Both the position numbers and the translations under genes were made by a program. Below, one piece after another: positions 1 to 64,000 of a stretch of 64,000 nucleotides of DNA. Source of the stretch: an archaeon (GTDB lineage Archaea > Micrarchaeota > Micrarchaeia > Anstonellales > Anstonellaceae); contig JAGVHI010000003.1 in assembly GCA_020056635.1 (NCBI GenBank), forward strand, positions 28,638 through 92,637. Direction: 5' to 3'. Numbering within the stretch: position 1 is the stretch's first letter; each line of letters starts with the position of its first letter. The notes beneath the pieces were generated by a model, which did not search any database, was not told where the DNA came from, and saw only the letters and a list, made by a program, of their open reading frames with translations.

Positions 1-812
1 GAAAGCTCATCAATGAAAAGCACCCCTTCATGCGCCTCGTGCACCGCCCCCGGGACTATGCGCGTGTAGGGCTGCGTGCCAAGCTCCTCGTGCCCGCCGT
101 ACGGGTCGTGGCGCACGTCCCCGAGCAGCTCGGTTTCGGATGCGCCGGTTGCCTGCACAAACGTGGAGCGCGTGATTGGCACAATCACCTTGCGGGGCTG
201 CGTGCGCTCGAAGCGCTGCAATTTCTGGAGCTCCTGCTGCGAGAGCACGCGCGCCTTGTCGCGCCCTGCGCGCTCGAACACCACCACCTGCTCCCTGCCG
301 TTCACCATGTGAGTGGTTTGCACACGGTCCTCCTGGACGACTGTGTCGAAATTCGCAATCAGGTCGTCAAAAGGGGATTCCTCCTTCCTGTACTTGTCAG
401 CCCCGCACTTTGGGCACGCAGCAGAATCGGCAAACGAGAATGCCCCGCACCTCCTGCACCTAAAGCCAAGCTTCTCAGCAACATGGAGCGGGATTTCGGA
501 TGCGGAAACCACCCTGCCAAGCGCCTTTGCAAGCCGCTCGTTTTTTATTTCGCTTGCAACCCGCACCTCGATTATTGGGCGCTCGGGGCGCTCGAAATTA
601 TGCAATACCGAAATTTCCTGCGTCGGCTTTGGGATAAGGGAGGCAACAGCCTGCGCAATCATGCTTTTCCCGGTCCCAGGCGGGCCCACAAGAAGGAGGT
701 GCCGTTTCTGCTTTGAGACTATTTTTGCTATCCGGATTGCCTCGTCCTGCCCGATTATCTGCTCAATCGGGCTTTTTGGGATCGGTATTTGGGATGTGTC
801 CCGGGCTGCCAT
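1..812 (-). CDS. lon: ATP-dependent Lon protease, archaeal LonB type (N-terminal AAA+ part; the C-terminus runs past the window start)
   Basis: Reverse-strand translation from ATG at 810-812 gives MAARDTSQIPIPKSPIEQIIGQDEAIRIAKIVSKQKRHLLLVGPPGTGKSM (Walker A), a CxxC...CxxC zinc ribbon, and ...HDPYGGHEELGTQPYTRIVPGAVHEAHEGVLFIDEL (the LonB signature). The frame stays open to position 1. The upstream ATG at 869-871 is in a different frame, so it is not the lon start. Confidence 0.75.
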   Translation of the reverse strand, partial: MAARDTSQIPIPKSPIEQIIGQDEAIRIAKIVSKQKRHLLLVGPPGTGKSMIAQAVASLIPKPTQEISVLHNFERPERPIIEVRVASEIKNERLAKALGRVVSASEIPLHVAEKLGFRCRRCGAFSFADSAACPKCGADKYRKEESPFDDLIANFDTVVQEDRVQTTHMVNGREQVVVFERAGRDKARVLSQQELQKLQRFERTQPRKVIVPITRSTFVQATGASETELLGDVRHDPYGGHEELGTQPYTRIVPGAVHEAHEGVLFIDEL

Positions 813-834
813 GTGCCCATTTCGCAACGAAGCA

Positions 835-842
835 TTATTAAA
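835..842 (+). promoter_or_regulatory. TATA-like box (ttattaaa) about 28 bp upstream of tRNA-Phe, inside the lon/tRNA divergent intergenic region
   Basis: AT-rich octamer at the distance expected for an archaeal box A upstream of the tRNA 5' end at 867. Confidence 0.35.
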
Positions 843-866
843 ATTGGCAAGCATATGCTTTCCTCG

Positions 867-1051
867 TGCCATAGTAGCTCAACCTGGGAGAGCAATCGGC
901 TGAAGACCGATGTGTTGCTGGTTCAAGCCCCTTTTTCTTTCTTGAGAAGAAAGAAAAAGGCCCTTGGGTTCAAAAAGAAAGAAAACGAGAGCAAAAACTC
1001 TCTGCTTCGAAATAAGGAATCCGATGGCTGCCAAAAAATCCGGCCTATGGC
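867..1051 (+). tRNA. tRNA-Phe (anticodon GAA) interrupted by an approximately 111-nt intron in the T-loop
   Basis: Exon 1 (867-924) carries the acceptor gccatag, D-arm tagctcaacctgggagagc, anticodon stem atcgg/ccgat, loop ctgaaga (U33, GAA), variable gtgtt, T-stem gctgg and T-loop ttca. Exon 2 (1036-1051) supplies aat, T-stem ccggc (which pairs gctgg with one G.U), acceptor ctatggc (a perfect 7/7 complement of gccatag) and discriminator a. An oligo-T tract follows at 1052-1058. Confidence 0.7.
925..1035 (+). other. Putative long tRNA intron in the T-loop between nt 57 and 58, with a 14-bp perfect palindrome at 929-959
   Basis: Removing it reconstitutes the canonical T-loop ttcaaat. It contains the hairpin cctttttctttctt-gag-aagaaagaaaaagg. 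It is homologous to the tRNA-Arg intron at 30221-30348. The exact junction is ambiguous by 1 nt because of the a-run. Confidence 0.5.
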
Positions 1052-1058
1052 ATTTTTT
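1052..1058 (+). terminator. Oligo-T tract (ttttttt) directly after the tRNA-Phe discriminator; archaeal-style terminator
   Basis: Seven consecutive T immediately 3' of the tRNA. Confidence 0.4.
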
Positions 1059-1061
1059 TAC

Positions 1062-1069
1062 ATTTATAA
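1062..1069 (+). promoter_or_regulatory. TATA box (tttataaa) about 30 bp upstream of tRNA-Gly
   Basis: Consensus-like archaeal TATA at the expected spacing from the tRNA start at 1096. Confidence 0.45.
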
Positions 1070-1095
1070 ATTGATTTATCGAATATACACATGCT

Positions 1096-1169
1096 GCGAC
1101 CGTAGTCTAGCCTGGTTAGGATCCGAGATTGCCAATCTCGAGAGCCGGGTTCAAATCCCGGCGGTCGCA
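1096..1169 (+). tRNA. tRNA-Gly (anticodon GCC), with no intron
   Basis: Acceptor gcgaccg/cggtcgc, anticodon stem cgaga/tctcg with loop ttgccaa, T-arm ccggg-ttcaaat-cccgg, discriminator a. No encoded CCA. Confidence 0.9.
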
Positions 1170-1258
1170 TTCCGAACCCAGGGGGCACCTGCGGTTCCCC
1201 CTAGGTTTGAGGTTCTTCCGTAACCCCCTCGCCAAGACAGTCTTTGCTTCATGCAGAT

Positions 1259-2413
1259 TCAGCCTTTTACAGCAATGCATGAAATTTCCACTTCAACCCC
1301 GAACGGCAGCTTCGCTGGCTGCACTACCTCTATCACCGGCAGGCTCGGCCCGAAAAAATCGGAGAGTGGGCCTTCAATTTTCCCGAGGTTGCCAAGATCC
1401 GAGAGGAAAACTGTCGCTGCAACCGCATCAGTTGGAGATGTTCCTGCAGCCGCAAAAACTTTCTTTAGGTTCCCGAGAACAGTAGCTGCCTGCTCTTCGA
1501 GCGTTCCTTCTTTGCAGATTTGCCCTGCAGTAAATACAGTGCCGTTGATTTCAACTGCATGCGAATAGGGGCCAACAGGGTCAGGCAGGCCTGGAGCGGA
1601 GATTATTCGCTTGCTCTGCGCAGCACCATGCTCTGCGATTAATGAAATTTCCACGCCAACCCCTTTTGGGAGCATTGCCATCTCCACAACTTCCCTTGCG
1701 GGTGGGCTTTGTGGGAAGAATGTCCCGTATACCTGATTCATTGCCCCAAAATCCCCAAAGTTGTCCAGATAGCCGTTGGCTTTTACTACATCAGCCATGC
1801 CCATGCCTGCGGATTTTAGCACTGCTTCAAGCTGCCTTAGGACTGCCTGCGCCTGCCCTTCGATTCCCTGCTCAGGCGAGGAAATCTGCCCGGAGAGATA
1901 GAGCCTGCTGCCTGCCATATATGCCTGCACATACGGGCCGATGGGAGCAGGAGCCTCTTGCGAGAGCACCACGTTTTTTGGCTCTGCCGAGGCGATGAGG
2001 GATACCTGCAGGTGCGCGTCTCCGGGCAATGCCGCCACCTGCACGCACTCGCGCGCCGGCTTATGATTGCCAAAAAAAGCAGCATATGCCTCATTGAAGG
2101 CGCCAAAATCGCCCATGCTTTTTAGGAAAACCCGGGCTTTTACTATGTCGGTTAGACTGAACCCTTTTGCTTGGAGCATCTCGAGTGAATGGGCGAGCGC
2201 TTCCTTTGTGCTCTCTGCAACTGTTCCCCGCGCTCCGAGTATGCCGGAAGTGAAAACAAGCTTGCTTGTGCCGCACAGGCCTGCGCCGAAAAGGCATTTG
2301 CTGGAATCCATTCTCAAGAGTCTCACCCCGCTTTCAGTTAGAACGCCAGTGTTTATAGGAGCGCCATTTGTAGCTGCCCCATTCGGGCTGCCGGATTCTG
2401 AGCGTCTTAGCAT
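1259..2413 (-). CDS. Protein made of three tandem RidA/YjgF/TdcF (endoribonuclease L-PSP) domains
   Basis: The 384-aa product divides into three ~128-aa units, each matching RidA (e.g. PAPIGPYVQAY...LYLSGQ... and PDPVGPYSHAVEINGTVFTAGQ...). Each unit ends with the ...E(I/V)(S/E)xIA pattern. Confidence 0.8.
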   Translation of the reverse strand: MLRRSESGSPNGAATNGAPINTGVLTESGVRLLRMDSSKCLFGAGLCGTSKLVFTSGILGARGTVAESTKEALAHSLEMLQAKGFSLTDIVKARVFLKSMGDFGAFNEAYAAFFGNHKPARECVQVAALPGDAHLQVSLIASAEPKNVVLSQEAPAPIGPYVQAYMAGSRLYLSGQISSPEQGIEGQAQAVLRQLEAVLKSAGMGMADVVKANGYLDNFGDFGAMNQVYGTFFPQSPPAREVVEMAMLPKGVGVEISLIAEHGAAQSKRIISAPGLPDPVGPYSHAVEINGTVFTAGQICKEGTLEEQAATVLGNLKKVFAAAGTSPTDAVAATVFLSDLGNLGKIEGPLSDFFGPSLPVIEVVQPAKLPFGVEVEISCIAVKG

Positions 2414-2490
2414 TGAATCACCCCAATAACAAGGGATGTATTTGGCTCAGAATGCATATAAATACTCGTTACCACATATAATCGACGCTC

Positions 2491-2898
2491 ATGAGATTCG
2501 CACTCACAATAAGCGGGCAGCCTTGCACTTTTGATATAGTAATCAGAACGCCGCCCCGTGCGCTTATAACTGGACCGCCAACTGAATTCCTGAGAACGAA
2601 GAGCGCGCTTGGTGGGCAGGATGAGAGGGTAATAAGCGGCACAGTCAGGAGGTTGCTTGGAAGCGCGTTTGCAGGGGAAAGGAAGCGCGGAGTGGAGATG
2701 CTTGGAACTGATGAGCAGGTGCTGGTGAGGGCTTATGAGGAATATCCGAATGCGAGGGAGCTTGTGCTGCAGAAAGGCGAGCGTTTGGTGTCCGAAAAGA
2801 GGGCAGCGGGCGATGCATTGCTAATTCTTGTAGCCCTCGGCTCCAAAGACCCGCGTGTGAAAGAGAAAGCAAATGAGCGATTGTGCGGGGGCTGCTGA
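2491..2898 (+). CDS. Hypothetical protein (weak call)
   Basis: 135-aa ORF in an otherwise empty gap. No recognisable motifs. Confidence 0.2.
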   Translation: MRFALTISGQPCTFDIVIRTPPRALITGPPTEFLRTKSALGGQDERVISGTVRRLLGSAFAGERKRGVEMLGTDEQVLVRAYEEYPNARELVLQKGERLVSEKRAAGDALLILVALGSKDPRVKEKANERLCGGC

Positions 2899-2970
2899 AT
2901 TGAGATTAGGTTATTAAATTTTGTAGCCATTCTAATGTAGCTGTGTTATACTGTTTGTGGGGGGGATTGC

Positions 2971-4365
2971 GTGGGTCGGGAAACGAATTTAATCCATGGA
3001 TTGCCAGAGCCGTTCAAAATAAAAGTAGTGGAGCCGTTGGTGGTCCCGTCTCCTGAGAGGAGGAAGGAAGCGATTAGGGAAGCGGGGTATAATACCTTCC
3101 TGCTGCGCTCGGATGATGTTTACATTGATTTGCTCACGGATTCAGGGACTGCCGCGATGTCGGACAACCAGTGGGCAGGAATGATGCTTGGGGACGAGGC
3201 ATACGCTGGCAGCAAGAATTTCTATACTCTGGAAAAATCAATCCAGGATGTGCTGGGGTTCCCGTACATAGTTCCGACCCATCAGGGAAGAGGCGCGGAG
3301 CACCTGATTTCAAGGGCATTGATAAAAAAGCCAGGGCTGCTGGTCCCAAGAAATATGTATTTCACCACTTCGAAGGAGCACGTGGAGCTTCAGGGCGCAA
3401 GCATGCCCGATGTCGTTATCGATGAGGCGCACGACCCGGAATCCATGCTGCCGTTCAAGGGGAACGTAGATATTGCAAAATTGAAGAAAGTGATTGAGCA
3501 GAACGGGGCTGAAAAAATCGCCTTTGTTTATGTGGAAATGAACGTGAACATGGCGGGCGGGCAGCCTGTCTCGATGGCAAACGCGCGCGAGGTCTCAAAG
3601 CTGTGCAAGGAGAAAGGAATAAAGCTCGTGTTCGATGCCACCCGCTCAAGCGAAAACGCTTTCTTCATCAAGGAGCGCGAGGAGGGGTATGCGAAAAAAA
3701 CGGTCGTGGAGATACTGAATGAGCTCATGGGCTATGCGGATGCGTGCATATACAGCGCGAAAAAGGACTGCCTTGTGAATATCGGGGGGTTCATCGGGAC
3801 CCGGGATATTGGGATATTCGAGGCCACACGGGAAATGGTAGTGACATATGAGGGGCTGCATACGTATGGGGGCATGGCTGGAAGGGATATGGAGGCCGTG
3901 GCGCGGGGCCTGAGGGAAGGGGCGCAATACGAGTATTTGAAATATCGGATTGGGCAGACCAATTATTTGGGCAAGATGCTTATGGATGCGGGAGTGCCGA
4001 TAGTCAAGCCAGTAGGGAGCCATGCGGTTTTCCTAAATGCGCTCAAATTCGTGCCGCACATTCCGAGGGAGCAGTGGCCTTCACAGGCGCTTGCGGCGGC
4101 AATCTATGAGGACTCGGCCGTGCGGAGCATGGAGCGCGGCGCGGTCTCGAAAGGGAGGGACAAGAACACAAAGGAGAACATTTTCCCGAAGCTCGAGCTC
4201 GTGCGGCTCACCATCCCAAGAAGGGTTTACACAAACACGCATATGGAATATGTGGCGGAATCCATAATCCACCTGCACGAGCACAAGGACGAGATAAAGG
4301 GGCTGAAAATGGTGTACGAGCCGCCTGCGCTTAGGTTCTTCCAGGCAAAGTTCGAGCAGGTCTGA
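2971..4365 (+). CDS. Beta-eliminating lyase, tryptophanase/tyrosine phenol-lyase family (PLP-dependent)
   Basis: 464 aa, N-terminus ...HGLPEPFKIKVVEP..., full length and typical spacing of Tnase/TPL. Possible GTG start. Confidence 0.85.
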   Translation: MGRETNLIHGLPEPFKIKVVEPLVVPSPERRKEAIREAGYNTFLLRSDDVYIDLLTDSGTAAMSDNQWAGMMLGDEAYAGSKNFYTLEKSIQDVLGFPYIVPTHQGRGAEHLISRALIKKPGLLVPRNMYFTTSKEHVELQGASMPDVVIDEAHDPESMLPFKGNVDIAKLKKVIEQNGAEKIAFVYVEMNVNMAGGQPVSMANAREVSKLCKEKGIKLVFDATRSSENAFFIKEREEGYAKKTVVEILNELMGYADACIYSAKKDCLVNIGGFIGTRDIGIFEATREMVVTYEGLHTYGGMAGRDMEAVARGLREGAQYEYLKYRIGQTNYLGKMLMDAGVPIVKPVGSHAVFLNALKFVPHIPREQWPSQALAAAIYEDSAVRSMERGAVSKGRDKNTKENIFPKLELVRLTIPRRVYTNTHMEYVAESIIHLHEHKDEIKGLKMVYEPPALRFFQAKFEQV

Positions 4366-4731
4366 TTGCTAGGCTAGGGAGCCAAGTCCGAAAGATTTCG
4401 GCTGGTTCAAAGAGGCGCAGCCGCACTCGCTTCTTTTCCACAACCATGCCACTGGTGCGGTGGGTTTCTCACAACTGACCACCTTATATACTTCCGAGTG
4501 CATAATTTGGTTATGGGAACAGAAGAAAAACAGATGGTAATCAGCGAGTGGGACAAGCACATTGAGAAGAATTCCCGCAAGTACGAGATTGCGTCTTTTA
4601 GCTCTGTGAAGGAGGAGGAGTACCGCAAGGGCTTTCGAAGGGATATAGTCAACTTCGTGAAGCTTACGCTAGAGGAGAAGCTCCAAATCCTAAAGTACAC
4701 AGGCCTGTGAGTTTTCCTTCTTTTTTCAGTT

Positions 4732-6324
4732 TTATTTTTTGCTGCGCCCTAAGTTGTAAATATCCAGCGCTAGGTCGTGTTTCGAATCCAGGGAGCGGCT
4801 AATTGCTGAAAGGGCCAGCTGTTTCATTTCAAGGAATTTCTCACGCCCCACCTCGACATTGCCGATTGAGTAGCGCTTGTTCTTGGTGTTGAAGCAGAAC
4901 ATGCAGTCTGTGAGGTTTTCGCAATTGTGGCAATAGAGACAGTCGGAGCAAGTGCGGCAGGAGTCCATCTCAAAGCAGCGCCTAAGCTTCACTGACCAGT
5001 AGCAGTTTATGCAGAACTCCGAATCGAGAAGCGAGGTGCAGCCAAACGCATGCTCCGTGCTGCGGGGCCAGAAGGTGTAACCGCAGTATTTTGAATAGAC
5101 CGCAGGGGAGGAGCGGTAGCAGTTTGTGGAGCTGCTCGAGGTTGCGACATCAATGAGGTTTGAGTGCGTGCCCTCCTGGTACTCGCTTGTGAAGAACGCG
5201 ATTGGGGAAATTTTTTCGTGGGAATTGGAAAGTGTTAGGGATGTGGCCTCGCCTTCGCCAATTTTTGCCTGCTCGCCTAATGCAATGGCCTCTTCGCGCT
5301 TGAGCAATCTTTCTTTAGGGATTTCGAAATAGGATGCATAATCGTAGCGCACGACTTTCTTTTTGCTGAATGCGGAGGGGATGTATTCGATTTTGCGCGT
5401 GTGGCGCATGAGCCATTCTGAGTACGCATCCATGTCACCGGAAGGCGGTTTTCCAAACAGGAGGGAATAGGTTTTGGCAAATGCGGTTTCCATGGGCCGT
5501 TTGTCAGTTGGCTCAGGCTTCTGGGTTTGCAATGTGATTTCCGGCTTCATTCCACTGCACTTTGCAGCGATATCTACAAGAGCAGGCAGCTTCTTCTTCT
5601 TTTTCAGCATGTGGGCCATTTCGGAGAGCAGTTTTTCCCTTATCTGCGCGTATTTTTCTGGAGGCAGCTCAAGGTTCCCGATTGCGTGGCGCCTGTTCTT
5701 GACGTTGAAGCAGAACATGCAGTCCTGGCAAGTGTCGAGGTTGTGGGAGTAGTAGCAGTCGGAGCAGTTCTGCGCCATCCAAAGCTCCAAGCACCGCTTG
5801 TCACGGAATGTCTCGAAGCAGTTTATGCAGTGCGCAGATTCCCCAATCGCGTTGCCGCCGAAGCACTCCTCATTCAATCGCCCGTGAGTGGAATATGCCA
5901 TGTACTTGCAGTCGTTGTAAAGCCCGGTCTGGTGCATGAAATAGGAATCGGAGATGTTAGAGCTTCGTTCGACCTGCCCGGAATTGCCAAGAATGATATT
6001 GCCTGCGTAATAGAAGCGGTCGGAGAGGGAGGAGAGGAGCGAATCGATGTCTTTTATCTCATTTAGCGAGAGAGGCTCAAATTTCTTGTTGAAATCAATC
6101 TCTTCCAGCCCGACCCATTTTGAATTTTCTGAATATTCGGAAATAGCGTACGCAATCTCGCTGCCGCAAACGCTTGATTTCCGGTATTTCATTGGCAGAT
6201 TGAACCGGGTGAGCCAGGGGATGTAATCCGAGAGCGGGCCGATGTCCTGCTTGAAAATGACCCGAGAGACGCTGCGCCATTTCTTTTCCAATACAGGGAG
6301 GCATTCGGAATCCATTGGGAGCAC
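4732..6324 (-). CDS. Cys-rich protein with an internally duplicated multi-CxxC module (function unknown)
   Basis: 530 aa. Two ~150-aa repeats each end in C-x2-C...C-x2-C-x2-C...CMFCFN(V/T)KN(R/K)R(H/Y)(A/S)IGN(L/V)E(L/V). Confidence 0.6.
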   Translation of the reverse strand: MLPMDSECLPVLEKKWRSVSRVIFKQDIGPLSDYIPWLTRFNLPMKYRKSSVCGSEIAYAISEYSENSKWVGLEEIDFNKKFEPLSLNEIKDIDSLLSSLSDRFYYAGNIILGNSGQVERSSNISDSYFMHQTGLYNDCKYMAYSTHGRLNEECFGGNAIGESAHCINCFETFRDKRCLELWMAQNCSDCYYSHNLDTCQDCMFCFNVKNRRHAIGNLELPPEKYAQIREKLLSEMAHMLKKKKKLPALVDIAAKCSGMKPEITLQTQKPEPTDKRPMETAFAKTYSLLFGKPPSGDMDAYSEWLMRHTRKIEYIPSAFSKKKVVRYDYASYFEIPKERLLKREEAIALGEQAKIGEGEATSLTLSNSHEKISPIAFFTSEYQEGTHSNLIDVATSSSSTNCYRSSPAVYSKYCGYTFWPRSTEHAFGCTSLLDSEFCINCYWSVKLRRCFEMDSCRTCSDCLYCHNCENLTDCMFCFNTKNKRYSIGNVEVGREKFLEMKQLALSAISRSLDSKHDLALDIYNLGRSKK

Positions 6325-6430
6325 CGCTAGGAATTGCAGGGCTATGGATAAAAAATTAGGTTGGACATACGTCCAATCTCAGCCCAAGGGGGCGCTGCCC
6401 CCTTAGTCCGAGACCGCCCAACCCCCCGAA

Positions 6431-7111
6431 TCAGAGCTTTTTCAAAAACTGCTCAAGCGCATAAGGGAATAATTTCGATTCTGCACGCCTTAATCTCTCC
6501 TGAAGGCTCCGCCTGCTCACCTTCGCAACTGATGCGAGCTTGGAGAGGGTCGCTCCCCTTGGCCATGAATAATAATTGTTTATCAGCGCAATCTTCACTG
6601 CCTCTGCCTGCTTGTCCGTCAATGCGGGAAGCAAATTGCGGCCCTTAAAATCGCCGATTTTCATCACTTTCACATCCCCGATTGCGGAAAGCTCGGAGAG
6701 CATTTTGCCAATCCTGCCCGGGTCCGGGGCAATTACATTGTGGATTTCGTATCCTGCCTTCGCAGTGATGTTCTGCCCGTAGGTAACGCCGTTTGTGAGA
6801 ACCGCATCATAAGTTGAGCTTACGCCCTTGAACCGGAGCAGAATGGATGCTGAAGTTTTCCTTTTTTCGAGTATATGGAGCTTTATGGTTGCCTTGTCAT
6901 TCTTGACATAGCGGAGATATTCCTCGAGCTCGGATGGGGAAGAGGCCCTGATGTCCCAAAGAAGCGAATAGTCTATGTTAGAGGGTCGCTTGGAAAGGTA
7001 AACCACTGGGGAGAGCTGTTCAAGTTCGATTCCGGGAAATTTTTCGCAGCCAAGGCTGGTCTGGCATTCGTGGTGGAAAACGCCGATTGTAGCAGCCTTT
7101 ATTCTTTCCAT
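6431..7111 (-). CDS. HTH_10 (bacterio-opsin activator type) transcriptional regulator
   Basis: C-terminal LTDKQAEAVKIALINNYYSWPRGATLSKLASVAKVSRRSLQERLRRAESKL. Confidence 0.7.
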   Translation of the reverse strand: MERIKAATIGVFHHECQTSLGCEKFPGIELEQLSPVVYLSKRPSNIDYSLLWDIRASSPSELEEYLRYVKNDKATIKLHILEKRKTSASILLRFKGVSSTYDAVLTNGVTYGQNITAKAGYEIHNVIAPDPGRIGKMLSELSAIGDVKVMKIGDFKGRNLLPALTDKQAEAVKIALINNYYSWPRGATLSKLASVAKVSRRSLQERLRRAESKLFPYALEQFLKKL

Positions 7112-7201
7112 GTTATTATGCCATTTGCCAAATATTTAAATCTATCACTAGCCCTTGGCGGGGCGAATGATTAAAATAGGGGGGCGAGATTAGGATGCAT
7201 T

Positions 7202-7957
7202 ATGGCATTTGAGATGATAGTTGTCGCGACATTGTGGGCAAGCGCGGTTTCGTTCGTTGGAATCTCTTTCATTTTCCTAAACGAGAGGTACCTGAGAGTT
7301 TCTATAACATTGCTTGCAAGGCTTGCTGCTGGAGCGCTCCTTGCGGCAGTTTTCTTATCGCTCCTGCCGTCCGCCCTTTTGGGCCTTGGGCCCCAGGCTG
7401 CGATGATTGCGGTGTTTGCAGGGGTGGTTGGGTTCTTCGTGACGGAAAAAAGCATTGGCTGGCACCACCACCACGATATCCATACGAGGGGGCTTGAGGC
7501 TCCGCTCGGCTGGCGCAATTACATAGGGGATGGGATACACAACCTTTGTGACGGGGTGGCAATAGGATCCGCGTTCTTGGTCAGCCAGCCTGCAGGGATG
7601 ATTGCGACGCTTGCAGTCATAATGCACGAGATTCCGCAGGAAATCGGGGATTTCGGGCTGATGCTGCGAAGCGGGTTTGACAAGCAGAAAGCAATCGTGT
7701 TCAACGCATTTTCTGCGCTTCTGCTCGTATCGGGCGGGGTGGGCTTCTTTGCAGCGTATTATTACCTGCTCCCGTTTGTGCAGAATTTGGAGTTCTACGG
7801 CATGGCGTTTGCGTGCGGCATGTTCCTCTACATTGCGATAACCGACCTGATTCCGGACGTGCACAAGGACACGCCCAAGGGATGGCTGCACACCCAGCTT
7901 GCGCTTGTGCTGCTTGGGATAATGCTGATTGCAAGCGTTGCGATTTTCGTGAAATAG
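7202..7957 (+). CDS. zupT: ZIP family zinc/iron permease (ZupT-like)
   Basis: Eight predicted TM segments, HNLCDGVAIG and HEIPQEIGDFG motifs, and a His-rich loop WHHHHDIH. Confidence 0.8.
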   Translation: MAFEMIVVATLWASAVSFVGISFIFLNERYLRVSITLLARLAAGALLAAVFLSLLPSALLGLGPQAAMIAVFAGVVGFFVTEKSIGWHHHHDIHTRGLEAPLGWRNYIGDGIHNLCDGVAIGSAFLVSQPAGMIATLAVIMHEIPQEIGDFGLMLRSGFDKQKAIVFNAFSALLLVSGGVGFFAAYYYLLPFVQNLEFYGMAFACGMFLYIAITDLIPDVHKDTPKGWLHTQLALVLLGIMLIASVAIFVK

Positions 7958-7958
7958 G

Positions 7959-9254
7959 CTAGATTGGGTTTCCAAGAAGGCAGGAATGCGATGCGCCTGT
8001 TATTTTCACCTTTGCCCAGTCGCCCATCTTAGCGTTTGCACCTGGCGGGAGCGCCACCTGCCGATAATCATTGTTCCTGCCTGTGAGCGTTTTCTGCTGC
8101 TCGGTGACAAGCACGGTGTATGTTTTGCCTATGAGGCGCGAGTTGTTTTCGCGGGAGATTTGGTGGCACAATTCGGCAGTGAGCTCGCTTCTCCTTTTCA
8201 CTACCTCGGATGGCAGCTGCTTCATCTTTTTTGCAGCGGTACCTGGGCGGGGGGTGAATTTGGAAATGTTCACAACATCGAAGCGGAATTCCTTAATGGC
8301 GGAGAGCGTTTGCTCAAAATCTTCGTCTGTTTCACCCGGGAAGCCGACAATTATGTCTGTGGCTAATACTCCGCTTAGGAACCTTTTTCGGAATTCGTTT
8401 GCAACCGTGCGGAATTGCTGCACAGCATAGCCACGTTTCATTGCGCGCAATACGGAATCGCTCCCTGACTGGATCGGCAGGTGGATGAATTTGTAGAGTT
8501 TGCGCGATTTGAAGCAGTCAAAAAATTCATTTTGAATTGGGATTACGTGCTGGGGGTTGATCATGCCCAATCTAACGCGGAAATCGCCAGGGAGATCGCA
8601 GACCTCATTGAGTAGGGTTACAATATCTGTTCCGATGTCACGGCCGTATGCGCCAGTGTCCTGCCCTGTTAGCTGTATCTCTTTTGCACCATGCTCGATT
8701 GCTATTTCAGCCTCGCGAACCACGCCCTTGAGAGTGTAGCTGCTAAGTTTCCCGCGAGCAAGCTTGGTTACGCAGAAAGTGCAGGCTGAAAGGCAGCCGT
8801 CCGCGATCGGGATGCGCGCGATTGGGCCTGTTGGATGGTCGCGAGGCAAGTTCTCCTTTGAGAGCGGGCTGCGGAATACGCCCCGCCCCCCGGCAGATGC
8901 GTTTGAGAAAGCGGCAGGCAGGTAAGCTATGGAGGATGTCCCCAGGATGGTTGCGTTGGGCGCGCTTTTCCAAACCGCCCTATGGTTTATCGCAAGGCAG
9001 CCTGCGAGAATGAGCCTCTTGCGCTTTTGGTGCAGGACCGAGAGCTTTTGCAGTATCTTCTGCTCGGTTGCGCTTTTCACCTGGCACGAGTTGAGTATCA
9101 CCACATCTGCAGCATCCTCGCTTTTCACTTCCAAATGCCCCTCGCTGTTCAGGATGCCCCGCATGATGTCAGAATCGGCAGCATTGAGTGTGCAGCCATA
9201 TGTGCGCAGGTAATATTTCAGGGGAATCACCGGGATTATGTGCCTTCCTTCCAC
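7959..9254 (-). CDS. Radical-SAM methylthiotransferase, MiaB/MtaB-like (tRNA t6A/i6A methylthiolation)
   Basis: N-terminal MTTase domain YGCTLNAADSD, radical SAM CxxxCxxC (CLSACTFC), and a TRAM-like C-terminus. The annotated start overlaps the ahcY stop by 19 nt, so the real start may be later. Confidence 0.8.
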   Translation of the reverse strand: MEGRHIIPVIPLKYYLRTYGCTLNAADSDIMRGILNSEGHLEVKSEDAADVVILNSCQVKSATEQKILQKLSVLHQKRKRLILAGCLAINHRAVWKSAPNATILGTSSIAYLPAAFSNASAGGRGVFRSPLSKENLPRDHPTGPIARIPIADGCLSACTFCVTKLARGKLSSYTLKGVVREAEIAIEHGAKEIQLTGQDTGAYGRDIGTDIVTLLNEVCDLPGDFRVRLGMINPQHVIPIQNEFFDCFKSRKLYKFIHLPIQSGSDSVLRAMKRGYAVQQFRTVANEFRKRFLSGVLATDIIVGFPGETDEDFEQTLSAIKEFRFDVVNISKFTPRPGTAAKKMKQLPSEVVKRRSELTAELCHQISRENNSRLIGKTYTVLVTEQQKTLTGRNNDYRQVALPPGANAKMGDWAKVKITGASHSCLLGNPI

Positions 9255-10537
9255 TCTTCGGCATATTTGACCTGCTCGGGTGTTGGCGGTTGCAGGTAGA
9301 CCCCTTGCGAATTAAGCAGCATGCGCGCAACCGAATCGTCCAATTCCTTCGGGACATTGTGAACTCCCGCAGGTAGTTTCTTCTTCTGCTTTGCAAGCTC
9401 GCAAACGCAGAGTGCCTGCACAGCAAATGAGCCGTCCATTATTTCAATCGGGTGGCCCTGCCCGCTTGGGCGGGAGAGATTCACAAGCCTGCCTTCCGAG
9501 AGAAGGTAAAGTTTCTTCCCATCCTTGAGTTCGTATTGCATCAAATTGTCCTTGAGCTCGCGCACGGATTTGCTTGCCGAGCGCAACTGCAGTTCGTTTA
9601 TCTCGTTGTTGAAGTGCCCGGCATTGCAGAGGATTGCGCCATCTTTCATTTTCGAGAAATGGGATTGCACAAGAATGTCCTTGTTGCCAGTAGCGGTGAT
9701 GAAGATGTCGCCTTCCTTCACCGCATGTTCCATATCCATCACGCGGAACCCATCGTAAAGCGCCTGCAGCCCGCGCTGGAGCCCGCTCTCGTGAGGCCCG
9801 AGCGTGCCGTCTATTTCAACCACTATGACATTTGCGCCAAGCCCTTTTAGCCGGGAGGCGATCCCCCTGCCGCACCAGCCGTAGCCTGCGATTACGGCAG
9901 TTTTGCCTGCAATCAGTTTATTTGTGCAGCGGGCTATCGCATCAACCGTGCTTTGCGCTGTCCCGAATTGGTTGTCAAGCAGGAATTTTGAGTGTGCATT
10001 GTTCACCGCGAAAACCGGGAACTTGAGCGCGCCTTCCCTGTGCATAGCCCAGAGCCGGACTATTCCGGTCGTGGTCTCCTCGCAGCCCCCGATTATACTT
10101 GGGAGCAAATCCTTGCGCTTTGTGTGCAAAAGATTGATCAGGTCGCAGCCGTCGTCGATTACTATTTGGGGCTTGGAATCAAGCACTGAATTGAGGCACC
10201 AGTAGTATTCCTCATTGGTTTGCCCTGCCCATGCGAACACATCGATTATGCCGTTTTTTGCAAGCACTGCTGCGACGCGGTCGTCTGTTGTGAGCGGATT
10301 GCAGGAAGCGGCCGATACTTTTGCGCCTGCCGCAGCAAGCGTTTCAAGCAGGATTCCTGTTTTCTTCTCCAGGTGGAGCGCAACTCCGATGCGCAATCCT
10401 GAAAGGGGCCTTGATTTCTCAAAATCCTTCCGTATTTTAGCAAGAACCGGCATATTGAGCCGCGCCCATTCAAGTTCCTTTTGCCCCTCAGCTGCAAGCG
10501 AGATATCCTTTACCTTGCCCATGGAATTCCCTCCCAA
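9236..10537 (-). CDS. ahcY: S-adenosyl-L-homocysteine hydrolase
   Basis: 433 aa with DDGCDL..., NAD-binding AGYGWCGRG, and full-length conservation. Confidence 0.9.
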   Translation of the reverse strand: MGGNSMGKVKDISLAAEGQKELEWARLNMPVLAKIRKDFEKSRPLSGLRIGVALHLEKKTGILLETLAAAGAKVSAASCNPLTTDDRVAAVLAKNGIIDVFAWAGQTNEEYYWCLNSVLDSKPQIVIDDGCDLINLLHTKRKDLLPSIIGGCEETTTGIVRLWAMHREGALKFPVFAVNNAHSKFLLDNQFGTAQSTVDAIARCTNKLIAGKTAVIAGYGWCGRGIASRLKGLGANVIVVEIDGTLGPHESGLQRGLQALYDGFRVMDMEHAVKEGDIFITATGNKDILVQSHFSKMKDGAILCNAGHFNNEINELQLRSASKSVRELKDNLMQYELKDGKKLYLLSEGRLVNLSRPSGQGHPIEIMDGSFAVQALCVCELAKQKKKLPAGVHNVPKELDDSVARMLLNSQGVYLQPPTPEQVKYAEEWKEGT

Positions 10538-10642
10538 AATAGATTACGCAAGGGGGATTTTTTAAGCATGTCAGGGGCTGAGGCAAATTCAATTAAAAAG
10601 AGTTAGGTGGTAATACTTCAAAGAACGTTTTATGGTGATTTG

Positions 10643-11293
10643 ATGAAACCCGTGACTAGAGTTATTGTGACTGCGGCGCTTATACTTGCAGTTGGTGCGC
10701 CAATTGGCATGTATGCCTGGCACAGAGCCAAGGACAACCAAGAGACCCGTGCGCTTGCAAAAAGCTGGGGAAATGATTTAACCGTCTCACCCATACCTGA
10801 CAAGGAGAGGGTAAAGCTCGCAAAAGTTATGAGAAAATACAAAATACGCGATACTGAATTGACGGTTGCGCAGACAGCCGATTTTATCTACCGCGTGACA
10901 CTTGAGGTGAACAGCAGGAGATTCCCGAAGGCGGATGGAAGCCCTATAGTATTCGATTATGACGTCACGCTCTGGGCGCTGGCAAATCACCTCCATCTGG
11001 ATAGGCGTGACCCTTGGACTGCTAGCCCGGATGTTGGTCAGAATGTGCTTGATATACTGACTGAGAAGTTTTACCTGCAGAACATCCCAAGGATAGATAG
11101 ATTGATTGAAACCGACCACGTGCGGGCAAGGAATCCATACATAGAGATTAACCTCGAGGACGCTAGGGTTAGGGGTCTTGAAGTAACAAAAGCAGTGATG
11201 GGTGCTGCGTGTAGTACGCTTATCACTAATCCTCAACTCACGGAGCAGATTCTAGTGATAGGGGATGCAATCCGCGCAAAACAGATAGGCTAG
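10643..11293 (+). CDS. Hypothetical membrane-anchored protein
   Basis: N-terminal TM segment followed by a ~190-aa soluble domain with no known motif. Confidence 0.4.
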   Translation: MKPVTRVIVTAALILAVGAPIGMYAWHRAKDNQETRALAKSWGNDLTVSPIPDKERVKLAKVMRKYKIRDTELTVAQTADFIYRVTLEVNSRRFPKADGSPIVFDYDVTLWALANHLHLDRRDPWTASPDVGQNVLDILTEKFYLQNIPRIDRLIETDHVRARNPYIEINLEDARVRGLEVTKAVMGAACSTLITNPQLTEQILVIGDAIRAKQIG

Positions 11294-11330
11294 AGATACG
11301 GTTTTATTTATCATAGGGCTAGCTTATCGT

Positions 11331-12296
11331 ATGGACGTTTTTGCAATCGGCACCCCAGTAGTGGACTATTTTGCAAGGGCGGATGAGAAGTACCTTGCAA
11401 AGCAAAAGCTCACGAGTGGGGCGACTAATTTTGTTTCAAGGAAGAAGCTGGATGCAATGCAAAAGGCGCTTGGGAAAAGCATATTCCATGTTGGGGCTGG
11501 GGATAATGCGCGCAATGTGTGCGAGGGGGTCTGCCGGCTTGGGGGAAGCGCTGTTTATGCCGGCATGATCGGCAAGGATGAGGAGGGAAAAGAGTTTGCG
11601 CACAGCCTGAAATCGAACTTCGTGCAGAACAGGCTTGCGCTTGGGGAGGGCAGGACCGGAAAAATTGTCTGCCTGATTACGGATGACGGGCAGAGGACTT
11701 TTGCAGCGGATTTGGGGAACGGGCTGAACTTTGCGGAATTCGGGGATGAGGAAGCAGTTGCGGACTCGGGTTTCTTTTACTTGACATCGATTACGCTTTC
11801 TGGAAAAACCAAGGTTGCGAAACTGGCAAGCGGATTGATGGGAATCGCAAAAAGGGAAGGGTGCAAAATCGCGCTCTCGCTTGAGAGCCCGCCCCTTGTG
11901 AAAAGGAACAGGAAAATGCTTCTTGGGGCTGCAAAAAAATGCGATTTGCTTTTCTTGAATGAAGAGGAGCTTGAGGCATTCTGCGGCGAGAGCGATGAGA
12001 GCAGGCAGTACCTGTTCCTGCAGAAGAACCTCCCGTATGCGGCTGTGTTTGTGAAGCGCGGGGAGAATGGCTCTGCTGTGTTGTGCGGGGGGGAGCTACT
12101 CACAATCCCGGCATACCATGCAAGCGTGCTGGATACTACCGGGGCGGGGGATTCGTATGCAGCAGGCGTGATTTACGGGCTTTCGCAGGGGCATAATTGC
12201 GAGAGGGCAGGGAAGCTTGGCGCCCATTTGGCATCGTTGGTGATTGGGAAATACGGGGCCGGGATGCCAAAGGAGATTTCTAGGCTTGTGGTCTGA
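11331..12296 (+). CDS. PfkB-family carbohydrate/nucleoside kinase (adenosine-kinase-like)
   Basis: VFAIGTPVVD N-terminus and the GAGDSYAAG anion-hole motif near the C-terminus. Confidence 0.75.
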   Translation: MDVFAIGTPVVDYFARADEKYLAKQKLTSGATNFVSRKKLDAMQKALGKSIFHVGAGDNARNVCEGVCRLGGSAVYAGMIGKDEEGKEFAHSLKSNFVQNRLALGEGRTGKIVCLITDDGQRTFAADLGNGLNFAEFGDEEAVADSGFFYLTSITLSGKTKVAKLASGLMGIAKREGCKIALSLESPPLVKRNRKMLLGAAKKCDLLFLNEEELEAFCGESDESRQYLFLQKNLPYAAVFVKRGENGSAVLCGGELLTIPAYHASVLDTTGAGDSYAAGVIYGLSQGHNCERAGKLGAHLASLVIGKYGAGMPKEISRLVV

Positions 12297-12797
12297 TTAT
12301 TCTTGGAAATAGGCTGTCGGACCGATGAACCGCACTACGGAGCCATTTTTCATGCTGATGTCCAAAATCAGGGTATTGAAGAATGTCTCGGTGTTGTATA
12401 TCGTCTGCCTGTCGGATTCAAGCATATGGATTTCAGCATCCCTGATTTCCGAGAGGTTCAAATCGGCGAGCGCGTTCTTTGCGTCCGTGGTGTCCCGATT
12501 GGCTATTTGAACTTGGATAAGCGCGGCGGCTGCTTTTTTGCCAACTGTTGGGCTGAGAGCAACTTGAACTCCCATTTGCTTGAGCTCCCTGACTATGATC
12601 GGGAGTGAGCTGGCGCGCGTGAGCCGGACCGGTATGGGCTTGCCCTTTATGATTGACTCTGCTAGTGCCTGCTCCCTCCTGAAAATATCGCGCCGCGGCT
12701 CTGACCAGCTCATGCACCCGAGGTTGAGCAGTGAGAATGTTGCAAGGGCAAGCGCAGCCGCGCCCACAGCAAATGGCCTAGCCTTCAACAAAACCAT
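12297..12797 (-). CDS. Hypothetical secreted or membrane-anchored protein
   Basis: 166 aa with an N-terminal hydrophobic segment. Confidence 0.35.
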   Translation of the reverse strand: MVLLKARPFAVGAAALALATFSLLNLGCMSWSEPRRDIFRREQALAESIIKGKPIPVRLTRASSLPIIVRELKQMGVQVALSPTVGKKAAAALIQVQIANRDTTDAKNALADLNLSEIRDAEIHMLESDRQTIYNTETFFNTLILDISMKNGSVVRFIGPTAYFQE

Positions 12798-12829
12798 GGA
12801 AAGATATGGGTAAAAGAGGTTTTTAATGT

Positions 12830-14098
12830 TTATGAGTAAGCAATCCGCTGCGCGGCCTTTTTTGCCTCTTCGAGAACCTTTTCCTCGTCAAATGCGAGCA
12901 CCTTGCGGTTGCGCATCACTATTTTGCCGTCAATAATGGAATCGGTCACGTTGCCTGCGTGCGCTGAATAGACTATGTTTGAGATGAGGGAATGGGCGGG
13001 TAGCATATTTGGCGCGTTCAAGTCGAGCAGGATTAGGTCCGCGAGCTTTCCCTCCTTTATTTCCCCAGCATCGATGCCCAATGCTTTTGCGCCGTTCCTG
13101 GTCGCAAAATCGAACGACTGCTGCGCGTTTATTGACTGCTCGTCCCAGCGCATGTTCTTCTGCAAAAGCGATGCGGTTTTCATCACTTCGAACATAGAGA
13201 GGGAGTTGTTGCTTGCTGCCCCGTCGGTTCCGAGAGCGACATTCACTCCTGATTCAAGCATTTCGGGAATCGGAGCCACCCCGCCTGAAGCAAGCTTCAT
13301 GTTTGAGACCGGGTTGTGCGAAACAGAGGCGCCGTGGTGCGCAAGCACCTTTATTTCCTGTTTTGTGAGCCAGACGCAGTGGGCGAGTATAACGTTGGGG
13401 GAGAGAAAACCTAGCGAGGCTAAGTAATCCACCGGGCGCATTTTGGTTTTTTGCAGCAGTTCAAAAACTTCCCTGCGTGTTTCTGAAAGGTGGATGTGGA
13501 GCTTTGCATTGTAGTTTTTCGCCTGCTCAAGCGAAGCGATCAGCAGCTCCTTTGAGCAGGTGTTGGGGGCGTGCGGCTGCACTGAGACAAAAACGCGGCC
13601 TTGCTTGGCTTTTGAATGCTTCTTTAGGAATGATTCTGAGAGTGCAAGCTCAGATTTGCGCTTGGCCGAATCGCCCAAATCGAGCACCGAGTAGCCCACC
13701 ATTGCGCGCATCCCTGAATCGGTTGCAGCCTTGTGCACTGAATCAGGGTGGAAGTACATGTCCGAAAAGCAGGTGGTGCCGGAGCGGATCATTTCGGCAG
13801 CTGCAAGCATTGTTCCCCAGTAAACGTCTGTTTCGGACATTTTTTTCTCTGCAGGCCAGATTTTGGTCTCAAGCCAGCGTTTCAGGGACATGTCATCTGC
13901 GAATCCCCGCAGCAGCGACATTGCGGAGTGCGCATGCGTGTTTATGAAACCGGGGAGCAGGAGCTTCCCCTTCGCGTCTATTTTCTCATCAGCCGGTTCA
14001 GCAAGCGAGGGGGCGATTTTGGAAATTTTATTGCCTTCGAGCAGAATGTCCGACTGCTTTCCTTCCGGAAGCGTTGCGCCTTTTATCAGGATTGACAT
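12830..14098 (-). CDS. mtaD: 5'-methylthioadenosine/S-adenosylhomocysteine deaminase (amidohydrolase, MtaD-like)
   Basis: HAHSAM, HLSE and GTDG motifs. Start set at internal Met MSILIKG; the 49-aa upstream extension in the ORF track is probably spurious. Confidence 0.8.
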   Translation of the reverse strand: MSILIKGATLPEGKQSDILLEGNKISKIAPSLAEPADEKIDAKGKLLLPGFINTHAHSAMSLLRGFADDMSLKRWLETKIWPAEKKMSETDVYWGTMLAAAEMIRSGTTCFSDMYFHPDSVHKAATDSGMRAMVGYSVLDLGDSAKRKSELALSESFLKKHSKAKQGRVFVSVQPHAPNTCSKELLIASLEQAKNYNAKLHIHLSETRREVFELLQKTKMRPVDYLASLGFLSPNVILAHCVWLTKQEIKVLAHHGASVSHNPVSNMKLASGGVAPIPEMLESGVNVALGTDGAASNNSLSMFEVMKTASLLQKNMRWDEQSINAQQSFDFATRNGAKALGIDAGEIKEGKLADLILLDLNAPNMLPAHSLISNIVYSAHAGNVTDSIIDGKIVMRNRKVLAFDEEKVLEEAKKAAQRIAYS

Positions 14099-14265
14099 AT
14101 GATTGGTTTTGTTACGCAGATTTTTAAAGAGCGCAAGCGCCAATAATGCAGATACCCCCAGCAGGGGGACGGAGGAGAGTAGGATGGAAAAAGGAAAGAA
14201 AAACGGGTTGGGCGTGGCAGGCAGCGTTAGTGTGAAGTCCGGCATTCCGGCAAGCTCCTTCTCCT

Positions 14266-14535
14266 GTGGCTATCATCGGCAGCCCTTCATTTGGCGCGAG
14301 TAAATTCCGCACCAGCATAGAAAAAAATCCCCTAGCGCAAGCGATTTCCCCTATCGGGGCAGGCGCAAAGGAGGCGCAAGCGCTCCAGAAAAGGGGGAGG
14401 CCAAGCGCTCTTAGCGGCGAAAAGTTAGAGCTTGCGCGCGAGCTGTACTTCTCCGAGCCATTGTCGTTTAGGGAGATTGCGGATGCAGTAGGGGTTTCGC
14501 ACATGAGCGTGTACCGGGCGCTCACCGGGAGATAG
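14266..14535 (+). CDS. Small HTH protein, resolvase/invertase-type HTH_7-like
   Basis: KRGRPSALSGEKLELARELYFSEPLSFREIADAVGVSHMSVYRAL resembles the C-terminal HTH of serine recombinases. No catalytic domain is present. Confidence 0.3.
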   Translation: MAIIGSPSFGASKFRTSIEKNPLAQAISPIGAGAKEAQALQKRGRPSALSGEKLELARELYFSEPLSFREIADAVGVSHMSVYRALTGR

Positions 14536-14565
14536 ATATATAACTGGGGCGAGTAAGCATTCCCG

Positions 14566-14925
14566 ATGATGCTCTCAAGGGAGCAGATGATACGGGCCTG
14601 CCTTCTTGTTTCAGTAGCCGGATTGCTCCTTCTTTTTTTCCTTTCAGCCCAGCAGAATTACATTGGCGTGGATGGGGCTGTGAAATTGCCTGCTGGCTCA
14701 ACCGTGGTCAGTTCGGGAATTGTAAAAAGCACGTCTGCAAGCGGCTCTCGCCCATACGTGGAGATTTGCCAGAATGCATGCGTGAAAGCGTTTGCGCAAG
14801 GGGATGGCGCAAGGGCTTCTGTGGCGCTTGTTTCGGCAGGGGATATTGTGAAGGTGGAGGGCAGGACCAGTATGTATGCTGGAACAATCCAGATAAACGC
14901 AAAAAAAATTGAGAAGGTAGGGTAG
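14566..14925 (+). CDS. Membrane-anchored OB-fold protein
   Basis: N-terminal TM segment plus a beta-rich ~90-aa domain. Confidence 0.4.
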   Translation: MMLSREQMIRACLLVSVAGLLLLFFLSAQQNYIGVDGAVKLPAGSTVVSSGIVKSTSASGSRPYVEICQNACVKAFAQGDGARASVALVSAGDIVKVEGRTSMYAGTIQINAKKIEKVG

Positions 14926-14973
14926 ATGCCAAAGCAGGGTTTGTTGCGAGAACTGCACTCGGGCGGGTGAATT

Positions 14974-16164
14974 ATGCAGCTTTTGCAAGTGCTGCTCGGA
15001 GCGTTTGTTGGGCTGCTATTAGGGGCATTTGCGGGGCTAGTGCCGGGAGTGCACTCAAATACCTTAAGCTCCATTCTGGCTCAAATGATGCCAGGCGCGG
15101 AGTGGGTGCCGTTTGCAATCATTGCGGCATTGGCTGCGCATACAGTGTTCGAGTTCGTGCCTGCCATTTTCCTTTTTGTGCCGGAGGAGGGGACTGTGGT
15201 GGCAACCCTTCCTGGGCAGCGGATGATGCTTGCTGGAAAGGGAATTGAGGCATTGCAGATAACTGCAATATCTTGCCTTGGGGCTGCAGGAATCGCGTTT
15301 GTTTTGCTCCCGTTTGCAGGCGCATTCTTCCCGCTTGCATACGGGTCGGTCAAGGGGCTCATGCTGCCCGTGCTTGTGGCGGCATGCGCGTTTCTGCTCT
15401 GGAGCGAGCGCGAAGGGAGGAAGATTGCAATTGCAACAGGGGTGTTTCTGCTCTCCGGAATGCTAGGGTTTGCGACGCTGCGGCTTGGGATTTCAGACCC
15501 GCTGTTTGCCACTTTTTCCGGGCTTTTTGCGGTATCCGGGCTGCTTATGGCGGGAGAGGGGAGGGAGGAGCGGACAAGGCAGAAGGAGTGCGGGAGGCTG
15601 AAGCTGGATTTTGCAAAATATGTGTTCATTGGGGCCATACTGGGATTGCTTGCGGATTTGCTGCCAGGCATAGCATCACCTGCGCAGATTGCGGTGTTTG
15701 CAACCGCGCTTGTACCAGTGCTCGGGAGCAGGGAGTTCCTTGCGCTTGTTTCCTCGATTGCATCATCGCACTCGGTGTTTGCGCTTTCTGCAGCTGCTAG
15801 CATCGGCAAAGCGAGGGTCGGGGCGGTTGCGATTGCGGAGCAGTATGCGAAAATAGATTCCGGGCTTGTTTGGGTTTATGGGGCATTGTTTGTCCTGGTG
15901 GTTGGCGTTTGCGCCGCGGTTGTGATTAGGTTTTCAGGAAAAATAGCGAACGTGGTATCAGGAAGCGGGATTGGGAGGCTGAATTATCCAATCATTGCCT
16001 ATTTGGCAGTCGCAGTGCTGCTGATTTGCGGCCCGAGCGGGCTGGCTGTTATGGGAACCGGGGCTGCGATAGGCTGCCTGCCCGTATTGCTTGGGGTGAG
16101 AAGAACGCATGTGATGGGCGCCATATTGGTGCCGAGCATGGTGCTTATTGTGGGTTTTGGCTAA
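14974..16164 (+). CDS. TctA/DUF112-family integral membrane protein (tripartite tricarboxylate transporter large-subunit-like)
   Basis: Polytopic, with a repeated G-rich LPG(V/I) motif. Confidence 0.5.
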   Translation: MQLLQVLLGAFVGLLLGAFAGLVPGVHSNTLSSILAQMMPGAEWVPFAIIAALAAHTVFEFVPAIFLFVPEEGTVVATLPGQRMMLAGKGIEALQITAISCLGAAGIAFVLLPFAGAFFPLAYGSVKGLMLPVLVAACAFLLWSEREGRKIAIATGVFLLSGMLGFATLRLGISDPLFATFSGLFAVSGLLMAGEGREERTRQKECGRLKLDFAKYVFIGAILGLLADLLPGIASPAQIAVFATALVPVLGSREFLALVSSIASSHSVFALSAAASIGKARVGAVAIAEQYAKIDSGLVWVYGALFVLVVGVCAAVVIRFSGKIANVVSGSGIGRLNYPIIAYLAVAVLLICGPSGLAVMGTGAAIGCLPVLLGVRRTHVMGAILVPSMVLIVGFG

Positions 16165-16207
16165 TCTGAGGCAAACGTTATAATTATTGTCAGCGAATAG
16201 GGAAAAT

Positions 16208-16792
16208 ATGAAGACGCAATGGGTTGCAGTGCTGCTTCTTGTAGTGGTAGTGGCGCTGGTGCTGACATTTGCCCCTTCCGCGAAAAAGGTGAGCGAGGAG
16301 GATGCAAAAAAGTTCGTGCTTGAGGACTTGAGGGAAAAGTACCCGCAAGCTGACGAGGCAAGCATCCTGTCAAGCGTGCTCCAGACCGGCAATGATTCGC
16401 AGCAGTATTATTACCTGAAAGCAAAGGTGGTGAAGAACGCGAAGACCCCGTGCCCGGAGAGGATACACCTGTATTACAATTTCCCGCTCCAGAATTTCGT
16501 CACGCAGCCCCCGGAATACATAACAAGGGGGTGCAAGGTGTGCATAAACGAGCCAGAGTGCCTGCTTGCGTTCGAGGAGGATGCGGTTATTGCCTCGCAC
16601 ACGTATGCGGGTGCAGAGCAGGTTGCGGATTACCTGAAAGCCTACCCGGATGCTCAGCCAGGCGTGAGCTCGCTTGAGGGGAAATGGGAGGTTGGATGGG
16701 ATTCACAGAATGCGGCATACTACTACAAAGTGCTTCTTTCCAAGTCCGGGAACAGCGTTGAGTCGGTTGAGAGAGTGGAGAAGGAGGGTTAA
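16208..16792 (+). CDS. Hypothetical secreted or membrane-anchored protein
   Basis: N-terminal signal/TM MKTQWVAVLLLVVVVALVL. Confidence 0.4.
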   Translation: MKTQWVAVLLLVVVVALVLTFAPSAKKVSEEDAKKFVLEDLREKYPQADEASILSSVLQTGNDSQQYYYLKAKVVKNAKTPCPERIHLYYNFPLQNFVTQPPEYITRGCKVCINEPECLLAFEEDAVIASHTYAGAEQVADYLKAYPDAQPGVSSLEGKWEVGWDSQNAAYYYKVLLSKSGNSVESVERVEKEG

Positions 16793-17241
16793 CTCTTTTT
16801 GAGCTTCTTTAGCGCACGCTCGAACGAGCCTATGTCGGCAAACGAGCGGTAAACAGATGCGAAGCGAACGTATGCCACCTTATCCAGGGTGCGCAGGTGC
16901 TTCATCACGATCTCGCCAATCTTCTTGCTTGGGATTTCAATTGAATCGCCGTGCCGGATTTCCATCTCGACCTTGTCCACGATGGACTGTATCTGCTCGC
17001 GGGTTATGGGGCGCTTCTCGCATGCCTTTAGCACCCCGTTCTCGATTTTGTGCCGCTCGAAGCGCTGGCGCGTGCCGTCCTTTTTTACCACCCAAAGCTC
17101 GGCAAGCTCCGCCCGCTCGTAAGTGGTGAAGCGCTTTTTGCATTTTAGGCATTCGCGCCTGCGCCGCACTGCAGAAAAGTCCTCAGCATCGCGCGAATCC
17201 ACGACCTTGTCCTCAAGCGATGAGCAGTACGGGCACTTCAT
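16789..17241 (-). CDS. nrdR: Transcriptional repressor NrdR (zinc-ribbon plus ATP-cone)
   Basis: MKCPYCSS...VVDSR...RRRRECLKCKKRFTTYE. Start taken at internal Met. Confidence 0.8.
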   Translation of the reverse strand: MKCPYCSSLEDKVVDSRDAEDFSAVRRRRECLKCKKRFTTYERAELAELWVVKKDGTRQRFERHKIENGVLKACEKRPITREQIQSIVDKVEMEIRHGDSIEIPSKKIGEIVMKHLRTLDKVAYVRFASVYRSFADIGSFERALKKLKKS

Positions 17242-17293
17242 GGAATCCACTTTAGGCAAAACCATATTAAAAGGCTAGGGGAAAGCCAGAACC

Positions 17294-18523
17294 ATGCTGA
17301 AGCTTTTCAACACACTTAGCAGGAAAAAAGAGGAATTTGCGCCAAGGGAGCCAGACAGGGTGTCCCTATACACATGCGGGCCGTCTGTTTACAATTACTC
17401 GCACATTGGGAATTTCCGCACCTATGTGTTTTGGGATGTGCTCAAACGGTACTTGAAGTATAAGAGGTACCGCGTGCGGCACGTGATGAACATCACAGAT
17501 GTGGAGGACAAGACAGTTCGCATGGCAAGGAAGGAGGGAAAAGAGCTGCAGGAGTTTGTGAAGCCGAAAATTGCAAGGTTCCTTTTGGATATGGCTGCGC
17601 TCAATATCCAAAGGCCGCAAGTGGTTGCGCCGGTTTCGAAAAACATCCCTGCAATCATTTCACTTATTTCAAAATTGGTTGCGAAAAAATACGCGTATGT
17701 TGCATCAGATGGAGTGTATTTCCGGGTTAGGAAATTTCGCGGCTATGGAAAATTAGGGGAGATAAGGAGAAATGCGATAAAGGAGGGGCGCAACAGGTTT
17801 GATGACTATGACAGGAGGTATGTTCGGGATTTCTGCCTATGGAAATTCAGCGATAAGGAACCGAACTGGAAGTCCCCTTGGGGCAGGGGGAGGCCGGGCT
17901 GGCATATTGAATGCTCCGCGATTGCAATGAAATATTTGGGGGAGCGGATGGATTTGCACTGCGGAGGGACTGATAATATTTTCCCGCACCATGAAAACGA
18001 GATTGCGCAGTCCGAGGCCGCAAGCGGGAAGATGCCGTTTGCGAAATACTGGCTGCATGCAAGGCACCTTACAATAAGGAAAAGGAAAATGTCCAAGAGG
18101 ACAGGGAATGTGGCATATGTGCATGAATTGATTCTGGAGGGGTATACGCCAAACTGCCTGCGGTTCTTTTTGCTCTCGCGCGGTTACCGCAGCAAGCTTG
18201 ATTACAATGAAAAGACGCTTGGGGAGGGAATGGGTTTCTGCAGGGCGTTTGGGAAGTGCGTGAAAAAGCTAAAGGAGATAAGGGGGAGCGGGAAGGGAAA
18301 TGGGATTGGAAAGGGCATGGTTTTGCGCATCCTTGCAATTGCAATTGGGAGATTCGAGCGTGCAATAGAATCTGACCTGAATACTAGGAGGGCGCTTCTT
18401 GCAGCGCTGGAAGTTGCAAACGAATGCGGGAGGCTCTCGCACAAAATGAGCTCAAAAGAGGCGGGGATTGCGCTTGGCGGGCTTAGGAAAATGGGGTTTG
18501 TGCTCGGGCTGAAATGGGATTAG
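17294..18523 (+). CDS. cysS: Cysteinyl-tRNA synthetase
   Basis: HIGH motif SHIGN, KMSKS motif KMSKRTGN, zinc-binding Cys. 409 aa is short, so the C-terminal domain is reduced. Confidence 0.9.
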   Translation: MLKLFNTLSRKKEEFAPREPDRVSLYTCGPSVYNYSHIGNFRTYVFWDVLKRYLKYKRYRVRHVMNITDVEDKTVRMARKEGKELQEFVKPKIARFLLDMAALNIQRPQVVAPVSKNIPAIISLISKLVAKKYAYVASDGVYFRVRKFRGYGKLGEIRRNAIKEGRNRFDDYDRRYVRDFCLWKFSDKEPNWKSPWGRGRPGWHIECSAIAMKYLGERMDLHCGGTDNIFPHHENEIAQSEAASGKMPFAKYWLHARHLTIRKRKMSKRTGNVAYVHELILEGYTPNCLRFFLLSRGYRSKLDYNEKTLGEGMGFCRAFGKCVKKLKEIRGSGKGNGIGKGMVLRILAIAIGRFERAIESDLNTRRALLAALEVANECGRLSHKMSSKEAGIALGGLRKMGFVLGLKWD

Positions 18524-18558
18524 GGGGATTTATTTGGCTGGGCTGTTAGCGCTTCGGA

Positions 18559-18888
18559 TTAGAGGGACTTCAAATCTGACATGTGGATGTGCTTGCCATT
18601 TGTTTCGAAGCGCTTTAGCTCTTTCTTTCCATCAAATAGGATTACGGTCGGGACAACAGTGACATTGAATGAATCCCAAATCGGGTTCTCATTCTCGTCT
18701 ATTTGAACTTCAAGTATTTGGTCGAATTTATGCCCCTCGCGCAAGTAAGTATCCCAAATGGGCTTGAACGCATGGCAGTCCGGGCACCAGCTTGCATGGA
18801 ACATTGCAAGCGTTTTCTTTCCAGGAACAAGTTGCGATTGCAGCCTGCCTAAGTCATCTGTTTGCGTTATTGCCATGCTCCGCCTCAT
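18559..18888 (-). CDS. Thioredoxin-fold protein
   Basis: WCPDC active-site motif. Confidence 0.6.
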   Translation of the reverse strand: MRRSMAITQTDDLGRLQSQLVPGKKTLAMFHASWCPDCHAFKPIWDTYLREGHKFDQILEVQIDENENPIWDSFNVTVVPTVILFDGKKELKRFETNGKHIHMSDLKSL

Positions 18889-20636
18889 GAATCGGTAACA
18901 TAGTAATACTCTCCCATTTCCTTCTGCTCCCGGTCAAGCACCGAACCCGCCTTATTAATTCTGGGCCTAAGCGTGCTCTTGTCCCTGCGAAGCGTGATTC
19001 CGAGAGCTGATAGGAACTTGTTCATCCCGTCGCGCTTTTTCATTGGGGCAGGAGCATGCCCATTTATTGATGCCTGCCCTTCGAACGGCATGATCCTGTT
19101 TGAGACAAGGTCTATCAGCACAACATCGTGGTCAACAACGAATGCCACTTTGTCAGTGTCTGCAATGACTGAGCGGAGCAGGTGCGCAAAGTGCAAGCGC
19201 TGCTCAATATCCAGGAATGCGGAGGGCTCATCGAAGAGGTAAATGTCAGCTTCTTGCGAAAGCGCGGTTGCGATTGAAACGCGCTGCAGTTCCCCCCCTG
19301 ACAGGTGCATCACGCTGCGCTCGAGCAATGAATGGAGCAATAGGCGGCGCTTGCATTCCTCGAGAACAAAAGAATTGAGGGGAAGCGAGTTGAAAAGGTC
19401 GAGCACGGTCATTTCGGTTTCAGCGCGTATGTACTGCGGCTTGTAGGAAACCTTTAGCTTTGGCAGCGGTGCGTCATTATCAGGGTGCTCGAGGCCTGCA
19501 AGCATCTTTATGAAAACCGTTTTGCCGACCGCGTTCCTCCCCACTATGCCAACAATTTCGCCAGCGTTCAATGAGCCCTCTTCGCAGGAGAGCGAGAAGG
19601 AATCAAACGACTTGCGCATTTCGGGGTAGGAGAGGATTGCTTTTCCCTTCCCTGCCTCAGCAGAATATTTCTCGAATTTTATCTCCTCTGTGCGGAAGCG
19701 CACATTCTCGGATTTGAGGTAGCCTTCCAAATACTCGCCTATCCCTGTGCGCGCGGATTTCACCCCTGAAACAACCCCGTATGCGTTCTCCTCCCCATAG
19801 AACACGTACACATAATCTGAAAGGTAATCAAAAAGCGCGAGGTCATGCTCCACTACGATTACTGGCTTTTGCTCGGAGAGGGATTGAATTAGGTTTGCCA
19901 TGGCAAGCCGCTGCTCAATGTCAAGGTAGGAGGCAGGTTCGTCGAAATAGTAAAGGTCCGCATCTTTTGAGTAGGCTGCCGCGATTGCGACACGCTGCAA
20001 TTCACCGCCCGAGAGGTGCCTTATTTCGCGCGATAGGATTGGGGAGATTGAGAGCTTTTCCACTGCAGTGTTCAGGCGAGCCTCGCTCATTTTTTCGGTT
20101 TTTTCGAACAGGTCGCTTACCGTACCCTTGAAAAGGTCAGTTATTTTCTCAATGTTCTGTGGCTTGTAGGAGATAGAGAGGCCGTTTTGCCCAAGCTTGG
20201 AAAAATATGCCTTTTGCTCTATGTTCATTTTTGCTTTCTGCTCCTCCCCGTCTATTGCCCCGAGGTTGGGCGCAAGCCTGCCTGAGAGTATTTTGATGGC
20301 AGTGGATTTGCCAATCCCGTTCTTTCCTATTAGGCCGACCACCCCGGTTTTTTGCGGGAGCGGCATGTTGTATAGGCGAAAGGAGTTTATGCCGTAGGAA
20401 TGGAAAGGCTCGGTGAGCTCCTGAGCCAAATTGATAATTGTGATTGCGTCTACAGGGCAGCGCTTGGGGCAGATGCCGCAGCCTGTGCAAAGCATTTCTG
20501 AAATGACAGGCCAGCCTTCGGAATCCACAGTGACCGTCTCGTCGCCCATGCGCACGCCCGGGCACACCTTGACGCAGATGTACCCGCATTTCTCGCGTAT
20601 GCACTTGCTGCGGTCGACTATTGCAATCCTGCTCAT
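18885..20636 (-). CDS. ABCE1 / RNase L inhibitor homologue (ribosome recycling factor)
   Basis: N-terminal double 4Fe-4S ferredoxin (CTGCGICPKRCP) followed by two ABC ATPase domains. Confidence 0.9.
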   Translation of the reverse strand: MSRIAIVDRSKCIREKCGYICVKVCPGVRMGDETVTVDSEGWPVISEMLCTGCGICPKRCPVDAITIINLAQELTEPFHSYGINSFRLYNMPLPQKTGVVGLIGKNGIGKSTAIKILSGRLAPNLGAIDGEEQKAKMNIEQKAYFSKLGQNGLSISYKPQNIEKITDLFKGTVSDLFEKTEKMSEARLNTAVEKLSISPILSREIRHLSGGELQRVAIAAAYSKDADLYYFDEPASYLDIEQRLAMANLIQSLSEQKPVIVVEHDLALFDYLSDYVYVFYGEENAYGVVSGVKSARTGIGEYLEGYLKSENVRFRTEEIKFEKYSAEAGKGKAILSYPEMRKSFDSFSLSCEEGSLNAGEIVGIVGRNAVGKTVFIKMLAGLEHPDNDAPLPKLKVSYKPQYIRAETEMTVLDLFNSLPLNSFVLEECKRRLLLHSLLERSVMHLSGGELQRVSIATALSQEADIYLFDEPSAFLDIEQRLHFAHLLRSVIADTDKVAFVVDHDVVLIDLVSNRIMPFEGQASINGHAPAPMKKRDGMNKFLSALGITLRRDKSTLRPRINKAGSVLDREQKEMGEYYYVTDS

Positions 20637-20773
20637 GGCTAAGTTCCTCTAAAGCTTATTTCGCAAACTAGGATAAAAAGGGTATTCCCAGTGGAAGTCT
20701 TACATTTTCTATACATTTTAGCCCACTCCTTTATAAACCACTTTTGGCTAAATATAAGCGGGAGGTGGAGACG

Positions 20774-21907
20774 ATGGCTGGAGCAGGTGCAACGGCAGTT
20801 ATATGCAACAAAGAACGGCAGCCGCCTTACCAGGGAAGCAGGCCGATTGACCGGAACATGAACGTGCTTACAGTATTGAATGGGCTCAAGCTTTCGCCAG
20901 ACAGGTATTCGCTTCTTGCGCTTGATTTTACCGGAGCGGCGCCCCTTTCAAAGGACGAGCTTTTGGGGATTGCTGCACTAATAAGCCAGCGGGATTCCTC
21001 AAATCCGAAAAAGCAGGAGATTGCGCAAAAGAAAATTGCCGAGCTTGAGGCAAGGCTCGACACTTACCAGAAGGTGAGGCAGGGTTTTGAAGCTGCTGGC
21101 ATTGGAGAGGAGGAGCAGGCTGTGAGAAAGGCAAGAAGGGATGAGGAATTCCTGCGCACCATTAAAAACTTCCTGGAGAGCCTTGCAAACGTGGTTGGAG
21201 ATAACAAAGGCCAGGTGAATTCCGAGAAGAAAACTATTGCAGAAAATAGGGACCTGATGCGAAAGCCTTGGGAGGATGCGGCAGGCAGCGGAAAAAGCCT
21301 GGCAAAAACAGTTGCAAGCATGGTTGGCTCTTCGCTCGTGTTCGGCGCGGGTGGCTTTGCGCTTGCCAAAACCGAAGTATTGAACTTCCTGACGAAAATA
21401 GTCCCCCAGTTCGTGAACTCGGTCTATGGCATAGTGGCGGGATTTGCAGCACTCGGGATTGCATTCGGCCCGCTCATTGTGGATTCCTATATCCAGGGCA
21501 TGCAGGCACGGATAAATAGGAAAGCAGGGAAGAGGATTAGGAAACAGGATGATATTGAGAGGGATTTCCTTGCAAAAAGGCTGCGTGTGCTGGAGATAAA
21601 GGTGATGCAGCTTTATGCGCAGTATCACTACCTTGAGGACTTAAATCTCATGGCGCCTTCAAAAAAGGTGGTTGATTGGGCAATCAATGGGAACTGGGTG
21701 GAGCTGAATAGGTATATCTCAAAGGCAATACGCAAGATCGAGCAGGGGATATTTGGGAGGATGCTTGATCGGATCTGGTGGAAGAGGAATGGCGAGGGAA
21801 TTGTGGATTTCATCAAGCAGACCAAGACAGATGTGTCTGCTATTGACGGCTCGACTGACACCACCATAGTTGCTGACAAAGCTAATCCGCCGCCCACAGG
21901 CGGATAG
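20774..21907 (+). CDS. Hypothetical protein with a central GxxxG-rich hydrophobic segment
   Basis: Start moved to the ATG 40 bp downstream of tttataaa at 20727. Coiled-coil N-terminus, then a hydrophobic Gly-rich patch, then a basic C-terminus. Confidence 0.5.
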   Translation: MAGAGATAVICNKERQPPYQGSRPIDRNMNVLTVLNGLKLSPDRYSLLALDFTGAAPLSKDELLGIAALISQRDSSNPKKQEIAQKKIAELEARLDTYQKVRQGFEAAGIGEEEQAVRKARRDEEFLRTIKNFLESLANVVGDNKGQVNSEKKTIAENRDLMRKPWEDAAGSGKSLAKTVASMVGSSLVFGAGGFALAKTEVLNFLTKIVPQFVNSVYGIVAGFAALGIAFGPLIVDSYIQGMQARINRKAGKRIRKQDDIERDFLAKRLRVLEIKVMQLYAQYHYLEDLNLMAPSKKVVDWAINGNWVELNRYISKAIRKIEQGIFGRMLDRIWWKRNGEGIVDFIKQTKTDVSAIDGSTDTTIVADKANPPPTGG

Positions 21908-21940
21908 CATTAATTAACCTCCTTTTCCCTTTTTCTATTC

Positions 21941-22981
21941 ATGAGAATACTCAAGCAAAGCAAGGAGGAGGGGCTCGTAAAGCTCGAGCCTGAGAACCTT
22001 GAGGACCTGTGGCACATCGAGCGGGTACTGGAAGAAGGGGACAGGATTAGGAGCAGGAGCTTTAGGAGGTTCAAAACTACAGAGGGGGAAGCGGGGGAGA
22101 AGAAGCCCATCAATGTTGAGATTGATGCTGAGAAAATCGAGTTTGCAAAATTTGCGAACAGACTGCGCGTCACAGGGCAGATTATTTCTGGGACGCCTGA
22201 GGAGTTTGTGCAGATTGGCTCGTACCATACGGTGGATATTGAGCCGGGATTTGCGTTCACGCTGGTGAAAAAAAGGTGGAAGAATTACCAGATTGAAAGG
22301 CTGCGGCAGGCAGTGGTTGAAACCAAGAGGCCCCGCGTTGCGCTTGTTGTGCTTGATGATGAGAAAGCAATTTTTGCAACGCTTAGGGGCTATGGGGTGG
22401 AGTTTGAATTTGAGCTTGAGGCAAAGGCATCAAAGCGGGATGAGAAGTATGAGGAGAAAATTAAGGAATACTTTGGCGAGATTTACAAGAAAGTTGCAAG
22501 CTATGAAGTGGGAACCATAATCATTGCAGGGCCTGGTTTTACAAAGGATAATTTGCGCGAGTTCATTGCGAAAAAGGATAAGGAATTGCTCAAGAAAATC
22601 GTGTTTGAAAGCTGTTCTTATGCAGAGAGGAGCGGAGTGTATGAATTGCTGAAAAAAGGGGTTGTGGGAATAGCAACAGAGGCGCAGCACTTTGAGCAGG
22701 AAGTGAAAGCCATTGAGGAGCTCATGATGCATATTGGGAAGGATGATGGAATGTGCGCATATGGGATTGGAGAAGTGAAGGATGTGGTAATGGCTTCTGC
22801 GGTTATTCGGATTTTTGTGCTTGATGAGGTGTTAAGGAGCAATAAGGAAGTGGAATCCGTGATCGAGCTTGCGGAAAAGAAGAAGGTGGAATTGCTTATT
22901 TTCTCGCATGAGGGCGAGCCTGGCAGGAAATTGAATGGGCTGGGTGGATTGGCTGCGATACTGAAGTTTCGGATAAGCTGA
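21941..22981 (+). CDS. pelA: Pelota/Dom34 (mRNA surveillance, ribosome rescue)
   Basis: MRILKQSKEEGLVKLEPENLEDLWH... with the eRF1-like domain architecture, 346 aa. Confidence 0.85.
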   Translation: MRILKQSKEEGLVKLEPENLEDLWHIERVLEEGDRIRSRSFRRFKTTEGEAGEKKPINVEIDAEKIEFAKFANRLRVTGQIISGTPEEFVQIGSYHTVDIEPGFAFTLVKKRWKNYQIERLRQAVVETKRPRVALVVLDDEKAIFATLRGYGVEFEFELEAKASKRDEKYEEKIKEYFGEIYKKVASYEVGTIIIAGPGFTKDNLREFIAKKDKELLKKIVFESCSYAERSGVYELLKKGVVGIATEAQHFEQEVKAIEELMMHIGKDDGMCAYGIGEVKDVVMASAVIRIFVLDEVLRSNKEVESVIELAEKKKVELLIFSHEGEPGRKLNGLGGLAAILKFRIS

Positions 22982-23059
22982 ATTTAGTTTTTTCCCGAAT
23001 CATTTGGGAGTATTTTTATACAGAGCGGGAGCTAGTTCCATGCGAGGGAGGGGATTGGA

Positions 23060-24487
23060 ATGAAGAGCGGAATTATTGCATTTGCGGTTCTGGCTGTTTT
23101 TGCGGGATTGGCTGTGGCAGGTTCGTTCACAGCCCCTATTTCAGATGTTACAATATATGGGAGCAATGCCGCTTATGTCATGAGGTATGGGAATGCGGAA
23201 TTGGGGCAGGGGAGTAATTACCTTGCGCTTGAGAATTTCTCAACTAGCGCGGATATAGGGACATTGGATGCATTCGGGAATGGGGTTTCGGTTGCGGAGT
23301 ACAAGCGGTATATTGAGGAAACTAGGGAGAATAGGAGCAGGTTTTTGACGGTTGAGGAGCTGCTGAACAAATCGGTTGGCAAAAGCGTCACAATAATTAC
23401 GGAGAGGGGGCAGGAAAGCGGAAAATTGGTGTGGTATGCAACCGGTTTTGTCGGGCTTGCGTCCAATTCAGGAGGGTCGCTTCTTGTGTACAGGATTGAG
23501 GATATCAGGCAGTTGATTGCGCCAGCAGCAGAATATGAAAAAAGCGAGGAGATAAAAAATGTGAAAAACGGGCTTGGAGTAACCCTTGATGCGGAAAAGG
23601 GGGGAGCGGCAAAAATCGGGCTGGGCTATGTTGATTACGGCGCAAGCTGGAGCGCGGGCTACCGCGTAAGGCTTTCATCGGATTCCCCAAGCGGAATTCT
23701 TGAGCTTTCTGGGTTTGCAAATGTGCAAAATAGCATGTATGAGGATTGGGAGAACGCGAGCCTGAGGGTGGTAGTGGGCTCGCCCTACATGACACGGAAC
23801 TACATGCCATATCGGAGCTATTACCTGAATAACATGAAAGCCCAGGATGCATATGAAATGGTTGGGGCTGCATCGCCTGCGCCAAGCGCGCCTGATGTGG
23901 GAACATCTGACCTGTCGAATTACTATGTTTATTCGCTGAACAGGAAAGTGACTTTGAAGAATGGGGAGAGCGCAAGCGTGCCGCTCCTGAATGCAAAAAT
24001 AGCCTATGTGAGGGAGAATGTTTGGGACACGGACATGGTTGCGCCGCAGCGGGTGCTCAAATTCAACAATACCGCATCGGCGCCGCTTGCGTCAGGTGTA
24101 GCAAGCGTGTATTTGGGAACTGAATTCCTGGGGCAGGCAAGCGCGGCTTTTGCGGGAAGGGGGAATCCGGTTGAATTTGCATATGCGTCAATGCCTGAGT
24201 TCACAGTGAAAAAGGAGCTTTCGCAGGAGACTTCGGTTGTTGGGAATGCGAGGATTACTGCATACTTGGGAAACCTCACGATAAAGAATGGGGGGAGCAA
24301 AGAGGAGGAGGTTGTGGTGCGCGAGCAGATGAATTACGGGGACAAGGTCGAGTTCGTAAGCTCGGATGCGCCATCATCCGTAAAGCCCGGCAATGTGATT
24401 GAGTGGAGGGTAAAGGTGCCAGCGGGAGTTGAGAAAAAAATCGCGTATGAGTACAGGACAATCTATTACCAGCAGAAGTATTACTAG
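23060..24487 (+). CDS. Secreted hypothetical protein (signal peptide)
   Basis: N-terminal signal MKSGIIAFAVLAVFAGLAVAG, 475 aa. A T-rich tract and a hairpin follow at 24490-24560. Confidence 0.5.
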   Translation: MKSGIIAFAVLAVFAGLAVAGSFTAPISDVTIYGSNAAYVMRYGNAELGQGSNYLALENFSTSADIGTLDAFGNGVSVAEYKRYIEETRENRSRFLTVEELLNKSVGKSVTIITERGQESGKLVWYATGFVGLASNSGGSLLVYRIEDIRQLIAPAAEYEKSEEIKNVKNGLGVTLDAEKGGAAKIGLGYVDYGASWSAGYRVRLSSDSPSGILELSGFANVQNSMYEDWENASLRVVVGSPYMTRNYMPYRSYYLNNMKAQDAYEMVGAASPAPSAPDVGTSDLSNYYVYSLNRKVTLKNGESASVPLLNAKIAYVRENVWDTDMVAPQRVLKFNNTASAPLASGVASVYLGTEFLGQASAAFAGRGNPVEFAYASMPEFTVKKELSQETSVVGNARITAYLGNLTIKNGGSKEEEVVVREQMNYGDKVEFVSSDAPSSVKPGNVIEWRVKVPAGVEKKIAYEYRTIYYQQKYY

Positions 24488-24583
24488 AGCGCCCTCTTTT
24501 TCTTTCTTTTTTCCCGTTCCCCATTTCAGCCCATCCCTTTCGGATGGGCGCTAGTTTAAATAAGAAGAGCGAGAGATTGCCAT

Positions 24584-25030
24584 ATGCGTTTCTTGCGAGG
24601 GCAGGTCACAAGCGAAACCATGATAATACTGGGCATGTCGCTCATAGTCATACTTATTGCCGCCGTGCTTGCAAACCAGTACCTCACAGACCTTAATGCG
24701 CAGAAGGCGAGCAATGAGGCGCGGCTTGCGGTCGGCGATCTGGCAAGTGCGGCAAACTCCGTGTGGCGGCAGGGGATTGGGGCAAAGAAAAGGGTTTTGG
24801 TTAAAATCCCGTCAGGGGTTAATTCAAGCAACAACGTCACTTTCATCGGCAGGCCGGCAAACGACAGCTCGTCGCCAATGAGAACAATAAACATCAGGTT
24901 CTCATACGGAGATGTTGCGGCAAGCACTGATGTTGATGTTAATGGGACCATGCCAGCCAACCCAGGGGGCTATTCGCTCTGGGTGATTTCGCGCGACACT
25001 TATGTTTACATTGGCAACAGCTCAAGCTAG
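24584..25030 (+). CDS. Archaeal type-IV-pilin-like protein (class III signal peptide)
   Basis: N-terminus MRFLRGQVTSETMIILGMSLIVILIAAV: basic residues, then G|Q, then Glu at +5, then a hydrophobic helix. Confidence 0.65.
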   Translation: MRFLRGQVTSETMIILGMSLIVILIAAVLANQYLTDLNAQKASNEARLAVGDLASAANSVWRQGIGAKKRVLVKIPSGVNSSNNVTFIGRPANDSSSPMRTINIRFSYGDVAASTDVDVNGTMPANPGGYSLWVISRDTYVYIGNSSS

Positions 25031-25040
25031 GTGGAGTTGA

Positions 25041-25430
25041 ATGAGTAAAGCCCAAGCATCGGCCGAGCTTGTAGTTGTGGTGAGCGCACTCATGCTCATC
25101 TTCCTGCTCATTTTCATGATAAAGTCTTCGTACGATGATTCCACCAAAGATTATATCGAGAGGCTTGAGGCTGAGAGGATTGCAAAACAATACACCGACC
25201 TTGTGAACTACGTGGCGCTTGGGGGGCATGGGACAGAGGTTGCCGTGGTGAACACAGAGGGGCCTTACTATACAATCACATTCAATGGCACCATAACAGT
25301 GAACAGTTCGAGAGCGGTGTCAGTGCAGGCCCCAATCACAAGGAGAATGCCGGTTGATGCTTCGATTACAGGGGCAGGCAGGGTGAGGATTTACAACCAG
25401 AACGGTGAGGTTTATGTAGTGGTGAGCTAG
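25041..25430 (+). CDS. Archaeal type-IV-pilin-like protein (class III signal peptide)
   Basis: MSKAQASAELVVVVSALMLIFLLIF. Confidence 0.6.
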   Translation: MSKAQASAELVVVVSALMLIFLLIFMIKSSYDDSTKDYIERLEAERIAKQYTDLVNYVALGGHGTEVAVVNTEGPYYTITFNGTITVNSSRAVSVQAPITRRMPVDASITGAGRVRIYNQNGEVYVVVS

Positions 25431-25431
25431 C

Positions 25432-25926
25432 ATGAGGGGGCAGGGAATAATATTCGATTTTGTGGTGTCGCTTTCGTTCTTCGTAGTGGGCGTGGTGATA
25501 ATGGTCGGGGCGCTTGATATGCTAGGCGAGAGGATGGAGAAGGAGAGGGATTATGCAAACGTGGCGCGGGCGGCCTACTTCGCATCCGAGAGCCTGCTCT
25601 CGCTTGGGAGCCCAGAAAACTGGAACACCAATGTACTTGCGCTAAACCAGATCCAGGTCGGGTTAGGGGCTGCGCCCGGTGAGCTGCATGGGGCAAAAAT
25701 ACGGAATTTCGCCGCCCTCAATGCAACGGATTATGACGGCCTGCGCTCGGCGCTTGGAGTCGGAAAATATGATCTTTATGTGAATATCACGCAACTGCAA
25801 GGCAATCAGAGCTATCTTGTGGGAAAGTTCTTTGACGAGTCGTATGGGGATTTTGATTATAGGGTGGAGAGGTATGCGCTTTTAGACGGCAACCTCACTA
25901 GGGTAGTGGTTGGAGTTTGGAAGTGA
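25432..25926 (+). CDS. Archaeal type-IV-pilin-like protein (class III signal peptide)
   Basis: MRGQGIIFDFVVSLSFFVVGVVIMVGAL. Confidence 0.55.
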   Translation: MRGQGIIFDFVVSLSFFVVGVVIMVGALDMLGERMEKERDYANVARAAYFASESLLSLGSPENWNTNVLALNQIQVGLGAAPGELHGAKIRNFAALNATDYDGLRSALGVGKYDLYVNITQLQGNQSYLVGKFFDESYGDFDYRVERYALLDGNLTRVVVGVWK

Positions 25927-25933
25927 TTTGCCA

Positions 25934-28900
25934 ATGAAAAAGAGCGGGTTTGTGATATCGTTCGAGGCGCTTACAGCGCTGCTCCTGGTATTCGCCACAC
26001 TGTCGCTCATGTATGCCGCGATGAGGGACGCCCCTGCCCCAAGGGAAATAGGCTCCGAGCACAACATCGAGGCGATTGCAAGCGACATCTCGGTCCTCTC
26101 CGGGCTAGTGTACGGGAAAAACCTGAGTACTGGGAGCGCGGACCAGGTGAGCTTCCTTCTCTACCGGCTCCAACCCGGGCTGTGCGCAAGAGTTTATCTT
26201 GTGGAGAATGGCACGGGAGGATATTTTGATTCTGTTTCGAGCGGGGATTGTAGGTTGCCTACTGAGGGGAGCAACCCCGCGCCGCCCATTGCGTATTGGA
26301 CGTTTGACGCAAAGCAGGTGAGGGGCGCCAATGCATCGAACTCCACCTATGCGCTTGATGCAAGCGGAGGAGGTTATGACTGCATTGTAGGAGGGCAAGC
26401 GAGCGATGTCGGGAGCAAGAGTGCGATGCCTGGCAAGCTTGAACGCGAGAGTTGCAGGCGCAAGGGGTGCTACTCCTTCGATGCGGTGGACGACCAGCTC
26501 TCATGCCAGAACTACAGCAGGCTTATGCATGTGACTGCGAGCGATTTCACAATCGGCGGGTGGATCTATCCGAATCCTACAGGCGTCGGCCCAAGCTATG
26601 TTATCCATTCCGGGGAAGGGAGCACTGAGGAGTTCGAGGTCAGGTATTATCCTGCCAGCAGCACCATATCCGCCCGGATTTATGCCCCGCGCAATGGGAC
26701 CGTGAATGCCACGTTGCACCCGCTGGGATGGCATCATTTTGCAGCAGTGGGCAGGGGCTCGAACCTGTCGCTTTATGTTGATGGGGAATACACAAACAGC
26801 ACTGGCATGACTGACAATGGCTTACCGTACATTTCGAAAATATATATGGGGGACGGGTTCAACGGGACCATTGATGAGCTTAAGATTTTCGACCGCGGGC
26901 TGACCGCGGCTCAAGTGCGCGAGGAGGCGGAATATAGGGTGTTTGGCAAGTATGGCTTTGACTATGATTTGCGTGCGCCCTTCTCACACGGCATGGCAGT
27001 GGATGAGAGCGGGAACTGGAATGATTTGAAAGTGAGGGGCAACGCGACGCAGAACATTTCTGAGATGGGCGGGCTGGCATTCAATTTCCCGGGCCCGATG
27101 GGCGGAAGCTCGCTTGAGAATACCACAATTGCGAACTTTACCCAGACAACAGTGATGATGCGGATCAAGCAGAGGTCATACGGCAATTCAACGAATTGGC
27201 CCGGGTTGGCAGCAAGAAGTGGCAGCTTCGCGTTCTATTCAAACACCACTGTAGGAGGCGGGCTTGTACTACTGGTGTGGAATGCAACAGGCGGCGTTAT
27301 ACGAATACCGTCATTGTTACCCCAGGTTCCGCTTGACGAGTGGCACCATGTCGCGTTCACGTATGCAGGTAAGAACGCAACAATCTATCTTGATGGAGTT
27401 GGAGCGAACAGCAGCGACGCGATATACCCATACAATTTAACGCTGTCTGGAACGCAAGGTCCGCTGCAGATTGGCACGACAAATTTCGGTGTGCATGATT
27501 TCAACGGGACAATGGATGATGTGAGGGTTTATTCAAGGGCGCTTGGTGCGAGTGAAATCGAGTCAGCATATAGGGGCTATGTTGAGCACCCTGCCATATA
27601 TGAGAGTAAATCGTTGTTTGGGGCAACATACGCGAAAATTGGCGGGCTCCTTGGAACGATAAACAGGACAGCCGCGTTCTATTCGTTTGACCTTAATGCG
27701 ACTGGCAACATCACAAATGACTCCTCCCCCAATGTCTTGAATGGGCTTGTAGGTGAGGGAATTGCCCAGAAGATGCCGTACCTAAACCGCTCCAATAATA
27801 GCCCAATTGGGAATGATTACCTGAGGCTGCAGAATTTGTCCGCGTTCTACGAGTTTGACGGGGTGAATGACACCATAGCGGTGCCGAGCAATAGCCTGCT
27901 GCAGAACCCTGCTGATTTGACCGTGGAGGCGTGGGTCAGGCCCAAAAACAACGTTCCAGCAAACCAGATTGTGGCATCGTACTTAAATTCTGCAGACAAT
28001 ACTGGATGGGAGCTTAGGCTTGTTGATTCTGGGGGAACACTAAATCAGGTGATAAGGAGGGGCGATGGGGGCGGAACCTCAATCCTCACTGGGAGCGAAG
28101 CAGTCTGGGTCAACAGGTGGAGCTACATCGCTGCGACATTTTCCAGGGCAGAGGGCTCAAAGCTGTATAGGAATGGGATGCTTGTTGGGGGCAATTCAAG
28201 CGATACTGGCCCATGGCCGAACCCAACATTGAGCAATTTCACAATAGGGGGAAACGCATCAGGTTGTGCAACTTGCTTCTTCAACGGGAGCATTGATGAG
28301 GTGAGGCTGTACAACAAGAGCCTGAGCGAAAAGCAGATTTATGAAAGGTACTATCTTCGCGCAAGCTATTCGTTTGATGCCAACAATTCAACCACAGGGT
28401 TCTTCGTGAACGACAGCTCGGTTTACAAGGGGCATTGCAGGCTGGTGAACGGCACTTGGAACAGCACCGGTGGCATTTTGGGCAGGTTCTATGAATTCAA
28501 CGGGAGTACGGGTTCTGGGTTGAACTGCAGCAATTCAAGCTCAAGCAGCATCGTCGCGCTGGGTAACAGGACTGTGATGATGTGGTTTAGGCTGCGGGAG
28601 CCAAGTACCGTATCAGATTATTCGTATATCCTATTTTCACGAGGCCAGATTACATGGGACACCCTTGCGATAAATTCAAGCAGGACTATATTGACGTATT
28701 CGCACTCTTCGCCAACTGGGGTAAGTGTCATAGGCGCTCCAGTAACTCCCCTCTTTAGGGAGGTTCCAAAAAACCAGTGGCTGCATGCTGCCGTATCGTA
28801 CAACAATGCCAGTAAGGAAACCCGAGTTTACTTGAACGGGGTTATGCTTGGGAAAATTGCAAATGACACAGTCACATCCAATGAAGATATCCTCTATGTT

Positions 28901-29059
28901 GGGAGGGACACAGGTGGAAGCTATATGATGAACGGCAGCATGGACGAGGTGAAGGTTTTCGGCAGGGCATTGTCAGATTCTGAAATATTCGATGAGTATA
29001 TGAGCGCTGCAAACCCCAATGAGAGGTTTGCGGTGCGAAGCGTGGTGTGGGGCAGATGA
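25934..29059 (+). CDS. Giant pilin-like adhesin with a class-III signal peptide and four LamG/concanavalin-A-like domains, rich in N-glycosylation sequons
   Basis: N-terminus MKKSGFVISFEALTALLLVF. Four repeats of the LamG_3 hallmark: DELKIFDRGLTAAQVREEAEY, DDVRVYSRALGASEIESAY, DEVRLYNKSLSEKQIYERYY, DEVKVFGRALSDSEIFDEY. More than 40 N-x-S/T sequons. Confidence 0.7.
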   Translation: MKKSGFVISFEALTALLLVFATLSLMYAAMRDAPAPREIGSEHNIEAIASDISVLSGLVYGKNLSTGSADQVSFLLYRLQPGLCARVYLVENGTGGYFDSVSSGDCRLPTEGSNPAPPIAYWTFDAKQVRGANASNSTYALDASGGGYDCIVGGQASDVGSKSAMPGKLERESCRRKGCYSFDAVDDQLSCQNYSRLMHVTASDFTIGGWIYPNPTGVGPSYVIHSGEGSTEEFEVRYYPASSTISARIYAPRNGTVNATLHPLGWHHFAAVGRGSNLSLYVDGEYTNSTGMTDNGLPYISKIYMGDGFNGTIDELKIFDRGLTAAQVREEAEYRVFGKYGFDYDLRAPFSHGMAVDESGNWNDLKVRGNATQNISEMGGLAFNFPGPMGGSSLENTTIANFTQTTVMMRIKQRSYGNSTNWPGLAARSGSFAFYSNTTVGGGLVLLVWNATGGVIRIPSLLPQVPLDEWHHVAFTYAGKNATIYLDGVGANSSDAIYPYNLTLSGTQGPLQIGTTNFGVHDFNGTMDDVRVYSRALGASEIESAYRGYVEHPAIYESKSLFGATYAKIGGLLGTINRTAAFYSFDLNATGNITNDSSPNVLNGLVGEGIAQKMPYLNRSNNSPIGNDYLRLQNLSAFYEFDGVNDTIAVPSNSLLQNPADLTVEAWVRPKNNVPANQIVASYLNSADNTGWELRLVDSGGTLNQVIRRGDGGGTSILTGSEAVWVNRWSYIAATFSRAEGSKLYRNGMLVGGNSSDTGPWPNPTLSNFTIGGNASGCATCFFNGSIDEVRLYNKSLSEKQIYERYYLRASYSFDANNSTTGFFVNDSSVYKGHCRLVNGTWNSTGGILGRFYEFNGSTGSGLNCSNSSSSSIVALGNRTVMMWFRLREPSTVSDYSYILFSRGQITWDTLAINSSRTILTYSHSSPTGVSVIGAPVTPLFREVPKNQWLHAAVSYNNASKETRVYLNGVMLGKIANDTVTSNEDILYVGRDTGGSYMMNGSMDEVKVFGRALSDSEIFDEYMSAANPNERFAVRSVVWGR

Positions 29060-30015
29060 TGGGTTCAAAAAAAGGCTACATATACACTATTTCGATCGTG
29101 CTGATAGGCACCATACTGTCGATATTTGTGTTCAACGCATACACGCAGCACTACAGTTCGCTTATTTCCCAGCGCATAGAGTCGAGCCTGCCGCGCGCGC
29201 AGCAGGAGTTTGATTTCGTCGCTGCACAGTCGCTTGACCTGGCAAAAAACAGGGTGAGGATTTCCGGCAATTCGACTTTTTACAATGTTACGGTAACAGA
29301 CGTGCTGCCGCACAGGGCTGACAATATGGACTTCATAAACTGGAGCGCATATGGCTACTATTTGAACGGCAGCTACTACGGCCAGTCGCACTCGAACCTG
29401 ACTGTTTCGAAATACTTCTCCAATTCCAATGACGGCATGAACACCACCTTTAGGCTGTCTGCCATGGGGCCTGGAGCGGCAGCCCCCTGGAACAATATAA
29501 TGGACTGGAGAAGGGGGAATGCGAACAGCTCGAATTTCACCTATACGAAAAGCCTGACCCAGAACATGAGCGTCTCTGTGCGGTGCCAGAATGCGTCAAC
29601 AATGAGCCCGGCCGTAGTTCCTGGCAGCGATTCAAGCAATCCGTTCTACATGAAATATTCAGATCCGAATAGGGCATATGCGCAGACTGCCATTGCATCT
29701 GGCGGCGCATCAGAGGATTTGGTGGTATTTTTCATCGAGTTCAACTCAAGCGCGCCCAGCATCAATTTCACATTGAGGTTCGTGAATGAAACGCCTGTGC
29801 TGGGTGTGGGCGGAGGGGCGCAGTGCGAGGTTAACGCAAGCGTAACTACGAATGGATTGAATGAGAATTACACTGTTAAATATGATTTCAATACGCTATT
29901 GAACTACACTGCGCGCGCAGGGGACGTGGCAAACGTCACAAAATCGGCAGTTATAGGCAGGTACATGCGCGACCCGGAGTATTATGCAGCCCCGATAGAT
30001 GATTCGCAGCCTTAG
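29056..30015 (+). CDS. Pilin-like secreted protein (class III signal peptide), with heavy N-glycosylation sequon load
   Basis: MMGSKKGYIYTISIVLIGTILSIFVF. The ATG overlaps the upstream TGA as ATGA (translational coupling). Many NxS/T sequons (NSTF, NVTV, NWSA, NGSY, NLTV, NMSV, NAST, NFTL, NETP, NASV, NYTV, NYTA, NVTK). Confidence 0.6.
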   Translation: MMGSKKGYIYTISIVLIGTILSIFVFNAYTQHYSSLISQRIESSLPRAQQEFDFVAAQSLDLAKNRVRISGNSTFYNVTVTDVLPHRADNMDFINWSAYGYYLNGSYYGQSHSNLTVSKYFSNSNDGMNTTFRLSAMGPGAAAPWNNIMDWRRGNANSSNFTYTKSLTQNMSVSVRCQNASTMSPAVVPGSDSSNPFYMKYSDPNRAYAQTAIASGGASEDLVVFFIEFNSSAPSINFTLRFVNETPVLGVGGGAQCEVNASVTTNGLNENYTVKYDFNTLLNYTARAGDVANVTKSAVIGRYMRDPEYYAAPIDDSQP

Positions 30016-30169
30016 CTGGAGCCTATTGCAGGGGCGCGGCTGGGACTAATCAAGGAATATAAAGCTATTATGGGATAAGAATGGCGCAACGCCCCTGGCC
30101 TATAACCGGGGCTAGTTAGGAATTGGAAAAATGAAAACGGGCCCGTAGCTCAGCTTGGATAGAGCGGCA

Positions 30170-30192
30170 AGAGGGGGCAGCCCCTCCCGCAT
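30170..30192 (+). other. Putative 23-nt non-canonical tRNA intron between nt 29 and 30 of tRNA-Arg
   Basis: Contains its own hairpin gagggg-gcag-cccctc. Its removal restores a 5-bp anticodon stem. Confidence 0.45.
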
Positions 30193-30220
30193 GCCTTCTA
30201 AGCTGTAGGTCATGGGTTCA

Positions 30221-30348
30221 GGCCCTTTTCTTTCCGTCCGGAAAGAAAAGCCCCTGGGGAAAAGAAAGAATTTTACTGCGGAAAATATCGCCTTTCGGCG
30301 TTTTTCCGCCCTGAAATATCTTCTCCCTATGGTTATAGGCCGCCCAAA
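30221..30348 (+). other. Putative 128-nt T-loop intron of tRNA-Arg, with an 11-bp perfect hairpin at 30225-30250
   Basis: Removal reconstitutes T-loop ttcaaat. Hairpin cttttctttcc-gtcc-ggaaagaaaag. Homologous to the tRNA-Phe intron at 925-1035. Confidence 0.5.
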
Positions 30349-30400
30349 AATCCCATCGGGCCCGTCCATTATAGAGGCTAGAAGCAGGGAGGTAGGGAAC

Positions 30401-30652
30401 ATGTCATCGGCGCAGGTAAGCGACATAATCGAGCTCATGGAAACAGTGATAAACGACACTTCGATACCGAAGAACATAAGGAAAAATGTCAGCGATGCGA
30501 GGGACAGGCTGAAAAGCGCTGACGAGCTTGCGACAAGCGTGAGCTCCGCAATCTATTCGATTGAGGAGATTTCGGAGGACATTAACATGCCGATGCACGC
30601 GCGGACGCAGATTTGGACAATACTCTCCGCGCTTGAATCGCTAAAGAAATAG
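30401..30652 (+). CDS. UPF0147-family small conserved archaeal protein
   Basis: MSSAQVSDIIELMETVINDTSIPKNIRKNV...PMHARTQIWTILSALESL matches the UPF0147 pattern. Confidence 0.7.
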   Translation: MSSAQVSDIIELMETVINDTSIPKNIRKNVSDARDRLKSADELATSVSSAIYSIEEISEDINMPMHARTQIWTILSALESLKK

Positions 30653-30670
30653 GGGCAGAAGTTGGGCTAA

Positions 30671-32122
30671 ATGCTTGCGGACGTAAAAAAATTGGAGGAT
30701 GCCGGAAAGCGCCTAGCGCCGGATGCAGTGGAGCTTCTTTTGTCAGTGGATAAGGAGGGGGTGGTGCGCGCCCTGCTTGAGAATCCGGTGCCCATAATTT
30801 CCGCGGACGCTGTGTTGGCGGCAATTGCGGAGGAAGGCAAGATACCCCAGCCAGTGGAAGTGAAGCGCGCATCTGGCTTTGCGCCAATCTCAAAGGAGCA
30901 CAGCCCCAGGCTTAGGGTGATTGAAAGGCAGGACATTTCAGGCAAGTCAAGATGCACTGGCACAATCGAAGATTTTGTGGAGCACTTCCAGGACAGGTTC
31001 AAGCGGGTCGGAAAGATGCTCAAGAACCGCATTTCCGCGAACCCGGTTGTCGAGACAGAACGGCTCAAGGAGAATCAGGGGAAAGGGGTGCGGCTAATCT
31101 GCATGGTTGCGGAGAGGAGGGATACGAAAAAGGGGGATTTGCTCCTGACTGTCGAGGATGGGAAGGGGACTGCGAAAGTGTTTGTCTCAAAGCGCGAGAA
31201 GTGCTTCCTTGCAGCAAAGGGGATTGCGGATGATGAGATAATTGCGGTGGATGGAAAGTATGCGGACCCGTTTCTGATTGCAAGCGAAATCACCTGGCCA
31301 GACCTGCCAGTGGTGCGCGAGCGGAAGCATGCAGAAGAGGATTTGGCGGTTGCGTACATTTCGGACCTGCACATAGGGAGCAGGCATTTTTTGGAGAAGG
31401 AGTTTGCGAATTTCCTTTCCTGGCTCAATGGGAAATGGGGGGATGCAACGCTTGCTGGGAAGGTGAAGTATGTCGAGATTGGTGGGGATATTGTTGACGG
31501 GATCGGGGTCTATCCATCGCAGGAGAAGGATTTGGTGATAAAGGACATCTACAAGCAGTACGAGATGTTCGACGAGTTGATTGTAAATCTGCCTGACTAT
31601 GTCGAGGTGATTGTTTCGCCAGGGAACCATGATGCGGTAAGGAGGGCGGACCCGCAGCCAATTATTCCCATGGAGCTCATGAAGGCGGATGTGAAAAAAG
31701 TCGGCAGCCCGTCACTAGTTGAGATAGAGGGGCTCAAGCACCTGATTTACCATGGGACCTCGCTTGACTCGGTGATTGCAGGGATTCCCGGACTGTCCTA
31801 CAACCGGCCGGAGGAAGCGATGCTTGCGCTGCTAAAGAGAAGGCACCTTTCCCCGCTTTACGGGGACAATTTGATTGTCCCGGAGAAGCAGGACGTTATG
31901 GTGATTGAAGAGGAGCCGGACGTGCTTCACATGGGGCACGTGCACAAGAACGGGCACCTGAATTACCGGGGCACTGTGGTGCTGAATTCAGGAACGTTCC
32001 AGGCAAGAACCGAGTACCAGGAGAGGATGGGGCACATACCCACTCCGGGAAAGGCGTATGTGATGGAGCTCAAAAGCGGAAACCTGAATATGGTGGATTT
32101 CGGGGAGCCGGGCCAGGGATAG
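30671..32122 (+). CDS. polB: DNA polymerase II (PolD) small subunit DP1, a calcineurin-like phosphoesterase/exonuclease
   Basis: Metallophosphatase motifs AYISDLHIGS, GDIVDG, GNHD. 483 aa, immediately upstream of DP2. Confidence 0.9.
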   Translation: MLADVKKLEDAGKRLAPDAVELLLSVDKEGVVRALLENPVPIISADAVLAAIAEEGKIPQPVEVKRASGFAPISKEHSPRLRVIERQDISGKSRCTGTIEDFVEHFQDRFKRVGKMLKNRISANPVVETERLKENQGKGVRLICMVAERRDTKKGDLLLTVEDGKGTAKVFVSKREKCFLAAKGIADDEIIAVDGKYADPFLIASEITWPDLPVVRERKHAEEDLAVAYISDLHIGSRHFLEKEFANFLSWLNGKWGDATLAGKVKYVEIGGDIVDGIGVYPSQEKDLVIKDIYKQYEMFDELIVNLPDYVEVIVSPGNHDAVRRADPQPIIPMELMKADVKKVGSPSLVEIEGLKHLIYHGTSLDSVIAGIPGLSYNRPEEAMLALLKRRHLSPLYGDNLIVPEKQDVMVIEEEPDVLHMGHVHKNGHLNYRGTVVLNSGTFQARTEYQERMGHIPTPGKAYVMELKSGNLNMVDFGEPGQG

Positions 32123-32124
32123 TT

Positions 32125-35100
32125 ATGTTCGAAGCGGAAGAGGAAGTGAAAAATTATTTCAAGTCCCTACAAGACGGGCTGCAGGAGGCATTGAACCTGG
32201 CAGGATCTGCACGTGCGCAGAATTTCGACCCTGAGCCGTTTGTGGAAATCACGCCTGCGACAGATGTTGCGGGAAGGGTTGAAGGGATAGTAGGGCCCAA
32301 GGGGATTGCAGAAGTGATACGCGCTGCAGAGAAGGGGGGAAGGAGCAGGGAACTGGTCGCATACGAGGTGCTAAAGAAAATCGTGAACGGGGAATTGATG
32401 AGCGGCACGCCCGAGCAGCTTATTGAGCAGGGAGTAAGGACCGGCGTGGGGATACTTACTGAAGGGGTGCTTGTCGCGCCAACCGAAGGGATTGCAAAAT
32501 TCAAAATAAAGCAGAACCAGGACGGAAGCAGCTATTTGGCTGTGTATTATGCAGGTCCGATCCGCTCTGCTGGCGGGTCAGTTTGCGCGCAAAGCGTGGT
32601 GCTTGCGGACGCGGCTCGGCAGCATTTCGGGATTGGGGAGTTTAGGCCGACTGAAACCGTGCTTGAGAGGTATGTTGAGGAAATCAACACGTACGATGCA
32701 CGGGTTGCGCGCGTGCAGTACAAGCCCACGGACGAGGAGATAAAGCACATAGTGAGGAGCTGCCCAGTCTGCATTGATGGGGACCCGACCGAGAAATTGG
32801 AAGTGTCTGTTAGAAGGGACGTGCCAGGAATCGAGACTAATAGGATTCGCTCCGGGATTGCGCTTGTGATTTGCGAGGGGATTGCGCAGAAGGCTGCCAA
32901 GGTGATGAAATACTCCAAAAAGGTCGGGGTGTCCTGGCCTTGGATTGAGAAATTGGTGAAGGTCGCAAGGAAGGAAGGGGCGGTTGAACTTAAGCCGAAT
33001 GGGAGTTATTTGGAGGATGTTGCTGCGGGGAGGCCGATTTTCGCCTACCCGCTTGCGCCCGGCGGGTTTAGGCTGCGGTACGGAAGGACTCGGGTTTCCG
33101 GGCTCATGGGAAAGGCGATACACCCTGCGACCATGGTGCTTCTTGACAAGTTCCCGGTGATTGGGACGCACATGAAAATAGAGAGGCCGGGAAAAGGGAC
33201 AGTGGTTGCGCCATGCGACACGATTGAGGGGCCGGTGGTGCTGCTAAATGATGGGAGCGTGGTGCGGGTCGCAAGCCTTGAGCAGGCAATGCAAATTGCG
33301 CACAAGGTGAAGGAAGTGCTGTTCTTGGGGGACATGCTGGTGCCAGTGGGCGATTTCATAAAATCCGGCCATTTCCTTGTGCCTGGCGCATGGTGCGATG
33401 AGTGGTGGGGCGCTCTTGCAAAGGAAAAGGGGATTGGGCAAAAAGCGGAGCTAAAAGCTGGGGAGGCGTTCGCGCTTTCCCGCAAGCACAATATTCCGCT
33501 GCACCCGAAATACACGTACCACTGGCACGATATCAGTTCGGCGCAGCTTGATTCGCTTGCAAAATGGCTGATGGGGGGCAAATTGAACTTTGAGCTGCTC
33601 TGGCTAAAGTCGTTTGAGGCGCAGGCCGCGCAGGAGAAAAGGACGCTTGAACTTCTGTGCATTGAGCATTCGGTTGTTGACGGAAAAGTGGTTATTGATT
33701 CGGAGAACGCGTTTGCTCTGCTCAAGACATTGGGGATATTGGTGGATGGGAAGCTTAATGCGGAGAAGTATGCGTCTGTTTTCAAGCCGGAAGCAGACGC
33801 GATGGAGAACGTGAATGCGCTTGCTGGCGTGGTTGTGAAGAAAAAGGCACCAGTGTACATTGGAGCTAGGATGGGAAGGCCGGAAAAGGCGAGGGAGCGG
33901 GAGATGAAGCCTGCGGTGCACGGGCTTTTCCCGCTTGGGACAGAGAAAAACAGGAACATACTAAAGCAGTACAAGGACGTGAAGGCCGAGGCAAAGAGGC
34001 AGATTTTCGTAGAGATTGCAAGGATGCGGTGCGCGCAGTGCGGGAAAATAACGCCGGCCGTGAAATGCACGTGCGGCGGCAGGGGGGAAATCGAGAAGGT
34101 GTGCACAAAATGCTCGCGCGTGTGCAAGGGCAAGGAATGCCCGTGCGGTGGGAAAGCGGAAGGGTTTGAAAAGCGGAATGTCGATTTGGTTGAGATGTTC
34201 GATTCGGCGAGGAAGCATTGCGGCGAGGGGGCGCCATTCGAGCTTCGCGGGGTCAAGGGGCTTGTAAGCGAGAACAAGATACCGGAGCCGCTTGAAAAGG
34301 CGATGCTTCGCGCAAAGCACAATGTGAGCGTGTTTAGGGACGGGACGTGCCGGTTCGATGCGACAAACGTGCCAATAACTTACTTCACACCTGCAGAGAT
34401 ACAGACCAGCGTGCAGAAGCTGCGCAAGCTCGGCTATTCCAAGGATATAGAGGGTGCGGAGCTCAAGAGCGAGGGGCAGGTGTGCAGGCTGCTCCCGCAG
34501 GACGTGCTGCTCTCCGAGAACGGCATTGAATACATGAAGAACATTTCGAAATTCGTGGATGATTTGCTCGTCTGCCTGTATGGTATGAGGCCGTATTACA
34601 ATATGGAATCAAAGGAGGATTTGGTCGGGGCGCTTGTTGTCGGGATTTCGCCGCACACCTCCGCAGGGATGCTTGAGAGGATAATAGGATTCACAAAAGC
34701 GCACGTGGGGTATGCGCACCCGTACCTGATTGCAGCAAGGAGGAGGAACTGCGACGGGGATGAGGACTGCATGCTGCTCCTAATGGATGCGCTCTTGAAT
34801 TTCTCGCGTGCGTACCTGCCGACTAGCAGGGGCGGGACTATGGACGCGCCGCTTGTGCTCACCATCAATGTGGAGCCGGCTGAGGTGGATGATGAGGTGC
34901 ATGCGATGGAAATCTGCTGGGAATATCCCCTTTCGTTCTATGAGGCTGCGGAAAAGTTCGCGTCCGCAAGCGATGCGGGCCTCAAGCTTGTGAAGGACGT
35001 GCTAGGGACGCCTGCGCAATACGGGGATTTTGGCTATACGCATGCAACAAGCTCGATAAATGCAGGGCCGCTGTCCAGCACTTATGTTACATTGGAAACA

Positions 35101-35496
35101 ATGGAAGAGAAGGTGAACGCGCAGTTTGCGCTGCAGAAAAAGCTGCGGTGCGTAGATTTGCAGGATGCGGCATCCCGGGTGATATTGAACCACTTTCTGC
35201 CGGACATGTACGGGAACCTGCGCTCGTTTTCGAGGCAAACCTTCAGGTGCGTGGAATGCAATTCGATTTACCGGAGGCCGCCCCTGATTGGGAAATGCAG
35301 CGCGTGCGGCGGGAAGCTGCTGCTCACCATAAACAAGGGGAACATTGAGAAATACCTGGACCTCGCGTCCAGGATGGCAAGGGAATATGGGCTGCCGGAT
35401 TACATGAAGCAGAGGTTTGAGCTCATCAGGCAGGATATCAGGTCCATATTTGTGGATGAGAAGAGCAAGCAGGTCGGATTGTCTGATTTCATCTGA
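32125..35496 (+). CDS. polC: DNA polymerase II (PolD) large subunit DP2, with no intein
   Basis: 1123 aa. Central Zn-finger cluster CAQCGKITPAVKCTCGG...CTKCSRVCKGKECPCGG and C-terminal CVECNSIYRRPPLIGKCSACGGKL. Confidence 0.95.
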   Translation: MFEAEEEVKNYFKSLQDGLQEALNLAGSARAQNFDPEPFVEITPATDVAGRVEGIVGPKGIAEVIRAAEKGGRSRELVAYEVLKKIVNGELMSGTPEQLIEQGVRTGVGILTEGVLVAPTEGIAKFKIKQNQDGSSYLAVYYAGPIRSAGGSVCAQSVVLADAARQHFGIGEFRPTETVLERYVEEINTYDARVARVQYKPTDEEIKHIVRSCPVCIDGDPTEKLEVSVRRDVPGIETNRIRSGIALVICEGIAQKAAKVMKYSKKVGVSWPWIEKLVKVARKEGAVELKPNGSYLEDVAAGRPIFAYPLAPGGFRLRYGRTRVSGLMGKAIHPATMVLLDKFPVIGTHMKIERPGKGTVVAPCDTIEGPVVLLNDGSVVRVASLEQAMQIAHKVKEVLFLGDMLVPVGDFIKSGHFLVPGAWCDEWWGALAKEKGIGQKAELKAGEAFALSRKHNIPLHPKYTYHWHDISSAQLDSLAKWLMGGKLNFELLWLKSFEAQAAQEKRTLELLCIEHSVVDGKVVIDSENAFALLKTLGILVDGKLNAEKYASVFKPEADAMENVNALAGVVVKKKAPVYIGARMGRPEKAREREMKPAVHGLFPLGTEKNRNILKQYKDVKAEAKRQIFVEIARMRCAQCGKITPAVKCTCGGRGEIEKVCTKCSRVCKGKECPCGGKAEGFEKRNVDLVEMFDSARKHCGEGAPFELRGVKGLVSENKIPEPLEKAMLRAKHNVSVFRDGTCRFDATNVPITYFTPAEIQTSVQKLRKLGYSKDIEGAELKSEGQVCRLLPQDVLLSENGIEYMKNISKFVDDLLVCLYGMRPYYNMESKEDLVGALVVGISPHTSAGMLERIIGFTKAHVGYAHPYLIAARRRNCDGDEDCMLLLMDALLNFSRAYLPTSRGGTMDAPLVLTINVEPAEVDDEVHAMEICWEYPLSFYEAAEKFASASDAGLKLVKDVLGTPAQYGDFGYTHATSSINAGPLSSTYVTLETMEEKVNAQFALQKKLRCVDLQDAASRVILNHFLPDMYGNLRSFSRQTFRCVECNSIYRRPPLIGKCSACGGKLLLTINKGNIEKYLDLASRMAREYGLPDYMKQRFELIRQDIRSIFVDEKSKQVGLSDFI

Positions 35497-36334
35497 TTGG
35501 GCCCACCTCGACTCTTGTGACGGGGCGCACGCCAAAATCAAGCGCAACCGCCTCGAACCCTATTCCCAGGAATTCGCTTGCATGCCCCAGGTTGACTGCT
35601 ATGTCAAGGCAGCCTGTGGAGGATGGGAGGATTATTGGGATGCCCTTGCCTGCGCCTTCGAAAGTCAGCCGTATTTCAGCCCGCCCATCGTAGAGCACAT
35701 GCGAGTTTTCTATGAGCAGGTGAGAGGTAAATCCGATGGGATTGGAGACATTATCGTTTGGGATTGTTGTTCGCAGGTTCCCATAGGAATCGATATCCGC
35801 AAGGAAGCCGCATGATGGTGGCGTGCCATCGTTCGGCTGAAGGGAAATCCGGGCAAGGCGCTCGTTTGGAATCTGCGGGCCGAATTCCAATATGCCCACT
35901 CCGGAAAAAAGATGCGCGGCTGCAGGCGCAAACACGTCGCGCCCCTCGAAAGTGCAGGAGTTTGCGTGCTCAAGTAGAGTGAGAGCATTGTTTTCTATGC
36001 AGACTGCGCAATCCACCCCTTCCTGCTGGAACGCAAGCGAGAGAAGGCCGTTGTCGGGCCCGATTAGGAGCTTGCCTTCTTTTGTCCGGACTATCAGGCG
36101 CGCCCGTGGAGTGCCGACGCCCGGGTCCACTACAGCGACGAATATGTCGCCTTCCCGCGAGCCGTTTGAGCCCACAGCCCGTGAAAGCTTCCATGCGCCG
36201 GAGAGTATGTTCCCGAGCTTTACGTCATGCGTTATATCGTCCGTGCGGAAATGGGCGCGCTCGCATATGCGACGTATTGAGGAGCGCAGCAGATATTTTG
36301 CCTCATCAAGCCCGAAATCAGTGAGAAGCGAGAT
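35489..36334 (-). CDS. SAM hydroxide adenosyltransferase-like protein (DUF62; fluorinase/chlorinase/SalL family), with no canonical start codon in the conserved N-terminal frame
   Basis: ISLLTDFGLDEAKYLL...DITHDV...VAVVDPGVGT. The ORF is open from 36424, but the only ATG/GTG/TTG start is the GTG at 36175, which is internal to the domain. Confidence 0.65.
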   Translation of the reverse strand: MSLLTDFGLDEAKYLLRSSIRRICERAHFRTDDITHDVKLGNILSGAWKLSRAVGSNGSREGDIFVAVVDPGVGTPRARLIVRTKEGKLLIGPDNGLLSLAFQQEGVDCAVCIENNALTLLEHANSCTFEGRDVFAPAAAHLFSGVGILEFGPQIPNERLARISLQPNDGTPPSCGFLADIDSYGNLRTTIPNDNVSNPIGFTSHLLIENSHVLYDGRAEIRLTFEGAGKGIPIILPSSTGCLDIAVNLGHASEFLGIGFEAVALDFGVRPVTRVEVGPIR

Positions 36335-36552
36335 GAGCGGCTCGCGCCCGTGGAACGGATTTTGAGCCCTGCCGCATTTGAGAACACCCTTTTCGAGTAG
36401 TTGATGTTTTTGTTTCCACTTCGCTCACCCCCATTGATTTTGTGCGATTGATGCTGTGCCTTGCGGTATTTATGGGTTGGTGACAAGGAAATTCCGATAG
36501 GAATCGGGAGGGCGGGCGATTATTATTTAAACCGCCCCTGCGTTAGGGCAGC

Positions 36553-37527
36553 ATGCGAGTGCTCTCTCTCGGAACTGGAAAAATCGATTACGACCTCCCA
36601 AAGAGGCTTTCTTGTACGTGGGTGAATTTTGAGGAGAGCGAAGGCGGGCCGCTTGCAAAGCTCGGGGTGCCGCAGGAGGTGTATAGGCGCAACTGCGCAA
36701 GGCAGTACCCACGGTACATTGAGTTTGAGAATTTTACCTCAGTCATACTTTTTGAAACCGCAACAGAGAGGAAATCAGGCCTGCACATATATGTGTTTTC
36801 TGACAGGATTGTGACTGTCAATGCACGGCACGTGATGGAGGATTTTCGACAGAACTTTTTTTTGGAGAAGAGGAGGGGCCCGGCTAGCGTGGGTGACTGC
36901 ATGCTTGCGCTCGTCTCATTCATTTTTGCGGCAAACAGCAAGGTGCTCATGAAATATGAGGAGGAAACGAGCAGGATTGAGGAGGCGATTTCAGGCGGCG
37001 GGAGGCTTGACATACACCATATATTCTCGCTTAAGCGCTCGATAAACTCGCTTTCGAAAAGGCTTTGGAGGGGCAGGGAAATCGTGTTTGACATGATGTA
37101 CGACAGGATGAAGTTCCTCGAGCTTTCAAAGGACGAAAAAATAAGGATGGATGAGATTTTCAACTCACTTCTCTTTGACATACACTCCTCGGAGCTGTTG
37201 CGCGAGATACTTACGGATTCGGTTGACGTATACCATACTATACTCTCGAACAGGATAAACGACACGATTAGGAGGCTTACTGTGGTGACAGTGGTGCTCA
37301 CTATAATTGCGACCATTTCCATGGTGCCGAACACGATTGCAACAATATTCGGAATACCGTACTTCCCGCTCAAGGCGGATGATGTGATTTTCCAGGTGTT
37401 CGGGCTGAGCATAATGCCTTGGGAGCTCATATTGCTGTTGATATTCTTCTTCTCCGTGGTTCCGGCAGCCTGGCTGTTTTTGTGGTGGCAGGGATTCAAG
37501 AAGGAAAGCGACCAGGCTCAAAAGTAA
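36553..37527 (+). CDS. CorA-like divalent-cation transporter family protein with an atypical GIP in place of the GMN signature
   Basis: Cytoplasmic ~260-aa domain plus two C-terminal TM helices, with IFGIPYF in the loop position that normally holds YGMNF. Confidence 0.45.
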   Translation: MRVLSLGTGKIDYDLPKRLSCTWVNFEESEGGPLAKLGVPQEVYRRNCARQYPRYIEFENFTSVILFETATERKSGLHIYVFSDRIVTVNARHVMEDFRQNFFLEKRRGPASVGDCMLALVSFIFAANSKVLMKYEEETSRIEEAISGGGRLDIHHIFSLKRSINSLSKRLWRGREIVFDMMYDRMKFLELSKDEKIRMDEIFNSLLFDIHSSELLREILTDSVDVYHTILSNRINDTIRRLTVVTVVLTIIATISMVPNTIATIFGIPYFPLKADDVIFQVFGLSIMPWELILLLIFFFSVVPAAWLFLWWQGFKKESDQAQK

Positions 37528-37546
37528 TTTAACCATTCGAGCGCAA

Positions 37547-38092
37547 ATGGGTGTTGGCGAGCAAATGGAGATAATCAGGATACCTTCCGAGCGGCTAGCC
37601 GTGCTCTTCGGCAAGGCAGGGGACACGCAAAAGCTATTGGAAGGCGCGTGCAAGGTGCTGCTTTCGGTTGACGAGGATGGGGCGGTGCAGATAGAGGGCG
37701 AGCCCGTGGACGAATATTTCTCAAAAGACGTGATAAGGGCGATTGGGAGGGGGTTTGAGCCCAATATTGCCCTGCTCCTGCTAAACGAGGAGTACGCCCT
37801 TAGGATTGTGAACCTTCGCGAGATGGGAAATGAGAACTGGATGCTGCGGCAGAAGGGGCGAGTAATCGGCGAGAAGGGAAGGACCAGGAAGATTATAGAG
37901 GAGATGAGCGAATCGCACATTTCAGTGTATGGGTACACCATTTCCGTGATTGCAAATCTTGGGACCATTGATATTGCGATGGAAGCAGTCTCGATGCTGC
38001 TGCAGGGGCACACGCACCCTGCAGTATATGCATATTTGGAAAAGCAGAAGCGGGAGATGAAGAAGAAGCGGGTGCTTGATTTTGTAGGATAG
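37547..38092 (+). CDS. KH-domain RNA-binding protein (archaeal Dim2/Pno1-like)
   Basis: Two KH-like modules, IPSERLAVLFGKAGDTQKLLE and RQKGRVIGEKGRTRKIIEE. Confidence 0.65.
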   Translation: MGVGEQMEIIRIPSERLAVLFGKAGDTQKLLEGACKVLLSVDEDGAVQIEGEPVDEYFSKDVIRAIGRGFEPNIALLLLNEEYALRIVNLREMGNENWMLRQKGRVIGEKGRTRKIIEEMSESHISVYGYTISVIANLGTIDIAMEAVSMLLQGHTHPAVYAYLEKQKREMKKKRVLDFVG

Positions 38093-38155
38093 CCATCTTT
38101 TACCCCGTATACAAACAAATAAATAGCCTGGAATGGATAATATGACCGAATAGCT

Positions 38156-39148
38156 ATGGCGATTATGCAGGCTGCGGGCAATACCAAAATGCACAACAGG
38201 CTAATTAGGCCTGGCATGCTTCTTATTCCAGCAGCAGTTGCGCTTGGGGTTCTAATGCGTTTTGCGCCAGGGCTTGCCTCGCCTACGCCGCAGGAAGTGT
38301 TTAGCGCATGGAAAAGCGGGCAGCATGGCACAAAAAGCGGACTTGTTTTGCCTGCAATGGAAAATGTGAATCATGCCCAATTGGCGCAGCGCGAAATTAT
38401 GAAACTAAAGCCTATGGTTGAAACACAGGGGGTTATTGCACGTGGCAGGGAAGCAAAACCGTTGCGACCCGGGCAAAGCGCGATTGCAAGGAACAGGAAT
38501 GAGGAGCCATCTCCGCCTTTGCCTTTTGACAGCCTTGTGACCAGTATGCAGGATTATTTGGTTTATTTCCAGCCGGATGTAGTGATACCCATACTCCACA
38601 ACGGAAGTTACGTATATATCCATGCGGAACGGTTTGCGGATGATGCAAATTCGGCAATCAGGTACAGCACGGTTGTGATGCAGCGGGATTCCACAAGCCC
38701 GTCTGAGCAGCTGACGCTGCAGGAGTGCATCCAGGTGCTCGGGAATGTCGGGGGCATACTTGTGATACCGAACCGGAACATGTCTTATGCTGACACGAGC
38801 TTTGCGAATGAGGTGCGAAGGGTAGGGACACTTATTTCGTGGCACGTGCCAGACAATGCAGGGGAGCCGCCGCAGGTTCCAATCAACCCGAACCTCACCC
38901 TTAGTTCGTACCCGAACCCGTTCAACAATTCAACAACTTTCAAATTCGAGCTTGCGCAGGAGGCTGCAGTGAAGCTTACTGTGCATGATTTGCTCGGGAG
39001 AACGGTTGCAAAAATCGTGGATGGCAGGATGGCGCCCGGGGAGCACGAGGTGCCGTGGGACGCACGGGAGTTCGCGACCGGAACTTACATTGCGGTATTG
39101 AATTTAGGCGGGCAGAGGGCGGTCTGGAGAATCAAGCTTGTGAAGTGA
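38156..39148 (+). CDS. Secreted protein with a Por-secretion-system (T9SS-type) C-terminal sorting domain
   Basis: N-terminal signal/TM. The C-terminal ~80 aa (LSSYPNPFNNSTTFKFELAQEAAVKLTVHDLLGRTVAKIVDGRMAPGEHEVPWDAREFATGTYIAVLNLGGQRAVWRIKLVK) matches the TIGR04183 CTD pattern. Confidence 0.55.
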   Translation: MAIMQAAGNTKMHNRLIRPGMLLIPAAVALGVLMRFAPGLASPTPQEVFSAWKSGQHGTKSGLVLPAMENVNHAQLAQREIMKLKPMVETQGVIARGREAKPLRPGQSAIARNRNEEPSPPLPFDSLVTSMQDYLVYFQPDVVIPILHNGSYVYIHAERFADDANSAIRYSTVVMQRDSTSPSEQLTLQECIQVLGNVGGILVIPNRNMSYADTSFANEVRRVGTLISWHVPDNAGEPPQVPINPNLTLSSYPNPFNNSTTFKFELAQEAAVKLTVHDLLGRTVAKIVDGRMAPGEHEVPWDAREFATGTYIAVLNLGGQRAVWRIKLVK

Positions 39149-39160
39149 GGTGGGGTTGGA

Positions 39161-41728
39161 ATGGAAAATAAGGCCTTTGCGGCAATAGCCATGATATCTT
39201 TGCTCGGAATGATTGCTGCGCAGGATGCGGGATTGCAGGCGGGGACAAGCGCGGTTGAAGGCTCATATGCAAAATGGATTGGTAATGTACGCAGTGCCGA
39301 GGCTGTACATGCGTCAGAGAATGAAGTGATGCAAGAGATAGTACGGCAGGAGGCCGCTCCTGCTGTCGGGAGCTGGGAAACGTATTTTGTCGTTGCGATT
39401 GCAAAGGGAAACATAGGCGTATGGATAGAGGGGGGCGGCGATGGAAAGGTTGCGCCTGTTTCGAATCTGGTTGAGCGGCCGGAGCTCACCGAAGAAGAGG
39501 AGCAGGAGCTTTTCAGCCTCATAATAGAGCATGGCGGCGAGCCTGCAGGCAAATTCGAAGCGCTTCCTGCAGTCTATTATGCAAGGTTCAAACGCAGCAG
39601 GGATGCGCAGACGCTTTCGCAAGAGCCCATGGTGCATGGAGTGTACCCGATCCATTCCTATCGGCCGCTCCTTTACCAGAGCAGGGCTGCGGTGGGCGCG
39701 GATTTGGCAAATGCCCAGTTCAATTCAGGGGGAGGGGTGAAAGTCGCAGTAATTGACACCGGAGTTGATTACTCAAACCCGAACTTTCGGGACCCCATGT
39801 ACATAGGAGGGGGAGGCAGGGCGGATGAAGGGGCATACTTCGGCGGTGAGCCTTATGGGGACGTTTGGCAGGATTTCCTTTTCATGAACCCGTGGGAGAG
39901 GGTGCGGGACATTCCGTTTAGGATTCCGGAGGGGTATTCGGAGCCGCTTTTTGCAAACATGATTTTCGTGGACTATTTTTCCTACCCGAATGCAAGCACG
40001 CAGGGAGGGGCGCAAAACATTACAGGCCCTGATTTTGACCTTTACCTGTACCGGCCCAGTGAATATGAGCATAACCTCGACAGCCTTGAGCTGCTTGCGT
40101 CTTCGGAGCGCGGGGGCTGGAGGAATTTCACTGAGGAGATGTATGTGCCGCAAATCGACCCCGGGCAGTACATTCTAAGGATAGAGCGAAAAAGCGATAC
40201 TGCTGGGTATTATAGGAGGTTTGATACTGGCCTAAATTCGATTGTGAACGAGCCAGCCCGCATTTCGGTTGCAATAGGAAGCAAGCCCAGGTTCATCATC
40301 GGGAGTGTGTATGCGAATACCAGCGAAAGGCCGAATGGGGCGATAGAGTCGAATGCTGGCTATCGGCTCGGGAGGTTCTCGTACAGAGGGGTTGAATACA
40401 ACTTCACGCTTAGCGACACAGTGGCAGGGGACGGGCAGTTTTACTATGGTTATGATGCGCTCTCGGCAGATATGAATGGCGATGGGAATTACTCGGATTT
40501 CCAGTTTCGGGTGAACCGGAGCAATTATGTGAATGGGCTGGGGGAGAGTTTCAGGTCTGACAACCTTAGGGGGTTTGAAACTGCGGATGCATACCGCCCC
40601 GGGGGCGTTAACCTGATTGCAAACAGCAGGCTTTTCCCTGCGGAGAATTTCACGCTTGGGATAATACTCTCGTCCGAAATCGACCAGACTTACCAGGGCG
40701 GGAACACTCCGGCAGATTCTGTCCTTTTCAATGGGAACAAGGTGCTTTTCTCCCAAACGCTGCTTGATTTCTCTTACCGCTATCCGCCAACGTTTACGCT
40801 AAAGGAGCCAGCTGACATAAGCGGGCACGGGACGCACGTTGCAGGGATACTTGCATCAGAAGGGAACCTTATGGGAATAGCACCAAAAGTGCGGGTTTAT
40901 AATGCAAAGGTATTCGGCGGGTACGCGCAGGGGCAGGGAAACGACATAGCGCTGCCTGTTTGCTTCCGGCATGTGCAAAACCAGCCAGACAGCAAGATGT
41001 ACTGCCATGGGGTGCCGCTTGCGTTTGAGGATAATGTGATTGCGGCAATGGAGGGCGCGAGGGCGAGCGGCGCAAGGGTGGTGAGCCTGAGCATAGGGAA
41101 CCGGACTGCGAATTGCAGCGATAGCCTGCTTGTAGAGCTCATAGGCAACTTTTCCAACATCTACAATATCATAGTAGTTGCTGCTGCAGGGAACGATGGG
41201 AGCTTGGCAGGCACTATACACACTCCCGGATGCGCGCAGGATGCGATTACAGTAGGGGCAACAGGCAGGGACGGGCAGGTTGCAGGCTATAGCTCAAGGG
41301 GGCCGACAGACTATGGGGCAGTGAAGCCCGATTTGGTCGCGCCAGGGGGGGACCGCGGCCTGATGCAGCCTTATGTGATTGATGGGGTCACTTACGGAAT
41401 CATGAACCCGAACGGGATTGCGGCAACCAAAAGCAGGGAAGGGATGATTTCGCTTGCGTATTTCGCGAACTATAGCAATAGCATGAACCAGCGCATGACA
41501 GGAACAAGCATGTCTGTGCCGCATGTGAGCGGCACGGTTGCGATGATGCTGCACGAGAACCCAAGCCTTACGCCTGCGCAGATAAAGCAGATGCTCATGT
41601 CTGCTGCGACCAATTTGAGCGCCGACCCAAACGCACAGGGGGCAGGGATGCTAAACGCGTATGAGGCGGTGAGGGCGGCGCATGAGATGGGAAGGACTGG
41701 CAATCCAGTTTACGAGGAGCACAGCTGA
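39161..41728 (+). CDS. Secreted subtilisin-like serine protease (peptidase S8) with a large insertion
   Basis: Signal peptide. Catalytic triad motifs VAVIDTGVD (Asp), HGTHVAGILAS (His), GTSMSVPHVSG (Ser). Confidence 0.85.
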   Translation: MENKAFAAIAMISLLGMIAAQDAGLQAGTSAVEGSYAKWIGNVRSAEAVHASENEVMQEIVRQEAAPAVGSWETYFVVAIAKGNIGVWIEGGGDGKVAPVSNLVERPELTEEEEQELFSLIIEHGGEPAGKFEALPAVYYARFKRSRDAQTLSQEPMVHGVYPIHSYRPLLYQSRAAVGADLANAQFNSGGGVKVAVIDTGVDYSNPNFRDPMYIGGGGRADEGAYFGGEPYGDVWQDFLFMNPWERVRDIPFRIPEGYSEPLFANMIFVDYFSYPNASTQGGAQNITGPDFDLYLYRPSEYEHNLDSLELLASSERGGWRNFTEEMYVPQIDPGQYILRIERKSDTAGYYRRFDTGLNSIVNEPARISVAIGSKPRFIIGSVYANTSERPNGAIESNAGYRLGRFSYRGVEYNFTLSDTVAGDGQFYYGYDALSADMNGDGNYSDFQFRVNRSNYVNGLGESFRSDNLRGFETADAYRPGGVNLIANSRLFPAENFTLGIILSSEIDQTYQGGNTPADSVLFNGNKVLFSQTLLDFSYRYPPTFTLKEPADISGHGTHVAGILASEGNLMGIAPKVRVYNAKVFGGYAQGQGNDIALPVCFRHVQNQPDSKMYCHGVPLAFEDNVIAAMEGARASGARVVSLSIGNRTANCSDSLLVELIGNFSNIYNIIVVAAAGNDGSLAGTIHTPGCAQDAITVGATGRDGQVAGYSSRGPTDYGAVKPDLVAPGGDRGLMQPYVIDGVTYGIMNPNGIAATKSREGMISLAYFANYSNSMNQRMTGTSMSVPHVSGTVAMMLHENPSLTPAQIKQMLMSAATNLSADPNAQGAGMLNAYEAVRAAHEMGRTGNPVYEEHS

Positions 41729-41785
41729 AAGCCAAGTGCGGGCACTTCGCAACTGTTAATAAGTTTCGGCAGCGCAAGCAAGAAC

Positions 41786-42028
41786 ATGGAAACGGAAACG
41801 CTTGGGATAATTGGGATGGCGTTCGTCGGGCTTGCAATCGCGTTTGAGACTTACCAGAATTTCAGGGAAAAAAAGAAGCCGGATTTGAGGTTTGCGGCAT
41901 TCTACTTCTTTGGAAGCGCATTCCTTTCCTATTACGCGTATGGGATGGGCGAGTGGATTTTTTTTGCGCTAAACGCGTTCACCGCGCTGCTTGCGCTTGT
42001 GAATGTTTACCAGCATGTGAGGAATTAG
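41786..42028 (+). CDS. Small two-TM membrane protein (hypothetical)
   Basis: 80 aa with two hydrophobic helices. Confidence 0.3.
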   Translation: METETLGIIGMAFVGLAIAFETYQNFREKKKPDLRFAAFYFFGSAFLSYYAYGMGEWIFFALNAFTALLALVNVYQHVRN

Positions 42029-42300
42029 GCAAAAATCCGTTGGCGTGGGGGCGCGCACCATGGCTTGCGAGCGGCAAGGCTTGGGAATGAGCATCAGCCT
42101 GCGAGTGGCACCGCGCCCGTGAAGGCAGGCTCTTGCTTTATATTTTTTCTGCGGATAATTGGTTCGACCAGTCACATGAGGTGGCAAACCCCTCTGAGGG
42201 GCATGCCAGCCGTGTGAGAATTGGCGGGCGTAGCCTCACCAGCAACTGAAATTGCTGGCATGGCCACCTCGTGTGTGAACAGCTTGCAGGGTTGTTTCTT

Positions 42301-43938
42301 ATGGCTAGCGAAACCGACAAAATATTCTCCGAGTTCAAGGAGCACTCAGTTGCGGAGTTTTTCAAGAAGAACAGGCAGATGCTTGGCTTCTCTGGAAAAG
42401 TGCGCTCGCTCACCACCATTGTGCACGAGTATGTGACTAACTCCCTTGATGCGTGCGAGGAGGCAGGGATGCTGCCAGACATAACTGTCGAGATAAAGGA
42501 GCTGGACAAGGAGAAGTATTGGGTGCGGTGCAGCGACAACGGGCCTGGAATACCGCAGAAGCACCTGGGGAAAGCCCTGGGCATGATGCTTGCAGGAACC
42601 AAGTTCCACAGGTACGTGCAGCAGAGGGGGCAGCAGGGGATTGGCGCATCCGGAAACACGATGTTTTCGCAGGTGACTACAGGAAAGCCGGTGAAATTCG
42701 AATCGTATTATGACAAGAAAAAAGTGGCAGGCGAGCTTGCAGTTGATTTCAAGCAGAACCGGCCAGTGATAACGAACGAAACGGTTGAGGAAACGGACGG
42801 GAGCAGGCACGGGTTGGTAGTGGAAGGCGAGTTTGCAGAAGTGAAGTATGACAGGAGCTCGTTCTCGGTGTTTGAATACATAAAGAGGACCGCGCTTGTG
42901 AACCCGCACGCGATGATTGCCCTTGTGGAGCCGACCGGGGAGAGGCTGACGTTCCCGCGCTCAATCGAAACTATCCCACCGCGGCCTAGGCAGATTAGGC
43001 CGCACCCGCTTGGGATTGGCACGAACGATTTGATGGAGTTTGCGCGCGCTGAGCGGGAGAGCAGGAAAACAAGCAGCTTCCTGCAGGCAACTTTTTCGCG
43101 GATGTCCGCTGCGAAAACGGACGAGCTTGCACAAATGTGCCCTGAGGTGGATTTTGAGAAGAGCCCGAAGAACCTCACATGGGATGATTGCGAGAAAATC
43201 ACGAAAGCGATACATTCAGATCAGGTGAAGTGGATTGCGCCAGAAACTGATGCGATTGTGCCAATAGGCCAGCCGCAGATTGAGAAATCTCTCCAGAGCA
43301 TACTTGCGCCCCAGTTCATGGCTGTGACTGAGCGCAAGCCAAAAATATACCGCGGAGGGGTGCCGTTCGTGGTGGAGGCTGCGCTTGCCTGGGGCGGAAA
43401 TGCGGGGAAGAAAGCAGTGTCGGGGTATAACTCGGATATAATGAGGTTTGCGAACAGGGCTCCGCTGCTTTTTGATGCGGGCGGGTGCGCGATTACTGAG
43501 GCGGTAAAGAGCGTTGAATGGAAAAGGTATGGGATAAAGGATTTTGAGAATGAGCAGATTACCGTGCTTGTGAACATGTCATCAGTGCATGTCCCTTATA
43601 CAGGGGCCGGGAAGCAGGCGATTGCGACAGAAGATGAGATTATGGATGAGGTCAAGAACGCGGTTATGGAGGCTGCGAGGGATTTGCAGCGGTATTTGCA
43701 CGGAGTGACCCGGGACAGGGTGCGGGTAGAGAGGAAAAAAGCGATTATGAGGTATGTGACGCAGCTTGCCGCGGATTTGGCAGAGCTGTCTGGCGGCAAG
43801 ATAAAAGCAGAGGAGCTGGAAAAGAAATTGCTGCACCTGATTGAGAACAAGTATTCGAATGCGATTGAGGAAGATGATTCAGGGGATGGGAATATAGAGG
43901 AGGAAATCTCTTCGCAGGAAGAGGAAGTGAACGAATAA
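42301..43938 (+). CDS. top6B: DNA topoisomerase VI subunit B
   Basis: GHKL/Bergerat ATPase N-terminus (EFFKKNRQMLGFSG...TIVHEYVTNSLDA), transducer domain, acidic C-terminal tail. Confidence 0.9.
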   Translation: MASETDKIFSEFKEHSVAEFFKKNRQMLGFSGKVRSLTTIVHEYVTNSLDACEEAGMLPDITVEIKELDKEKYWVRCSDNGPGIPQKHLGKALGMMLAGTKFHRYVQQRGQQGIGASGNTMFSQVTTGKPVKFESYYDKKKVAGELAVDFKQNRPVITNETVEETDGSRHGLVVEGEFAEVKYDRSSFSVFEYIKRTALVNPHAMIALVEPTGERLTFPRSIETIPPRPRQIRPHPLGIGTNDLMEFARAERESRKTSSFLQATFSRMSAAKTDELAQMCPEVDFEKSPKNLTWDDCEKITKAIHSDQVKWIAPETDAIVPIGQPQIEKSLQSILAPQFMAVTERKPKIYRGGVPFVVEAALAWGGNAGKKAVSGYNSDIMRFANRAPLLFDAGGCAITEAVKSVEWKRYGIKDFENEQITVLVNMSSVHVPYTGAGKQAIATEDEIMDEVKNAVMEAARDLQRYLHGVTRDRVRVERKKAIMRYVTQLAADLAELSGGKIKAEELEKKLLHLIENKYSNAIEEDDSGDGNIEEEISSQEEEVNE

Positions 43939-43974
43939 TAATGGCTGGCGGAGAAGGAATGGCGGGCGATAGCG

Positions 43975-45108
43975 ATGGCTGAGGGAAAAAGGGGAAAAGT
44001 TGGTTCAATGGCTGGTGAAGAAAAGGTAGTCAAAAAGCTTGAGGATTTCGGGCTGAGCATGATAAGCGAGGTCCAAAAAGAGATTTCCCCCACTTTCAAG
44101 ACAACTGCCAGGACAAAGAGCAATGTGTTCTTTGACGAGGGGCTAGGCTACATCAGGCTGGGGGACAAGATTGAGGAGCGCACTTTCATCAATGTGGGGC
44201 AGGCGCGAAAGTTCATGCAAACCATTGCGATTGCGAACAAGTGCAAGAAATTCCTCAAAGAGAGGTCGCACACAAGCATAAGGGGCCTTTATTACCAGCT
44301 CAAATTCTCCTTAGGGGATACATTGGATGAGGACATGTTCGCCGAGCAGTCTGAGAGCAACCCATTGGTGGAGGATTTGGAAGTTGCGCTTAATGTGAAG
44401 AGGGAGGACTTGAATTTGAATACGGATAGGAAGGGAGTGGTTGCAGGCGGGCTTGTGCTAAATGACAAGTTCGGCGGGGATGAGACCACGATTGACTGCA
44501 GTAAGCAGGGCAGGTCAGGCTGGATGATTCCCTCGGATGTTGATAACGGGATGGATTTTGTGAACGTTGATGCGGATTACGTGCTTGTAGTGGAAAAGGA
44601 TGCGATGTGGCAGAGGCTGAACGAGGACAAGTTCTGGAAAAAGGAGAATTGCATACTTATTACTCCAAAGGGGCAGTCGTCTAGAGGCTGCAGGCGGCTG
44701 ATTCGGAAACTTGCGGACAGGAAATTGCCTGTTTATTGCTTCACAGACTGCGATGCATGGGGCTGGTACATTTACTGGGCGATTAAAACAGGGAGCATAA
44801 ACCTTGCATACCTTGCGAATGATATTGCGATTCCTGAGGCGAAATTCGTGGGAGTGACAATGAGGGACATAAAGGACTATGAGTTCCTTGGGAAATTGAC
44901 AATCAATGCAAAGGATGTGGACATTAAGCGCGCTGAGGAGATGCTCGCGTATGACTGGATTTCGCGCAATAAGGACTGGGTGGAGGAATTGAAAACGGTG
45001 CTTAAGACAAAGAAGAAGATTGAGCAGGATGCGCTGCAGGGGCCGAGGCTGTCGTTCGTTGGGGACTACCTGCGCGAGAAGATTGCAAAAAAGAAGTTCC
45101 TTTCCTAA
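43975..45108 (+). CDS. top6A: DNA topoisomerase VI subunit A (Spo11-like)
   Basis: Winged-helix 5Y-CAP plus Toprim domain (DADYVLVVEKDAMWQRL, ITPKGQSSRGCRRL). Confidence 0.9.
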   Translation: MAEGKRGKVGSMAGEEKVVKKLEDFGLSMISEVQKEISPTFKTTARTKSNVFFDEGLGYIRLGDKIEERTFINVGQARKFMQTIAIANKCKKFLKERSHTSIRGLYYQLKFSLGDTLDEDMFAEQSESNPLVEDLEVALNVKREDLNLNTDRKGVVAGGLVLNDKFGGDETTIDCSKQGRSGWMIPSDVDNGMDFVNVDADYVLVVEKDAMWQRLNEDKFWKKENCILITPKGQSSRGCRRLIRKLADRKLPVYCFTDCDAWGWYIYWAIKTGSINLAYLANDIAIPEAKFVGVTMRDIKDYEFLGKLTINAKDVDIKRAEEMLAYDWISRNKDWVEELKTVLKTKKKIEQDALQGPRLSFVGDYLREKIAKKKFLS

Positions 45109-45154
45109 AGCCGCTTAGGCTTGCCTTTTTATTCTATGTTGAAGTACTACTTTC

Positions 45155-46453
45155 ATGGAGCTGCATTCATCGCTTGCGCTTGTCTCGTCTGCAAACGAGC
45201 TTCTTGATTCGATTGCGCACTATGATGAGGAGAACCTGCTTAGGCTGCAGGAGATGAGGGGGCTGATGCTCCAGTCCGGCTTTGATGCCCCGTTTGCAGG
45301 AGTGCTTGCAAAAACCGCAACAGAAATGGAGGAGCTCTCCCCTGCCGAAGCCGAGGACTTGAAAAAGCAGGTGGGGAACATACGCTACATTGCAAGCCTG
45401 AAAAAATCCACCCTGAACCGGGTAAGGATTGCAATTGCGGCGCACAGGCTCGCAAAGCACTTGGGCGACAACCACAAGTGCCCGATTTCAGGCGACTTTA
45501 TCCGCAGGCTTGCGGATGCTGGCGATTTTGCCATACTCGCATACCGGGAGATGATGGACACGCTTGAGGGGTACGGGACAGCGGCAACCCAGGCGATTGC
45601 AACAGTGGAATACGAGCATGAGGGGGAGACGAAGACCGCAAGCATGAGGCTCCCTGCGCGAGGAAATGCCGAGCTTGCGGCAAAGGGCGCATTTGGGGAT
45701 GGCGCAAGGATTGTTGCGGTGAAAATCCAGAAAGGCAAGAGCAGCATAATAAAGGGTAAGGGGGCGCGGATTGCGATACTCACGCATTTTGTCACGAGTG
45801 CGGCAGCAGAGGTGCGAAACGAGCTTGATGCAAAGGAGAGGCAGAGCCCCGAGGTCTCAAAATACAATTCGATACTTGCGCAGAACCGTCTGATTAGGGA
45901 TGCGAGGCTGGATTTGGCAGAAGGGTTTGAGAATGTGAAAAAAACGCTTGAGCGCGAAGAGCTGATGGAAAGGAAAAAAGAGGGGGGCTGGAAGCTTACG
46001 CCCGATCTTGAGAAGGAGATAAACAAAAGGCGGAAGTATGCGCACGAGGAGGTTCTTCTTAGGAGCAAGGGCGGGATGTGGGAGTGCTTCTTTGTGAATT
46101 ACATGAAATCAAACGCCGGCATGAGGGAAGCCGAAAAAGGGATCCCTGGGCTTGCTGCAAGGCCTGGACCGGAGCAGCTTGCGCCTTTTGCAAAAGTGGA
46201 TATTGGAATTCCAAATTCAGCTGAGCTGGTGCAGAAGAAAATAGAGGCGGAAGGAAAGGCCGCAGGCATGGATGTCTCTGCTTTCGGGGCAGGTTTTGCA
46301 GTCGCGTTTGGCAAGGCAGCGCCCCAGAGGATTGCAAAATTGCTTGGAATGGCAGAGCAAGAAGTTGAAAAGGCAGGAAGCAGGGTTGCATCCCTTTCCA
46401 AAGGCAGGGGAGGGGAGTTCCTCTCAAAGCTCGGCAAAAAGAAGGTGCGATGA
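45155..46453 (+). CDS. Hypothetical protein
   Basis: 432 aa, helical/coiled-coil composition, no recognisable motif. Confidence 0.4.
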   Translation: MELHSSLALVSSANELLDSIAHYDEENLLRLQEMRGLMLQSGFDAPFAGVLAKTATEMEELSPAEAEDLKKQVGNIRYIASLKKSTLNRVRIAIAAHRLAKHLGDNHKCPISGDFIRRLADAGDFAILAYREMMDTLEGYGTAATQAIATVEYEHEGETKTASMRLPARGNAELAAKGAFGDGARIVAVKIQKGKSSIIKGKGARIAILTHFVTSAAAEVRNELDAKERQSPEVSKYNSILAQNRLIRDARLDLAEGFENVKKTLEREELMERKKEGGWKLTPDLEKEINKRRKYAHEEVLLRSKGGMWECFFVNYMKSNAGMREAEKGIPGLAARPGPEQLAPFAKVDIGIPNSAELVQKKIEAEGKAAGMDVSAFGAGFAVAFGKAAPQRIAKLLGMAEQEVEKAGSRVASLSKGRGGEFLSKLGKKKVR

Positions 46454-46480
46454 CCGGTTTTATGGGGAAGTCGGTGCACA

Positions 46481-46876
46481 TTGGGAGTGAGTGCAATGCT
46501 GGTTGTGAAGGGGAAGCGGGAGGCTATTTTCTCATTGAATGCCCCTCGCGAGACGGATGTGCTCCTGCTTGTGAAGCCATCCCGCGCAGTGTTTGCCCAT
46601 CTTCTTTCGAACACGTCCGTTAGGGTTATCAGATGCCCCCCAGGGGTGTATGCAACAATTCCAAGAAAGGTCATTGAAGCGCTCTCGGATGGCGGGGTTG
46701 AAGTGAAGGAGTTGGCACGGGGCAGGGGGCGCCCAAGAAAGTTGAGCGCCGTTAAGCTTGAGGTTGCGAAGGGGCTTGCGCAAAAAGTCGGGGCAAAAGC
46801 CGCGCTCTTGCGAAGCGGGATTGCAAAAAGCACGTATTACTACAGGCTTAGGCGAGAGAGGATGGGGTTGGTTTGA
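46481..46876 (+). CDS. Hypothetical protein with a C-terminal basic HTH-like segment
   Basis: RGRGRPRKLSAVKLEVAKGLAQKVG...KSTYYYRLRRER. Confidence 0.35.
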   Translation: MGVSAMLVVKGKREAIFSLNAPRETDVLLLVKPSRAVFAHLLSNTSVRVIRCPPGVYATIPRKVIEALSDGGVEVKELARGRGRPRKLSAVKLEVAKGLAQKVGAKAALLRSGIAKSTYYYRLRRERMGLV

Positions 46877-47646
46877 TGCTCTGCGATGCGCACTGCCATC
46901 TTGAATCCCAAGAGCAGCCATACCCAGAGGGGCTGCTGATTACAGCAGGCTATTCAGTTGAGAGCAGCCTGAGGAATTTCAAAATTGCTTGCGGGAATAT
47001 GGGGGTGTTCTGCTGCGTAGGAATTTCGCCGCAGGAGGCACAGAAATTGGGAAGCATTGGGGCGGTTGAAGCCGCAAGCAAGGAAATATGGGAATTGCTT
47101 GAAAAAAAAGACCCGAAAATAGTTGCGGTCGGGGAGGTCGGGCTGGATTTCCACTGGGGCAGGGGCGAGGGGCAGAAGGGGCTCCAGAGGGAGTGCTTTT
47201 CAAAAATGCTCGGGCTTGCAAAAAAATTCGGCCTGCCTGCGGTGATACATTGCAGGGAAGCGGAAGGGGACGCGCTATATGAGCTGGAAAAAGCGGGCGT
47301 TCGGTTCATGATGCACTGCTTTTCAGGGAAAGCAGAGGATGCAAAAAAGGTCGAGGAGCTTGGGGGCATTATTTCCATTCCGCCCCAAAAAAGCAAGGAG
47401 AGAAAGAAAGCGATTAAATTAGTTGGTGCGGATAGGCTAGTGGCAGAGAGCGATTCGCCTGCAATCGGGAAAAGCCCGGCTGCGGCGCTTGAAGCGGCTG
47501 GAATGATAGCGGAATACAGGGGGATGGAACTGCAGGAAGCGGAGAGGCTGGTATTGGAGAATACGAAAAGGTTTTTTGGAATAGGAGGCGGGATGACCAG
47601 TTATTTGAGGGAGGTCAGATCGCCTGGAGGGGGTTTTGATGCTTGA
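46873..47646 (+). CDS. tatD: TatD-family metal-dependent hydrolase/DNase
   Basis: LCDAHCHL N-terminal motif, conserved His/Glu/Asp spacing, 257 aa. Confidence 0.8.
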   Translation: MMLCDAHCHLESQEQPYPEGLLITAGYSVESSLRNFKIACGNMGVFCCVGISPQEAQKLGSIGAVEAASKEIWELLEKKDPKIVAVGEVGLDFHWGRGEGQKGLQRECFSKMLGLAKKFGLPAVIHCREAEGDALYELEKAGVRFMMHCFSGKAEDAKKVEELGGIISIPPQKSKERKKAIKLVGADRLVAESDSPAIGKSPAAALEAAGMIAEYRGMELQEAERLVLENTKRFFGIGGGMTSYLREVRSPGGGFDA

Positions 47647-48094
47647 GAAGCTCAGGGCAATGCTTGGGAGCAAAAAGGACGAAAAGAACATAGCGCTGTT
47701 CATCGACGGGCCAAATGTGATTAGGAGGGATGTGAACGTTGATTTGGTTGGAGTGAGGAAATCGGTAGCCAAGTATGGGAAGATAAAGGTTGCAAAGGTT
47801 TTCTTAAACCAGTTTGCCTCGGACAAGCTTATTGAGGCAATGACAAACCAGGGGTTTGAGCCAGTAATAACCACGGGCGATGTGGATGTGCCGATGTCGG
47901 TTGCAGCGATGGAGCAGGTGTTCAACCCTGCGGTGCACACAATTGCGCTCATGACAAGGGACATTGACTTCCTGCCTGTGCTTGTAAAGGCAAAGGAACT
48001 TGGCAGGGAGACAATCGTGATAGGGGCTGAGCCTGGCTTCTCTGTGGCGCTCAAGAACACTGCAGATGTTGTGATTATCGCGGAGGCGAAGTGA
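47636..48094 (+). CDS. NYN-domain (LabA-like/DUF88) putative ribonuclease
   Basis: IALFIDGPNV, DVDVPM, ALMTRDIDFLP. Confidence 0.7.
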   Translation: MMLEKLRAMLGSKKDEKNIALFIDGPNVIRRDVNVDLVGVRKSVAKYGKIKVAKVFLNQFASDKLIEAMTNQGFEPVITTGDVDVPMSVAAMEQVFNPAVHTIALMTRDIDFLPVLVKAKELGRETIVIGAEPGFSVALKNTADVVIIAEAK

Positions 48095-48097
48095 GCC

Positions 48098-49102
48098 ATG
48101 AGGCAGGTCCTTGCGCTTGCACTATCGCTGCTTGTCCTGTTTTCAGGCTGCATAGGAGGACCGGTTGAGCAGAAAAAAACCGGCCTTGCACTCGCCCTTT
48201 CCGAATCGCCAGAGGATGCGGAGGTCGTTGCTTATTTTGACGCGAAAAAGCTGCTCGCAAGCGAAGCGGCAGTTGAGAAGATCGGGCTTGGGAAGGACGG
48301 CGTGAAGCTTGCAAGGCTGTTTGTGAATGACGCATTCGTTGCCCTGCTCCCGGATAATAGGTTTGCGTATTCGTTCGGGGTCGAGGGAGGGGACATCACG
48401 CTTTTTGGCTCCTCTTTTCTGCCCCAAGTGATAAGGATGATTGACAACCGCACAGACACCAATTTCACTGCAAGCGACTACCAGGGGCGCAAGCTGTACT
48501 CAAACGGGAAGCTCGCATATTTTGTGGCAGGCGGAAGGGTGTATATAGGCGAGGAATCGGCAGTGAAAAAAGTGGCTGGAGTGAAGGCTGGAAAAACGAA
48601 TGCGGAGAGTAAGTTTGCAGCCGTTGCAAAACGCGTGCCTGCCGATTCGGACTTCTCAGCTGTAATGGAGGGGGAGGGAGACGGGCTGTCTGGAATGTTT
48701 GAGGGCCTGGGGGTGGCAGGATATGTTGACGGCAACGTGTCAGATACATTCGTAATTATCAAGGCCAAGGACGTGCAGGCTGCAGAGCTCATTGCGCTCG
48801 GGCTTGAAGAGGCGCTAACAAGTGGGCAGCAGGAAGGGGCAAGCGTAAAGTCGGTTGAAACAGACAGTGAAATGGTATTTGTAAGGTTTGCGGTTGAGAT
48901 TTCGAAATTCGACCCTTCATCCATTGGAATCGGGGGGAAAATGCAAACAGATGATAGTGATGCGCCGTCAGTTGAGGGGGTTATTGTGGTTGGGGAAGAT
49001 GGCACAAATGCCTCGGAATGGGAATTTCCAGAGGGCAATGAAAGCGAGTATGATGTCCCGCCTGAATATTGGGAAGATGAACTGCCGCCTGTGCCCGAAT
49101 GA
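48098..49102 (+). CDS. Putative lipoprotein/secreted protein
   Basis: Signal peptide with a lipobox-like LFSGC. Acidic C-terminus. Confidence 0.45.
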   Translation: MRQVLALALSLLVLFSGCIGGPVEQKKTGLALALSESPEDAEVVAYFDAKKLLASEAAVEKIGLGKDGVKLARLFVNDAFVALLPDNRFAYSFGVEGGDITLFGSSFLPQVIRMIDNRTDTNFTASDYQGRKLYSNGKLAYFVAGGRVYIGEESAVKKVAGVKAGKTNAESKFAAVAKRVPADSDFSAVMEGEGDGLSGMFEGLGVAGYVDGNVSDTFVIIKAKDVQAAELIALGLEEALTSGQQEGASVKSVETDSEMVFVRFAVEISKFDPSSIGIGGKMQTDDSDAPSVEGVIVVGEDGTNASEWEFPEGNESEYDVPPEYWEDELPPVPE

Positions 49103-49198
49103 ATAGGGTTATAAAATCTCTTCAGGCATATAGAAGAGGTTTTTTGATTTCGGAGTGCGAATATTTTTTCATTTGTACCCGAAAGGGGTGATTTTTTA

Positions 49199-49423
49199 AT
49201 GGGAGAGAAAAGGCCATTTGACATACTGAACAGCTCGCTCAACAACACAATAGTTGTCGGGCTCAAAGGCGGGCGCGAGATGCGCGGGCTCATGGTGTCC
49301 TACGACGTTCATATGAACCTCGTGCTTGAGAAGGCGGAGCAGCTCGAAAATGGGGAAGTGAAAAGGAGCATCGGAACGGTATTGCTCCGCGGGGACTCGG
49401 TAGTCTACATATCCCCTTCCTGA
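49199..49423 (+). CDS. Sm-like archaeal protein (LSm/SmAP)
   Basis: 74 aa, Sm1/Sm2 motifs (VGLKGGREMRGLMVSYDVHMNLVL...IGTVLLRGDSVVYI). Confidence 0.8.
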   Translation: MGEKRPFDILNSSLNNTIVVGLKGGREMRGLMVSYDVHMNLVLEKAEQLENGEVKRSIGTVLLRGDSVVYISPS

Positions 49424-49482
49424 ACCGGACCGCATGGCAATTCTTTAAATAGCGCAAGCCAGAATTAGCCTTGGTGATTTTG

Positions 49483-51231
49483 ATGAGGCCAGTCTTGCTT
49501 GCTGTTTTTGCGCTGTTGACGCTTTTCGGCCCGGTTTTTGCACAAGCAGGCGCGGAATATGGCGCCATTGTGGGTGGAATTGCCGGGATGAATACAGTTG
49601 CTGCTGTTGGGGCCATAACCGGCTCCGCTTCAGGCGGCGCAATAGAGGTTGCCGTGCCTGCGGAAGGGGAGCAGGCTGTTGAGGTTGGATTTGCAGAGGA
49701 AATCAAGCCTGCTTTGGTAAATTGCGTAGTGAGCTCCGAATTCTCAAGGGGGATTAGCTACTATGTGCGCATGCTCTCCGAAACCAAGGACAAGGGGGAG
49801 CAGGCGAAAATAATGGAGAAGATTTCGCAGCTCAAGCAAAAGGCGCTGTCCGAGAAGGCGGAATGCACAACGAGCGCAGTTTCGCCTGTTGCAATTGGCG
49901 TAACACCTGTGCAGAAGCCTGTTGCTAAGCCGCTGCCTTCAACAGCACCCACGGCCGAGCCTGTTGCATGCACAACAGAATATTCTCCTGTGTGCGGAGC
50001 GGACGGGAGAACCTACTCGAACAAGTGTTTTGCATCGGTTGCTGGAATCGAAGTTGCTTACTCGGGGAAGTGCGAGGAGGAGAAGCCGCCCGAAATTCCA
50101 GGGGATGATTACTCGGACGTTCAGCCCACCGGAGGGGTGTACGGCTATTACGCGGCTTGGTATGGGAAGGTGAACCAGGTAAGCAAGGATGGCAAGAGCT
50201 GGATGAGCGACCCGGACGGGGTAACCGGGGCGGATGCACATCCGCTTGCGTACTGCCAGAAATGGTTCCCGGATGCAAAAGGGGTGGATGATATCGGGAG
50301 GCATTTTGTTCCGGGGTTCAAGAACAGGGGGAATTTGGGCAGTTTTGACGCTGAAACAGTAGTGTATGAGTGCACCGAGAGCGAGGGGGTGAATATAGTC
50401 ACCCCGCTTGTGGTGTGGGGCAACGGCTTTCCGACATGGAGAAGCTTGGACGGCCAGACCAACCCATGCGACCTTGAGAAGCAGATGAAGGTGCAGGGCA
50501 AGCCTTGGTACGGGCCTTCTTGCGAGGAGGCAGGGGCGGGAAGCGCAGGGCCTTCGTGGGTGGCTGTCGCAGAGCCTGTTGAAGTTGTGGCAAAGCCTGC
50601 TCTGCCGAGCAAAGCATATGAGGTGTCACAATACTACCGGGAAAAAATGACTGATATCGTGGAATCGGAGGATGACGCACAGGCGCAGGTTGCAGAATTG
50701 AAAACGCTGCAAAAGGAGATAGATGCGATGATTGAAAAGCTGCTCTCAAGGCAGGGGAGCATTGATGCTGGGGACATGGGGCAGGTGGTCGATGCGATTG
50801 AGGTGACCCCAGGCTCGGTGAAAGCGGATAATGTGGAAGTTTTGGGGCCAAAGGTGATTTCCGCAACGCTCGGGGATGCAAAGCCTGTTGAGGTGGAAAC
50901 CAGCGCGAATGCGGTCACTGTGACGGACGCTGGCGTTTCCGCTGGGGCAAGCGCAGTCACGCTCACACGCGACAGCGTGAAAATCGGGGGCAGGAGCCTC
51001 AAGGTCACCCCGTCAGAGGCTGCAAAGAAAGTGATTGCAACCGTGACTAAGATGAGGATTGAGAAGCAGGATGAGAGACCAGTGTACAAAATAGATGCGG
51101 AAAAGAAAGTGAGGGTGCTTGGGATATTCCCGACCAAAATGGAGCAGAAAGTCACAGTTGACGGGGAGAGCGGGCAGGTCGTTTCCACAGAGAAACCATG
51201 GTGGGGCGATCTTGCGACAGACGATGGATAG
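49483..51231 (+). CDS. Secreted protein containing a Kazal-type protease-inhibitor-like domain
   Basis: Signal peptide, then CTTEYSPVCGADGRTYSNKCFASVAGIEVAYSGKC, which matches the Kazal Cys pattern C-x6-C-x7-Y-x3-C-x?-C. Confidence 0.55.
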   Translation: MRPVLLAVFALLTLFGPVFAQAGAEYGAIVGGIAGMNTVAAVGAITGSASGGAIEVAVPAEGEQAVEVGFAEEIKPALVNCVVSSEFSRGISYYVRMLSETKDKGEQAKIMEKISQLKQKALSEKAECTTSAVSPVAIGVTPVQKPVAKPLPSTAPTAEPVACTTEYSPVCGADGRTYSNKCFASVAGIEVAYSGKCEEEKPPEIPGDDYSDVQPTGGVYGYYAAWYGKVNQVSKDGKSWMSDPDGVTGADAHPLAYCQKWFPDAKGVDDIGRHFVPGFKNRGNLGSFDAETVVYECTESEGVNIVTPLVVWGNGFPTWRSLDGQTNPCDLEKQMKVQGKPWYGPSCEEAGAGSAGPSWVAVAEPVEVVAKPALPSKAYEVSQYYREKMTDIVESEDDAQAQVAELKTLQKEIDAMIEKLLSRQGSIDAGDMGQVVDAIEVTPGSVKADNVEVLGPKVISATLGDAKPVEVETSANAVTVTDAGVSAGASAVTLTRDSVKIGGRSLKVTPSEAAKKVIATVTKMRIEKQDERPVYKIDAEKKVRVLGIFPTKMEQKVTVDGESGQVVSTEKPWWGDLATDDG

Positions 51232-51287
51232 GCTGCCCCTGTTTCCTTTTTATTCTTTCAAGGAGTAGCATTGGTGCTGCATTTTAT

Positions 51288-51359
51288 GGGCTAGTGGCGC
51301 AACGGTAGCGCGCCTGCATGGCATGCAGGAGGCTGGGGGCTCGAATCCCCCCTAGTCCA
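51288..51359 (+). tRNA. tRNA-Ala (anticodon GGC)
   Basis: Acceptor gggctag/ctagtcc with the G3:U70 Ala identity pair. Anticodon stem cctgc/gcagg, loop atggcat. T-arm ggggg-ctcgaat-ccccc. Confidence 0.9.
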
Positions 51360-51441
51360 TTTCAATCACAACAAGAACGATAAAGGATGAGGCGCTTTTG
51401 CGAAAAAGAAGTTATTTATACTGAACAGACAATAGTTTGTT

Positions 51442-53277
51442 ATGTCATCCTTGGCTCTGGCAGAAGAAGGGAAGAGGTATACGCCCTTGCCTTTGACTGA
51501 CGTTAGTTGGACATTGGAGAAGATAGACGAGCGGCTTGGATACCAGTGCCCATTCCGTCTGGCTGAGAGAATAATGAGTTCTGAAAAACCGGGGGAAAAA
51601 TTCGCCTGGATAAAATCGTCCCTTGATACCTTGCGCGGCGTTTTGGGCAAGGAGAACACAGATGCTGCGTTCTACGCCTTTGGCAATCAGTTAATTGCAA
51701 ATTTTTTTGATAGGGAGCCGATGCAGGTCATTGATAGCTTCGCGCGCATAGCGCAAAGTACCGACCAGGTTGCAGCGAACTATGCGCTTCGCGCCCTTGT
51801 GCGGCAGCCGATTGCAGAAATTTATGTCAACGAATCCCCAAGGTGTGTAGAGGATATGTTCGGGCGCGTAGTGCAGGAGGCAGGCGGTAACGCGCGATTT
51901 GTTTTTGAGCTGCTTGGATTGACGACCACTGCAGGCATGTCCGCCTCTGATCTAGATAGGACAGTGGACGCGCTTTTGAGTCTGACCAAATATCCAGAGG
52001 AAGTGACACGGAATATCGAAGCCGTGTTTGTTGTAAGCAGGGAAAACGCGGAATGCCTTGCGAAAAATCCGGCAGGGGTTGCCACCCTGTTTGACAGGCT
52101 GGTTGAAGATGCAAAAAATAGGGAAGATTGGGTAGTGCGCGCAAAAAGCATTGTATATATTTTTCGATATCCTAGAGTAATGACCGTTGCCATTCAAAAA
52201 CCAGAAGACTTTGTCCAAGCAGTAGGTTCCTGCCCTAGCGAAGATCTTTTTCTAGTTGGAAGACTGGCGGGAGGGGGGATTCTCGACCGTGCCATAATTG
52301 CAAGATTCGCAACAATCGCAAACCTCACACTTCCAAATGCCCGAGATGCTCTTGACTCTTCATTATCCGTTTTTTTTGGAAATCAGCTGCTTGCCCATGA
52401 TTGCTTTGAGAGATTCACTGAAACCCTTCTGATGATTGCAACTGAGCTTGATGGAGAGGCGATAAATAAAACACTTTTTTCGCTTGCCTCCAGATTGATG
52501 GACGCTGAGAACCATTCGTTCTTTGATGATTTCGAGCGCGTGGTCATTTCAGAAGAGATTGGAATGCGCAGGTTCACAGAAAAATATGGTGTCCGGCCGA
52601 TGAGGATAATGGGCTTTTTTGATGGAAAAGCAGGAATACATGACCCAGATTATTATGATGCCACTATGGAACAGAATATGAAGAGTGGTATAATGGAGAT
52701 TGCAGAAAGGCAGGGGCTGAACCCAAATTTTCTTGCAGCAGCTCTCTTCCAAGAGGGTTTTATAAATAAAATGGATCAGACAAAGTTCCAATTTTACATA
52801 AAAGATGTTGATTCATTCAGCGAAGTAGAGATGGATTCTTTTTATGTGGAGATAGACGAACTTAAGAGGGGCGGCTATATTCCACATGGGTTTGGCGATT
52901 CAGGAGAGTTCGAAATCGGATCTGAAGTGACAAATGAAAATGGTTTTAGAAGCCGGCGGGTTAAGTTTAAGACCCAGCACGACGCATTTGAGGCGTTTGG
53001 AGCGATGCTTGCTGCGCGCAGGGACAGGTTCCTCTTGCAGGCAAAGAAAATGGGCTATCAGCCGGATAAGCTGTCACCGGAGGTTGTGTGGGCTGGCACT
53101 TATCTTTATTACAACGCAGCCAACCCACAGAAAAAAGTTGAGGATATTGGAGTTGGCAACCTTCTTGATAAATATACACCAACGAAACAGAGCATAGCTG
53201 ATTTCCGCTACAATTACATGCGGGTAGTGAGCACAGCCGATTATTTACGGGCTGGCGGCACGTTCGGGAATCCATGA
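51442..53277 (+). CDS. Large hypothetical protein (611 aa) in a relatively AT-richer segment downstream of tRNA-Ala
   Basis: Long uninterrupted ORF. Helical-repeat-like N-terminal half. No motif recognised. Confidence 0.5.
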   Translation: MSSLALAEEGKRYTPLPLTDVSWTLEKIDERLGYQCPFRLAERIMSSEKPGEKFAWIKSSLDTLRGVLGKENTDAAFYAFGNQLIANFFDREPMQVIDSFARIAQSTDQVAANYALRALVRQPIAEIYVNESPRCVEDMFGRVVQEAGGNARFVFELLGLTTTAGMSASDLDRTVDALLSLTKYPEEVTRNIEAVFVVSRENAECLAKNPAGVATLFDRLVEDAKNREDWVVRAKSIVYIFRYPRVMTVAIQKPEDFVQAVGSCPSEDLFLVGRLAGGGILDRAIIARFATIANLTLPNARDALDSSLSVFFGNQLLAHDCFERFTETLLMIATELDGEAINKTLFSLASRLMDAENHSFFDDFERVVISEEIGMRRFTEKYGVRPMRIMGFFDGKAGIHDPDYYDATMEQNMKSGIMEIAERQGLNPNFLAAALFQEGFINKMDQTKFQFYIKDVDSFSEVEMDSFYVEIDELKRGGYIPHGFGDSGEFEIGSEVTNENGFRSRRVKFKTQHDAFEAFGAMLAARRDRFLLQAKKMGYQPDKLSPEVVWAGTYLYYNAANPQKKVEDIGVGNLLDKYTPTKQSIADFRYNYMRVVSTADYLRAGGTFGNP

Positions 53278-53391
53278 TGACATTGCCTTAATTTAGCACA
53301 CATATAATTCCGTTGTGTAAAAATCGACAAATTAAAATCGGAAAGAAAAGAGAAAGGAAAAAAGAAGAAAAAGAAAAAAGAAAGAAAATTC

Positions 53392-53415
53392 ATGTTCGGG
53401 TTGGAAACCCGAACA
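53392..53415 (-). terminator. Perfect hairpin (gttcgggtt-ggaa-acccgaac) followed on the minus strand by a pyrimidine/T-rich tract, downstream of the 53455-54138 gene
   Basis: 9-bp stem. The adjacent 53320-53390 region is an A/G-rich low-complexity tract on plus, hence T/C-rich on minus. Confidence 0.35.
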
Positions 53416-53454
53416 GCTCGCAACGGAGTTGCGGGAAAAAAAAGAAAGTTCAAC

Positions 53455-54138
53455 TTAGAGAATGTTGAACTTATCCTTGTTCTTGTCCGCGACTTTTGCA
53501 ACTGTGTCTTTCAGCCCGAGGCCGATTGCGATTGCCCCGCCCAGGCCGAGCATGAGGCCAAGCGCAGCAAGCACGATTGCAAACGACTGCTCAAGCAGCA
53601 CCGTGCTCGCCCTTGGGAGCAGCATCGGCAGCGCTATCACAAGCGCGTTGTATGCGATGAAGACCTCAACCACTATTGCAATGAGGTTCACAAAGGGCAC
53701 GCCCTTTGCAAGCTTCATGCGGTCTGTGATGTAGTCTCCGATCATCAGCCCTGCAACCAGCACCACAGCACCTGATGTGAGCGAGGGCAGGTAGTTGGTT
53801 GCCATGCTTGCAAGTGACATCAGGAATGGGAATTTCATCACCCCTGCGCCGAACCCGAAGAACAGCACCATAACCCAGAGCCACATCAGCGTAGTGATTA
53901 CCTGAGTGAATGTGAAGCCCAGAAGCGAGTCGTGCAGGTGGTGCTTCTTTAGCTCAGCTTCAAGACTTAGGTGCTTGAGGAATTTGCGTATTCCGCTGTT
54001 TATCAGCCAGGCGACCACGTGCCCGACTATGAGCGCAATCACCACTATTGCAAACGCGGCAACCCCTTCAAGTATGTTTCCGAGGAAGCCCGTGGCAAAC
54101 GTCGTTAGTTCATTCGTAAACGCCGCCATTTCAACCAT
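53455..54138 (-). CDS. Membrane protein with conserved TM-helix repeats (MscS N-terminal-like, PF05552-type)
   Basis: Repeated ...L.LG.GGAIAIGLGLKD... style segments across 5-6 TM helices. Confidence 0.45.
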   Translation of the reverse strand: MVEMAAFTNELTTFATGFLGNILEGVAAFAIVVIALIVGHVVAWLINSGIRKFLKHLSLEAELKKHHLHDSLLGFTFTQVITTLMWLWVMVLFFGFGAGVMKFPFLMSLASMATNYLPSLTSGAVVLVAGLMIGDYITDRMKLAKGVPFVNLIAIVVEVFIAYNALVIALPMLLPRASTVLLEQSFAIVLAALGLMLGLGGAIAIGLGLKDTVAKVADKNKDKFNIL

Positions 54139-54243
54139 TAAACCACCCTGAGTATCCTCCTCGGGACTTGTTTATAAACGTTTCGAGGTGGGAATGGAAA
54201 AACAAGGGGAAAAAATTAGGGAAGAGGGAAATGCTAGGATGGG

Positions 54244-55293
54244 TTACTTGTCCGGGTACATGACAATTTTGCCTGAATTGCCGGATTTCATTATTTCAAA
54301 TGCTTCCGCGAATTTGCTCATCGGGAACTTGTGCGTGACTAGCTTGCCCATGTCCACTTTCCCTTCCGCAAGCAGTTTGGCTGCGGTTTCCCAGGTGCCC
54401 CAAATCCGCCTTCCGTTTATGCCGAACACACGGGCCTGCTTGAAAACAATACCGTTAGTGATGTCGATTGGCACTTTGTCCTTGGCTACCCCGAGCAAGC
54501 CGGCACGGCCCCCTGGGCGCAGGATTTTGAACCCCTGTTCGTAGATTGGGGCTGCACCAGACATTTCAAGGAATACGTCCACGCCCTGATTGTTGGTTGC
54601 AGCCATTATTTCCTTCACAGGGTCCTTTTGCTTGGAATTGATAACTGTGGTTGCGCCCATGGATTTGGCGAGGTTGAGCCTGTAATCCGAAATGTCCATT
54701 GCGAAAATCTGCGTTGCGCCCGAAGCCTTGCAAATCGCTGCTGCGCACGCGCCAATCGGCCCGCACCCGAATATTGCAACTGACTGCCCTTTCACATCCC
54801 CGCCCTCGAATACTGTGTGGACTGCATTGCCCATGGGCTCCTGCGCAGACATGTGCTCTATTGCAAGGGATTTGGGGTTCACCCATGCGGTGTTGGCAGG
54901 CATTGTAAGGTATTCCGCAAAACAGCCAGTGCAATCAATTCCCCGCAGCTTCACGTCCTTGCAAATGTGCTCGTTGCCCATTTTGCACAGGTAGCAGTGG
55001 CCGCAGTAAATGTGAGTTTCGCCTGAAACTATATCGCCCACTTTCACGTGAGTCTGGGTGTTCGGGCCTATTTCCATGACCTCGCCTGCGAACTCATGCC
55101 CGAATATCATTGGGGTCTTAATCCGCGATTGCGCCCAGTTGTCCCATTCGTAAATATGCACATCAGTGCCGCAAATGGAAACTGCCTTGTTTTTCACGAG
55201 CAATTCGCCTGGCCCGGGTTGTGGGATATCCACTTCGATTATTTCCGCGCCTGGTGCGGGCCTTGTCTTTGCAAGTGCCTTCATTTTTGCCAT
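54244..55293 (-). CDS. tdh: L-threonine 3-dehydrogenase (Zn-dependent MDR family)
   Basis: MKALAKTRPAPGAEIIEVDIPQPGPGELLVKNKAVSICGTDVHIY... with conserved zinc ligands GHEFAGEV. Confidence 0.85.
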   Translation of the reverse strand: MAKMKALAKTRPAPGAEIIEVDIPQPGPGELLVKNKAVSICGTDVHIYEWDNWAQSRIKTPMIFGHEFAGEVMEIGPNTQTHVKVGDIVSGETHIYCGHCYLCKMGNEHICKDVKLRGIDCTGCFAEYLTMPANTAWVNPKSLAIEHMSAQEPMGNAVHTVFEGGDVKGQSVAIFGCGPIGACAAAICKASGATQIFAMDISDYRLNLAKSMGATTVINSKQKDPVKEIMAATNNQGVDVFLEMSGAAPIYEQGFKILRPGGRAGLLGVAKDKVPIDITNGIVFKQARVFGINGRRIWGTWETAAKLLAEGKVDMGKLVTHKFPMSKFAEAFEIMKSGNSGKIVMYPDK

Positions 55294-55431
55294 ATTGTAT
55301 CATCTCCAATAGCGTTAGGTAGGGGAATTGGGGGGAAAATTTGTTTAAAGCATTATGTACGTTCTTCGTCGATTGTGCCCGCTTGTGGCTATATATTATT
55401 TGCGGCGCAAATCGGCTCCAAGGTGAGAAAT

Positions 55432-56616
55432 ATGGTTGCACTTGACTCGATACTGGCTGCGGAAGTGAATTCATTGAGGGAAAAGGATTTGCTCTGGAAC
55501 ATAAAGCAGCTGCAAGGGCCTTCTGTGCCTAGGTCAAAGGTGGATGGGAAGGATGTAGTGATGCTCTGCTCGAACAATTACTTGGGGCTATCAGACCACC
55601 CTGCGCTGAAAGAAGCTGCGATTGAAGCTGTGAAAAAGTACGGGGCTGGGAGCGGGTCAGTGCGCGCGATTGCAGGAACAATGGATTTGCACATCCGGCT
55701 TGAGGAAGTAATTGCGAAATTCAAGAAAACCGAGGACTGTATTTATTACCAGTCGGGCTTTACCGCAAACTCAGGGGCGATTCCGCAGCTTGGGGTGGAA
55801 GGGGATTTGCTGATTTCGGATGAGCTTAACCATGGAAGCATAATAGATGGGGTAAGGTTAACCAAGGCTGGAAGGGCGATTTTCAAGCACAAGAACATGG
55901 ACGATTTGAAACGGGTGCTTGAGGAGAACAAGGGGAAAGCGAAGAAAACTTGGGTCATTACTGATGGAGTTTTCTCGATGGATGGGGATATTGCGCCGCT
56001 TGGGGAGATTTCAAAATTGGCGCAGGAGTATGGCGCGTACGTTTATGTGGATGATGCGCACGGGGATGGCGTGCTTGGGGACCATGGGAGGGGAATTACA
56101 GACCATTTCCACCTGCACGGGAAAATAGAAGCGGATATGGGGACATTTTCCAAGGGATTTGGAGTGGCGGGCGGGTACATTGCGGGGAGCAAAACACTCA
56201 AGGAATTCCTGCTGAACAAATCAAGGACATATTTGCTCACTGGCTCGCATCCGCCTGCCACTGTTGCTGCGTGCATTGCTGCTATTGAGCTGCTTGAGAA
56301 GGATGATACGCTGGTGAAGAAAGTATGGGAGAACACCAAGTACTTCAAGGGGGAATTGAAGGAAAAGGGGTTCAATACAGGCGAGAGCGAAACGCCCATT
56401 ACCCCGATAATGCTTGGGGAGAGCGCGGTTGCGAAAAAATTCTCGCAAGAATTGTTTGCAGAGGGAGTATTCGCATTGCCCATTGTGTTCCCGATGGTCG
56501 CGCAGGGGAAAGCAAGGATTAGGACAATGATGACTGCAGCGCACACAAAGGAGGACTTGGACTTTGCACTTGGGAAAATAGAGAAAGTGGGGCAGAAGCT
56601 AGGGGTTGTGAAGTAA
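55432..56616 (+). CDS. kbl: 2-amino-3-ketobutyrate CoA ligase (glycine C-acetyltransferase)
   Basis: AONS/Kbl family, PLP Lys region GTFSKGFG. The start is set at the ATG 55432; the track's 55048 start overlaps tdh on the other strand. Confidence 0.85.
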   Translation: MVALDSILAAEVNSLREKDLLWNIKQLQGPSVPRSKVDGKDVVMLCSNNYLGLSDHPALKEAAIEAVKKYGAGSGSVRAIAGTMDLHIRLEEVIAKFKKTEDCIYYQSGFTANSGAIPQLGVEGDLLISDELNHGSIIDGVRLTKAGRAIFKHKNMDDLKRVLEENKGKAKKTWVITDGVFSMDGDIAPLGEISKLAQEYGAYVYVDDAHGDGVLGDHGRGITDHFHLHGKIEADMGTFSKGFGVAGGYIAGSKTLKEFLLNKSRTYLLTGSHPPATVAACIAAIELLEKDDTLVKKVWENTKYFKGELKEKGFNTGESETPITPIMLGESAVAKKFSQELFAEGVFALPIVFPMVAQGKARIRTMMTAAHTKEDLDFALGKIEKVGQKLGVVK

Positions 56617-56623
56617 GCCCCTG

Positions 56624-57490
56624 CTACTTCTTTTTCAGCTCAAAGAGCTGCAGGGCAATGCCAAAAACGATTATCAGAAGACCAGCCACTGATGAGAGAA
56701 GAATGGCCTCGCCAAGAAGAAAGTGGATATAGACCAGAGACATGAAAGGCGTCAGGAACATTATATTTGACATTTTTGCGGTATCGCCATGCTTGAGTGC
56801 CAGAGCCCATAATACCGAGGCTGCGGCGCTTGTGAAAAAGCCTAGCCAGACAAGTCCAGCCAGCTCTTGGAAGGATAATTGCGGAACTTGAGAAAACAAT
56901 ATGGTCGCAAGCGCAACTAAGATGAAAGTAAAAAGGAAATAGAACATGGTGGAAGTGACACGCTCGTAGTTGTATTTTTTCACCAAGACCATGTATAGGC
57001 CTGCTGAGAGCGCCCCGCCCAGAGCCAAAAGCGCCCCCACTGGATTTGATATGTGGAAACTGAACACGGCGCCTTTTGTCAAAACAATGTAAATGCCTGC
57101 GAAGCCAAGCAGGATTGCAAATAGTTTCCTGATGCCCAATTTCTCGCCTAGTATAGGCGCTGCGAATACTACAACCCATAGCAGCCACGTGTAATTCACT
57201 ATAGAAACCTCCTGTGCAGGTGAAATCGCAAGGGCGGCAAAAAGACATCCGTAATATATCAGCTGCCCTATGAAACCAAGCCATGCGAAGCGCCAATAAT
57301 CAATTACTGTATATTTTTTGATCAGGTTCAGCTTGTTTTGCCATAACGCTACCAAAAACAGGCTAATTGTCGCTATCATTGATGTGAAAAAAAGAACCTG
57401 CAAGCTGGAAAGGTTTTGCACTAGCAGTTTTGCCACTGCCGCGCTTGAGCCCCAAAGCAGCACGGCCAAGACCGCGTATATGTACGGCAT
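56624..57490 (-). CDS. EamA/DMT-superfamily transporter
   Basis: Ten TM segments in two EamA repeats. Confidence 0.7.
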   Translation of the reverse strand: MPYIYAVLAVLLWGSSAAVAKLLVQNLSSLQVLFFTSMIATISLFLVALWQNKLNLIKKYTVIDYWRFAWLGFIGQLIYYGCLFAALAISPAQEVSIVNYTWLLWVVVFAAPILGEKLGIRKLFAILLGFAGIYIVLTKGAVFSFHISNPVGALLALGGALSAGLYMVLVKKYNYERVTSTMFYFLFTFILVALATILFSQVPQLSFQELAGLVWLGFFTSAAASVLWALALKHGDTAKMSNIMFLTPFMSLVYIHFLLGEAILLSSVAGLLIIVFGIALQLFELKKK

Positions 57491-57515
57491 TTTTCCTTCA
57501 CCCATTTGATCGCCC

Positions 57516-58142
57516 TTATTTCTTTTTCAGCTCCATCATTTCAGAGAGCACTTCGTACGCCCGGGTGCTGTCGCTGTTCCTTAACAAAAGCAAGGTGTCG
57601 TTGTGGCACGATATTATTTCCAGCATGTTGATGCCCTCGGCCCAGAGCGCATCGAGCATTGTCGCAACTGAGCCCGGGATATTCTCGATTTCTTTTGGGG
57701 AGTATACTGTTATCAGCACAAGGTTATCTATAACATGGAGGTTTTTTTTCTTGAGTGCGGGAACGTATGACGAATCCACCACGCTCATCACACCGCTCCT
57801 GCTGTTGGAGACTGCAATTACCGGCACGCGTATTGCTGACTGGCTCCTTACCACCGCAACCTTGCTCCTTACCTCTATGCTGCTTTGCTTCAGTAGAGCC
57901 TCCACCCGAGCCTCATAATCTTCAGGGACCCGATGCTGCATTTTTCCTGCCCTGATTATTGCAGCTTTCACCGCGTCCGTCTTGCCCCCTGCACCTATTG
58001 ATTTTGAAATTTTGTGCGCAAGCTCAGAGTAATTGCACAGCCCGCCCCTCACCATAGAGAGGAGTATCGGTCTGCGCTTCAGGTAGAGCCTCACAAGGTT
58101 TGCAATCGAGCCTGTGTTTTTCATTTGTTCCACTTGGGACAT
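57516..58142 (-). CDS. Putative regulatory protein with ACT-like C-terminal domains
   Basis: The C-terminal half resembles aspartate-kinase ACT pairs (VATMLDALWAEGINMLEIIS...). The N-terminus is possibly winged-helix. Confidence 0.4.
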   Translation of the reverse strand: MSQVEQMKNTGSIANLVRLYLKRRPILLSMVRGGLCNYSELAHKISKSIGAGGKTDAVKAAIIRAGKMQHRVPEDYEARVEALLKQSSIEVRSKVAVVRSQSAIRVPVIAVSNSRSGVMSVVDSSYVPALKKKNLHVIDNLVLITVYSPKEIENIPGSVATMLDALWAEGINMLEIISCHNDTLLLLRNSDSTRAYEVLSEMMELKKK

Positions 58143-58296
58143 TTTGTCCTGAATTGTAATTTGGAGGACAGAGCTTATAAATCGCTCGTTCGGCGCAACT
58201 TATGCTGCAGGCGGCGGAAAAAACGGCATGCATCCGCATCAGGCTGGAGGATTTGTCCATCGCCGCCTGCATTTCCAAATAAAAGAGGTGGAGGAT

Positions 58297-58473
58297 ATGG
58301 GCGGGAACGTTGTGAATTGCATAGAATGCGATACAGGGAACGACATAGGGGAAGGCGGGGAGATTGGGCAGGTGATAAGCTGCTCGTGCTGCGGCACACT
58401 TCTGGAGATAATGTCGATTGCTCCGCTCTTGGTACAAAAGGCCCCGCAGATTTTGGAGGATTTTGGCGAGTGA
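58297..58473 (+). CDS. lysW: Amino-group carrier protein LysW/ArgW
   Basis: Zinc-ribbon CIEC...CSCCG and C-terminal ...ILEDFGE, which corresponds to the LysW EDWGE tail. Confidence 0.75.
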   Translation: MGGNVVNCIECDTGNDIGEGGEIGQVISCSCCGTLLEIMSIAPLLVQKAPQILEDFGE

Positions 58474-58509
58474 ATTTTGCGGGCAAGATAGAGGGATTGG
58501 GCGATTTCT

Positions 58510-59367
58510 ATGAAAATTGGTTTTGCATATACTATGCTAACCCCCGAGAATATGACAATTGTGAAAGCTGCAAAAAGCGATGGAGTGGAACTTGCGATGC
58601 TCAATGATGAGAAGGAGAGCTTGTCGCTGGGGGGTCTGCCGGAAGGGTTTGAGGAGGCGGGGTGCCTGCTTGACCGCTCAAGCGGGTTTTCGCGCTCGCT
58701 TTGCATATCGCACCTGTTCGAGCTGCATGGGGTTCCAGTGGTAAATTCGCACTTTGCGCAGAAAATATGCGGGGATAAGGTGGCGTGCAGCGCAGTGCTT
58801 GCGAAATCAGGGGTGCCTACGCCGAAAGTGCTGGTTGCGTTCTCAGCACAGGCTGCGCTTTCCGCTGTTGAGGAGATGGGTTACCCTTGTGTGATAAAGC
58901 CGCCGGTCGGGAGCTGGGGCAGGATGGTGTGCAAAATCACGGACAAGCATGCGGCTGAGGCAGTGGTTTCGCTTAAGAGCACGCTTGGTGGGTATGCTGA
59001 CAAGGTGTATTACATCCAGGAATTCGTGGACAAGCCGGGCAGGGATATCAGAGTGTTCCTGATAGGGGACGAGATTGTGTTTTCGATTTGCAGGACTGCA
59101 AAAGAGGGGGCGTTCCTGACGAACCTGAGCGCAGGGGGGACCGCTAGCGGGTTTGCGCTTACGGAAGAGATGGAAGAGGCAGTGCACAAGGTTGGCGGGA
59201 TTATGGGAAGCGGCATATATGGGATTGACTTGATTGAGGGAAAGGATGGCGGGTTCTATGTGCTTGAGGTGAACCATGCGCCAGAGTTCTCCAAATCAGC
59301 TGGGGCAGGGATTGGGAAGGTTGCGGAAAAAATTGTGCAGTTTGCAGTATCGTGCATGAAAAAGTAG
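58510..59367 (+). CDS. lysX: RimK-type ATP-grasp ligase LysX/ArgX (amino-acid--LysW ligase)
   Basis: ATP-grasp fold of ~285 aa, immediately downstream of lysW. Confidence 0.75.
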   Translation: MKIGFAYTMLTPENMTIVKAAKSDGVELAMLNDEKESLSLGGLPEGFEEAGCLLDRSSGFSRSLCISHLFELHGVPVVNSHFAQKICGDKVACSAVLAKSGVPTPKVLVAFSAQAALSAVEEMGYPCVIKPPVGSWGRMVCKITDKHAAEAVVSLKSTLGGYADKVYYIQEFVDKPGRDIRVFLIGDEIVFSICRTAKEGAFLTNLSAGGTASGFALTEEMEEAVHKVGGIMGSGIYGIDLIEGKDGGFYVLEVNHAPEFSKSAGAGIGKVAEKIVQFAVSCMKK

Positions 59368-59373
59368 GGGATT

Positions 59374-60288
59374 GTGATGGATTTTCTCAAAATGGGCGAC
59401 ATAAGCCCGAAAGATCTGCAGGACATACTCTGGGTTTCGCTTAGGATTAAGCAGGAGTTGAAAGGCGGAACGCATGAAGAGATGCTGAAGGGGAAAACGC
59501 TTCTGATGCTCTTTTCGAAAAATAGCACAAGGACGAGAGTTTCATTCGAGACCGGGATGACGCAGCTTGGGGGGCACGCAGTATTCCTGGATATGGAAAA
59601 ATCGCAGGGTTCCAGGGGCGAGAGTTTCTTTGATATGGGCGGGTCTGTGGGCGGGATGGCGGACTTGGTCATGGCAAGATTGCACTCGCACCAGGATATT
59701 GAGAAACTCGCAGAGGGTTCGGCTGCGCCTGTGATAAACGGGCTTACAGACTTGGAGCATCCATGCCAGGCGCTTTCGGACATGCTCACGCTCTGGGAGC
59801 TTGGGAAACTCAAAAAGGGGGGCAAGCTTGCGTTTGTCGGGGACTGCAGGAACAATGTGGCGAATTCCCTCATGCTTGCGTGCGCAATGTCCGGCTTGGA
59901 GGTTTCCATGGTAGGACCGGAGGGATATGCGCCAAAAAGCGAATATGTTGAGATGGCACAGGGGTTTGGGTGCAAGGTAGAGCATTGCGCTGATGTGGAA
60001 AAAGGGTTAGAGGGCGTGGATGCAGTTTATACTGACACCTGGGTTTCAATGGGTGATGAAATTGAAGCGAAGAAGAGGGTTGAAGTGTTATCTCCATACC
60101 AGGTGGATGAGAAGCTGATGTATTATGCAAAGCAGGATGCGGTATTCATGCACTGCCTTCCTGCGCATAGGGGGCAGGAGGTCACAAATGAGGTGATTGA
60201 TGGGAAGCAGAGCGTGGTATTCTTGCAGGCTGAGAACAGGATGCATGCGCAAAAAGGGCTTATGTGCTGGCTTCTCGGAAAGGCGTGA
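59374..60288 (+). CDS. argF: Ornithine carbamoyltransferase
   Basis: STRTR, HPCQ, SMG and FMHCLP motifs. Confidence 0.85.
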   Translation: MMDFLKMGDISPKDLQDILWVSLRIKQELKGGTHEEMLKGKTLLMLFSKNSTRTRVSFETGMTQLGGHAVFLDMEKSQGSRGESFFDMGGSVGGMADLVMARLHSHQDIEKLAEGSAAPVINGLTDLEHPCQALSDMLTLWELGKLKKGGKLAFVGDCRNNVANSLMLACAMSGLEVSMVGPEGYAPKSEYVEMAQGFGCKVEHCADVEKGLEGVDAVYTDTWVSMGDEIEAKKRVEVLSPYQVDEKLMYYAKQDAVFMHCLPAHRGQEVTNEVIDGKQSVVFLQAENRMHAQKGLMCWLLGKA

Positions 60289-60326
60289 TACGAATAGTTA
60301 TATTTCTATTTCGGGAAGCTATCCCT

Positions 60327-61397
60327 ATGGACATTGAGAGAAAAGTAGAGCTTGTGAAAAGGGCGCCAACCCAGGAAGTGATTACTGAGAAGGAGCTGCG
60401 GGAAGTGTTTGAGAACTACTCGCACCCGAAGCACTACATAGGGTTTGAGATTTCAGGAATGGTGCATTTGGGAAGCGGGCTTTGCACTGGGTTGAAAATA
60501 AAAGATTTGCTTGAGGCGGGAGTTAAGCCCACAATATTCCTTGCGGATTACCATGCGTGGATAAATGGGAAATTGGGCGGGGATCTGGAGAAAATCCAGA
60601 AAGTTGCGAAGGGGTATTTCAAGAGCGCGTTCTTGTCGCTCGGGCTTGAGGAGGGGAAAGTGGAGTTCGTGCTTGCATCCGAAATTTACGACAAGGAGTA
60701 TTGGAAGGATGTGCTCAAGATTTCGAAGGAGACTACGATTGCAAGGATGCTTAGGTGCACTACTATCATGGGGAGAACGCAGAAGGACGCGACGGATTCG
60801 GCTGCGATATTGTACCCTGCGATGCAGGCTGCAGATATTTGGAAACTGGATGTGCAGATTGCGCATGCGGGAATGGACCAGAGGAAAGTGCACATGCTTT
60901 CAAGGGAAGTGAGCGAAAAGCTCGGGAAGAGGAAAGTGGTCGCGGTGCATGGGAAGCTGCTTTCGGGGTTGTCTGGGCCAGGCAGGATGGATGCAGGGGC
61001 GGTGCAGGGGGAAGAAGAGAAGGACGCGGCTATGATTGCGGGCAAGATGAGCAAATCAAAGCCAGATTCGGCAATATTCATCCATGATTCGGAAGAGGAA
61101 ATAACGCGCAAGGTTGCAAAGGCGTACTGCCCGGAGAAAGCAGTTGAGGGGAACCCGGTAATCGAGATGATGGAGTATTTTGTGATGCGGGAGAAGGGAA
61201 GCGTGCTGAAAATCAGCAGGCCTGCAAAGTTCGGGGGGGACGTGGAGTTCGCATCAGCGCAAGAGGCGAAAATGGAGTATCTGCAGGGGAAATTGCACCC
61301 AATGGATTTGAAAGCGGCTGTTGCACGTGAACTGGGCGCGGTGCTAAAGCCGAGCAGGGACTATTTTGAAAAGAGGAAGGAAATGCTGGTGTTTTAG
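60327..61397 (+). CDS. tyrS: Tyrosyl-tRNA synthetase (archaeal type)
   Basis: HIGH-like HLGSG, GMDQRKVHML, KMSKS. Confidence 0.8.
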   Translation: MDIERKVELVKRAPTQEVITEKELREVFENYSHPKHYIGFEISGMVHLGSGLCTGLKIKDLLEAGVKPTIFLADYHAWINGKLGGDLEKIQKVAKGYFKSAFLSLGLEEGKVEFVLASEIYDKEYWKDVLKISKETTIARMLRCTTIMGRTQKDATDSAAILYPAMQAADIWKLDVQIAHAGMDQRKVHMLSREVSEKLGKRKVVAVHGKLLSGLSGPGRMDAGAVQGEEEKDAAMIAGKMSKSKPDSAIFIHDSEEEITRKVAKAYCPEKAVEGNPVIEMMEYFVMREKGSVLKISRPAKFGGDVEFASAQEAKMEYLQGKLHPMDLKAAVARELGAVLKPSRDYFEKRKEMLVF

Positions 61398-62111
61398 ATG
61401 GCATCGCGCGCGCTAAAGGACCATATGGAAGGGCACAGCGGGAGCAATGCGCTTGTGCGCCAGGTGATACTTGGCGGGCAGGACGGCGTTGTGAACATTT
61501 TGGGGTTGGTGCTCGGGGTTGCAAGTGCCACCAAAGACTCGAGGATTGTGATAATTGCGGGTGTTGCAACCGCGTTTGCAGAGAGTTTTTCCATGGCGGC
61601 GGTCGCGTATACCTCTGCGCGCGCAATGCATGATTTTTACGATTCCGAGCTGCAGCGGGAGAAGCAGGAGATTGAGGAAGTGCCGCATTTTGAGCGCGAG
61701 GAGATACGCGAGATTTACTCGAAAAAGGGGTTTAGGGGAAAGCTGCTTGACCGGATTGTGAGAACAATCACTTCGAACAAAAAGATTTGGCTCAAGGTGA
61801 TGATGGAAGAGGAGCTCAATTTGAGCATGCGCGAGTTCGAGAGCCCTAAAAAAGAGGCAGCAGTGGTAGGGCTTTCCGCGTTTGCTGGTTCGCTGATCCC
61901 GATTGCCCCGTTTTTCGTGCTGCCTGTATTCGAAGCCATGATCGTGTCCGCGCTTGCGTGCTCCGGAATATTGTTCGTGGGGGGCGCGATTAAAGCAAGG
62001 CTGACCATAGGAAGCTGGTGGAGAAGCGGGCTTGAAATAATGGGGGTCGGCATGGTGGCAGGCATGCTCGGATATGTGGTTGGGACGCTTCTTGGGGCTG
62101 CAAGCTTCTGA
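61398..62111 (+). CDS. VIT1/CCC1-family iron/manganese transporter
   Basis: VILGGQDGVVNILGLVLGVASA plus the C-terminal TM bundle. Confidence 0.75.
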   Translation: MASRALKDHMEGHSGSNALVRQVILGGQDGVVNILGLVLGVASATKDSRIVIIAGVATAFAESFSMAAVAYTSARAMHDFYDSELQREKQEIEEVPHFEREEIREIYSKKGFRGKLLDRIVRTITSNKKIWLKVMMEEELNLSMREFESPKKEAAVVGLSAFAGSLIPIAPFFVLPVFEAMIVSALACSGILFVGGAIKARLTIGSWWRSGLEIMGVGMVAGMLGYVVGTLLGAASF

Positions 62112-62165
62112 AAAATAGTCTTATTTTTTAAGTTCGGGGGGCAATTTTTCCATTGGGCGAGAGAG

Positions 62166-63293
62166 ATGAGGGACATATGCGATTTTGCGCTTGGGAAGAT
62201 GCCTGCAGAGGCGCTGTTTGCATTCAATACAAACGTCGATGCCATTGCAAAGCTTGAGAGCCTCCCAGGGCTTAGGCTGCCAGGGCTAATGGAGAGCATT
62301 GAGAAGTGCGAGCAGAAGGAGATACTTGTAGGGGGGGCGCAAGCAGAGGCGCTTTCAAGGCACCAGTGGCAGCATTCGATAGGCGGGCAGGCAGGAAGGT
62401 GTGCGCAGGTGGCGGCGTACCTTGGGGTGAAATCCTACCTTAACATACCTGTCTCGTGCCATGAGCAGAACCGCTTTTTCCACCCAAACGTGCACTGCGC
62501 GCACAATGGGGCGTTCATCCCTGCGGGAAGAGTAAGGGAATCCGGCAAGCCCCCTGTGCACTACATAATAGAATACGAGAGGGGGATGAAAATCGCCGGG
62601 CAGAAGCTGCACTGCCAGAACAGGTTTATAGCGTCGTATTATGGGAATGGCGGGCCTATGGATGCGCAAGTGGGGTTTGTGAAGCTGATGGAAGGGCAGG
62701 TGCGGTATGTGAACCGGGCCGTGCTAGGCGGGGCGCATCTTCTGCAGGAGAACAGGGCGCACAGGCTTGAAGAGGCAAGGGCGCTTATTGAAAGCTGGAA
62801 AAAGAGGAACCCGGAGCTAAAAGTGCATTTTGAGTGCGGGGATTTCCAGTCCGAGAAGGTTGCAAAGCTGTTCCTGCGCAGGGTTGCACCAGTGTGCGAT
62901 TCGATTGGGATAAACAGGGTCGAGTGCAGGCAATTGTCTGGAAGGGAGGGGAACGCTTTCGAAGCGGCGGCATCGCTTTTGCCTCACGTGCCGCTCGCTG
63001 TGTTGCATGAGCCCCAGTTTGCAGCCAGCTTCTCAGGGAAGGATGTTGCATGGGAATCGCTTGCATTCGGGAATTTGGTTGCCGCGTTCTACCTTGAGCA
63101 CGGCAGGCTTGCGAACATGGGAGAGCTCTATGCGTATGAGCCAAAAAAGAGGGCAACCGACAGGTTCACATTCGAATACCGGAATGCGAAAATAGACTGC
63201 GCAAGCGAGTTTGTGCCAACCTATGCAATCCTGCCCAAGCTCACTGTTGGCGGCGGGGATGCGTTTGCAGCCGGGTTTGCGCTCACTTATTGA
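62166..63293 (+). CDS. ADP-dependent sugar kinase family protein (ADP-GK/ADP-PFK-like, short form)
   Basis: GGQAG motif near the N-terminus and GGGDAF near the C-terminus. Confidence 0.5.
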   Translation: MRDICDFALGKMPAEALFAFNTNVDAIAKLESLPGLRLPGLMESIEKCEQKEILVGGAQAEALSRHQWQHSIGGQAGRCAQVAAYLGVKSYLNIPVSCHEQNRFFHPNVHCAHNGAFIPAGRVRESGKPPVHYIIEYERGMKIAGQKLHCQNRFIASYYGNGGPMDAQVGFVKLMEGQVRYVNRAVLGGAHLLQENRAHRLEEARALIESWKKRNPELKVHFECGDFQSEKVAKLFLRRVAPVCDSIGINRVECRQLSGREGNAFEAAASLLPHVPLAVLHEPQFAASFSGKDVAWESLAFGNLVAAFYLEHGRLANMGELYAYEPKKRATDRFTFEYRNAKIDCASEFVPTYAILPKLTVGGGDAFAAGFALTY

Positions 63294-63296
63294 ATT

Positions 63297-63593
63297 TCAA
63301 CTTTCGTTCAGCGCATCCAGATCCGCAAGCATTGAATCGAACTCCGAGTCCTCAATAGATGTGTTTATGTCATCTTCGCTCAGGTCCGGTGATTCAGCCT
63401 CGAGTGCATCCAGGTCCGAAAGGGATGAATCGAGCCCTGCATCCTCGCCCGGGGTTGCGACGTCATTGCCGCTAAGGGCTGGCTGCTCTGTGCCCGGAGG
63501 CGGAGGCTGCTGGGCTGGTGGCTGCTGCGAGCAGCCGAATAAAAGAAAAGAAAGCAGGAGTACTGAAACGAATATTGCGATTTTGCTATTCAT
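63297..63593 (-). CDS. Acidic secreted lipoprotein-like protein
   Basis: Signal peptide with a LFGCS lipobox, Pro/Gln-rich linker, Asp/Glu-rich tail. Confidence 0.4.
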   Translation of the reverse strand: MNSKIAIFVSVLLLSFLLFGCSQQPPAQQPPPPGTEQPALSGNDVATPGEDAGLDSSLSDLDALEAESPDLSEDDINTSIEDSEFDSMLADLDALNES

Positions 63594-63606
63594 GTTGCAA
63601 CACCCC

Positions 63607-64000
63607 CTAGCTTGCATCTGTGGATGGGTTCTTTAGCGCCTTGTAGTTTGCGCGCGCATCGGAAACAAATTCGCCCCATGAGTTCTTTATTTCCTGCACG
63701 ACTTCGCGCTTGCCCTTTATGTCAGGCGCATTTGCGAACCTTTCCTTGGCATCCTCAAGCCATGCGATGAAATCGGCGGCCTTCTCCTGGCTTATGATCC
63801 CCTTGTCCGCGAACTTCTTTGCCTTTTCCCCAAGGTTTGAAATCCGCTCCTTTATCATTTCATAAACTTTTCCCTTGAGCTGGCTCGTACATTGCGTAGC
63901 TTCGGTGCCTGTGCATTCCTTTATCTCATCGCGCACCTGCTTTGCGGCATTAAGGCCAACCACGCGCTTTAGGCACGCCTCGCGCTTGTCTTCGCCGAGG
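63607..64000 (-). CDS. Hypothetical protein (N-terminus beyond the window end)
   Basis: The ORF stays open to the window edge. Lys/Glu-rich helical. Confidence 0.3.
   Translation of the reverse strand, partial: LGEDKREACLKRVVGLNAAKQVRDEIKECTGTEATQCTSQLKGKVYEMIKERISNLGEKAKKFADKGIISQEKAADFIAWLEDAKERFANAPDIKGKREVVQEIKNSWGEFVSDARANYKALKNPSTDAS

Follow-up and report, generated by a model that had tools for sequence, protein, structure and literature searches.

Layout of the locus and N-terminal signals

The window, that is, the whole 64,000-nt stretch of micrarchaeotal DNA that was analysed, carries five consecutive genes (g1 to g5) downstream of a TATA-like box, the fourth of which divides into an N-terminal module and a LamG array. 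In the N-termini given below, a hyphen follows the G or A that ends the leader.

24555-24562, + strand: TATA-like box TTTAAATA, 22-29 nt 5' of the g1 ATG, read directly from the sequence
24584-25030, + strand: g1, a 148-aa pilin-like protein
25041-25430, + strand: g2, a 129-aa pilin-like protein
25432-25926, + strand: g3, a 164-aa pilin-like protein
25934-29059, + strand: g4, a 1041-aa modular pilin-like candidate adhesin
25934-26287, + strand: N-terminal module of g4 (residues 1-118), with an MKKSG-FVISFE start, a hydrophobic helix and a small domain
26288-29023, + strand: four tandem LamG/concanavalin-A-like modules of g4 (Pfam PF13385)
29056-30015, + strand: g5, a 319-aa Asn/Ser-rich pilin-like protein

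A sequence-only reading of this DNA had proposed five consecutive same-strand open reading frames, and all are present on the + strand at the coordinates given here; the lengths that it assigned hold for g1, g2 and g3, but g4 comes to 1041 aa from its ATG rather than 1042, and g5 to 319 aa rather than 320. The tight packing that it described is also found, with gaps of 10, 1 and 7 nt separating g1 from g2, g2 from g3 and g3 from g4, and with g4 and g5 sharing the 4 nt ATGA at 29056-29059. The start of g2 is preceded, at 8 nt, by a GGTGG ribosome-binding site, and between the upstream DUF4139 gene and the TATA-like box, at about 24490-24552, the sequence has a GC hairpin and a T-rich tract. TTTAAATA is probably an archaeal promoter from which the operon is transcribed with no leader or almost none; orthologous g1 genes carry, at an equal upstream distance, TTTAAATA in L082 and L083 and TTATTTAAAG in L084 and L085. 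A single operon is indicated by the close packing of the genes, their ATGA overlaps, the Shine-Dalgarno-like sites inside the locus and the conserved TATA box. In 80 Micrarchaeota loci taken around the gene for the PolD small subunit, homologues of g1, g2, g3 and g5 are absent; the location of the locus beside PolD is not conserved. A degenerate tRNA-like fragment lies 3' of g5; this stretch was rejected as a tRNA, being called by neither ARAGORN nor Rfam.

All five proteins had been proposed to carry class III signals, and the general layout of such signals, with a short basic leader, a G or A and then about 20 hydrophobic residues, is indeed common to five of five. A strict class III pattern, on the other hand, selects only g1 (MRFLRG-QVTSE, matched at RGQVTS) and g2 (MSKA-QASAE, matched at KAQASA); this pattern is a FlaFind-like re-implementation, not the FlaFind program, and was combined with a hydrophobic stretch. 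Of the window's 345 open reading frames with 60 aa or more, its matches are g1, g2, one Sec-like protease and one out-of-register stretch of g4. In the same set, a relaxed pattern takes in all five consecutive genes and four others, and for this reason the clustering of signals is not attributed to chance. The strict pattern is missed by one residue each in g3 (MRG-QGIIFD), g4 and g5 (MMGSKKG-YIYTISIV), and the L083 orthologues of g3 (RGQAIT) and g4 (KRGFIIS) satisfy it. An acidic residue around position +5, likewise claimed for all five, is found as E in g1 and g2 but has no counterpart in the hydrophobic segment of g5. The Q-x-S/T-x-E core of g2 (QASAE) and g1 (QVTSE; QASSE and QASVE in orthologues) is followed at position +9 by I or V, not L, and resembles the QXSXEXXXL motif, with Q at +1, of DUF361 proteins, which are processed by the pilin-specific peptidase EppA (PMC2910488). 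With the Pfam Class_IIIsignal model (PF04021, DUF361) and other pilin models, no match at E<=1 was obtained for any of the five proteins, and hhalign detected no relationship among g1, g2, g3 and g4 beyond the N-terminal segment; g2 aligned in register with g1 over the N-terminal 64 residues only.

Small and modular proteins of the locus

The first gene is the best conserved of the five, with identities to its relatives of 85%, 71%, 66% and 40-45%. In its protein, QVTSE leads into a hydrophobic helix; the AF2 model (pLDDT 79) predicts a helix over residues 4-63 (about 60 residues) followed by six beta strands, a long N-terminal helix and beta domain that, as modelled, would be pilin-like. Fold searches returned no significant matches, g1 has no Pfam or NCBIfam match, and searches of g1 and g2 against the sequences of solved structures gave chance-level matches only (BamC, rhodopsin; E>0.1). 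We regard g1 as the best candidate for the repeating filament subunit. A V-x-A read from the sequence after its hydrophobic stretch is a possible cleavage site, and g1-like proteins in some relatives reach 787-797 aa, an atypical size for a major pilin.

In g2, a candidate small minor pilin named 'UPF0333 family' by JGI, the QASAE segment is also followed by a hydrophobic helix, and orthologues were found in L082 (61% identity), L083 (48%) and L085 (26%). The third protein, whose start likewise leads into a hydrophobic helix and matches the relaxed pattern only, has full-length orthologues at 64%, 58% and 23% identity and only two homologues among 5.8 billion clusters. Its assignment to DUF7287 (PF23958), a family for which a literature search found no publications, was rejected, as its score of 16.3 bits stays below the cutoff of 27 (E=0.015) despite an end-to-end alignment.

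The largest protein, g4, was confirmed to contain the four LamG domains previously claimed for it, Laminin_G_3 (PF13385) matching four stretches with E=4e-89 (296.9 bits against a cutoff of 27.6). The modules span approximately residues 119-335, 336-550, 580-810 and 815-1030, and the domain-end motif F/MNG(T/S)(I/M)D(E/D)(V/L)(K/R) recurs at residues 309, 523, 783 and 999. The preceding module (residues 1-118) is covered by no family match; it contains two conserved cysteines, C84 and C106, and is 43-48% identical to its L083 counterpart, a level similar to that of the lectin modules. With a class-III-like N-terminus, a 118-aa module and then four LamG domains, g4 has the architecture of a modular pilin, which denotes an architectural class and not a homology family. 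The protein is identical to database protein P0001 on a 121-kb contig (NCBI, JGI), its other database homologues align at 23-28% identity over the LamG repeats only, and it matches an S-layer-domain protein (PDB 4qvs) with E=8e-6. It had been called a 'giant' adhesin, a term that holds only in a relative sense, given that in relatives the large lectin array sits in the fifth gene.

The very dense N-x-S/T sequons noted by the sequence-only reading stand out against 2000 shuffles, with 47 in g4 (12.8 expected, z=10.6) and 17 in g5 (5.4 expected, z=5.6), which is 3-4 times the composition-based expectation; other proteins of the window have about 0-1 per 100 aa. This excess indicates extracellular proteins that would be N-glycosylated.

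The last protein, g5, is an orphan, for which a search of 1.84 billion representative proteins found only itself and one 158-aa fragment, and its AF2 model is unusable (pLDDT 38). Its G-Y-x-(Y/F)-T-I-S start is shared by the fifth genes of both L085 and L086, and its N-terminal 160 aa align weakly (26%, E=0.018) with the 1081-aa fifth protein of L086. The N-terminal segment of g5 lacks an acidic residue, and the protein may be a capping subunit.

Relatives of the locus and assembly machinery

Gene order and position-specific N-terminal signatures are kept, at 23-85% identity, in L082, L083, L084, L085, L086, L092 and L093. In L086, L092 and L093, which represent two lineages, the five-gene module is directly followed on the same strand, after 36-99 nt, by genes for a T2SSE ATPase (E=1.4e-32) and two T2SSF platform proteins (E=2.8e-14 and 8e-12). 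These three loci thus combine one ATPase, two platform genes and five pilin-like genes, and one ATPase with two platform genes is a hallmark of archaeal TFF system 1, found in methanogens and DPANN (bioRxiv 10.64898/2026.04.22.720090; PMC4858521). The association is a property of the homologous modules and does not occur inside the window, in agreement with the earlier observation that no assembly ATPase, platform protein or prepilin peptidase is encoded there. Among the window genes scanned, no T2SSE, T2SSF or Peptidase_A24 domain was found, the only Walker-A reading frames of the window are ABCE1 and an AAA+ protein at its edge, none of the reading frames without a Pfam match across the window is both polytopic and endowed with a GxGD motif, and tblastn with the ATPase and platform proteins of the L086 pilus locus gives no match in it. 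The earlier proposal of a structural-subunit operon, including a lectin-like adhesin, for a type-IV-like pilus whose machinery would be encoded elsewhere is supported, its strongest basis being the modules of relatives that precede T2SSE and two T2SSF genes.

Lineages differ in their carbohydrate-binding content, four LamG modules in the fourth gene here standing against one in gene 4 and CBM_4_9 with LamG in gene 5 of L086, L092 and L093. The surroundings differ as well: the module adjoins Pelota in the window and in L082 but sits between a DNA ligase gene and the ATPase gene in L086, L092 and L093. In more distant loci, a KaiC-like ATPase is encoded just 5' of a g1-like gene, and a g2-like protein scores 22.4 bits against the TadE pseudopilin model (cutoff 22.9).

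A candidate filament, alternative readings and known systems

Our analyses make it probable that the locus, as one transcription unit, supplies the pilins for a type IV filament of the archaeal 'system 1' or Epd-like type in Micrarchaeota (DPANN). Leader cleavage, filament assembly, subunit order, glycosylation, ligand and biological role are aspects that we infer, and they may be pictured as follows. Each of the five proteins would enter the membrane through the hydrophobic helix at its N-terminus, and its short basic leader would be cut off after the G or A by a class III signal peptidase of the EppA/FlaK type. A T2SSE-family ATPase and two T2SSF-family platform proteins, encoded elsewhere in the genome, would extrude the subunits into a filament held together through their N-terminal helices, with g1 as the repeating subunit and g2 and g3 as small core minor pilins. 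The large modular pilins g4 and g5 would fit only at or near the tip, a location that we infer by analogy with bacterial systems only. Heavily N-glycosylated, the LamG modules of g4 could then serve as a multivalent lectin for host-cell or surface glycans, and the lectin-bearing pilus as the attachment device of a small symbiont. Against the Epd-like reading, no clear major pilin was identified among the five proteins. Such a pilus is a known kind of attachment device and not a new kind of machine, and a link between LamG proteins and pilus loci in Micrarchaeota was described as early as 2017.

A further and more tentative reading, possible but on balance doubtful, is that the module is a host-recognition organelle of DPANN symbionts, in which a conserved small-pilin core (g1-g3) would prime a pilus that ends in exchangeable multivalent lectin pilins (g4 and g5), the lectin cassette would set host range through host glycans, and the module could work from a locus detached from its motor. 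The gain, loss and multiplication of LamG/CBM modules among lineages may resemble what is seen, by analogy, in phage receptor-binding proteins.

We regard it as unlikely that the same machinery instead builds a short pseudopilus or a 'bindosome'-like assembly, akin to the Sulfolobus proteins that bind sugars and carry class III signal peptides, in which the five proteins would form a stub displaying carbohydrate-binding modules at the cell surface to scavenge glycans or organise the envelope. All five proteins do look like minor or modular pilins, with no obvious small and abundant major pilin among them, and carbohydrate-binding modules are present (LamG here, CBM_4_9 and LamG in L086, L092 and L093). 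This reading is also favoured by a 2026 TFF census that discusses TFF machineries adapted for substrate-binding proteins with class III signals (bioRxiv 10.64898/2026.04.22.720090). Yet no ABC transporter or solute-binding-protein domain lies beside the module in the window or in L086, L092 and L093, LamG modules of the g4 repeat type typically belong to adhesins and surface proteins, and g1 fits a polymerising subunit, being small, strongly conserved, encoded at the head of the operon and pilin-like in its model.

The match of only two of five proteins to the strict class III pattern, together with the missing pilin HMM matches, the non-significant fold searches, the physical separation of the window's module from any machinery and the possible V-x-A site of g1, would also suit ordinary Sec signal anchors, so that the proteins would form a membrane-tethered lectin complex, never processed or polymerised, and adjacency to machinery would reflect co-regulation only. 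This is very unlikely in our view: (K/R)-(G/A)-Q-x-S/T-x-E and other positional motifs are kept down to 26-45% identity, which would be unexpected for plain anchors, the same-strand location 5' of T2SSE and two T2SSF genes is found in two lineages, a distant homologous cluster gives the near-threshold TadE match, and the predicted 60-residue continuous helix of g1 would far exceed the length of a membrane anchor. It is barely credible that the module is a relic, relocated from ATPase and platform genes whose machinery was lost and now decaying or reused, as its position beside Pelota and a past rearrangement suggested by the degenerate tRNA-like fragment might imply, since all five reading frames are intact with conserved overlaps and ribosome-binding sites, the motifs and most of the invariant positions persist in orthologues at 48-85% identity, and g4 still has all four LamG modules in full as well as a strong excess of sequons. 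Archaea also commonly encode pilins in separate operons distant from the machinery (PMC4858521), and Mia14, a cultured member of Micrarchaeota, encodes a FlaK-like peptidase apart from its two T4P systems (PMC5498576).

The probable pilin set is closest to the Epd pilus, the system 1 filament of Methanococcus maripaludis with relatives in Methanobacteriales, Thermococcales and DPANN. Shared features are the one T2SSE and two platform genes of L086, L092 and L093, a set of about five or more pilins with class III signal peptides encoded together with large adhesin-like proteins, a Q(+1)-x-S/T-x-E core in g1 and g2 like that of EppA substrates, and pilin genes that can lie apart from the machinery. 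On the other hand, no homology was detected between the five proteins and Epd pilins or the Pfam and NCBIfam pilin families, LamG (with CBM_4_9 in relatives) occupies the large proteins where methanogens have DUF2341, the eight-gene loci of relatives include no dedicated peptidase or MinD/FleN gene, and the pilin module of the window, unlike those of L086, L092 and L093, is not adjacent to machinery genes.

In DPANN archaea, for which host finding and attachment are at issue, pilins usually go without any annotation; for example, 'no pilins were annotated' in genomes possessing the machinery (PMC9563170). The locus and its relatives provide a concrete, recognisable and previously unannotated pilin set for Micrarchaeota, whose N-terminal positional signatures could seed new profile models, and the LamG proteins abundant in this phylum would include pilin fusions. 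Candidates are offered for glycan binding (the lectin modules of g4 and g5), for filament identity (g1) and for substrates of EppA-type peptidases (g1 and g2). Within the same phylum, a 2017 study of 'Ca. Mancarchaeum acidiphilum' Mia14 reported that jelly-roll LamG proteins have expanded, 'some of them linked to type IV pili loci', and that a T4P locus of eight genes belongs to the Methanococci/Thermococci type (PMC5498576); that paper describes neither LamG proteins as class III pilins nor a conserved five-gene order.

Lectin-bearing pilins have bacterial parallels. Streptococcus sanguinis PilC combines a class III signal, a short pilin moiety and a glycan-binding concanavalin-A-like lectin module beside small minor pilins, and in the PilA-PilB-PilC complex one subunit without a Glu5-type acidic residue is proposed to come first at the tip (PMC9934059). 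The pilin-lectin fusion of g4 resembles PilC, and g5 resembles the subunit lacking the Glu5-type residue; unlike the bacterial PilC, which has one lectin and an Ig-like module, g4 carries four tandem LamG modules, no sequence homology was detected between them, and whereas S. sanguinis offers solved structures and demonstrated glycan binding, the g4 lectin is known from its sequence. In Saccharibacteria, the type IV pili of the ultrasmall obligate episymbiont TM7x include large minor pilins, PilX1 and PilX2, whose C-terminal domains are jelly-roll or lectin-like and help to bind the host (PMC11623550). Micrarchaeota share this way of life, and g4 is likewise a lectin-type large pilin, but TM7x is bacterial (Patescibacteria) with other domain types and machinery, and host binding, established there by gene deletion, would be a putative role here. 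Among archaeal filaments, TafC, the tip adhesin of haloarchaeal Tat-fimbriae, is exported by Tat with a twin-arginine signal and assembled by donor-strand exchange, whereas the MKKSGFVISFE start of g4 has no RR; membership of g4 in the TafC family was rejected, the score being 93 bits against a cutoff of 410, with only the LamG part aligned. The NCBIfam TafC model (NF052521) does match the g4 LamG modules at E=2e-26, over profile positions 184-360 only. A LamG-like domain forming the distal end of a surface filament subunit is common to both archaeal proteins, as an actual arrangement in TafC and a putative one in g4.

Layout and surroundings of the probable operon

The sequence-only reading had placed five consecutive same-strand pilin-like ORFs at 24584-30015, and this observation was confirmed; the lengths that it gave for the first three genes stand, but g4 encodes 1041 rather than 1042 aa and g5 319 rather than 320 aa.

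g1, 24584-25030, plus strand, 148 aa
g2, 25041-25430, plus strand, 129 aa
g3, 25432-25926, plus strand, 164 aa
g4, 25934-29059, plus strand, 1041 aa from the ATG, identical to database protein P0001
g5, 29056-30015, plus strand, 319 aa

The tight packing of these genes also holds, with intergenic gaps of 10, 1, and 7 nt and an ATGA overlap between g4 and g5. GGTG/GGGG-type ribosome-binding sequences lie upstream of each of g2 to g5. A TATA-like box (TTTAAATA) is found 22-29 nt 5' of the g1 ATG and recurs, at equal distance from g1, in four related loci, and a GC hairpin and a T-rich tract lie between this box and the upstream gene. The g1-g5 set is probably a single operon with its own promoter, giving a leaderless transcript. 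The JGI call of g1 (P0121) is 136 aa long, starting at Met13 and losing the conserved MRFLRGQVTSE leader; we favor the 148-aa start because of orthologue conservation and the upstream TATA box. Miscalls of this type would conceal class III signals in automated surveys.

The neighbors are housekeeping genes, with Pelota and a secreted DUF4139 protein on the 5' side and UPF0147, then the small and large subunits of DNA polymerase D (PolD), on the 3' side. The sequence of the PolD small subunit, only 57% identical to that of the nearest species representative, places the organism in Candidatus Micrarchaeota (DPANN).

23060-24487, DUF4139/MuiA-like protein of 475 aa with a Sec-type signal, secreted, between Pelota and g1

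Because g1 directly follows Pelota in the related locus L082 (685-1803), without a DUF4139 gene, we regard this gene as an insertion here (or a deletion in L082) lying outside the pilin operon. Just 3' of g5, the first 28 nt of 30139-30262 (GGGCCCGTAGCTCAGCTTGGATAGAGCG) resemble an archaeal tRNA in its 5' portion, and a T-arm-like sequence (GGTCATGGGTTCA) occurs further on, with the matching 3' acceptor strand absent and a perfect 11-bp hairpin after the tRNA-like stretch. Neither ARAGORN nor Rfam called a tRNA at 30139-30262, which folds far better than shuffled controls (z=-4.3); it may represent a tRNA that is decayed, split, or interrupted by an intron, or else a rearrangement scar. The first ~60 codons of the UPF0147 ORF (30212-30652) overlap this region, and its Pfam match covers residues 67-143 only; the ORF has probably been called too long, a start near 30402 being more likely.

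N-terminal signals and domains

The class III N-termini attributed to all five proteins were borne out in layout (a basic leader, G/A, and ~20 hydrophobic residues) but only two of the five match a strict FlaFind-like pattern. The starts, with a slash before position +1, are MRFLRG/QVTSE (g1), MSKA/QASAE (g2), MRG/QGIIFD (g3), MKKSG/FVISFE (g4), and MMGSKKG/YIYTIS (g5). Among the 345 ORFs in the window that reach 60 aa, our reimplementation of the pattern, which also requires a following hydrophobic stretch, matched g1, g2, one Sec-like protease, and g4 out of register in its strict form, and all five neighbors g1-g5 plus four others in its relaxed form. The clustering of class-III-like starts at g1-g5 is real. 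Orthologue starts are position-specific, with the signatures (K/R)(G/A)Q-x-(S/T)-x-E for g1, (A/G)Q-x-x-x-E for g2, GQ-x-x-F-(D or xTE) for g3, G-(F/V)-x-x-x-x-(E/D) for g4, and G-Y-x-(Y/F)-T-I-S, in which the acidic residue is absent, for g5. The Q(+1)-x-S-x-E sequence is the core of the DUF361 protein motif, cleaved by the pilin-specific peptidase EppA (PMC2910488), and its presence in g1 and g2 fits an assignment to system 1, the Epd-like archaeal type IV filament. The Pfam DUF361 model gave no match to g1 or g2, which have I or V at position +9, not L as in the motif.

The AlphaFold2 model of g1, built on a seven-row alignment (mean pLDDT 79), is pilin-like in its general layout, with a single helix (residues 4-63) and then six beta strands; that of g5 (pLDDT 38) was unusable. 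No current family model covers g1, g2, g3, or g5, and g5 is an orphan, whose sole matches in a set of 1.84 billion representative proteins are itself and one fragment. Comparison of g1, g2, g3, and g4 by hhalign revealed no kinship beyond the N-terminal segment; minor pilins are usually unrelated to one another beyond this segment. As had been proposed, g4 carries four LamG modules, matched by Laminin_G_3 as four domains (E=4e-89); the motifs that end the repeats are at residues 309, 523, 783, and 999. The sequons are indeed dense, numbering 47 in g4 against 12.8 expected from composition (z=10.6) and 17 in g5 against 5.4 (z=5.6). An assignment of g4 to the TafC family was rejected (93 bits versus a cutoff of 410, twin-arginine signal absent); the LamG domain is the sole feature that g4 has in common with TafC of haloarchaeal Tat-fimbriae.

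Related loci and the filament reading

Close homologues of g3 and g1 were found on short contigs with gene order kept (48-85% identity), namely Pelota-g1-g2-g3 in L082 and g1-g2-g3-g4 in L083. A g1 profile search reached a more distant group (40-45% identity), in which contigs L084 and L085 keep all five positions: a g1-like protein of 256 aa, proteins of 137 and 180 aa, a 377-aa protein with a single LamG domain, and a fifth starting G-Y-T-F-T-I-S. Pairwise comparison supported positional orthology for g2 (26%, E=5e-7) and g3 (23%, E=2e-13); g4 matches the fourth protein of this group through the LamG domain only. In three long contigs (L086, L092, and L093), recovered by another metagenome scan and an additional look-up, the five genes are directly followed on the same strand by a gene for a T2SSE ATPase (E=1.4e-32) and by two for T2SSF platform proteins (E=2.8e-14 and 8e-12). 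DNA ligase and threonyl-tRNA synthetase flank the eight-gene locus. System 1 is described as combining many pilins with one ATPase gene and a pair of platform genes, and it has been reported in DPANN; its pilin genes are often sited away from the machinery (PMC4858521; bioRxiv 10.64898/2026.04.22.720090). Because the same module precedes an ATPase and two platform genes in these contigs, our results support the earlier interpretation of g1-g5 as a structural-subunit operon for a type-IV-like pilus. In these contigs the giant is the fifth protein (1081-1086 aa), which bears CBM_4_9 and LamG, and a single LamG occurs in the fourth; in the window the fourth has four LamG domains and the fifth is without a recognized domain. 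This difference in placement indicates that lectin modules move between the two positions held by large pilins.

L086 also harbors, a few kb 5' of its pilus locus, two paralogues (1064-2665 and 5104-6768; 34-36% identity) of a 530-aa window protein (4732-6324) without a Pfam match; this is a conserved family in these archaea with no assigned function. Two more distantly related loci carry much larger g1-like proteins.

L091, 2120-11990, six consecutive class-III-like genes of 787, 757, 147, 174, 141, and 310 aa
L090, 1732-5739, KaiC-like ATPase directly 5' of a 797-aa g1-like protein

The six L091 genes have starts of the (R/K)GQ-x-S/T-x-EL or GF type and are followed by a 75-aa ORF and an 846-aa beta-propeller protein (PF09826, E=4.5e-163). 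Nearly 800 aa is odd for a filament-forming pilin, and one L091 cluster protein falls just short of the TadE pseudopilin cutoff. The probable reading, in our view, is that g1-g5 are the pilin set of a type IV filament and include a modular pilin of lectin type. That they build a short display structure, whether bindosome-like or a pseudopilus, is unlikely, and plain membrane-anchored lectins appear improbable. The absence of assembly machinery from the window, noted earlier, was upheld, since T2SSE, T2SSF, and A24 peptidase domains are lacking in every gene scanned, Walker-A motifs are confined to the ORFs for ABCE1 and, at the window edge, an AAA+ protein, and no ORF without a Pfam match is both polytopic and equipped with a GxGD motif. 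A relic detached from lost machinery is the most doubtful reading of all.

Under the filament reading, the operon would supply subunits as prepilins inserted in the membrane, an EppA/FlaK-type peptidase would trim them, and an ATPase and two platform proteins encoded elsewhere in the genome would polymerise them via their N-terminal helices. The best candidate for the repeating subunit is g1 because it is first in the operon, most conserved, small, and pilin-like in its model; g2 and g3 would be core minor pilins, and g4 and g5 bulky modular pilins fitting only at or near the tip, where g4 would display its four LamG lectin modules, in glycosylated form, for binding to a host cell or surface. 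This specific tip-adhesin and host-attachment role we judge about evenly balanced. In bacterial tip complexes a subunit without a Glu5-type residue has been proposed to occupy the topmost place or to be the first one added (PMC9934059), and by analogy g5, missing the acidic residue, may cap the structure.

The closest system by membership is the system 1/Epd pilus, with many class III pilins and large adhesin-like proteins (PMC4858521; bioRxiv 10.64898/2026.04.22.720090), and in mechanism the nearest counterparts are the Streptococcus sanguinis modular pilins, among which PilC bears a ConA-like lectin module and shares a tip complex with small minor pilins (PMC9934059). The lectin-like minor pilins of the episymbiont TM7x, which aid host binding, are close in both mechanism and lifestyle (PMC11623550). 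For Micrarchaeota, an expansion of LamG proteins has been described, some of them tied to type IV pilus loci, as has a methanococcal-type T4P locus of eight genes (Golyshina et al. 2017, PMC5498576). This kind of system is already known, and a link between LamG and pili has been mentioned for the phylum; new here are the recognition of these LamG proteins as pilin fusions, a gene order conserved over five positions, each with its own class-III-like signature, the shuffling of lectin modules between positions 4 and 5, and the lack of family models for g1, g2, g3, and g5.

Other features of the window

Between 36200 and 39150 (~3 kb) there is no Rfam family, and the only long ORFs (e.g. 37165-38331, minus strand) are without family matches and have odd-looking translations. 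A secreted 855-aa S8 subtilase follows at 39161-41728, its 288-position catalytic profile being spread over residues 190-829, which implies large insertions. About 8 kb from it, a secreted 586-aa protein (49471-51231) carries a Kazal-type serine-protease-inhibitor domain (E=1e-8), a domain not usually expected in an archaeon. NrdR is mostly a bacterial regulator, and this Micrarchaeota genome encodes an NrdR-type repressor with a Zn ribbon and an ATP-cone at 16789-17265.

Follow-up and report, generated by a model that had tools for sequence, protein, structure and literature searches.

Introns of archaeal tRNA genes range from 11 to 129 nt, with medians of 12–25 nt (PMC4090602). The intron of euryarchaeal tRNA-Trp, with a median of 65 nt, owes its length to an embedded box C/D small RNA (PMC4090602), and in Thermoproteales up to three introns per tRNA are found, at many positions; there, similar introns in different tRNAs and at different positions have been read as the result of spread (Sugahara 2008; Fujishima 2010; PMC4090602, PMC4033280). 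The closest described system is that of ARMAN-2 (Candidatus Micrarchaeum acidiphilum), in which 56% of the tRNA genes are disrupted, T-loop introns are present, and the ε2 splicing endonuclease cuts relaxed motifs in vitro (Fujishima et al. 2011, PMC3239211, excerpts of which are the source here and below; the structure of the enzyme is treated in PMC3488258 and PMC12397907). Relaxed motifs are the published substrate class of the ε2 and (αβ)2 enzymes (PMC3239211, in part). Since T-loop introns and a broad-specificity endonuclease are on record for ARMAN-2 (same excerpts), the kind of gene described below is already known in the group.

The window, that is, the whole 64-kb stretch of DNA analysed here, belongs to Micrarchaeota, the phylum of ARMAN-2, as judged from homologs of the small subunit of polymerase D (PolD). 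The segment 30139–30364 is, we are confident, a functional tRNA-Arg(UCU) gene of this phylum, probably present in a single copy and interrupted by two introns of the bulge-helix-bulge type, one of 23 nt at position 29/30 and one of 128 nt at position 56/57 (Table 1).

Table 1. Coordinates of the tRNA-Arg(UCU) gene, of elements within its second intron, and of other genes in the window
Feature	Position	Strand	Description	Basis
Exon 1	30139–30169	+	tRNA positions 1–29: acceptor 5′ strand, D-arm, start of anticodon stem	ARAGORN cloverleaf of spliced form
Intron 1	30170–30192	+	23 nt, position 29/30, relaxed bulge-helix-bulge	
Exon 2	30193–30219	+	positions 30–56: anticodon loop CTTCTAA, variable loop, T-stem 5′ strand, T54–C56	ARAGORN
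Intron 2	30220–30347	+	128 nt, T-loop position 56/57; equivalent to 30221–30348 if written 57/58	
Hairpin A, intron 2	30225–30250	+	pyrimidine arm CTTTTCTTTCCG, loop TC, purine arm CGGAAAGAAAAG	
Purine tract, intron 2	30259–30270	+	GAAAAGAAAGAA, mirror image of hairpin A purine arm (10/12 match)	
Hairpin B top, intron 2	30278–30309	+	GCGGAAAA...TTTTCCGC around CGCC/GGCG; includes a run of five T	
Exon 3	30348–30364	+	positions 57–73: T-loop AAAT, T-stem 3′ strand CCCAT, acceptor 3′ strand CGGGCCC, discriminator G	
UPF0147 gene	30401–30652	+	true start ATG 30401	Pfam PF03685; L001 gene call
tRNA-Phe(GAA)	868–1052	+	exons 868–924 and 1036–1052; 111-nt intron 925–1035 at 56/57	ARAGORN on spliced form
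tRNA-Gly	1095–1170			ARAGORN and Rfam at gathering threshold
tRNA-Ala	51287–51360			ARAGORN and Rfam at gathering threshold

A tRNA gene in three exons

The letters at 30139–30364 are as the original prediction had described them, and its central claim, that three exons assemble into a complete tRNA-Arg(TCT) cloverleaf, is borne out: with 30170–30192 and the 128-nt segment removed, the exons join to GGGCCCGTAGCTCAGCTTGGATAGAGCGGCAGCCTTCTAAGCTGTAGGTCATGGGTTCAAATCCCATCGGGCCCG (75 nt), which ARAGORN calls as tRNA-Arg(tct) with seven of seven acceptor pairs, a D-stem of 4 bp, an anticodon stem of 5 bp (including one G-U) and the T-arm ATGGG/CCCAT; the terminal CCA is not encoded. That the gene is hidden in a linear reading proved equally correct, as the unspliced form is missed by ARAGORN and Rfam, and ARAGORN makes no call either if only one of the two introns is taken out. 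In the whole window ARAGORN and Rfam (at gathering threshold) report nothing but tRNA-Gly and tRNA-Ala, and a permissive Rfam scan of the same stretch yields no tRNA match at the 30139–30364 locus. The 226-nt precursor folds with z = −7.0 relative to dinucleotide shuffles. Codon usage points to a need for this tRNA: the window has 14 genes with Pfam support, and they contain 18 AGA and 160 AGG codons.

The downstream open reading frame of 146 aa (30212–30652) had been taken for an artefact of reading through intron 2 into the UPF0147 gene; rightly so, because the PF03685 domain covers only residues 67–143 of it, which sets the true start at ATG 30401, matching the point where the 82-aa gene call of the closest relative (L001) begins.

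Both junctions fit the splicing motif

The motif was defined as a 4-bp central helix between two 3-nt bulges, each cut falling after the second bulge base. A structure that the splicing endonuclease could use, which the original prediction had left to be looked for, is present at both junctions: the central helix is 4/4 at each, and both introns follow this rule, albeit in the relaxed type, as the strict form with outer helices on both sides is found at neither. For intron 1, GCGG (30164–30167) pairs with CCGC (30187–30190), the bulges are CA/A and AT/G (the slash marking the cut), and an internal helix of 6 bp joins GAGGGG (30171–30176) to CCCCTC (30181–30186); the outer exon-exon helix measures 0 bp. 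For intron 2, GGGT (30214–30217) pairs with GCCC (30342–30345), with bulges TC/A and AA/A, an internal helix of 4 bp between GGCC (30221–30224) and GGCC (30338–30341), and an outer exon-exon helix of 1 bp only. The minimum-energy fold of the precursor contains the central helix and bulge of intron 2 and fails to reproduce the motif of intron 1 exactly.

The T-loop insert of 128 nt stands as predicted; its position does not. Because one A is repeated at both ends, intron 2 can be written as 30221–30348 (57/58, after TTCA, as originally proposed) or as 30220–30347 (56/57), the spliced product being identical; the central helix scores 4/4 at 56/57 versus 1/4 at 57/58, and the 56/57 placement is preferred since it alone yields a bulge-helix-bulge.

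With random placements in the window, the central helix alone is met at a frequency of 0.024, the central helix plus an internal helix of at least 4 bp (the case of intron 2) at 5.7 × 10⁻⁴, and the central helix plus an internal helix of at least 6 bp (the case of intron 1) at 6.7 × 10⁻⁵. Among about 40 introns across the orthologs nearly all have a 4/4 central helix with 3-nt bulges, and the central helices covary (GGGT/GCCC in tRNA-Arg versus TGGT/GCCA in tRNA-Phe of the window; TTCA/TGAA versus TTCG/CGAA in L049). The rule is validated by the canonical 37/38 introns of the same set, which obey it and show the anticodon stem as outer helix. A chance origin of the three-exon arrangement is excluded by the frequencies of the junction helices, the fold of the precursor and the occurrence of the same three-exon gene in L001.

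Orthologs in conserved synteny

In about 30 related loci an orthologous tRNA-Arg gene is found upstream of UPF0147 and the genes for polymerase D. Splicing these genes in silico restores tRNA-Arg(TCT) every time, and no other tRNA-Arg(TCT) occupies the syntenic site in any of the loci examined; in eight related loci none of the disrupted orthologs is called by ARAGORN or by Rfam at the curated threshold. Their introns occupy positions 29/30, 37/38, 56/57, 58/59 or 59/60, and the genes of L042 and L047 are intronless.

An intron at 29/30, the non-canonical site proposed for the window gene, is common to 13 orthologs (lengths 15–48 nt), which confirms the assignment: the central helix always consists of GCGG with CCGC, CCGT or TCGT, the outer helix is 0 bp in 13 of 13, and the internal helix varies in sequence with its pairing kept (GAGGGG/CCCCTC in the window, GGAA/TTCC in L001, 7 bp in L005). 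It is the sole intron in L010, L013 and L084–L087, is accompanied by one at 58/59 in L005, L082 and L083, and is paired with one at 56/57 only in the window and L001. Between these two, 73 of 75 exon positions are identical (exon 1, 30/31; exon 2, 26/27; exon 3, 17/17) and both differences fall in loops, while identity is 52% and 68% for the introns and 54–59% for the flanks; this comparison suggests that the exons are under selection relative to introns and flanks.

As for the T-loop, the original prediction was right that non-canonical sites there are known; introns of the T-loop are not rare within the phylum, as orthologs have them at 56/57, 58/59 and 59/60, and ARMAN-2 at 53/54 and 59/60 (PMC3239211, in part). 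To call a T-loop intron of more than 100 nt unusual was fair, 128 nt being near the upper end of the published range (PMC4090602).

The long intron and its relatives

Folded alone, intron 2 gives z = −5.5. A permissive Rfam scan of 30050–30450 returned chance-level microRNA and sRNA matches only and no known RNA family in the intron. A box C/D RNA was rejected (no C box in 30220–30347, one CTGA, no match to a small-nucleolar-RNA family in Rfam), as were an H/ACA guide RNA, the boxes of which are absent, and a self-splicing group I or II intron, the catalytic core of which takes a few hundred nucleotides where the inserts have only 23 and 128.

A second gene of the window, tRNA-Phe(GAA), carries an intron at the same position, likewise with bulges TC/A and AA/A, a central helix TGGT/GCCA and an internal helix of 4 bp; in Rfam the locus gives only a sub-threshold, partial tRNA match (868–938). 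The alignment of its intron with intron 2 of tRNA-Arg (z = 4.6; 0 of 500 shuffles) argues for the two being paralogs. As tRNA-Phe(GAA) is normally the sole Phe acceptor, introns of the 56/57 type must be removable.

Further copies of intron 2 were not found by blastn or nhmmer in the window and 81 loci, even that of L001 being missed. The family came to light only when the hairpin and the core were searched for, the latter by means of a sequence profile, since a MAFFT alignment had lost the register of the hairpin arms. Against 778 kb of archaeal loci the profile matches tRNA introns only, plus one copy beside tRNA-Lys. The core is thereby traced in the window, where two tRNAs carry it, and in Micrarchaeota loci whose PolD identity is no more than about 50–57%, in the D-loop and at 37/38, 56/57, 58/59 and 59/60. 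Both L001 and the tRNA-Phe intron retain hairpin A, with changes that are compensatory, and hairpin B reads GCGAAAAA/TTTTTCGC in L001, a compensatory change relative to the window. Similar introns in different tRNAs or at different positions, the mark of transposing introns, are thus seen both in the Arg/Phe alignment and in the matches of the core profile, and our best explanation includes a family of related introns, the long one among them, that in Micrarchaeota occupy different positions and different tRNAs.

Whether this core has a function of its own is a separate matter. The purine tract downstream of hairpin A may be the third strand of a triple helix, in which case the core could be a module with a role in stabilising the intron (probably circular) after excision, in protein binding or in spread as DNA; the best explanation leaves room for such a module, and we put it forward tentatively, as somewhat unlikely on present evidence. 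In its favour, the core is kept across diverged Micrarchaeota while the remaining intron sequence is not alignable. Among ten cases picked by the hairpin alone, the downstream tract is an exact mirror of the purine arm in seven; the position of the G covaries (5A-G-3A versus 3A-G-5A in L001, 4A-G-5A versus 5A-G-4A in others), and the tRNA-Phe core has two mirrored Gs. The strand topology fits that of a purine-type triple helix, whose third strand is antiparallel to the duplex's purine strand (PMC13541005). In viral contigs the mirror arrangement occurs in 88 stretches (about 11 independent families) versus 8 (about 4 independent) for a direct-repeat control; the phage site in L094 is intergenic by its ORF context, with a strong terminator just downstream. 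The sole matching phage record in GenBank carries no annotation. Against a functional module stand the low complexity of the sequence and the small number of independent cases, the weakness generally ascribed to all-RNA purine-type triple helices, and the equally long T-loop introns of L005 and L082, which have no hairpin; moreover, the recent spread of a selfish intron would explain the shared sequence without any function. Nor is there a family or paper to anchor it: Rfam gave none for the window and none at the mirror element of nine phage loci, and a full-text literature search for a triple-helix hairpin of this design in phages or archaea returned MALAT1-type work only.

The wider reading, in which intron 2 belongs to an undescribed, spreading family of Micrarchaeota tRNA introns whose core is a triple-helix module with its own function, found also, independently, between the genes of Bacteroidales-type phage contigs, is more doubtful still. 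If true, the module would not be a neutral spacer; it might, for instance, protect the excised circular intron, be a recognition site for a protein or nucleic acid, or serve intron insertion.

Proposed route to the mature tRNA

The whole gene would be transcribed into a single precursor, in which four exon bases shortly before each 5′ splice site would pair with four intron bases shortly before the 3′ one, i.e. G24–G27 with CCGC for intron 1 and G51–T54 with GCCC for intron 2; two 3-nt bulges would remain per junction, and the intron-internal helix would close the far side. These pairings would engage one strand each of the D-stem (3′) and the T-stem (5′), so the mature D- and T-arms could form only after excision. 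As the outer helix is missing (intron 1) or reduced to 1 bp (intron 2), cleavage of such relaxed motifs would need a broad-specificity splicing endonuclease, presumably, by analogy with ARMAN-2 (PMC3239211, in part), of the ε2 EndA kind; among the 30 of 58 window ORFs that were scanned, none matches the endonuclease families PF01974 and PF02778 in Pfam. Joining of the exons would then fall to a ligase of the RtcB type, and CCA would be a post-transcriptional addition.

The long introns invite another route. In archaea a run of T can serve as a termination signal, and runs of 5–6 T are found in all long-intron members (in the window GGCGTTTTTCC in tRNA-Arg and CCCCTTTTTCTTT in tRNA-Phe; also in L007, L008, L011 and L041). 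Transcription might stop at those of intron 2 and restart from an internal promoter, for which A/T-rich, TATA-like stretches 25–40 nt 5′ of exon 3 could be taken (GAAATATC in the window, AATATAAT in L001; further ones are GAAATAAGG in the tRNA-Phe intron of the window and TTATTTTTAT in L008), and the two pieces (exons 1–2 and exon 3) would meet in trans via the same helices, much as the split tRNAs of Nanoarchaeum and Caldivirga are joined via the same motif (PMC4033280). Such split expression is very unlikely: the pieces lie side by side within 226 nt, in order and on one strand, as with ordinary introns; most of the T-runs are base-paired within hairpins; and the TATA-like stretches, read like the terminators by eye rather than with an archaeal model, are weak, variable in distance and absent in L007.

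Least credible of all is a pseudogene, an intact tRNA-Arg inactivated by two insertions with fortuitous splice motifs, for although standard detectors score the locus as no tRNA, the outer helices are absent or 1 bp, and the view of a possible further tRNA-Arg(UCU) copy is confined to the 64-kb window, every stem is intact, the exons are 97% conserved relative to L001 (introns and flanks, 52–68%), the frequency at which the motif geometry arises by chance is below 10⁻³ per junction, the 29/30 intron persists with compensatory changes in 13 diverged orthologs, no other tRNA-Arg(TCT) occurs at the syntenic site in the loci examined, and tRNA-Phe carries the same intron type.

Implications

Of the four tRNA genes in the window, two (Arg-UCU and Phe-GAA) escape both ARAGORN and Rfam at the curated threshold. 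Claims of missing tRNAs in DPANN archaea, and estimates of genome completeness from tRNA counts, are therefore at risk, and searches aware of introns, long ones included, are needed. Beyond this, a single tRNA ortholog whose synteny is fixed throughout a phylum, with five intron positions or none, offers a clean natural series in which to follow how endonuclease-spliced introns are gained, lost and moved, and which range of substrates the Micrarchaeota endonuclease accepts. Should the mirror-repeat core truly be a triple helix, it would be a new structured nucleic-acid motif common to archaeal introns and phages.

Comparison with known systems

Like the euryarchaeal tRNA-Trp intron, intron 2 is unusually long for an archaeal tRNA intron; it differs in site (tRNA-Trp, 37/38) and in lacking a C box, with a single CTGA, where the tRNA-Trp intron has C/D boxes. 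Nanoarchaeum equitans and Caldivirga maquilingensis have split and tri-split tRNAs (PMC4033280), with which the window gene shares complementary flanks that unite the exon pieces in the same endonuclease motif; those tRNAs come from separate loci with their own promoters, whereas the pieces in the window are contiguous and collinear.

The core resembles purine-type (reverse-Hoogsteen) triple helices and mirror-repeat H-DNA (PMC13541005) in having a pyrimidine strand, its Watson-Crick purine partner and a second purine strand, which mirrors that partner and would be antiparallel to it, and it obeys the sequence rule for G·G-C and A·A-U(T) triples, a likeness known here from sequence alone. Known natural RNA triple helices, unlike this purine-type design, are mostly U·A-U.

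The spread of introns in Thermoproteales finds a parallel in the paralogous 56/57 introns of tRNA-Arg and tRNA-Phe and in the related cores at 37/38, 58/59, 59/60 and in the D-loop. Thermoproteales are Crenarchaeota, however, whereas the window is from a DPANN archaeon with, presumably, a different type of endonuclease, and the core of the family found here, which is long and structured and includes a mirror-repeat purine tract, is of a kind that the reviews (PMC4090602, PMC4033280) do not mention.

Closest remains ARMAN-2, as far as the excerpts of its published account extend: it is of the same phylum and likewise has non-canonical introns, also in the T-loop (53/54 and 59/60), more than one intron per gene, bulge-helix-bulge motifs (both strict and relaxed in ARMAN-2) and genes that standard finders miss. 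What sets the window gene apart from those excerpts is its pair of positions, 29/30 and 56/57, and the 128-nt length of its T-loop intron.

Assembly and detection of the tRNA-Arg(TCT) gene

The bases of the gene read as first described, and so does the outcome of removing two segments from it; the product of joined 30139-30169, 30193-30220 and 30349-30364, 75 nt in length, is folded by ARAGORN into a tRNA-Arg(tct) whose acceptor stem is fully paired over 7 bp, whose D-stem has 4 bp and whose anticodon stem has 5 bp with one G-U pair; the anticodon loop is CTTCTAA and the T-arm ATGGG-TTCAAAT-CCCAT. The original prediction also held that the cloverleaf is complete only once both segments are removed; indeed, ARAGORN makes no call at the locus when it is left unspliced or when just one intron is removed, and even a permissive Rfam scan of the whole window gives no match there. 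The sole tRNAs seen in the whole window by ARAGORN and at the Rfam gathering threshold are a tRNA-Gly and a tRNA-Ala (see table), and neither these searches nor the permissive scan found a second tRNA-Arg(TCT) within the 64 kb. tRNAscan-SE 2 seeks such introns only in candidates that its tRNA model has found first (PMC8450103). The annotation blind spot in which disrupted tRNAs stay hidden merits follow-up. Of the 276 arginine codons in 14 genes of the window with Pfam support, 64% are AGA (18) or AGG (160). Shuffled sequences are far less structured than the 226-nt precursor (z = -7.0).

Splice-site structure

Introns were scored by the bulge-helix-bulge geometry of Marck and Grosjean 2003, in which intron bases n-5 to n-2 are reported as the pairing partners of exon bases -6 to -3, and the cut is said to follow the second base of each 3-nt bulge. 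This rule is validated by the canonical 37/38 introns of the data set, which conform to it with a 4/4 central helix and the anticodon stem as outer helix. In intron 1, GCGG (30164-30167) pairs with CCGC (30187-30190), the bulges are CA-A and AT-G (hyphens mark the cuts), and on the far side the motif is closed by an internal helix of 6 bp (GAGGGG/CCCCTC). The cut sites of intron 2 are ambiguous by one A; since the central helix is 4/4 at 56/57 versus 1/4 at 57/58, the former is preferred, so that the 128-nt T-loop insert proposed originally stands, though best placed one base earlier than the 57/58 chosen there. At 56/57, GGGT (30214-30217) pairs with GCCC (30342-30345), with bulges TC-A and AA-A and the internal helix GGCC/GGCC. 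Each junction thus has the kind of splicing-endonuclease motif that the original prediction suggested looking for, a full central helix plus an internal helix. With random placement, the frequency of a 4/4 helix is 5.7e-4 when it must be accompanied by 4 bp or more of internal helix, and 6.7e-5 when the requirement is 6 bp or more. Because the outer exon-exon helix is absent in intron 1 and all its orthologs and amounts to 1 bp in intron 2, the two motifs count as relaxed.

The splice-site helices are backed by covariation: in the 29/30 intron, the internal helix differs in sequence by lineage with pairing kept, the central helix is TGGT/GCCA in a tRNA-Phe intron of the window and GGGT/GCCC in Arg, and L049, a related locus, has TTCG/CGAA where TTCA/TGAA is found elsewhere. 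As the central helices take up the 3' strand of the D-stem and the 5' strand of the T-stem, the cloverleaf can form only after excision.

Orthologs and genomic context

The tRNA-Arg gene neighbours a UPF0147 gene and the genes for both DNA polymerase D (PolD) subunits, small and large. All of the small subunit's best relatives come from Candidatus Micrarchaeota, Micrarchaeia or Anstonellales. Identity reaches 76% with the nearest other sequence, that of L001 (a Logan contig of 7.3 kb), and at most 59% with the remaining ones. Gene order and the three-exon tRNA of L001 match the window, with 73 of 75 exon positions identical (both differences in loops) and identities of 52% in intron 1, 68% in intron 2 and 54-59% in the flanks. 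A PolD profile scan, one genome per species, gave 80 loci, mostly from Micrarchaeota, and an exon 1 scan of metagenomes six further ones; in about 30 of these, tRNA-Arg(TCT) lies at the same site upstream of UPF0147 and PolD.

Intron positions were read off by aligning the loci, with dynamic programming, to L042 and L047, which represent the intronless form, and in silico splicing yielded a clean tRNA-Arg in every aligned locus. Introns occur at 29/30 in 13 loci (15-48 nt), which together with the GCGG/CCGC helix bears out the 23-nt intron predicted there, and further at 37/38 (13-101 nt), 56/57 (the window and L001), 58/59 (L005, L082 and L083) and 59/60 (about ten loci, 13-44 nt); this series merits follow-up. 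On the minus strand of L003, the tRNA 3' part, from variable loop to acceptor end, is duplicated about 95 nt downstream of the tRNA-Arg starting at 7242, and the same kind of duplicate follows the complete gene of L044 (minus strand, after 6989); a hairpin-rich insert interrupts both, and by their sequence they resemble either a tandem duplication that is partial or the scar of an integration.

The ORF 30212-30652 (146 aa) had been explained as reading through the intron, and this is borne out: the Pfam UPF0147 domain spans only residues 67-143 (profile positions 3-80 of 81), so the gene starts at ATG 30401, which is preceded by GGAGGT and agrees with the start of the 82-aa gene call in L001. 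The genes for UPF0147 and PolD begin 37 nt downstream of the tRNA with no T-run in between, and the order tRNA-UPF0147-PolD is conserved across the phylum; the tRNA may be co-transcribed with them. A block 25-48 nt 5' of the tRNA, CGCCCCTGGCCTATAACCGGGGCTA, is identical in the window and L001 within a flank only about 59% identical; it holds a TATA-like CTATAA within a CCCCGG/CCGGGG inverted repeat and could serve as a promoter or form a leader hairpin. Just upstream lie two large ORFs (1049 and 322 aa), N-x-S/T-rich and with hydrophobic N-terminal segments, which presumably encode surface proteins; the 322-aa ORF has no Pfam match.

A hidden tRNA-Phe and a mirror-repeat intron core

Screening for hairpins whose 5' arm is all pyrimidine revealed an undetected tRNA-Phe(GAA) gene, at which the Rfam match is sub-threshold and partial. 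Its 111-nt intron lies at 56/57 in the T-loop, with bulges as in Arg intron 2 and a 4-bp internal helix, and the two introns align with z = 4.6 (0/500 shuffles), which marks them as paralogs. Seven T follow the gene, and tRNA-Gly lies 43 nt downstream; adjoining this pair is the gene of a 384-aa protein built from Endoribonuclease L-PSP (RidA-like) domains, three in tandem (PF01042, three stretches, E = 7.6e-72). Elsewhere in the window there is a weak, sub-threshold Rfam match to box C/D RNA sR52 (24.4 bits, gathering score 50, E = 0.72).

Both introns share a core, found also in introns of L001, L007, L008, L011, L015, L041 (twice) and L083, at five positions in Micrarchaeota (D-loop, 37/38, 56/57, 58/59 and 59/60). 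In it, a pyrimidine arm (e.g. TTTTTCTTTT) is joined by a short loop to its complementary purine arm, and beyond a short spacer comes a second purine tract, which is the mirror image of the first purine arm and not its repeat; the purine runs are matched in mirrored order in 7/10 cases, and the position of G within them covaries between lineages. Judged by sequence, the core follows the rule for a purine-type triple helix and has the matching strand topology (class described in PMC13541005); on the opposite strand, this would amount to a U.A-U/C+.G-C triple helix. Against 778 kb of archaeal loci, the core profile finds tRNA introns only, save one copy just upstream of the L008 tRNA-Lys. That copy lies 5' of the gene in opposite orientation, flanked by CGAGCCC...GGGCTCG, the acceptor sequence repeated inverted, and may represent either a remnant or a leader insertion; a 38-nt intron at 59/60 is present in the tRNA-Lys itself.

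In viral contigs the mirror arrangement occurs in 88 stretches (about 11 independent families), versus 8 (about 4 independent) for a composition-matched direct-repeat control. One widespread element of Bacteroidales-type phage contigs, TTTTTCTTT-GACGC-AAAGAAAAAA-GATACC-AAAAAAGAAA, is intergenic in more than 50 contigs and lies about 10 nt ahead of a strong intrinsic terminator, at which it ends. No Rfam family covers the phage mirror sites, and a full-text literature search returned no description of them. The mirror-repeat core merits follow-up.

Coordinates of features in the window and in related loci
Feature	Sequence	Position
tRNA-Arg(TCT)	window	30139-30364 (+)
Intron 1 (29/30, 23 nt)	window	30170-30192
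Intron 2 (56/57, 128 nt)	window	30220-30347
Conserved 5' block	window; L001	30091-30114; 283-306
tRNA-Arg to UPF0147 gap	window	30365-30400
Two large ORFs	window	25910-30015 (+)
tRNA-Phe(GAA)	window	868-1052 (+)
tRNA-Phe intron	window	925-1035
tRNA-Gly	window	1095-1170
L-PSP protein gene	window	1259-2413 (-)
tRNA-Ala	window	51287-51360
sR52-like match	window	59439-59508 (+)
Intron core	window	30225-30270 (Arg); 930-985 (Phe)
Intron core	L001	402-443
Intron core	L007	2840-2894
Intron core	L008	3067-3123
Intron core	L011	3521-3572
Intron core	L015	
Intron core	L041	1604-1653; 1754-1797
Intron core	L083	1336-1380 (-)
Core copy outside introns	L008	901-956 (+)
tRNA-Lys(TTT)	L008	~779-891 (-)
Phage mirror element	L090-L186 (IMG/VR contigs)	e.g. 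L094 7188-7227 (-)

Probable mechanism and relation to known systems

The two-intron tRNA-Arg is confirmed, and its interpretation is supported with the T-loop intron shifted to 56/57. Very probably, the precursor would be transcribed as a single unit, a broad-specificity archaeal splicing endonuclease would excise both introns, and the exons would then be ligated. The original expectation that T-loop introns over 100 nt are unusual is fair as regards length: a review puts archaeal tRNA introns at 11-129 nt, the medians being 12-25 nt (PMC4090602), and 128 nt stands at the top of this range, not beyond it. Intron families common to different tRNAs and positions have been published for Thermoproteales (PMC4090602, PMC4033280). 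That non-canonical and T-loop introns are known in archaea, as the original prediction said, is documented for Micrarchaeota themselves, including multiple introns per gene and relaxed motifs (PMC3239211), and the tRNA-Arg is in itself ordinary for this phylum. In ARMAN-2, a member of it, 56% of the tRNA genes are disrupted, T-loop introns occur at 53/54 and 59/60, and the splicing endonuclease, of the three-unit epsilon2 type, cuts strict as well as relaxed bulge-helix-bulge motifs (PMC3239211).

Follow-up and report, generated by a model that had tools for sequence, protein, structure and literature searches.

A T9SS type A-like C-terminal domain on an orphan secreted protein encoded in Micrarchaeota DNA

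RESULTS AND DISCUSSION

We analyzed a stretch of 64,000 nucleotides (hereafter the window) in which a 330-aa secreted protein ends in a C-terminal domain (CTD) homologous to the sorting domains of T9SS type A cargo. The reading that we favor, and consider on balance probable, is that native Micrarchaeota DNA carries an inserted two-gene export unit, in which the CTD is an old bacterial transfer that now stands outside any T9SS and likely serves as an Ig-like surface module. Reviews of T9SS describe CTD-bearing proteins as confined to Bacteroidota and as tracking the secretion machinery (PMC10202324), and this locus is a counter-example, in that native DPANN DNA encodes a true homolog of the type A CTD on a unique cargo, at a mapped insertion site. 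The finding is an oddity: its value lies in documenting a curiosity and in pointing to a systematic survey, and it reveals no new system or mechanism. A single gene of a single genome is concerned, and another archaeal group already has a protein with a similar annotation; what the domain may do is predicted from sequence and from a structural model.

Table 1. Features of the CTD-protein locus and its flanks (positions counted from the first letter of the window)
Feature	Position	Strand	Basis or remark
KH-domain protein, arCOG04150, universal archaeal	37547..38092	+	Upstream flank; TIGR03665 174.6 bits vs cutoff 114.2
Lineage-specific 4.2-kb interval: CTD-protein gene, S8 gene, 80-aa membrane ORF	38093..42270	+	Synteny across 80 Micrarchaeota loci
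A/T-rich TATA-like element AAATAAATA, putative archaeal promoter of the two-gene unit	38116..38125	+	31-40 nt 5' of ATG; read from sequence
Gene for the 330-aa secreted protein: signal peptide, orphan region, T9SS-type-A-like CTD	38156..39148	+	ORF call
Predicted Sec signal peptide, residues 1-41	38156..38278	+	Hydropathy and motif read by eye
Orphan "cargo" region, residues 42-248	38279..38899	+	Homology searches, AlphaFold pLDDT <50
CTD, residues 249-330, homologous to bacterial T9SS type A CTD, ends KLVK	38900..39145	+	TIGR04183, profile search, AlphaFold
Shine-Dalgarno-like GGTGGGG in the 12-nt spacer	39149..39155	+	Read from sequence
Gene for the 855-aa secreted subtilase (S8), intact catalytic triad, without CTD or membrane anchor	39161..41728	+	PF00082 E=1e-48
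~355-aa insertion between catalytic Asp and His of the S8 protease	39758..40825	+	Pfam S8 match residues 190-829 vs 288-position model
80-aa ORF, three hydrophobic segments, own A/T-rich element 5'	41786..42028	+	ORF call; homolog in locus L052
DNA topoisomerase VI subunits B and A	42271..45108	+	Downstream flank; TIGR01052 595.7 bits and Pfam Topo-VIb_trans, TOP6A Toprim

The gene pair is inserted at a conserved site in Micrarchaeota DNA

The window comes from the chromosome of a Micrarchaeota (DPANN) archaeon and is native to it, with archaeal marker genes throughout (Pfam/NCBIfam matches). An earlier note, made from the sequence alone, had described the genes around the CTD protein as archaeal, and both flanks bear this out: an arCOG04150 KH gene, the end of which lies 64 nt from the start of the CTD-protein gene, and the genes for Topo VI B and A downstream, while PolD DP1/DP2, ABCE1 and Pelota are encoded elsewhere in the window. 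The best 80 genome matches to Topo VI B were without exception (80/80) Micrarchaeota or unclassified archaeal MAGs, and the closest genome match to Topo VI B/A, MAG DeMMO2_7, is 78% identical.

Of the 80 Micrarchaeota loci that we compared, 69 have the KH gene upstream of Top6B and in the same orientation, with a median gap of 67 bp; the gap is at most 700 bp in 61 of these loci and 4178 bp in the window. No homolog of either inserted protein was found by tblastn in the 80 loci, all of which cover one housekeeping region, and the same junction holds other inserted cargo in two relatives (L001 and L006). The CTD-protein/S8 gene pair is a lineage-specific insertion at an otherwise conserved site, and in the reading that we favor it would be a unit for exported proteins placed between two genes that most Micrarchaeota keep side by side. 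The interval also contains an 80-aa ORF, which is without a family match and probably stands outside the cargo pair; it has a homolog at a different position in one Micrarchaeota locus (L052; 38% identity, E=1.6e-9).

A gene pair with no homologs in related archaeal loci could also arise as an assembly or binning artefact, if a bacterial fragment with a T9SS cargo gene and a protease gene had been joined into an archaeal contig. The contig is on record in one assembly only, and a search of the JGI metagenome contigs did not recover the junction; both observations are consistent with such an artefact. The identical entry for the 330-aa protein (P0001) lies on a 121-kb contig recorded at NCBI and JGI. 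Nonetheless, we consider this explanation extremely improbable, since it needs two chimeric joins exactly in the intergenic gap between genes that are syntenic across the phylum, since neither gene has a close bacterial homolog, and since the same junction bears other insertions in relatives. Composition likewise argues against it: the tetranucleotide profile of the insert is that of the rest of the window (z=0.41), and the codon usage of the two inserted genes correlates with that of the window at r=0.92 (CTD protein) and 0.94, values among the highest in the window and a better fit than most host genes display. These figures, together with the conserved archaeal genes on either side, remove the bacterial contaminant that the earlier note had raised against its own reading.

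The 330-aa protein ends in a homolog of the T9SS type A CTD

In the predicted signal peptide of the 330-aa protein, a hydrophobic core follows the basic n-region KMHNRLIR, and cleavage is predicted between G-L-A and S. Residues ~15-41 form the sole Kyte-Doolittle window above 1.6, and the alternative starts M4 and M12 leave the signal intact. The region that follows is an orphan: an exhaustive phmmer search of 1.84 billion representative proteins with residues 40-250 matched only the protein itself, and the region has no Pfam or NCBIfam match. An archaeal C-terminal sorting signal (PGF-CTERM/archaeosortase, with its transmembrane helix) is absent from both this protein and the protease, in which hydrophobic segments are N-terminal only and no Pfam/NCBIfam match to such a signal was found.

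The claim that the last ~80 residues match the T9SS CTD pattern stood up well. TIGR04183 (T9SS type A sorting domain) matches residues 252-326 with E=4.1e-7 and 29.9 bits, against a curated cutoff of 23, which is far beyond chance given the ~60 genes of the window, and the nearest bacterial CTDs are 46-50% identical to the archaeal one. The profile check that the note had proposed gave a significant match, and so an insignificant E-value, the note's other ground for refutation, does not apply: the TIGR04183 score is over its cutoff, although Pfam PF18962 matches residues 252-322 (E=3.2e-5) with 24.6 bits, just under its gathering score of 27. The precomputed Pfam column of the protein database does give PF18962.8 for P0001. 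The domain lies at the extreme C-terminus (...WRIKLVK, residue 330 of 330), behind the predicted N-terminal Sec signal. An alignment of 93 CTDs has eight invariant columns (P-N-P-F, T, G and G-x-Y), all of which the archaeal domain keeps. From its S-Y-P-N-P-F start to its K-x-x-K end within the terminal RIKLVK, it contains the conserved motifs B (YPNP-type), D (G-x-Y) and E (lysine-containing, here with the terminal lysines), which have been defined in the literature and implicated in PorV and PorM contacts (PMC10202324).

The AlphaFold model of the CTD (pLDDT 89.8, pTM 0.77) is all-beta and resembles an Ig-like beta-sandwich. DSSP assigns six long strands to it, in addition to the PNPF segment at the N-terminus; the family fold has about seven strands. 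Foldseek matches of the model include the CTDs of T9SS cargo (8gl6_D and 8glk_D) and also FlgD and DUF3244. The model has a TM score of 0.50-0.58 to RemA-CTD and NucA-CTD in T9SS complexes, a fold not specific to the CTD family; Foldseek with the clean CTD model gave no match at E<=0.001, and the fold cannot separate a T9SS CTD from other Ig-like domains.

We considered that the domain might not be derived from T9SS cargo at all, and might instead be a generic beta-sandwich of the FlgD type or another Ig-like type, whose likeness to a CTD stems from convergence or very deep common ancestry. Such an origin would fit the Foldseek ranking, in which DUF3244, CD47 and FlgD are level with or above T9SS CTDs, as well as the best PDB sequence match (FlgD, E=0.1) and the PF18962 score, which is under gathering score and nearly equaled by that of FlgD_ig. 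We nevertheless find it very unlikely: the TIGR04183 score is over the curated cutoff, the bacterial proteins to which the domain is 46-50% identical are named T9SS type A sorting domain proteins by PGAP, the diagnostic start and end motifs are both present with the latter exactly at the C-terminus, and a profile seeded with the archaeal CTD retrieves thousands of PF18962 proteins (see below). The FlgD Ig-like domain itself (PF13860), from the flagellar hook cap, was tried as a candidate and rejected. It scores 22.1 bits against a gathering score of 27, is 26-28% identical to the CTD in structural alignments and does not have the diagnostic N- and C-terminal CTD motifs; the host is archaeal, there are no flagellar genes, and we know of no archaeon with FlgD or a hook. 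Judged by its sequence, the CTD is truly homologous to that of T9SS type A cargo.

The CTD is a divergent member of a bacterial family

A profile built from seven CTDs, the archaeal sequence included, had 6979 significant matches, all with PF18962. Among the top 120 matches listed, which are biased to consensus-like CTDs, 11 have organism names and 11/11 are bacterial (eight Ignavibacteria-type, one KSB1 and two labelled Rhizobacter). The contigs of three CTD matches (P0005, P0006 and L085) look bacterial as well and encode neighboring CTD proteins. Searched against all six frames of the window, the seven-CTD profile found this ORF only, and no CTD was found in 1.3 Mb from 80 Micrarchaeota species, sampled at one genomic neighborhood.

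By identity and by score, the archaeal CTD stands at the divergent edge of this family. Its mean identity to the other CTDs is 38%, compared to 56% among those others; its nearest neighbor is 50% identical, compared to a median nearest-neighbor identity of 71%; and its TIGR04183 score of 29.9 bits compares to 32-41 bits for bacterial relatives. It also departs from the family at several columns that are at least 90% conserved elsewhere (P10N, I14F and S60T). The bacterial CTDs that it most resembles, those of the Ignavibacteria/KSB1 subtype of the T9SS type A CTD (TIGR04183/PF18962), share its length of ~80 aa, its C-terminal place behind a Sec signal, its motifs and its Ig-like beta-sandwich. 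In contrast, their hosts are diderm FCB bacteria with tens to hundreds of CTDs per genome, whereas the archaeal case is a single copy found in a Micrarchaeota archaeon, on an orphan cargo, below the Pfam gathering score and with no T9SS genes in the window.

The proposal that the domain was acquired horizontally is supported indirectly, and for the CTD only, given the uniformly bacterial named relatives, the lack of a CTD in the 1.3 Mb of Micrarchaeota sequence and the insertion at a conserved site; the rest of the protein is without any homolog. DPANN lineages are known to acquire bacterial genes. The transfer would not be recent, because the composition of the insert is fully host-like. Most likely, an ancient transfer at the level of the domain brought the CTD in from a bacterium. 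The CTD, whose nearest relatives are Ignavibacteria-like, may have arrived as a lone domain, or within a whole gene the front of which has diverged past recognition.

Once transferred, the CTD might alternatively have become a decaying relic, functionally neutral, on a protein that is a mere Sec-secreted orphan or the product of a poorly expressed gene. The position of the domain at the edge of its family, its scores under those of bacterial relatives and under the Pfam gathering score, its substitutions at highly conserved columns and its status as the sole copy found in the window and the 1.3 Mb of Micrarchaeota loci would all fit a relic. We consider this unlikely, however, as the ORF is intact with a codon usage as adapted as that of housekeeping genes, the invariant residues and terminal lysines are kept, and the domain is still modeled with a pLDDT of ~90. 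Moreover, in the time that a sequence needs to ameliorate fully in composition, a neutral 80-aa tail should have eroded or been cut short.

Such a domain in an archaeon is not as new as the earlier note had implied: a Thermoprofundales peptidase with a Por C-terminal sorting domain annotation had already been tabled (PMC6461988). That protein, from a 2018 MAG study, is likewise archaeal and predicted to be extracellular, with a Por-type CTD annotation and a protease context. It differs in that it comes from another phylum and has its CTD on a C25 gingipain-family peptidase itself, and not on a neighboring orphan; it is a table entry without analysis, such that the likeness is known from annotation alone.

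A proposed role for the CTD outside T9SS

T9SS moves cargo across the outer membrane, and the distribution of CTDs tracks that of T9SS core genes (PMC10202324). None of these core genes (SprA/Sov, PorV, PorU and PorK/L/M/N) was found among the ~60 proteins of the window. Moreover, a functional T9SS cargo belongs to a diderm FCB host with many CTD proteins per genome, whereas this host is a Micrarchaeota archaeon, with one copy in the window and none in the sampled neighborhood of the 80 related species. A functional T9SS cargo would also have its CTD removed by PorU and become linked to anionic LPS. To our knowledge, the outer-membrane T9SS translocon, the PorV shuttle and the PorU sortase are all missing from single-membrane archaea, and therefore the CTD could not act as a secretion signal here. 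From this general knowledge of archaea and from the content of the window, we infer that T9SS is absent from the rest of the genome as well. A product name such as "T9SS type A sorting domain-containing protein" thus need not mean that a T9SS is present.

In the reading that we favor, the 330-aa protein would be exported via the Sec pathway by its N-terminal signal peptide, and the most likely role of the CTD would be that of a compact, stable Ig-like beta-sandwich that ends a secreted or surface-associated protein, with targets that might be, for example, the S-layer of the cell itself, glycans or a partner cell. The predicted fold makes a generic beta-sandwich surface anchor plausible, and we infer a surface-module function of this kind for the CTD; a secretion signal would then be reusable as a free-standing Ig-like module. 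FlaF is an archaeal beta-sandwich that binds the S-layer (PMC4425475) and provides a functional analogy only: it attaches an extracellular structure to the archaeal envelope, but it is membrane-anchored and part of the archaellum, unlike the CTD, and no sequence relationship is expected.

The retention of the motif-E lysines and of all invariant residues counts against a surface module, as a purely structural role gives no account of it. Instead, the T9SS recognition surface that the domain has kept (motifs B, D and E with the terminal lysines) might be in use, either in mimicry directed toward the PorV/T9SS of an Ignavibacteria-like partner or as a tag for an unrecognized archaeal envelope system that reads CTD-type tails. 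We think this highly improbable; if mimicry did occur, a cross-domain association between a DPANN archaeon and a bacterium would be implied.

A DPANN archaeon relies on direct contact with its host cell, and surface and secreted proteins likely mediate that contact. This dependence would suit recognition in trans, whereby the displayed CTD lets an episymbiotic archaeon attach to a bacterial partner (for instance, an Ignavibacteria-like cell) through the partner's PorV/T9SS surface apparatus, or lets that apparatus handle the archaeon. The Ignavibacteria-type sources of the nearest CTDs and the PorV/PorM contact residues of motifs B, D and E that the archaeal CTD has kept would suit it too. Recognition in trans is, however, hardly credible to us: the known hosts of Micrarchaeota are themselves archaea (Thermoplasmatales), T9SS reads CTDs from the periplasmic side and not from the cell exterior, and one diverged copy is weak support.

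The CTD protein is paired with a secreted subtilase

An 855-aa S8 protease with a signal peptide of its own had been noted directly after the CTD protein, and our analysis agrees: the gene begins after a spacer of 12 nt on the same strand, and the sole hydrophobic segment of its product is N-terminal (residues ~5-25), a predicted signal peptide by inspection. The Shine-Dalgarno-like motif in this short spacer suggests that the protease gene is translationally coupled to, and co-transcribed with, the CTD-protein gene, such that the two genes probably form an operon. In the reading that we favor, the 330-aa protein and the secreted subtilisin might together make up a module for extracellular proteolysis or for cell-surface interaction.

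With the motifs DTG (D199), HGTH (H556), GTSM (S783) and AAGND (N678, the oxyanion Asn), the protease is predicted to be catalytically competent. Its best non-self homologs are 30-38% identical over 24-39% of its length, and the insertion between Asp and His (residues 200-555) matched only itself when the window and the loci were searched by blastp and phmmer. Like the Tk-SP/Tk-subtilisin-type subtilases (3afg and 2z2x), it has an Asp-His-Ser core and is a secreted precursor; it differs from them by its orphan insertion, and its identity to any protein is confined to the core. The closest solved structures are 9ues, followed by the archaeal Tk-SP structure 3afg, and the chain of 9ues, the best PDB match, is labelled only "Subtilisin-like serine protease".

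A divergent T9SS-type sorting domain on a predicted secreted archaeal protein

Both ORFs reported in the earlier note, encoding proteins of 330 and 855 amino acids, are present as claimed, with a 12-nt spacer between them (see table). The note had also assigned the end of the smaller protein to the T9SS C-terminal sorting domains (CTDs), and this assignment held up: in an NCBIfam search, TIGR04183 gave a significant match to residues 252-326 (E=4.1e-7; 29.9 bits, compared to a curated cutoff of 23). The Pfam model PF18962 scored 24.6 bits over the same stretch, slightly missing its gathering score of 27, and FlgD_ig followed at 22.1 bits. The CTD starts with S-Y-P-N-P-F, has G-T-Y inside and reaches the final residue of the protein with R-I-K-L-V-K; it keeps all eight of the eight invariant columns in a 93-sequence CTD alignment. 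We found no further match to an HMM of seven CTDs in a six-frame translation of the window, either to a second CTD or to one on the protease. By sequence, the archaeal tail belongs to the type A CTD domain family, as one of its divergent members.

The rest of the protein is an orphan. A single strongly hydrophobic segment (residues ~15-41), with a basic stretch before it and G-L-A|S after it, is read by inspection only as a predicted Sec signal peptide. For the cargo region between this segment and the CTD (residues 40-250), an exhaustive phmmer search against 1.84 billion representative proteins returned only the self-match; there was likewise no match in Pfam or NCBIfam, to the neighbouring protease or in any comparison locus, and AlphaFold gave no confident structure (pLDDT below 50).

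We asked whether the fold could distinguish a T9SS CTD from a generic Ig domain. AlphaFold with a deep CTD alignment yielded a confident all-beta sandwich (pLDDT 89.8, pTM 0.77), and Foldseek against the PDB gave generic Ig-like matches only, none at E<=0.001 with the clean model. These matches were to Bacteroides DUF3244, FlgD (26-28% identity), alpha-2-macroglobulin MG domains, a Haloferax S-layer protein domain, PorZ, and the RemA and NucA CTDs bound in T9SS complexes (TM 0.50-0.58); a PDB sequence search found FlgD at E=0.1. We set the fold aside as a criterion, since two models and two PDB searches produced non-specific beta-sandwich matches. The modelled fold is thus compatible with a T9SS CTD without discriminating, and the family assignment rests on sequence. 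The alternative of a generic Ig domain without T9SS derivation has these structural matches on one side and the TIGR04183 match on the other, and we consider it very unlikely.

Features of the window and of comparison loci. L001, L006, L020, L052, L057 and L060 are Micrarchaeota loci with Topo VI B matches; L082 and L083 are bacterial contigs bearing CTDs.
Feature	Sequence	Position	Strand	Description
CTD-protein gene	window	38156-39148	+	330-aa ORF
Subtilase gene	window	39161-41728	+	855-aa ORF, PF00082 E=1e-48
Insertion in S8 protease	window	39758-40825		S8 residues 200-555, ~355 aa
KH protein arCOG04150 (universal in archaea)	window	64 nt upstream of CTD gene		174.6 bits, cutoff 114.2
Topoisomerase VI B and A	window	downstream of gene pair		profile matches
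Insertion at KH-Topo VI B junction	window	38093-42270
Insertion at KH-Topo VI B junction	L001	7040-10000
Insertion at KH-Topo VI B junction	L006	7113-10000
Insertions at KH-Topo VI B junction	L020, L057, L060
Small membrane ORF	window	41786-42028		80 aa, three hydrophobic segments, no family match
Homolog of 80-aa ORF	L052	14670-14990		38% identity
Cysteine-rich protein	window	4732-6324	-	530 aa, repeated C-x-x-C-type motifs, no family assignment
Homolog of 530-aa protein	L001	7071-8633		41% identity
Kazal-domain protein	window	49471-51231		586 aa, N-terminal signal-like segment, Kazal_1 35.3 bits (cutoff 21)
Tandem CTD-protein array	L083	2884-12995
Tandem CTD-protein array	L082	345-3632
NrdR-like repressor	window	16789-17265	-	Zn-ribbon and ATP-cone
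DUF4139 / MuiA-family protein	window	23060-24487		secreted, 475 aa
Pilin-like cluster	window	24584-30015		small proteins with pilin-like hydrophobic N-termini beside 1049-aa protein with four LamG (Laminin_G_3) domains
Low-GC stretch	window	51287-54200		611-aa ORF, GC3 0.47; no Pfam or NCBIfam match

The gene pair lies in native Micrarchaeota DNA

The comparison set comprised the best 80 loci from a Topo VI B protein scan, with one genome per GTDB species. Since all 80 are from Micrarchaeota (Micrarchaeia, Bilamarchaeaceae, Fermentimicrarchaeum, 'ainarchaeum') or unclassified archaeal MAGs, the host belongs to the Micrarchaeota, a DPANN phylum; the closest Topo VI B (78% identity) belongs to MAG DeMMO2_7. 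Further genes in the window include those for PolD DP1/DP2, ABCE1, Pelota, DUF530, UPF0147, ADP-dependent kinase, LysX and HTH_10.

The possibility raised in the earlier note, that a bacterial contaminant had been joined to archaeal sequence, was not borne out. GC content is flat throughout the region, the tetranucleotide distance of the interval between KH and Topo VI B from the whole window is small (z=0.41), and codon usage in the gene pair correlates with that of the other genes at 0.92 and 0.94, among the highest of 34 genes. On composition, codon usage and conserved archaeal synteny on both sides we reject a chimera or contaminant, which would require two exact joins within a single intergenic gap. 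A search of JGI metagenome contigs for the exact junction came up empty; that the pair is an assembly artefact nevertheless strikes us as scarcely credible. We likewise reject recent horizontal transfer of the whole cassette (the CTD-protein and subtilase genes): in composition both genes match the host fully, and no close homolog of either turned up anywhere.

Insertion at the KH-Topo VI B junction

Of the 80 loci, 69 have KH immediately 5' of Top6B and in the same orientation, with a median gap of 67 bp (700 bp or less in 61 loci). The gap in the window, at 4178 bp, is the second largest observed, and homologs of the CTD protein or the protease were found in none of the 80 loci. Large gaps are few among the relatives and hold unrelated genes: L001 encodes a 520-aa Cys-rich protein, which has a homolog elsewhere in the window (41% identity), and L006 an MFS transporter with an unknown protein. 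Insertions at this junction, present in a minority of the lineages, span 0.7-9 kb and are unrelated; the site thus acts like a hotspot of lineage-specific genes. The 80-aa membrane ORF has a homolog that is placed elsewhere in the genome of another Micrarchaeota member, and we therefore set it aside as a cassette member; with no homologs of the other two genes in the loci, this leaves the two genes for secreted proteins as the lineage-specific cargo. We also note that the homolog of the window's 530-aa cysteine-rich protein fills the gap of the closest relative.

Origin of the CTD

A seven-sequence CTD profile retrieved 6979 significant proteins, every one of them with PF18962. Among the best 120 of these, all 11 proteins with an organism name were bacterial (8 Ignavibacteria/-ae/-ales, 1 KSB1 and 2 labelled Rhizobacter); the contigs of three CTD matches were bacterial, with further CTD proteins adjoining, and a protein-based metagenome scan yielded one bacterial CTD locus and nothing else. 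We found no CTD in 1.3 Mb of Micrarchaeota loci, all sampling a single housekeeping region. The archaeal CTD averages 38% identity to the others, compared to 56% among them, and its nearest neighbour is 50% identical, compared to a median of 71%, in a set biased to consensus-like sequences; it scores 29.9 bits against TIGR04183, whereas six bacterial relatives score 32-41. By these measures, it is at the edge of the family. Taken together, the bacterial distribution of the relatives, the divergence and the host-like composition point to an ancient gain of the CTD, by itself or as part of a whole gene, from a bacterium of the FCB group; since then it would have diverged and fully adopted the host's composition.

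On the bacterial contigs with the closest CTDs, genes for CTD proteins lie in tandem (Reg_prop propellers, a NosD/beta-helix protein). Such multi-copy arrays are the normal CTD pattern and are missing from the archaeal window.

The neighbouring protease and a proposed role

The subtilase has an N-terminal hydrophobic signal, with catalytic D199, H556 and S783 and oxyanion N678 within canonical motifs; hydrophobicity and the CTD HMM revealed neither a C-terminal anchor nor a CTD. In sequence it stands almost as alone as the cargo region: its best non-self matches (30-38% identity) are confined to the catalytic core, and archaeal Tk-SP (3afg) ranks second among PDB matches, behind chain 9ues. 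The insertion separating the catalytic Asp and His is unusual in position, with no detectable homolog or Pfam domain, and part of it resembles a PPC-type beta-sandwich by eye (D-x-D-L-Y-L-Y ... G-Q-Y-I-L-R-I). The Kazal-type serine protease inhibitor domain, which seems unusual for an archaeon, is encoded ~8 kb from this secreted subtilisin.

Because a TATA-like A/T-rich element lies 31-40 nt 5' of the first ATG of the gene pair and the 12-nt spacer holds GGTGGGG directly ahead of the protease start, we infer that the two genes share one transcript.

To our knowledge, no archaeon has a T9SS apparatus, and this host also lacks the compartment where a T9SS signal acts. PorU/PorV-like genes, a search for which the earlier note proposed, are not encoded within the 64-kb window, the extent covered here, and protein family searches found no other T9SS component there. 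In bacteria, folded cargo leaves the periplasm through the outer membrane by way of the T9SS, with PorV shuttling the cargo and PorU cleaving the CTD and attaching the cargo to anionic LPS; CTD motifs D and E, terminal lysines included, contact PorM and PorV (PMC10202324). The context argues against a T9SS substrate: the host is of the wrong kind, the window lacks the machinery, and the CTD is in single copy. Use of the CTD in trans against the T9SS of a bacterial partner would fit those motif contacts, and we regard it as highly improbable.

We favour, as the probable explanation, that the 330-aa protein would be exported by Sec and that its CTD homolog would serve as a stable terminal Ig-like module that may attach to the S-layer, to glycans or to a partner cell. 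An archaeal precedent is FlaF, an S-layer-binding beta-sandwich (PMC4425475). The CTD protein would act jointly with the secreted subtilisin, with which it is probably co-expressed. That the CTD is instead a neutral relic seems unlikely to us; its place at the family edge speaks for this reading, its retained invariant columns against it.

A review describes CTD proteins as restricted to Bacteroidota (PMC10202324), but our profile matches show the family to be common in other FCB phyla. In the literature searched, no paper combined DPANN with T9SS, discussed CTDs in DPANN or analysed them in archaea; the sole archaeal mention found was an incidental table entry for a Thermoprofundales peptidase annotated with a Por-type CTD (PMC6461988). 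What is new is a T9SS-type tail that probably works outside a T9SS, in a DPANN archaeon and at a mapped insertion site, in one gene with a predicted function.

Other features of the window

The NrdR-like repressor is a bacteria-typical regulator in a Micrarchaeota genome. The low-GC stretch (0.465-0.47, compared to about 0.52) starts right after tRNA-Ala(GGC) and may be an integrated element. The pilin-like cluster, directly downstream of the DUF4139 / MuiA-family gene, has the most deviant tetranucleotide profile of the whole window (z=3.3).
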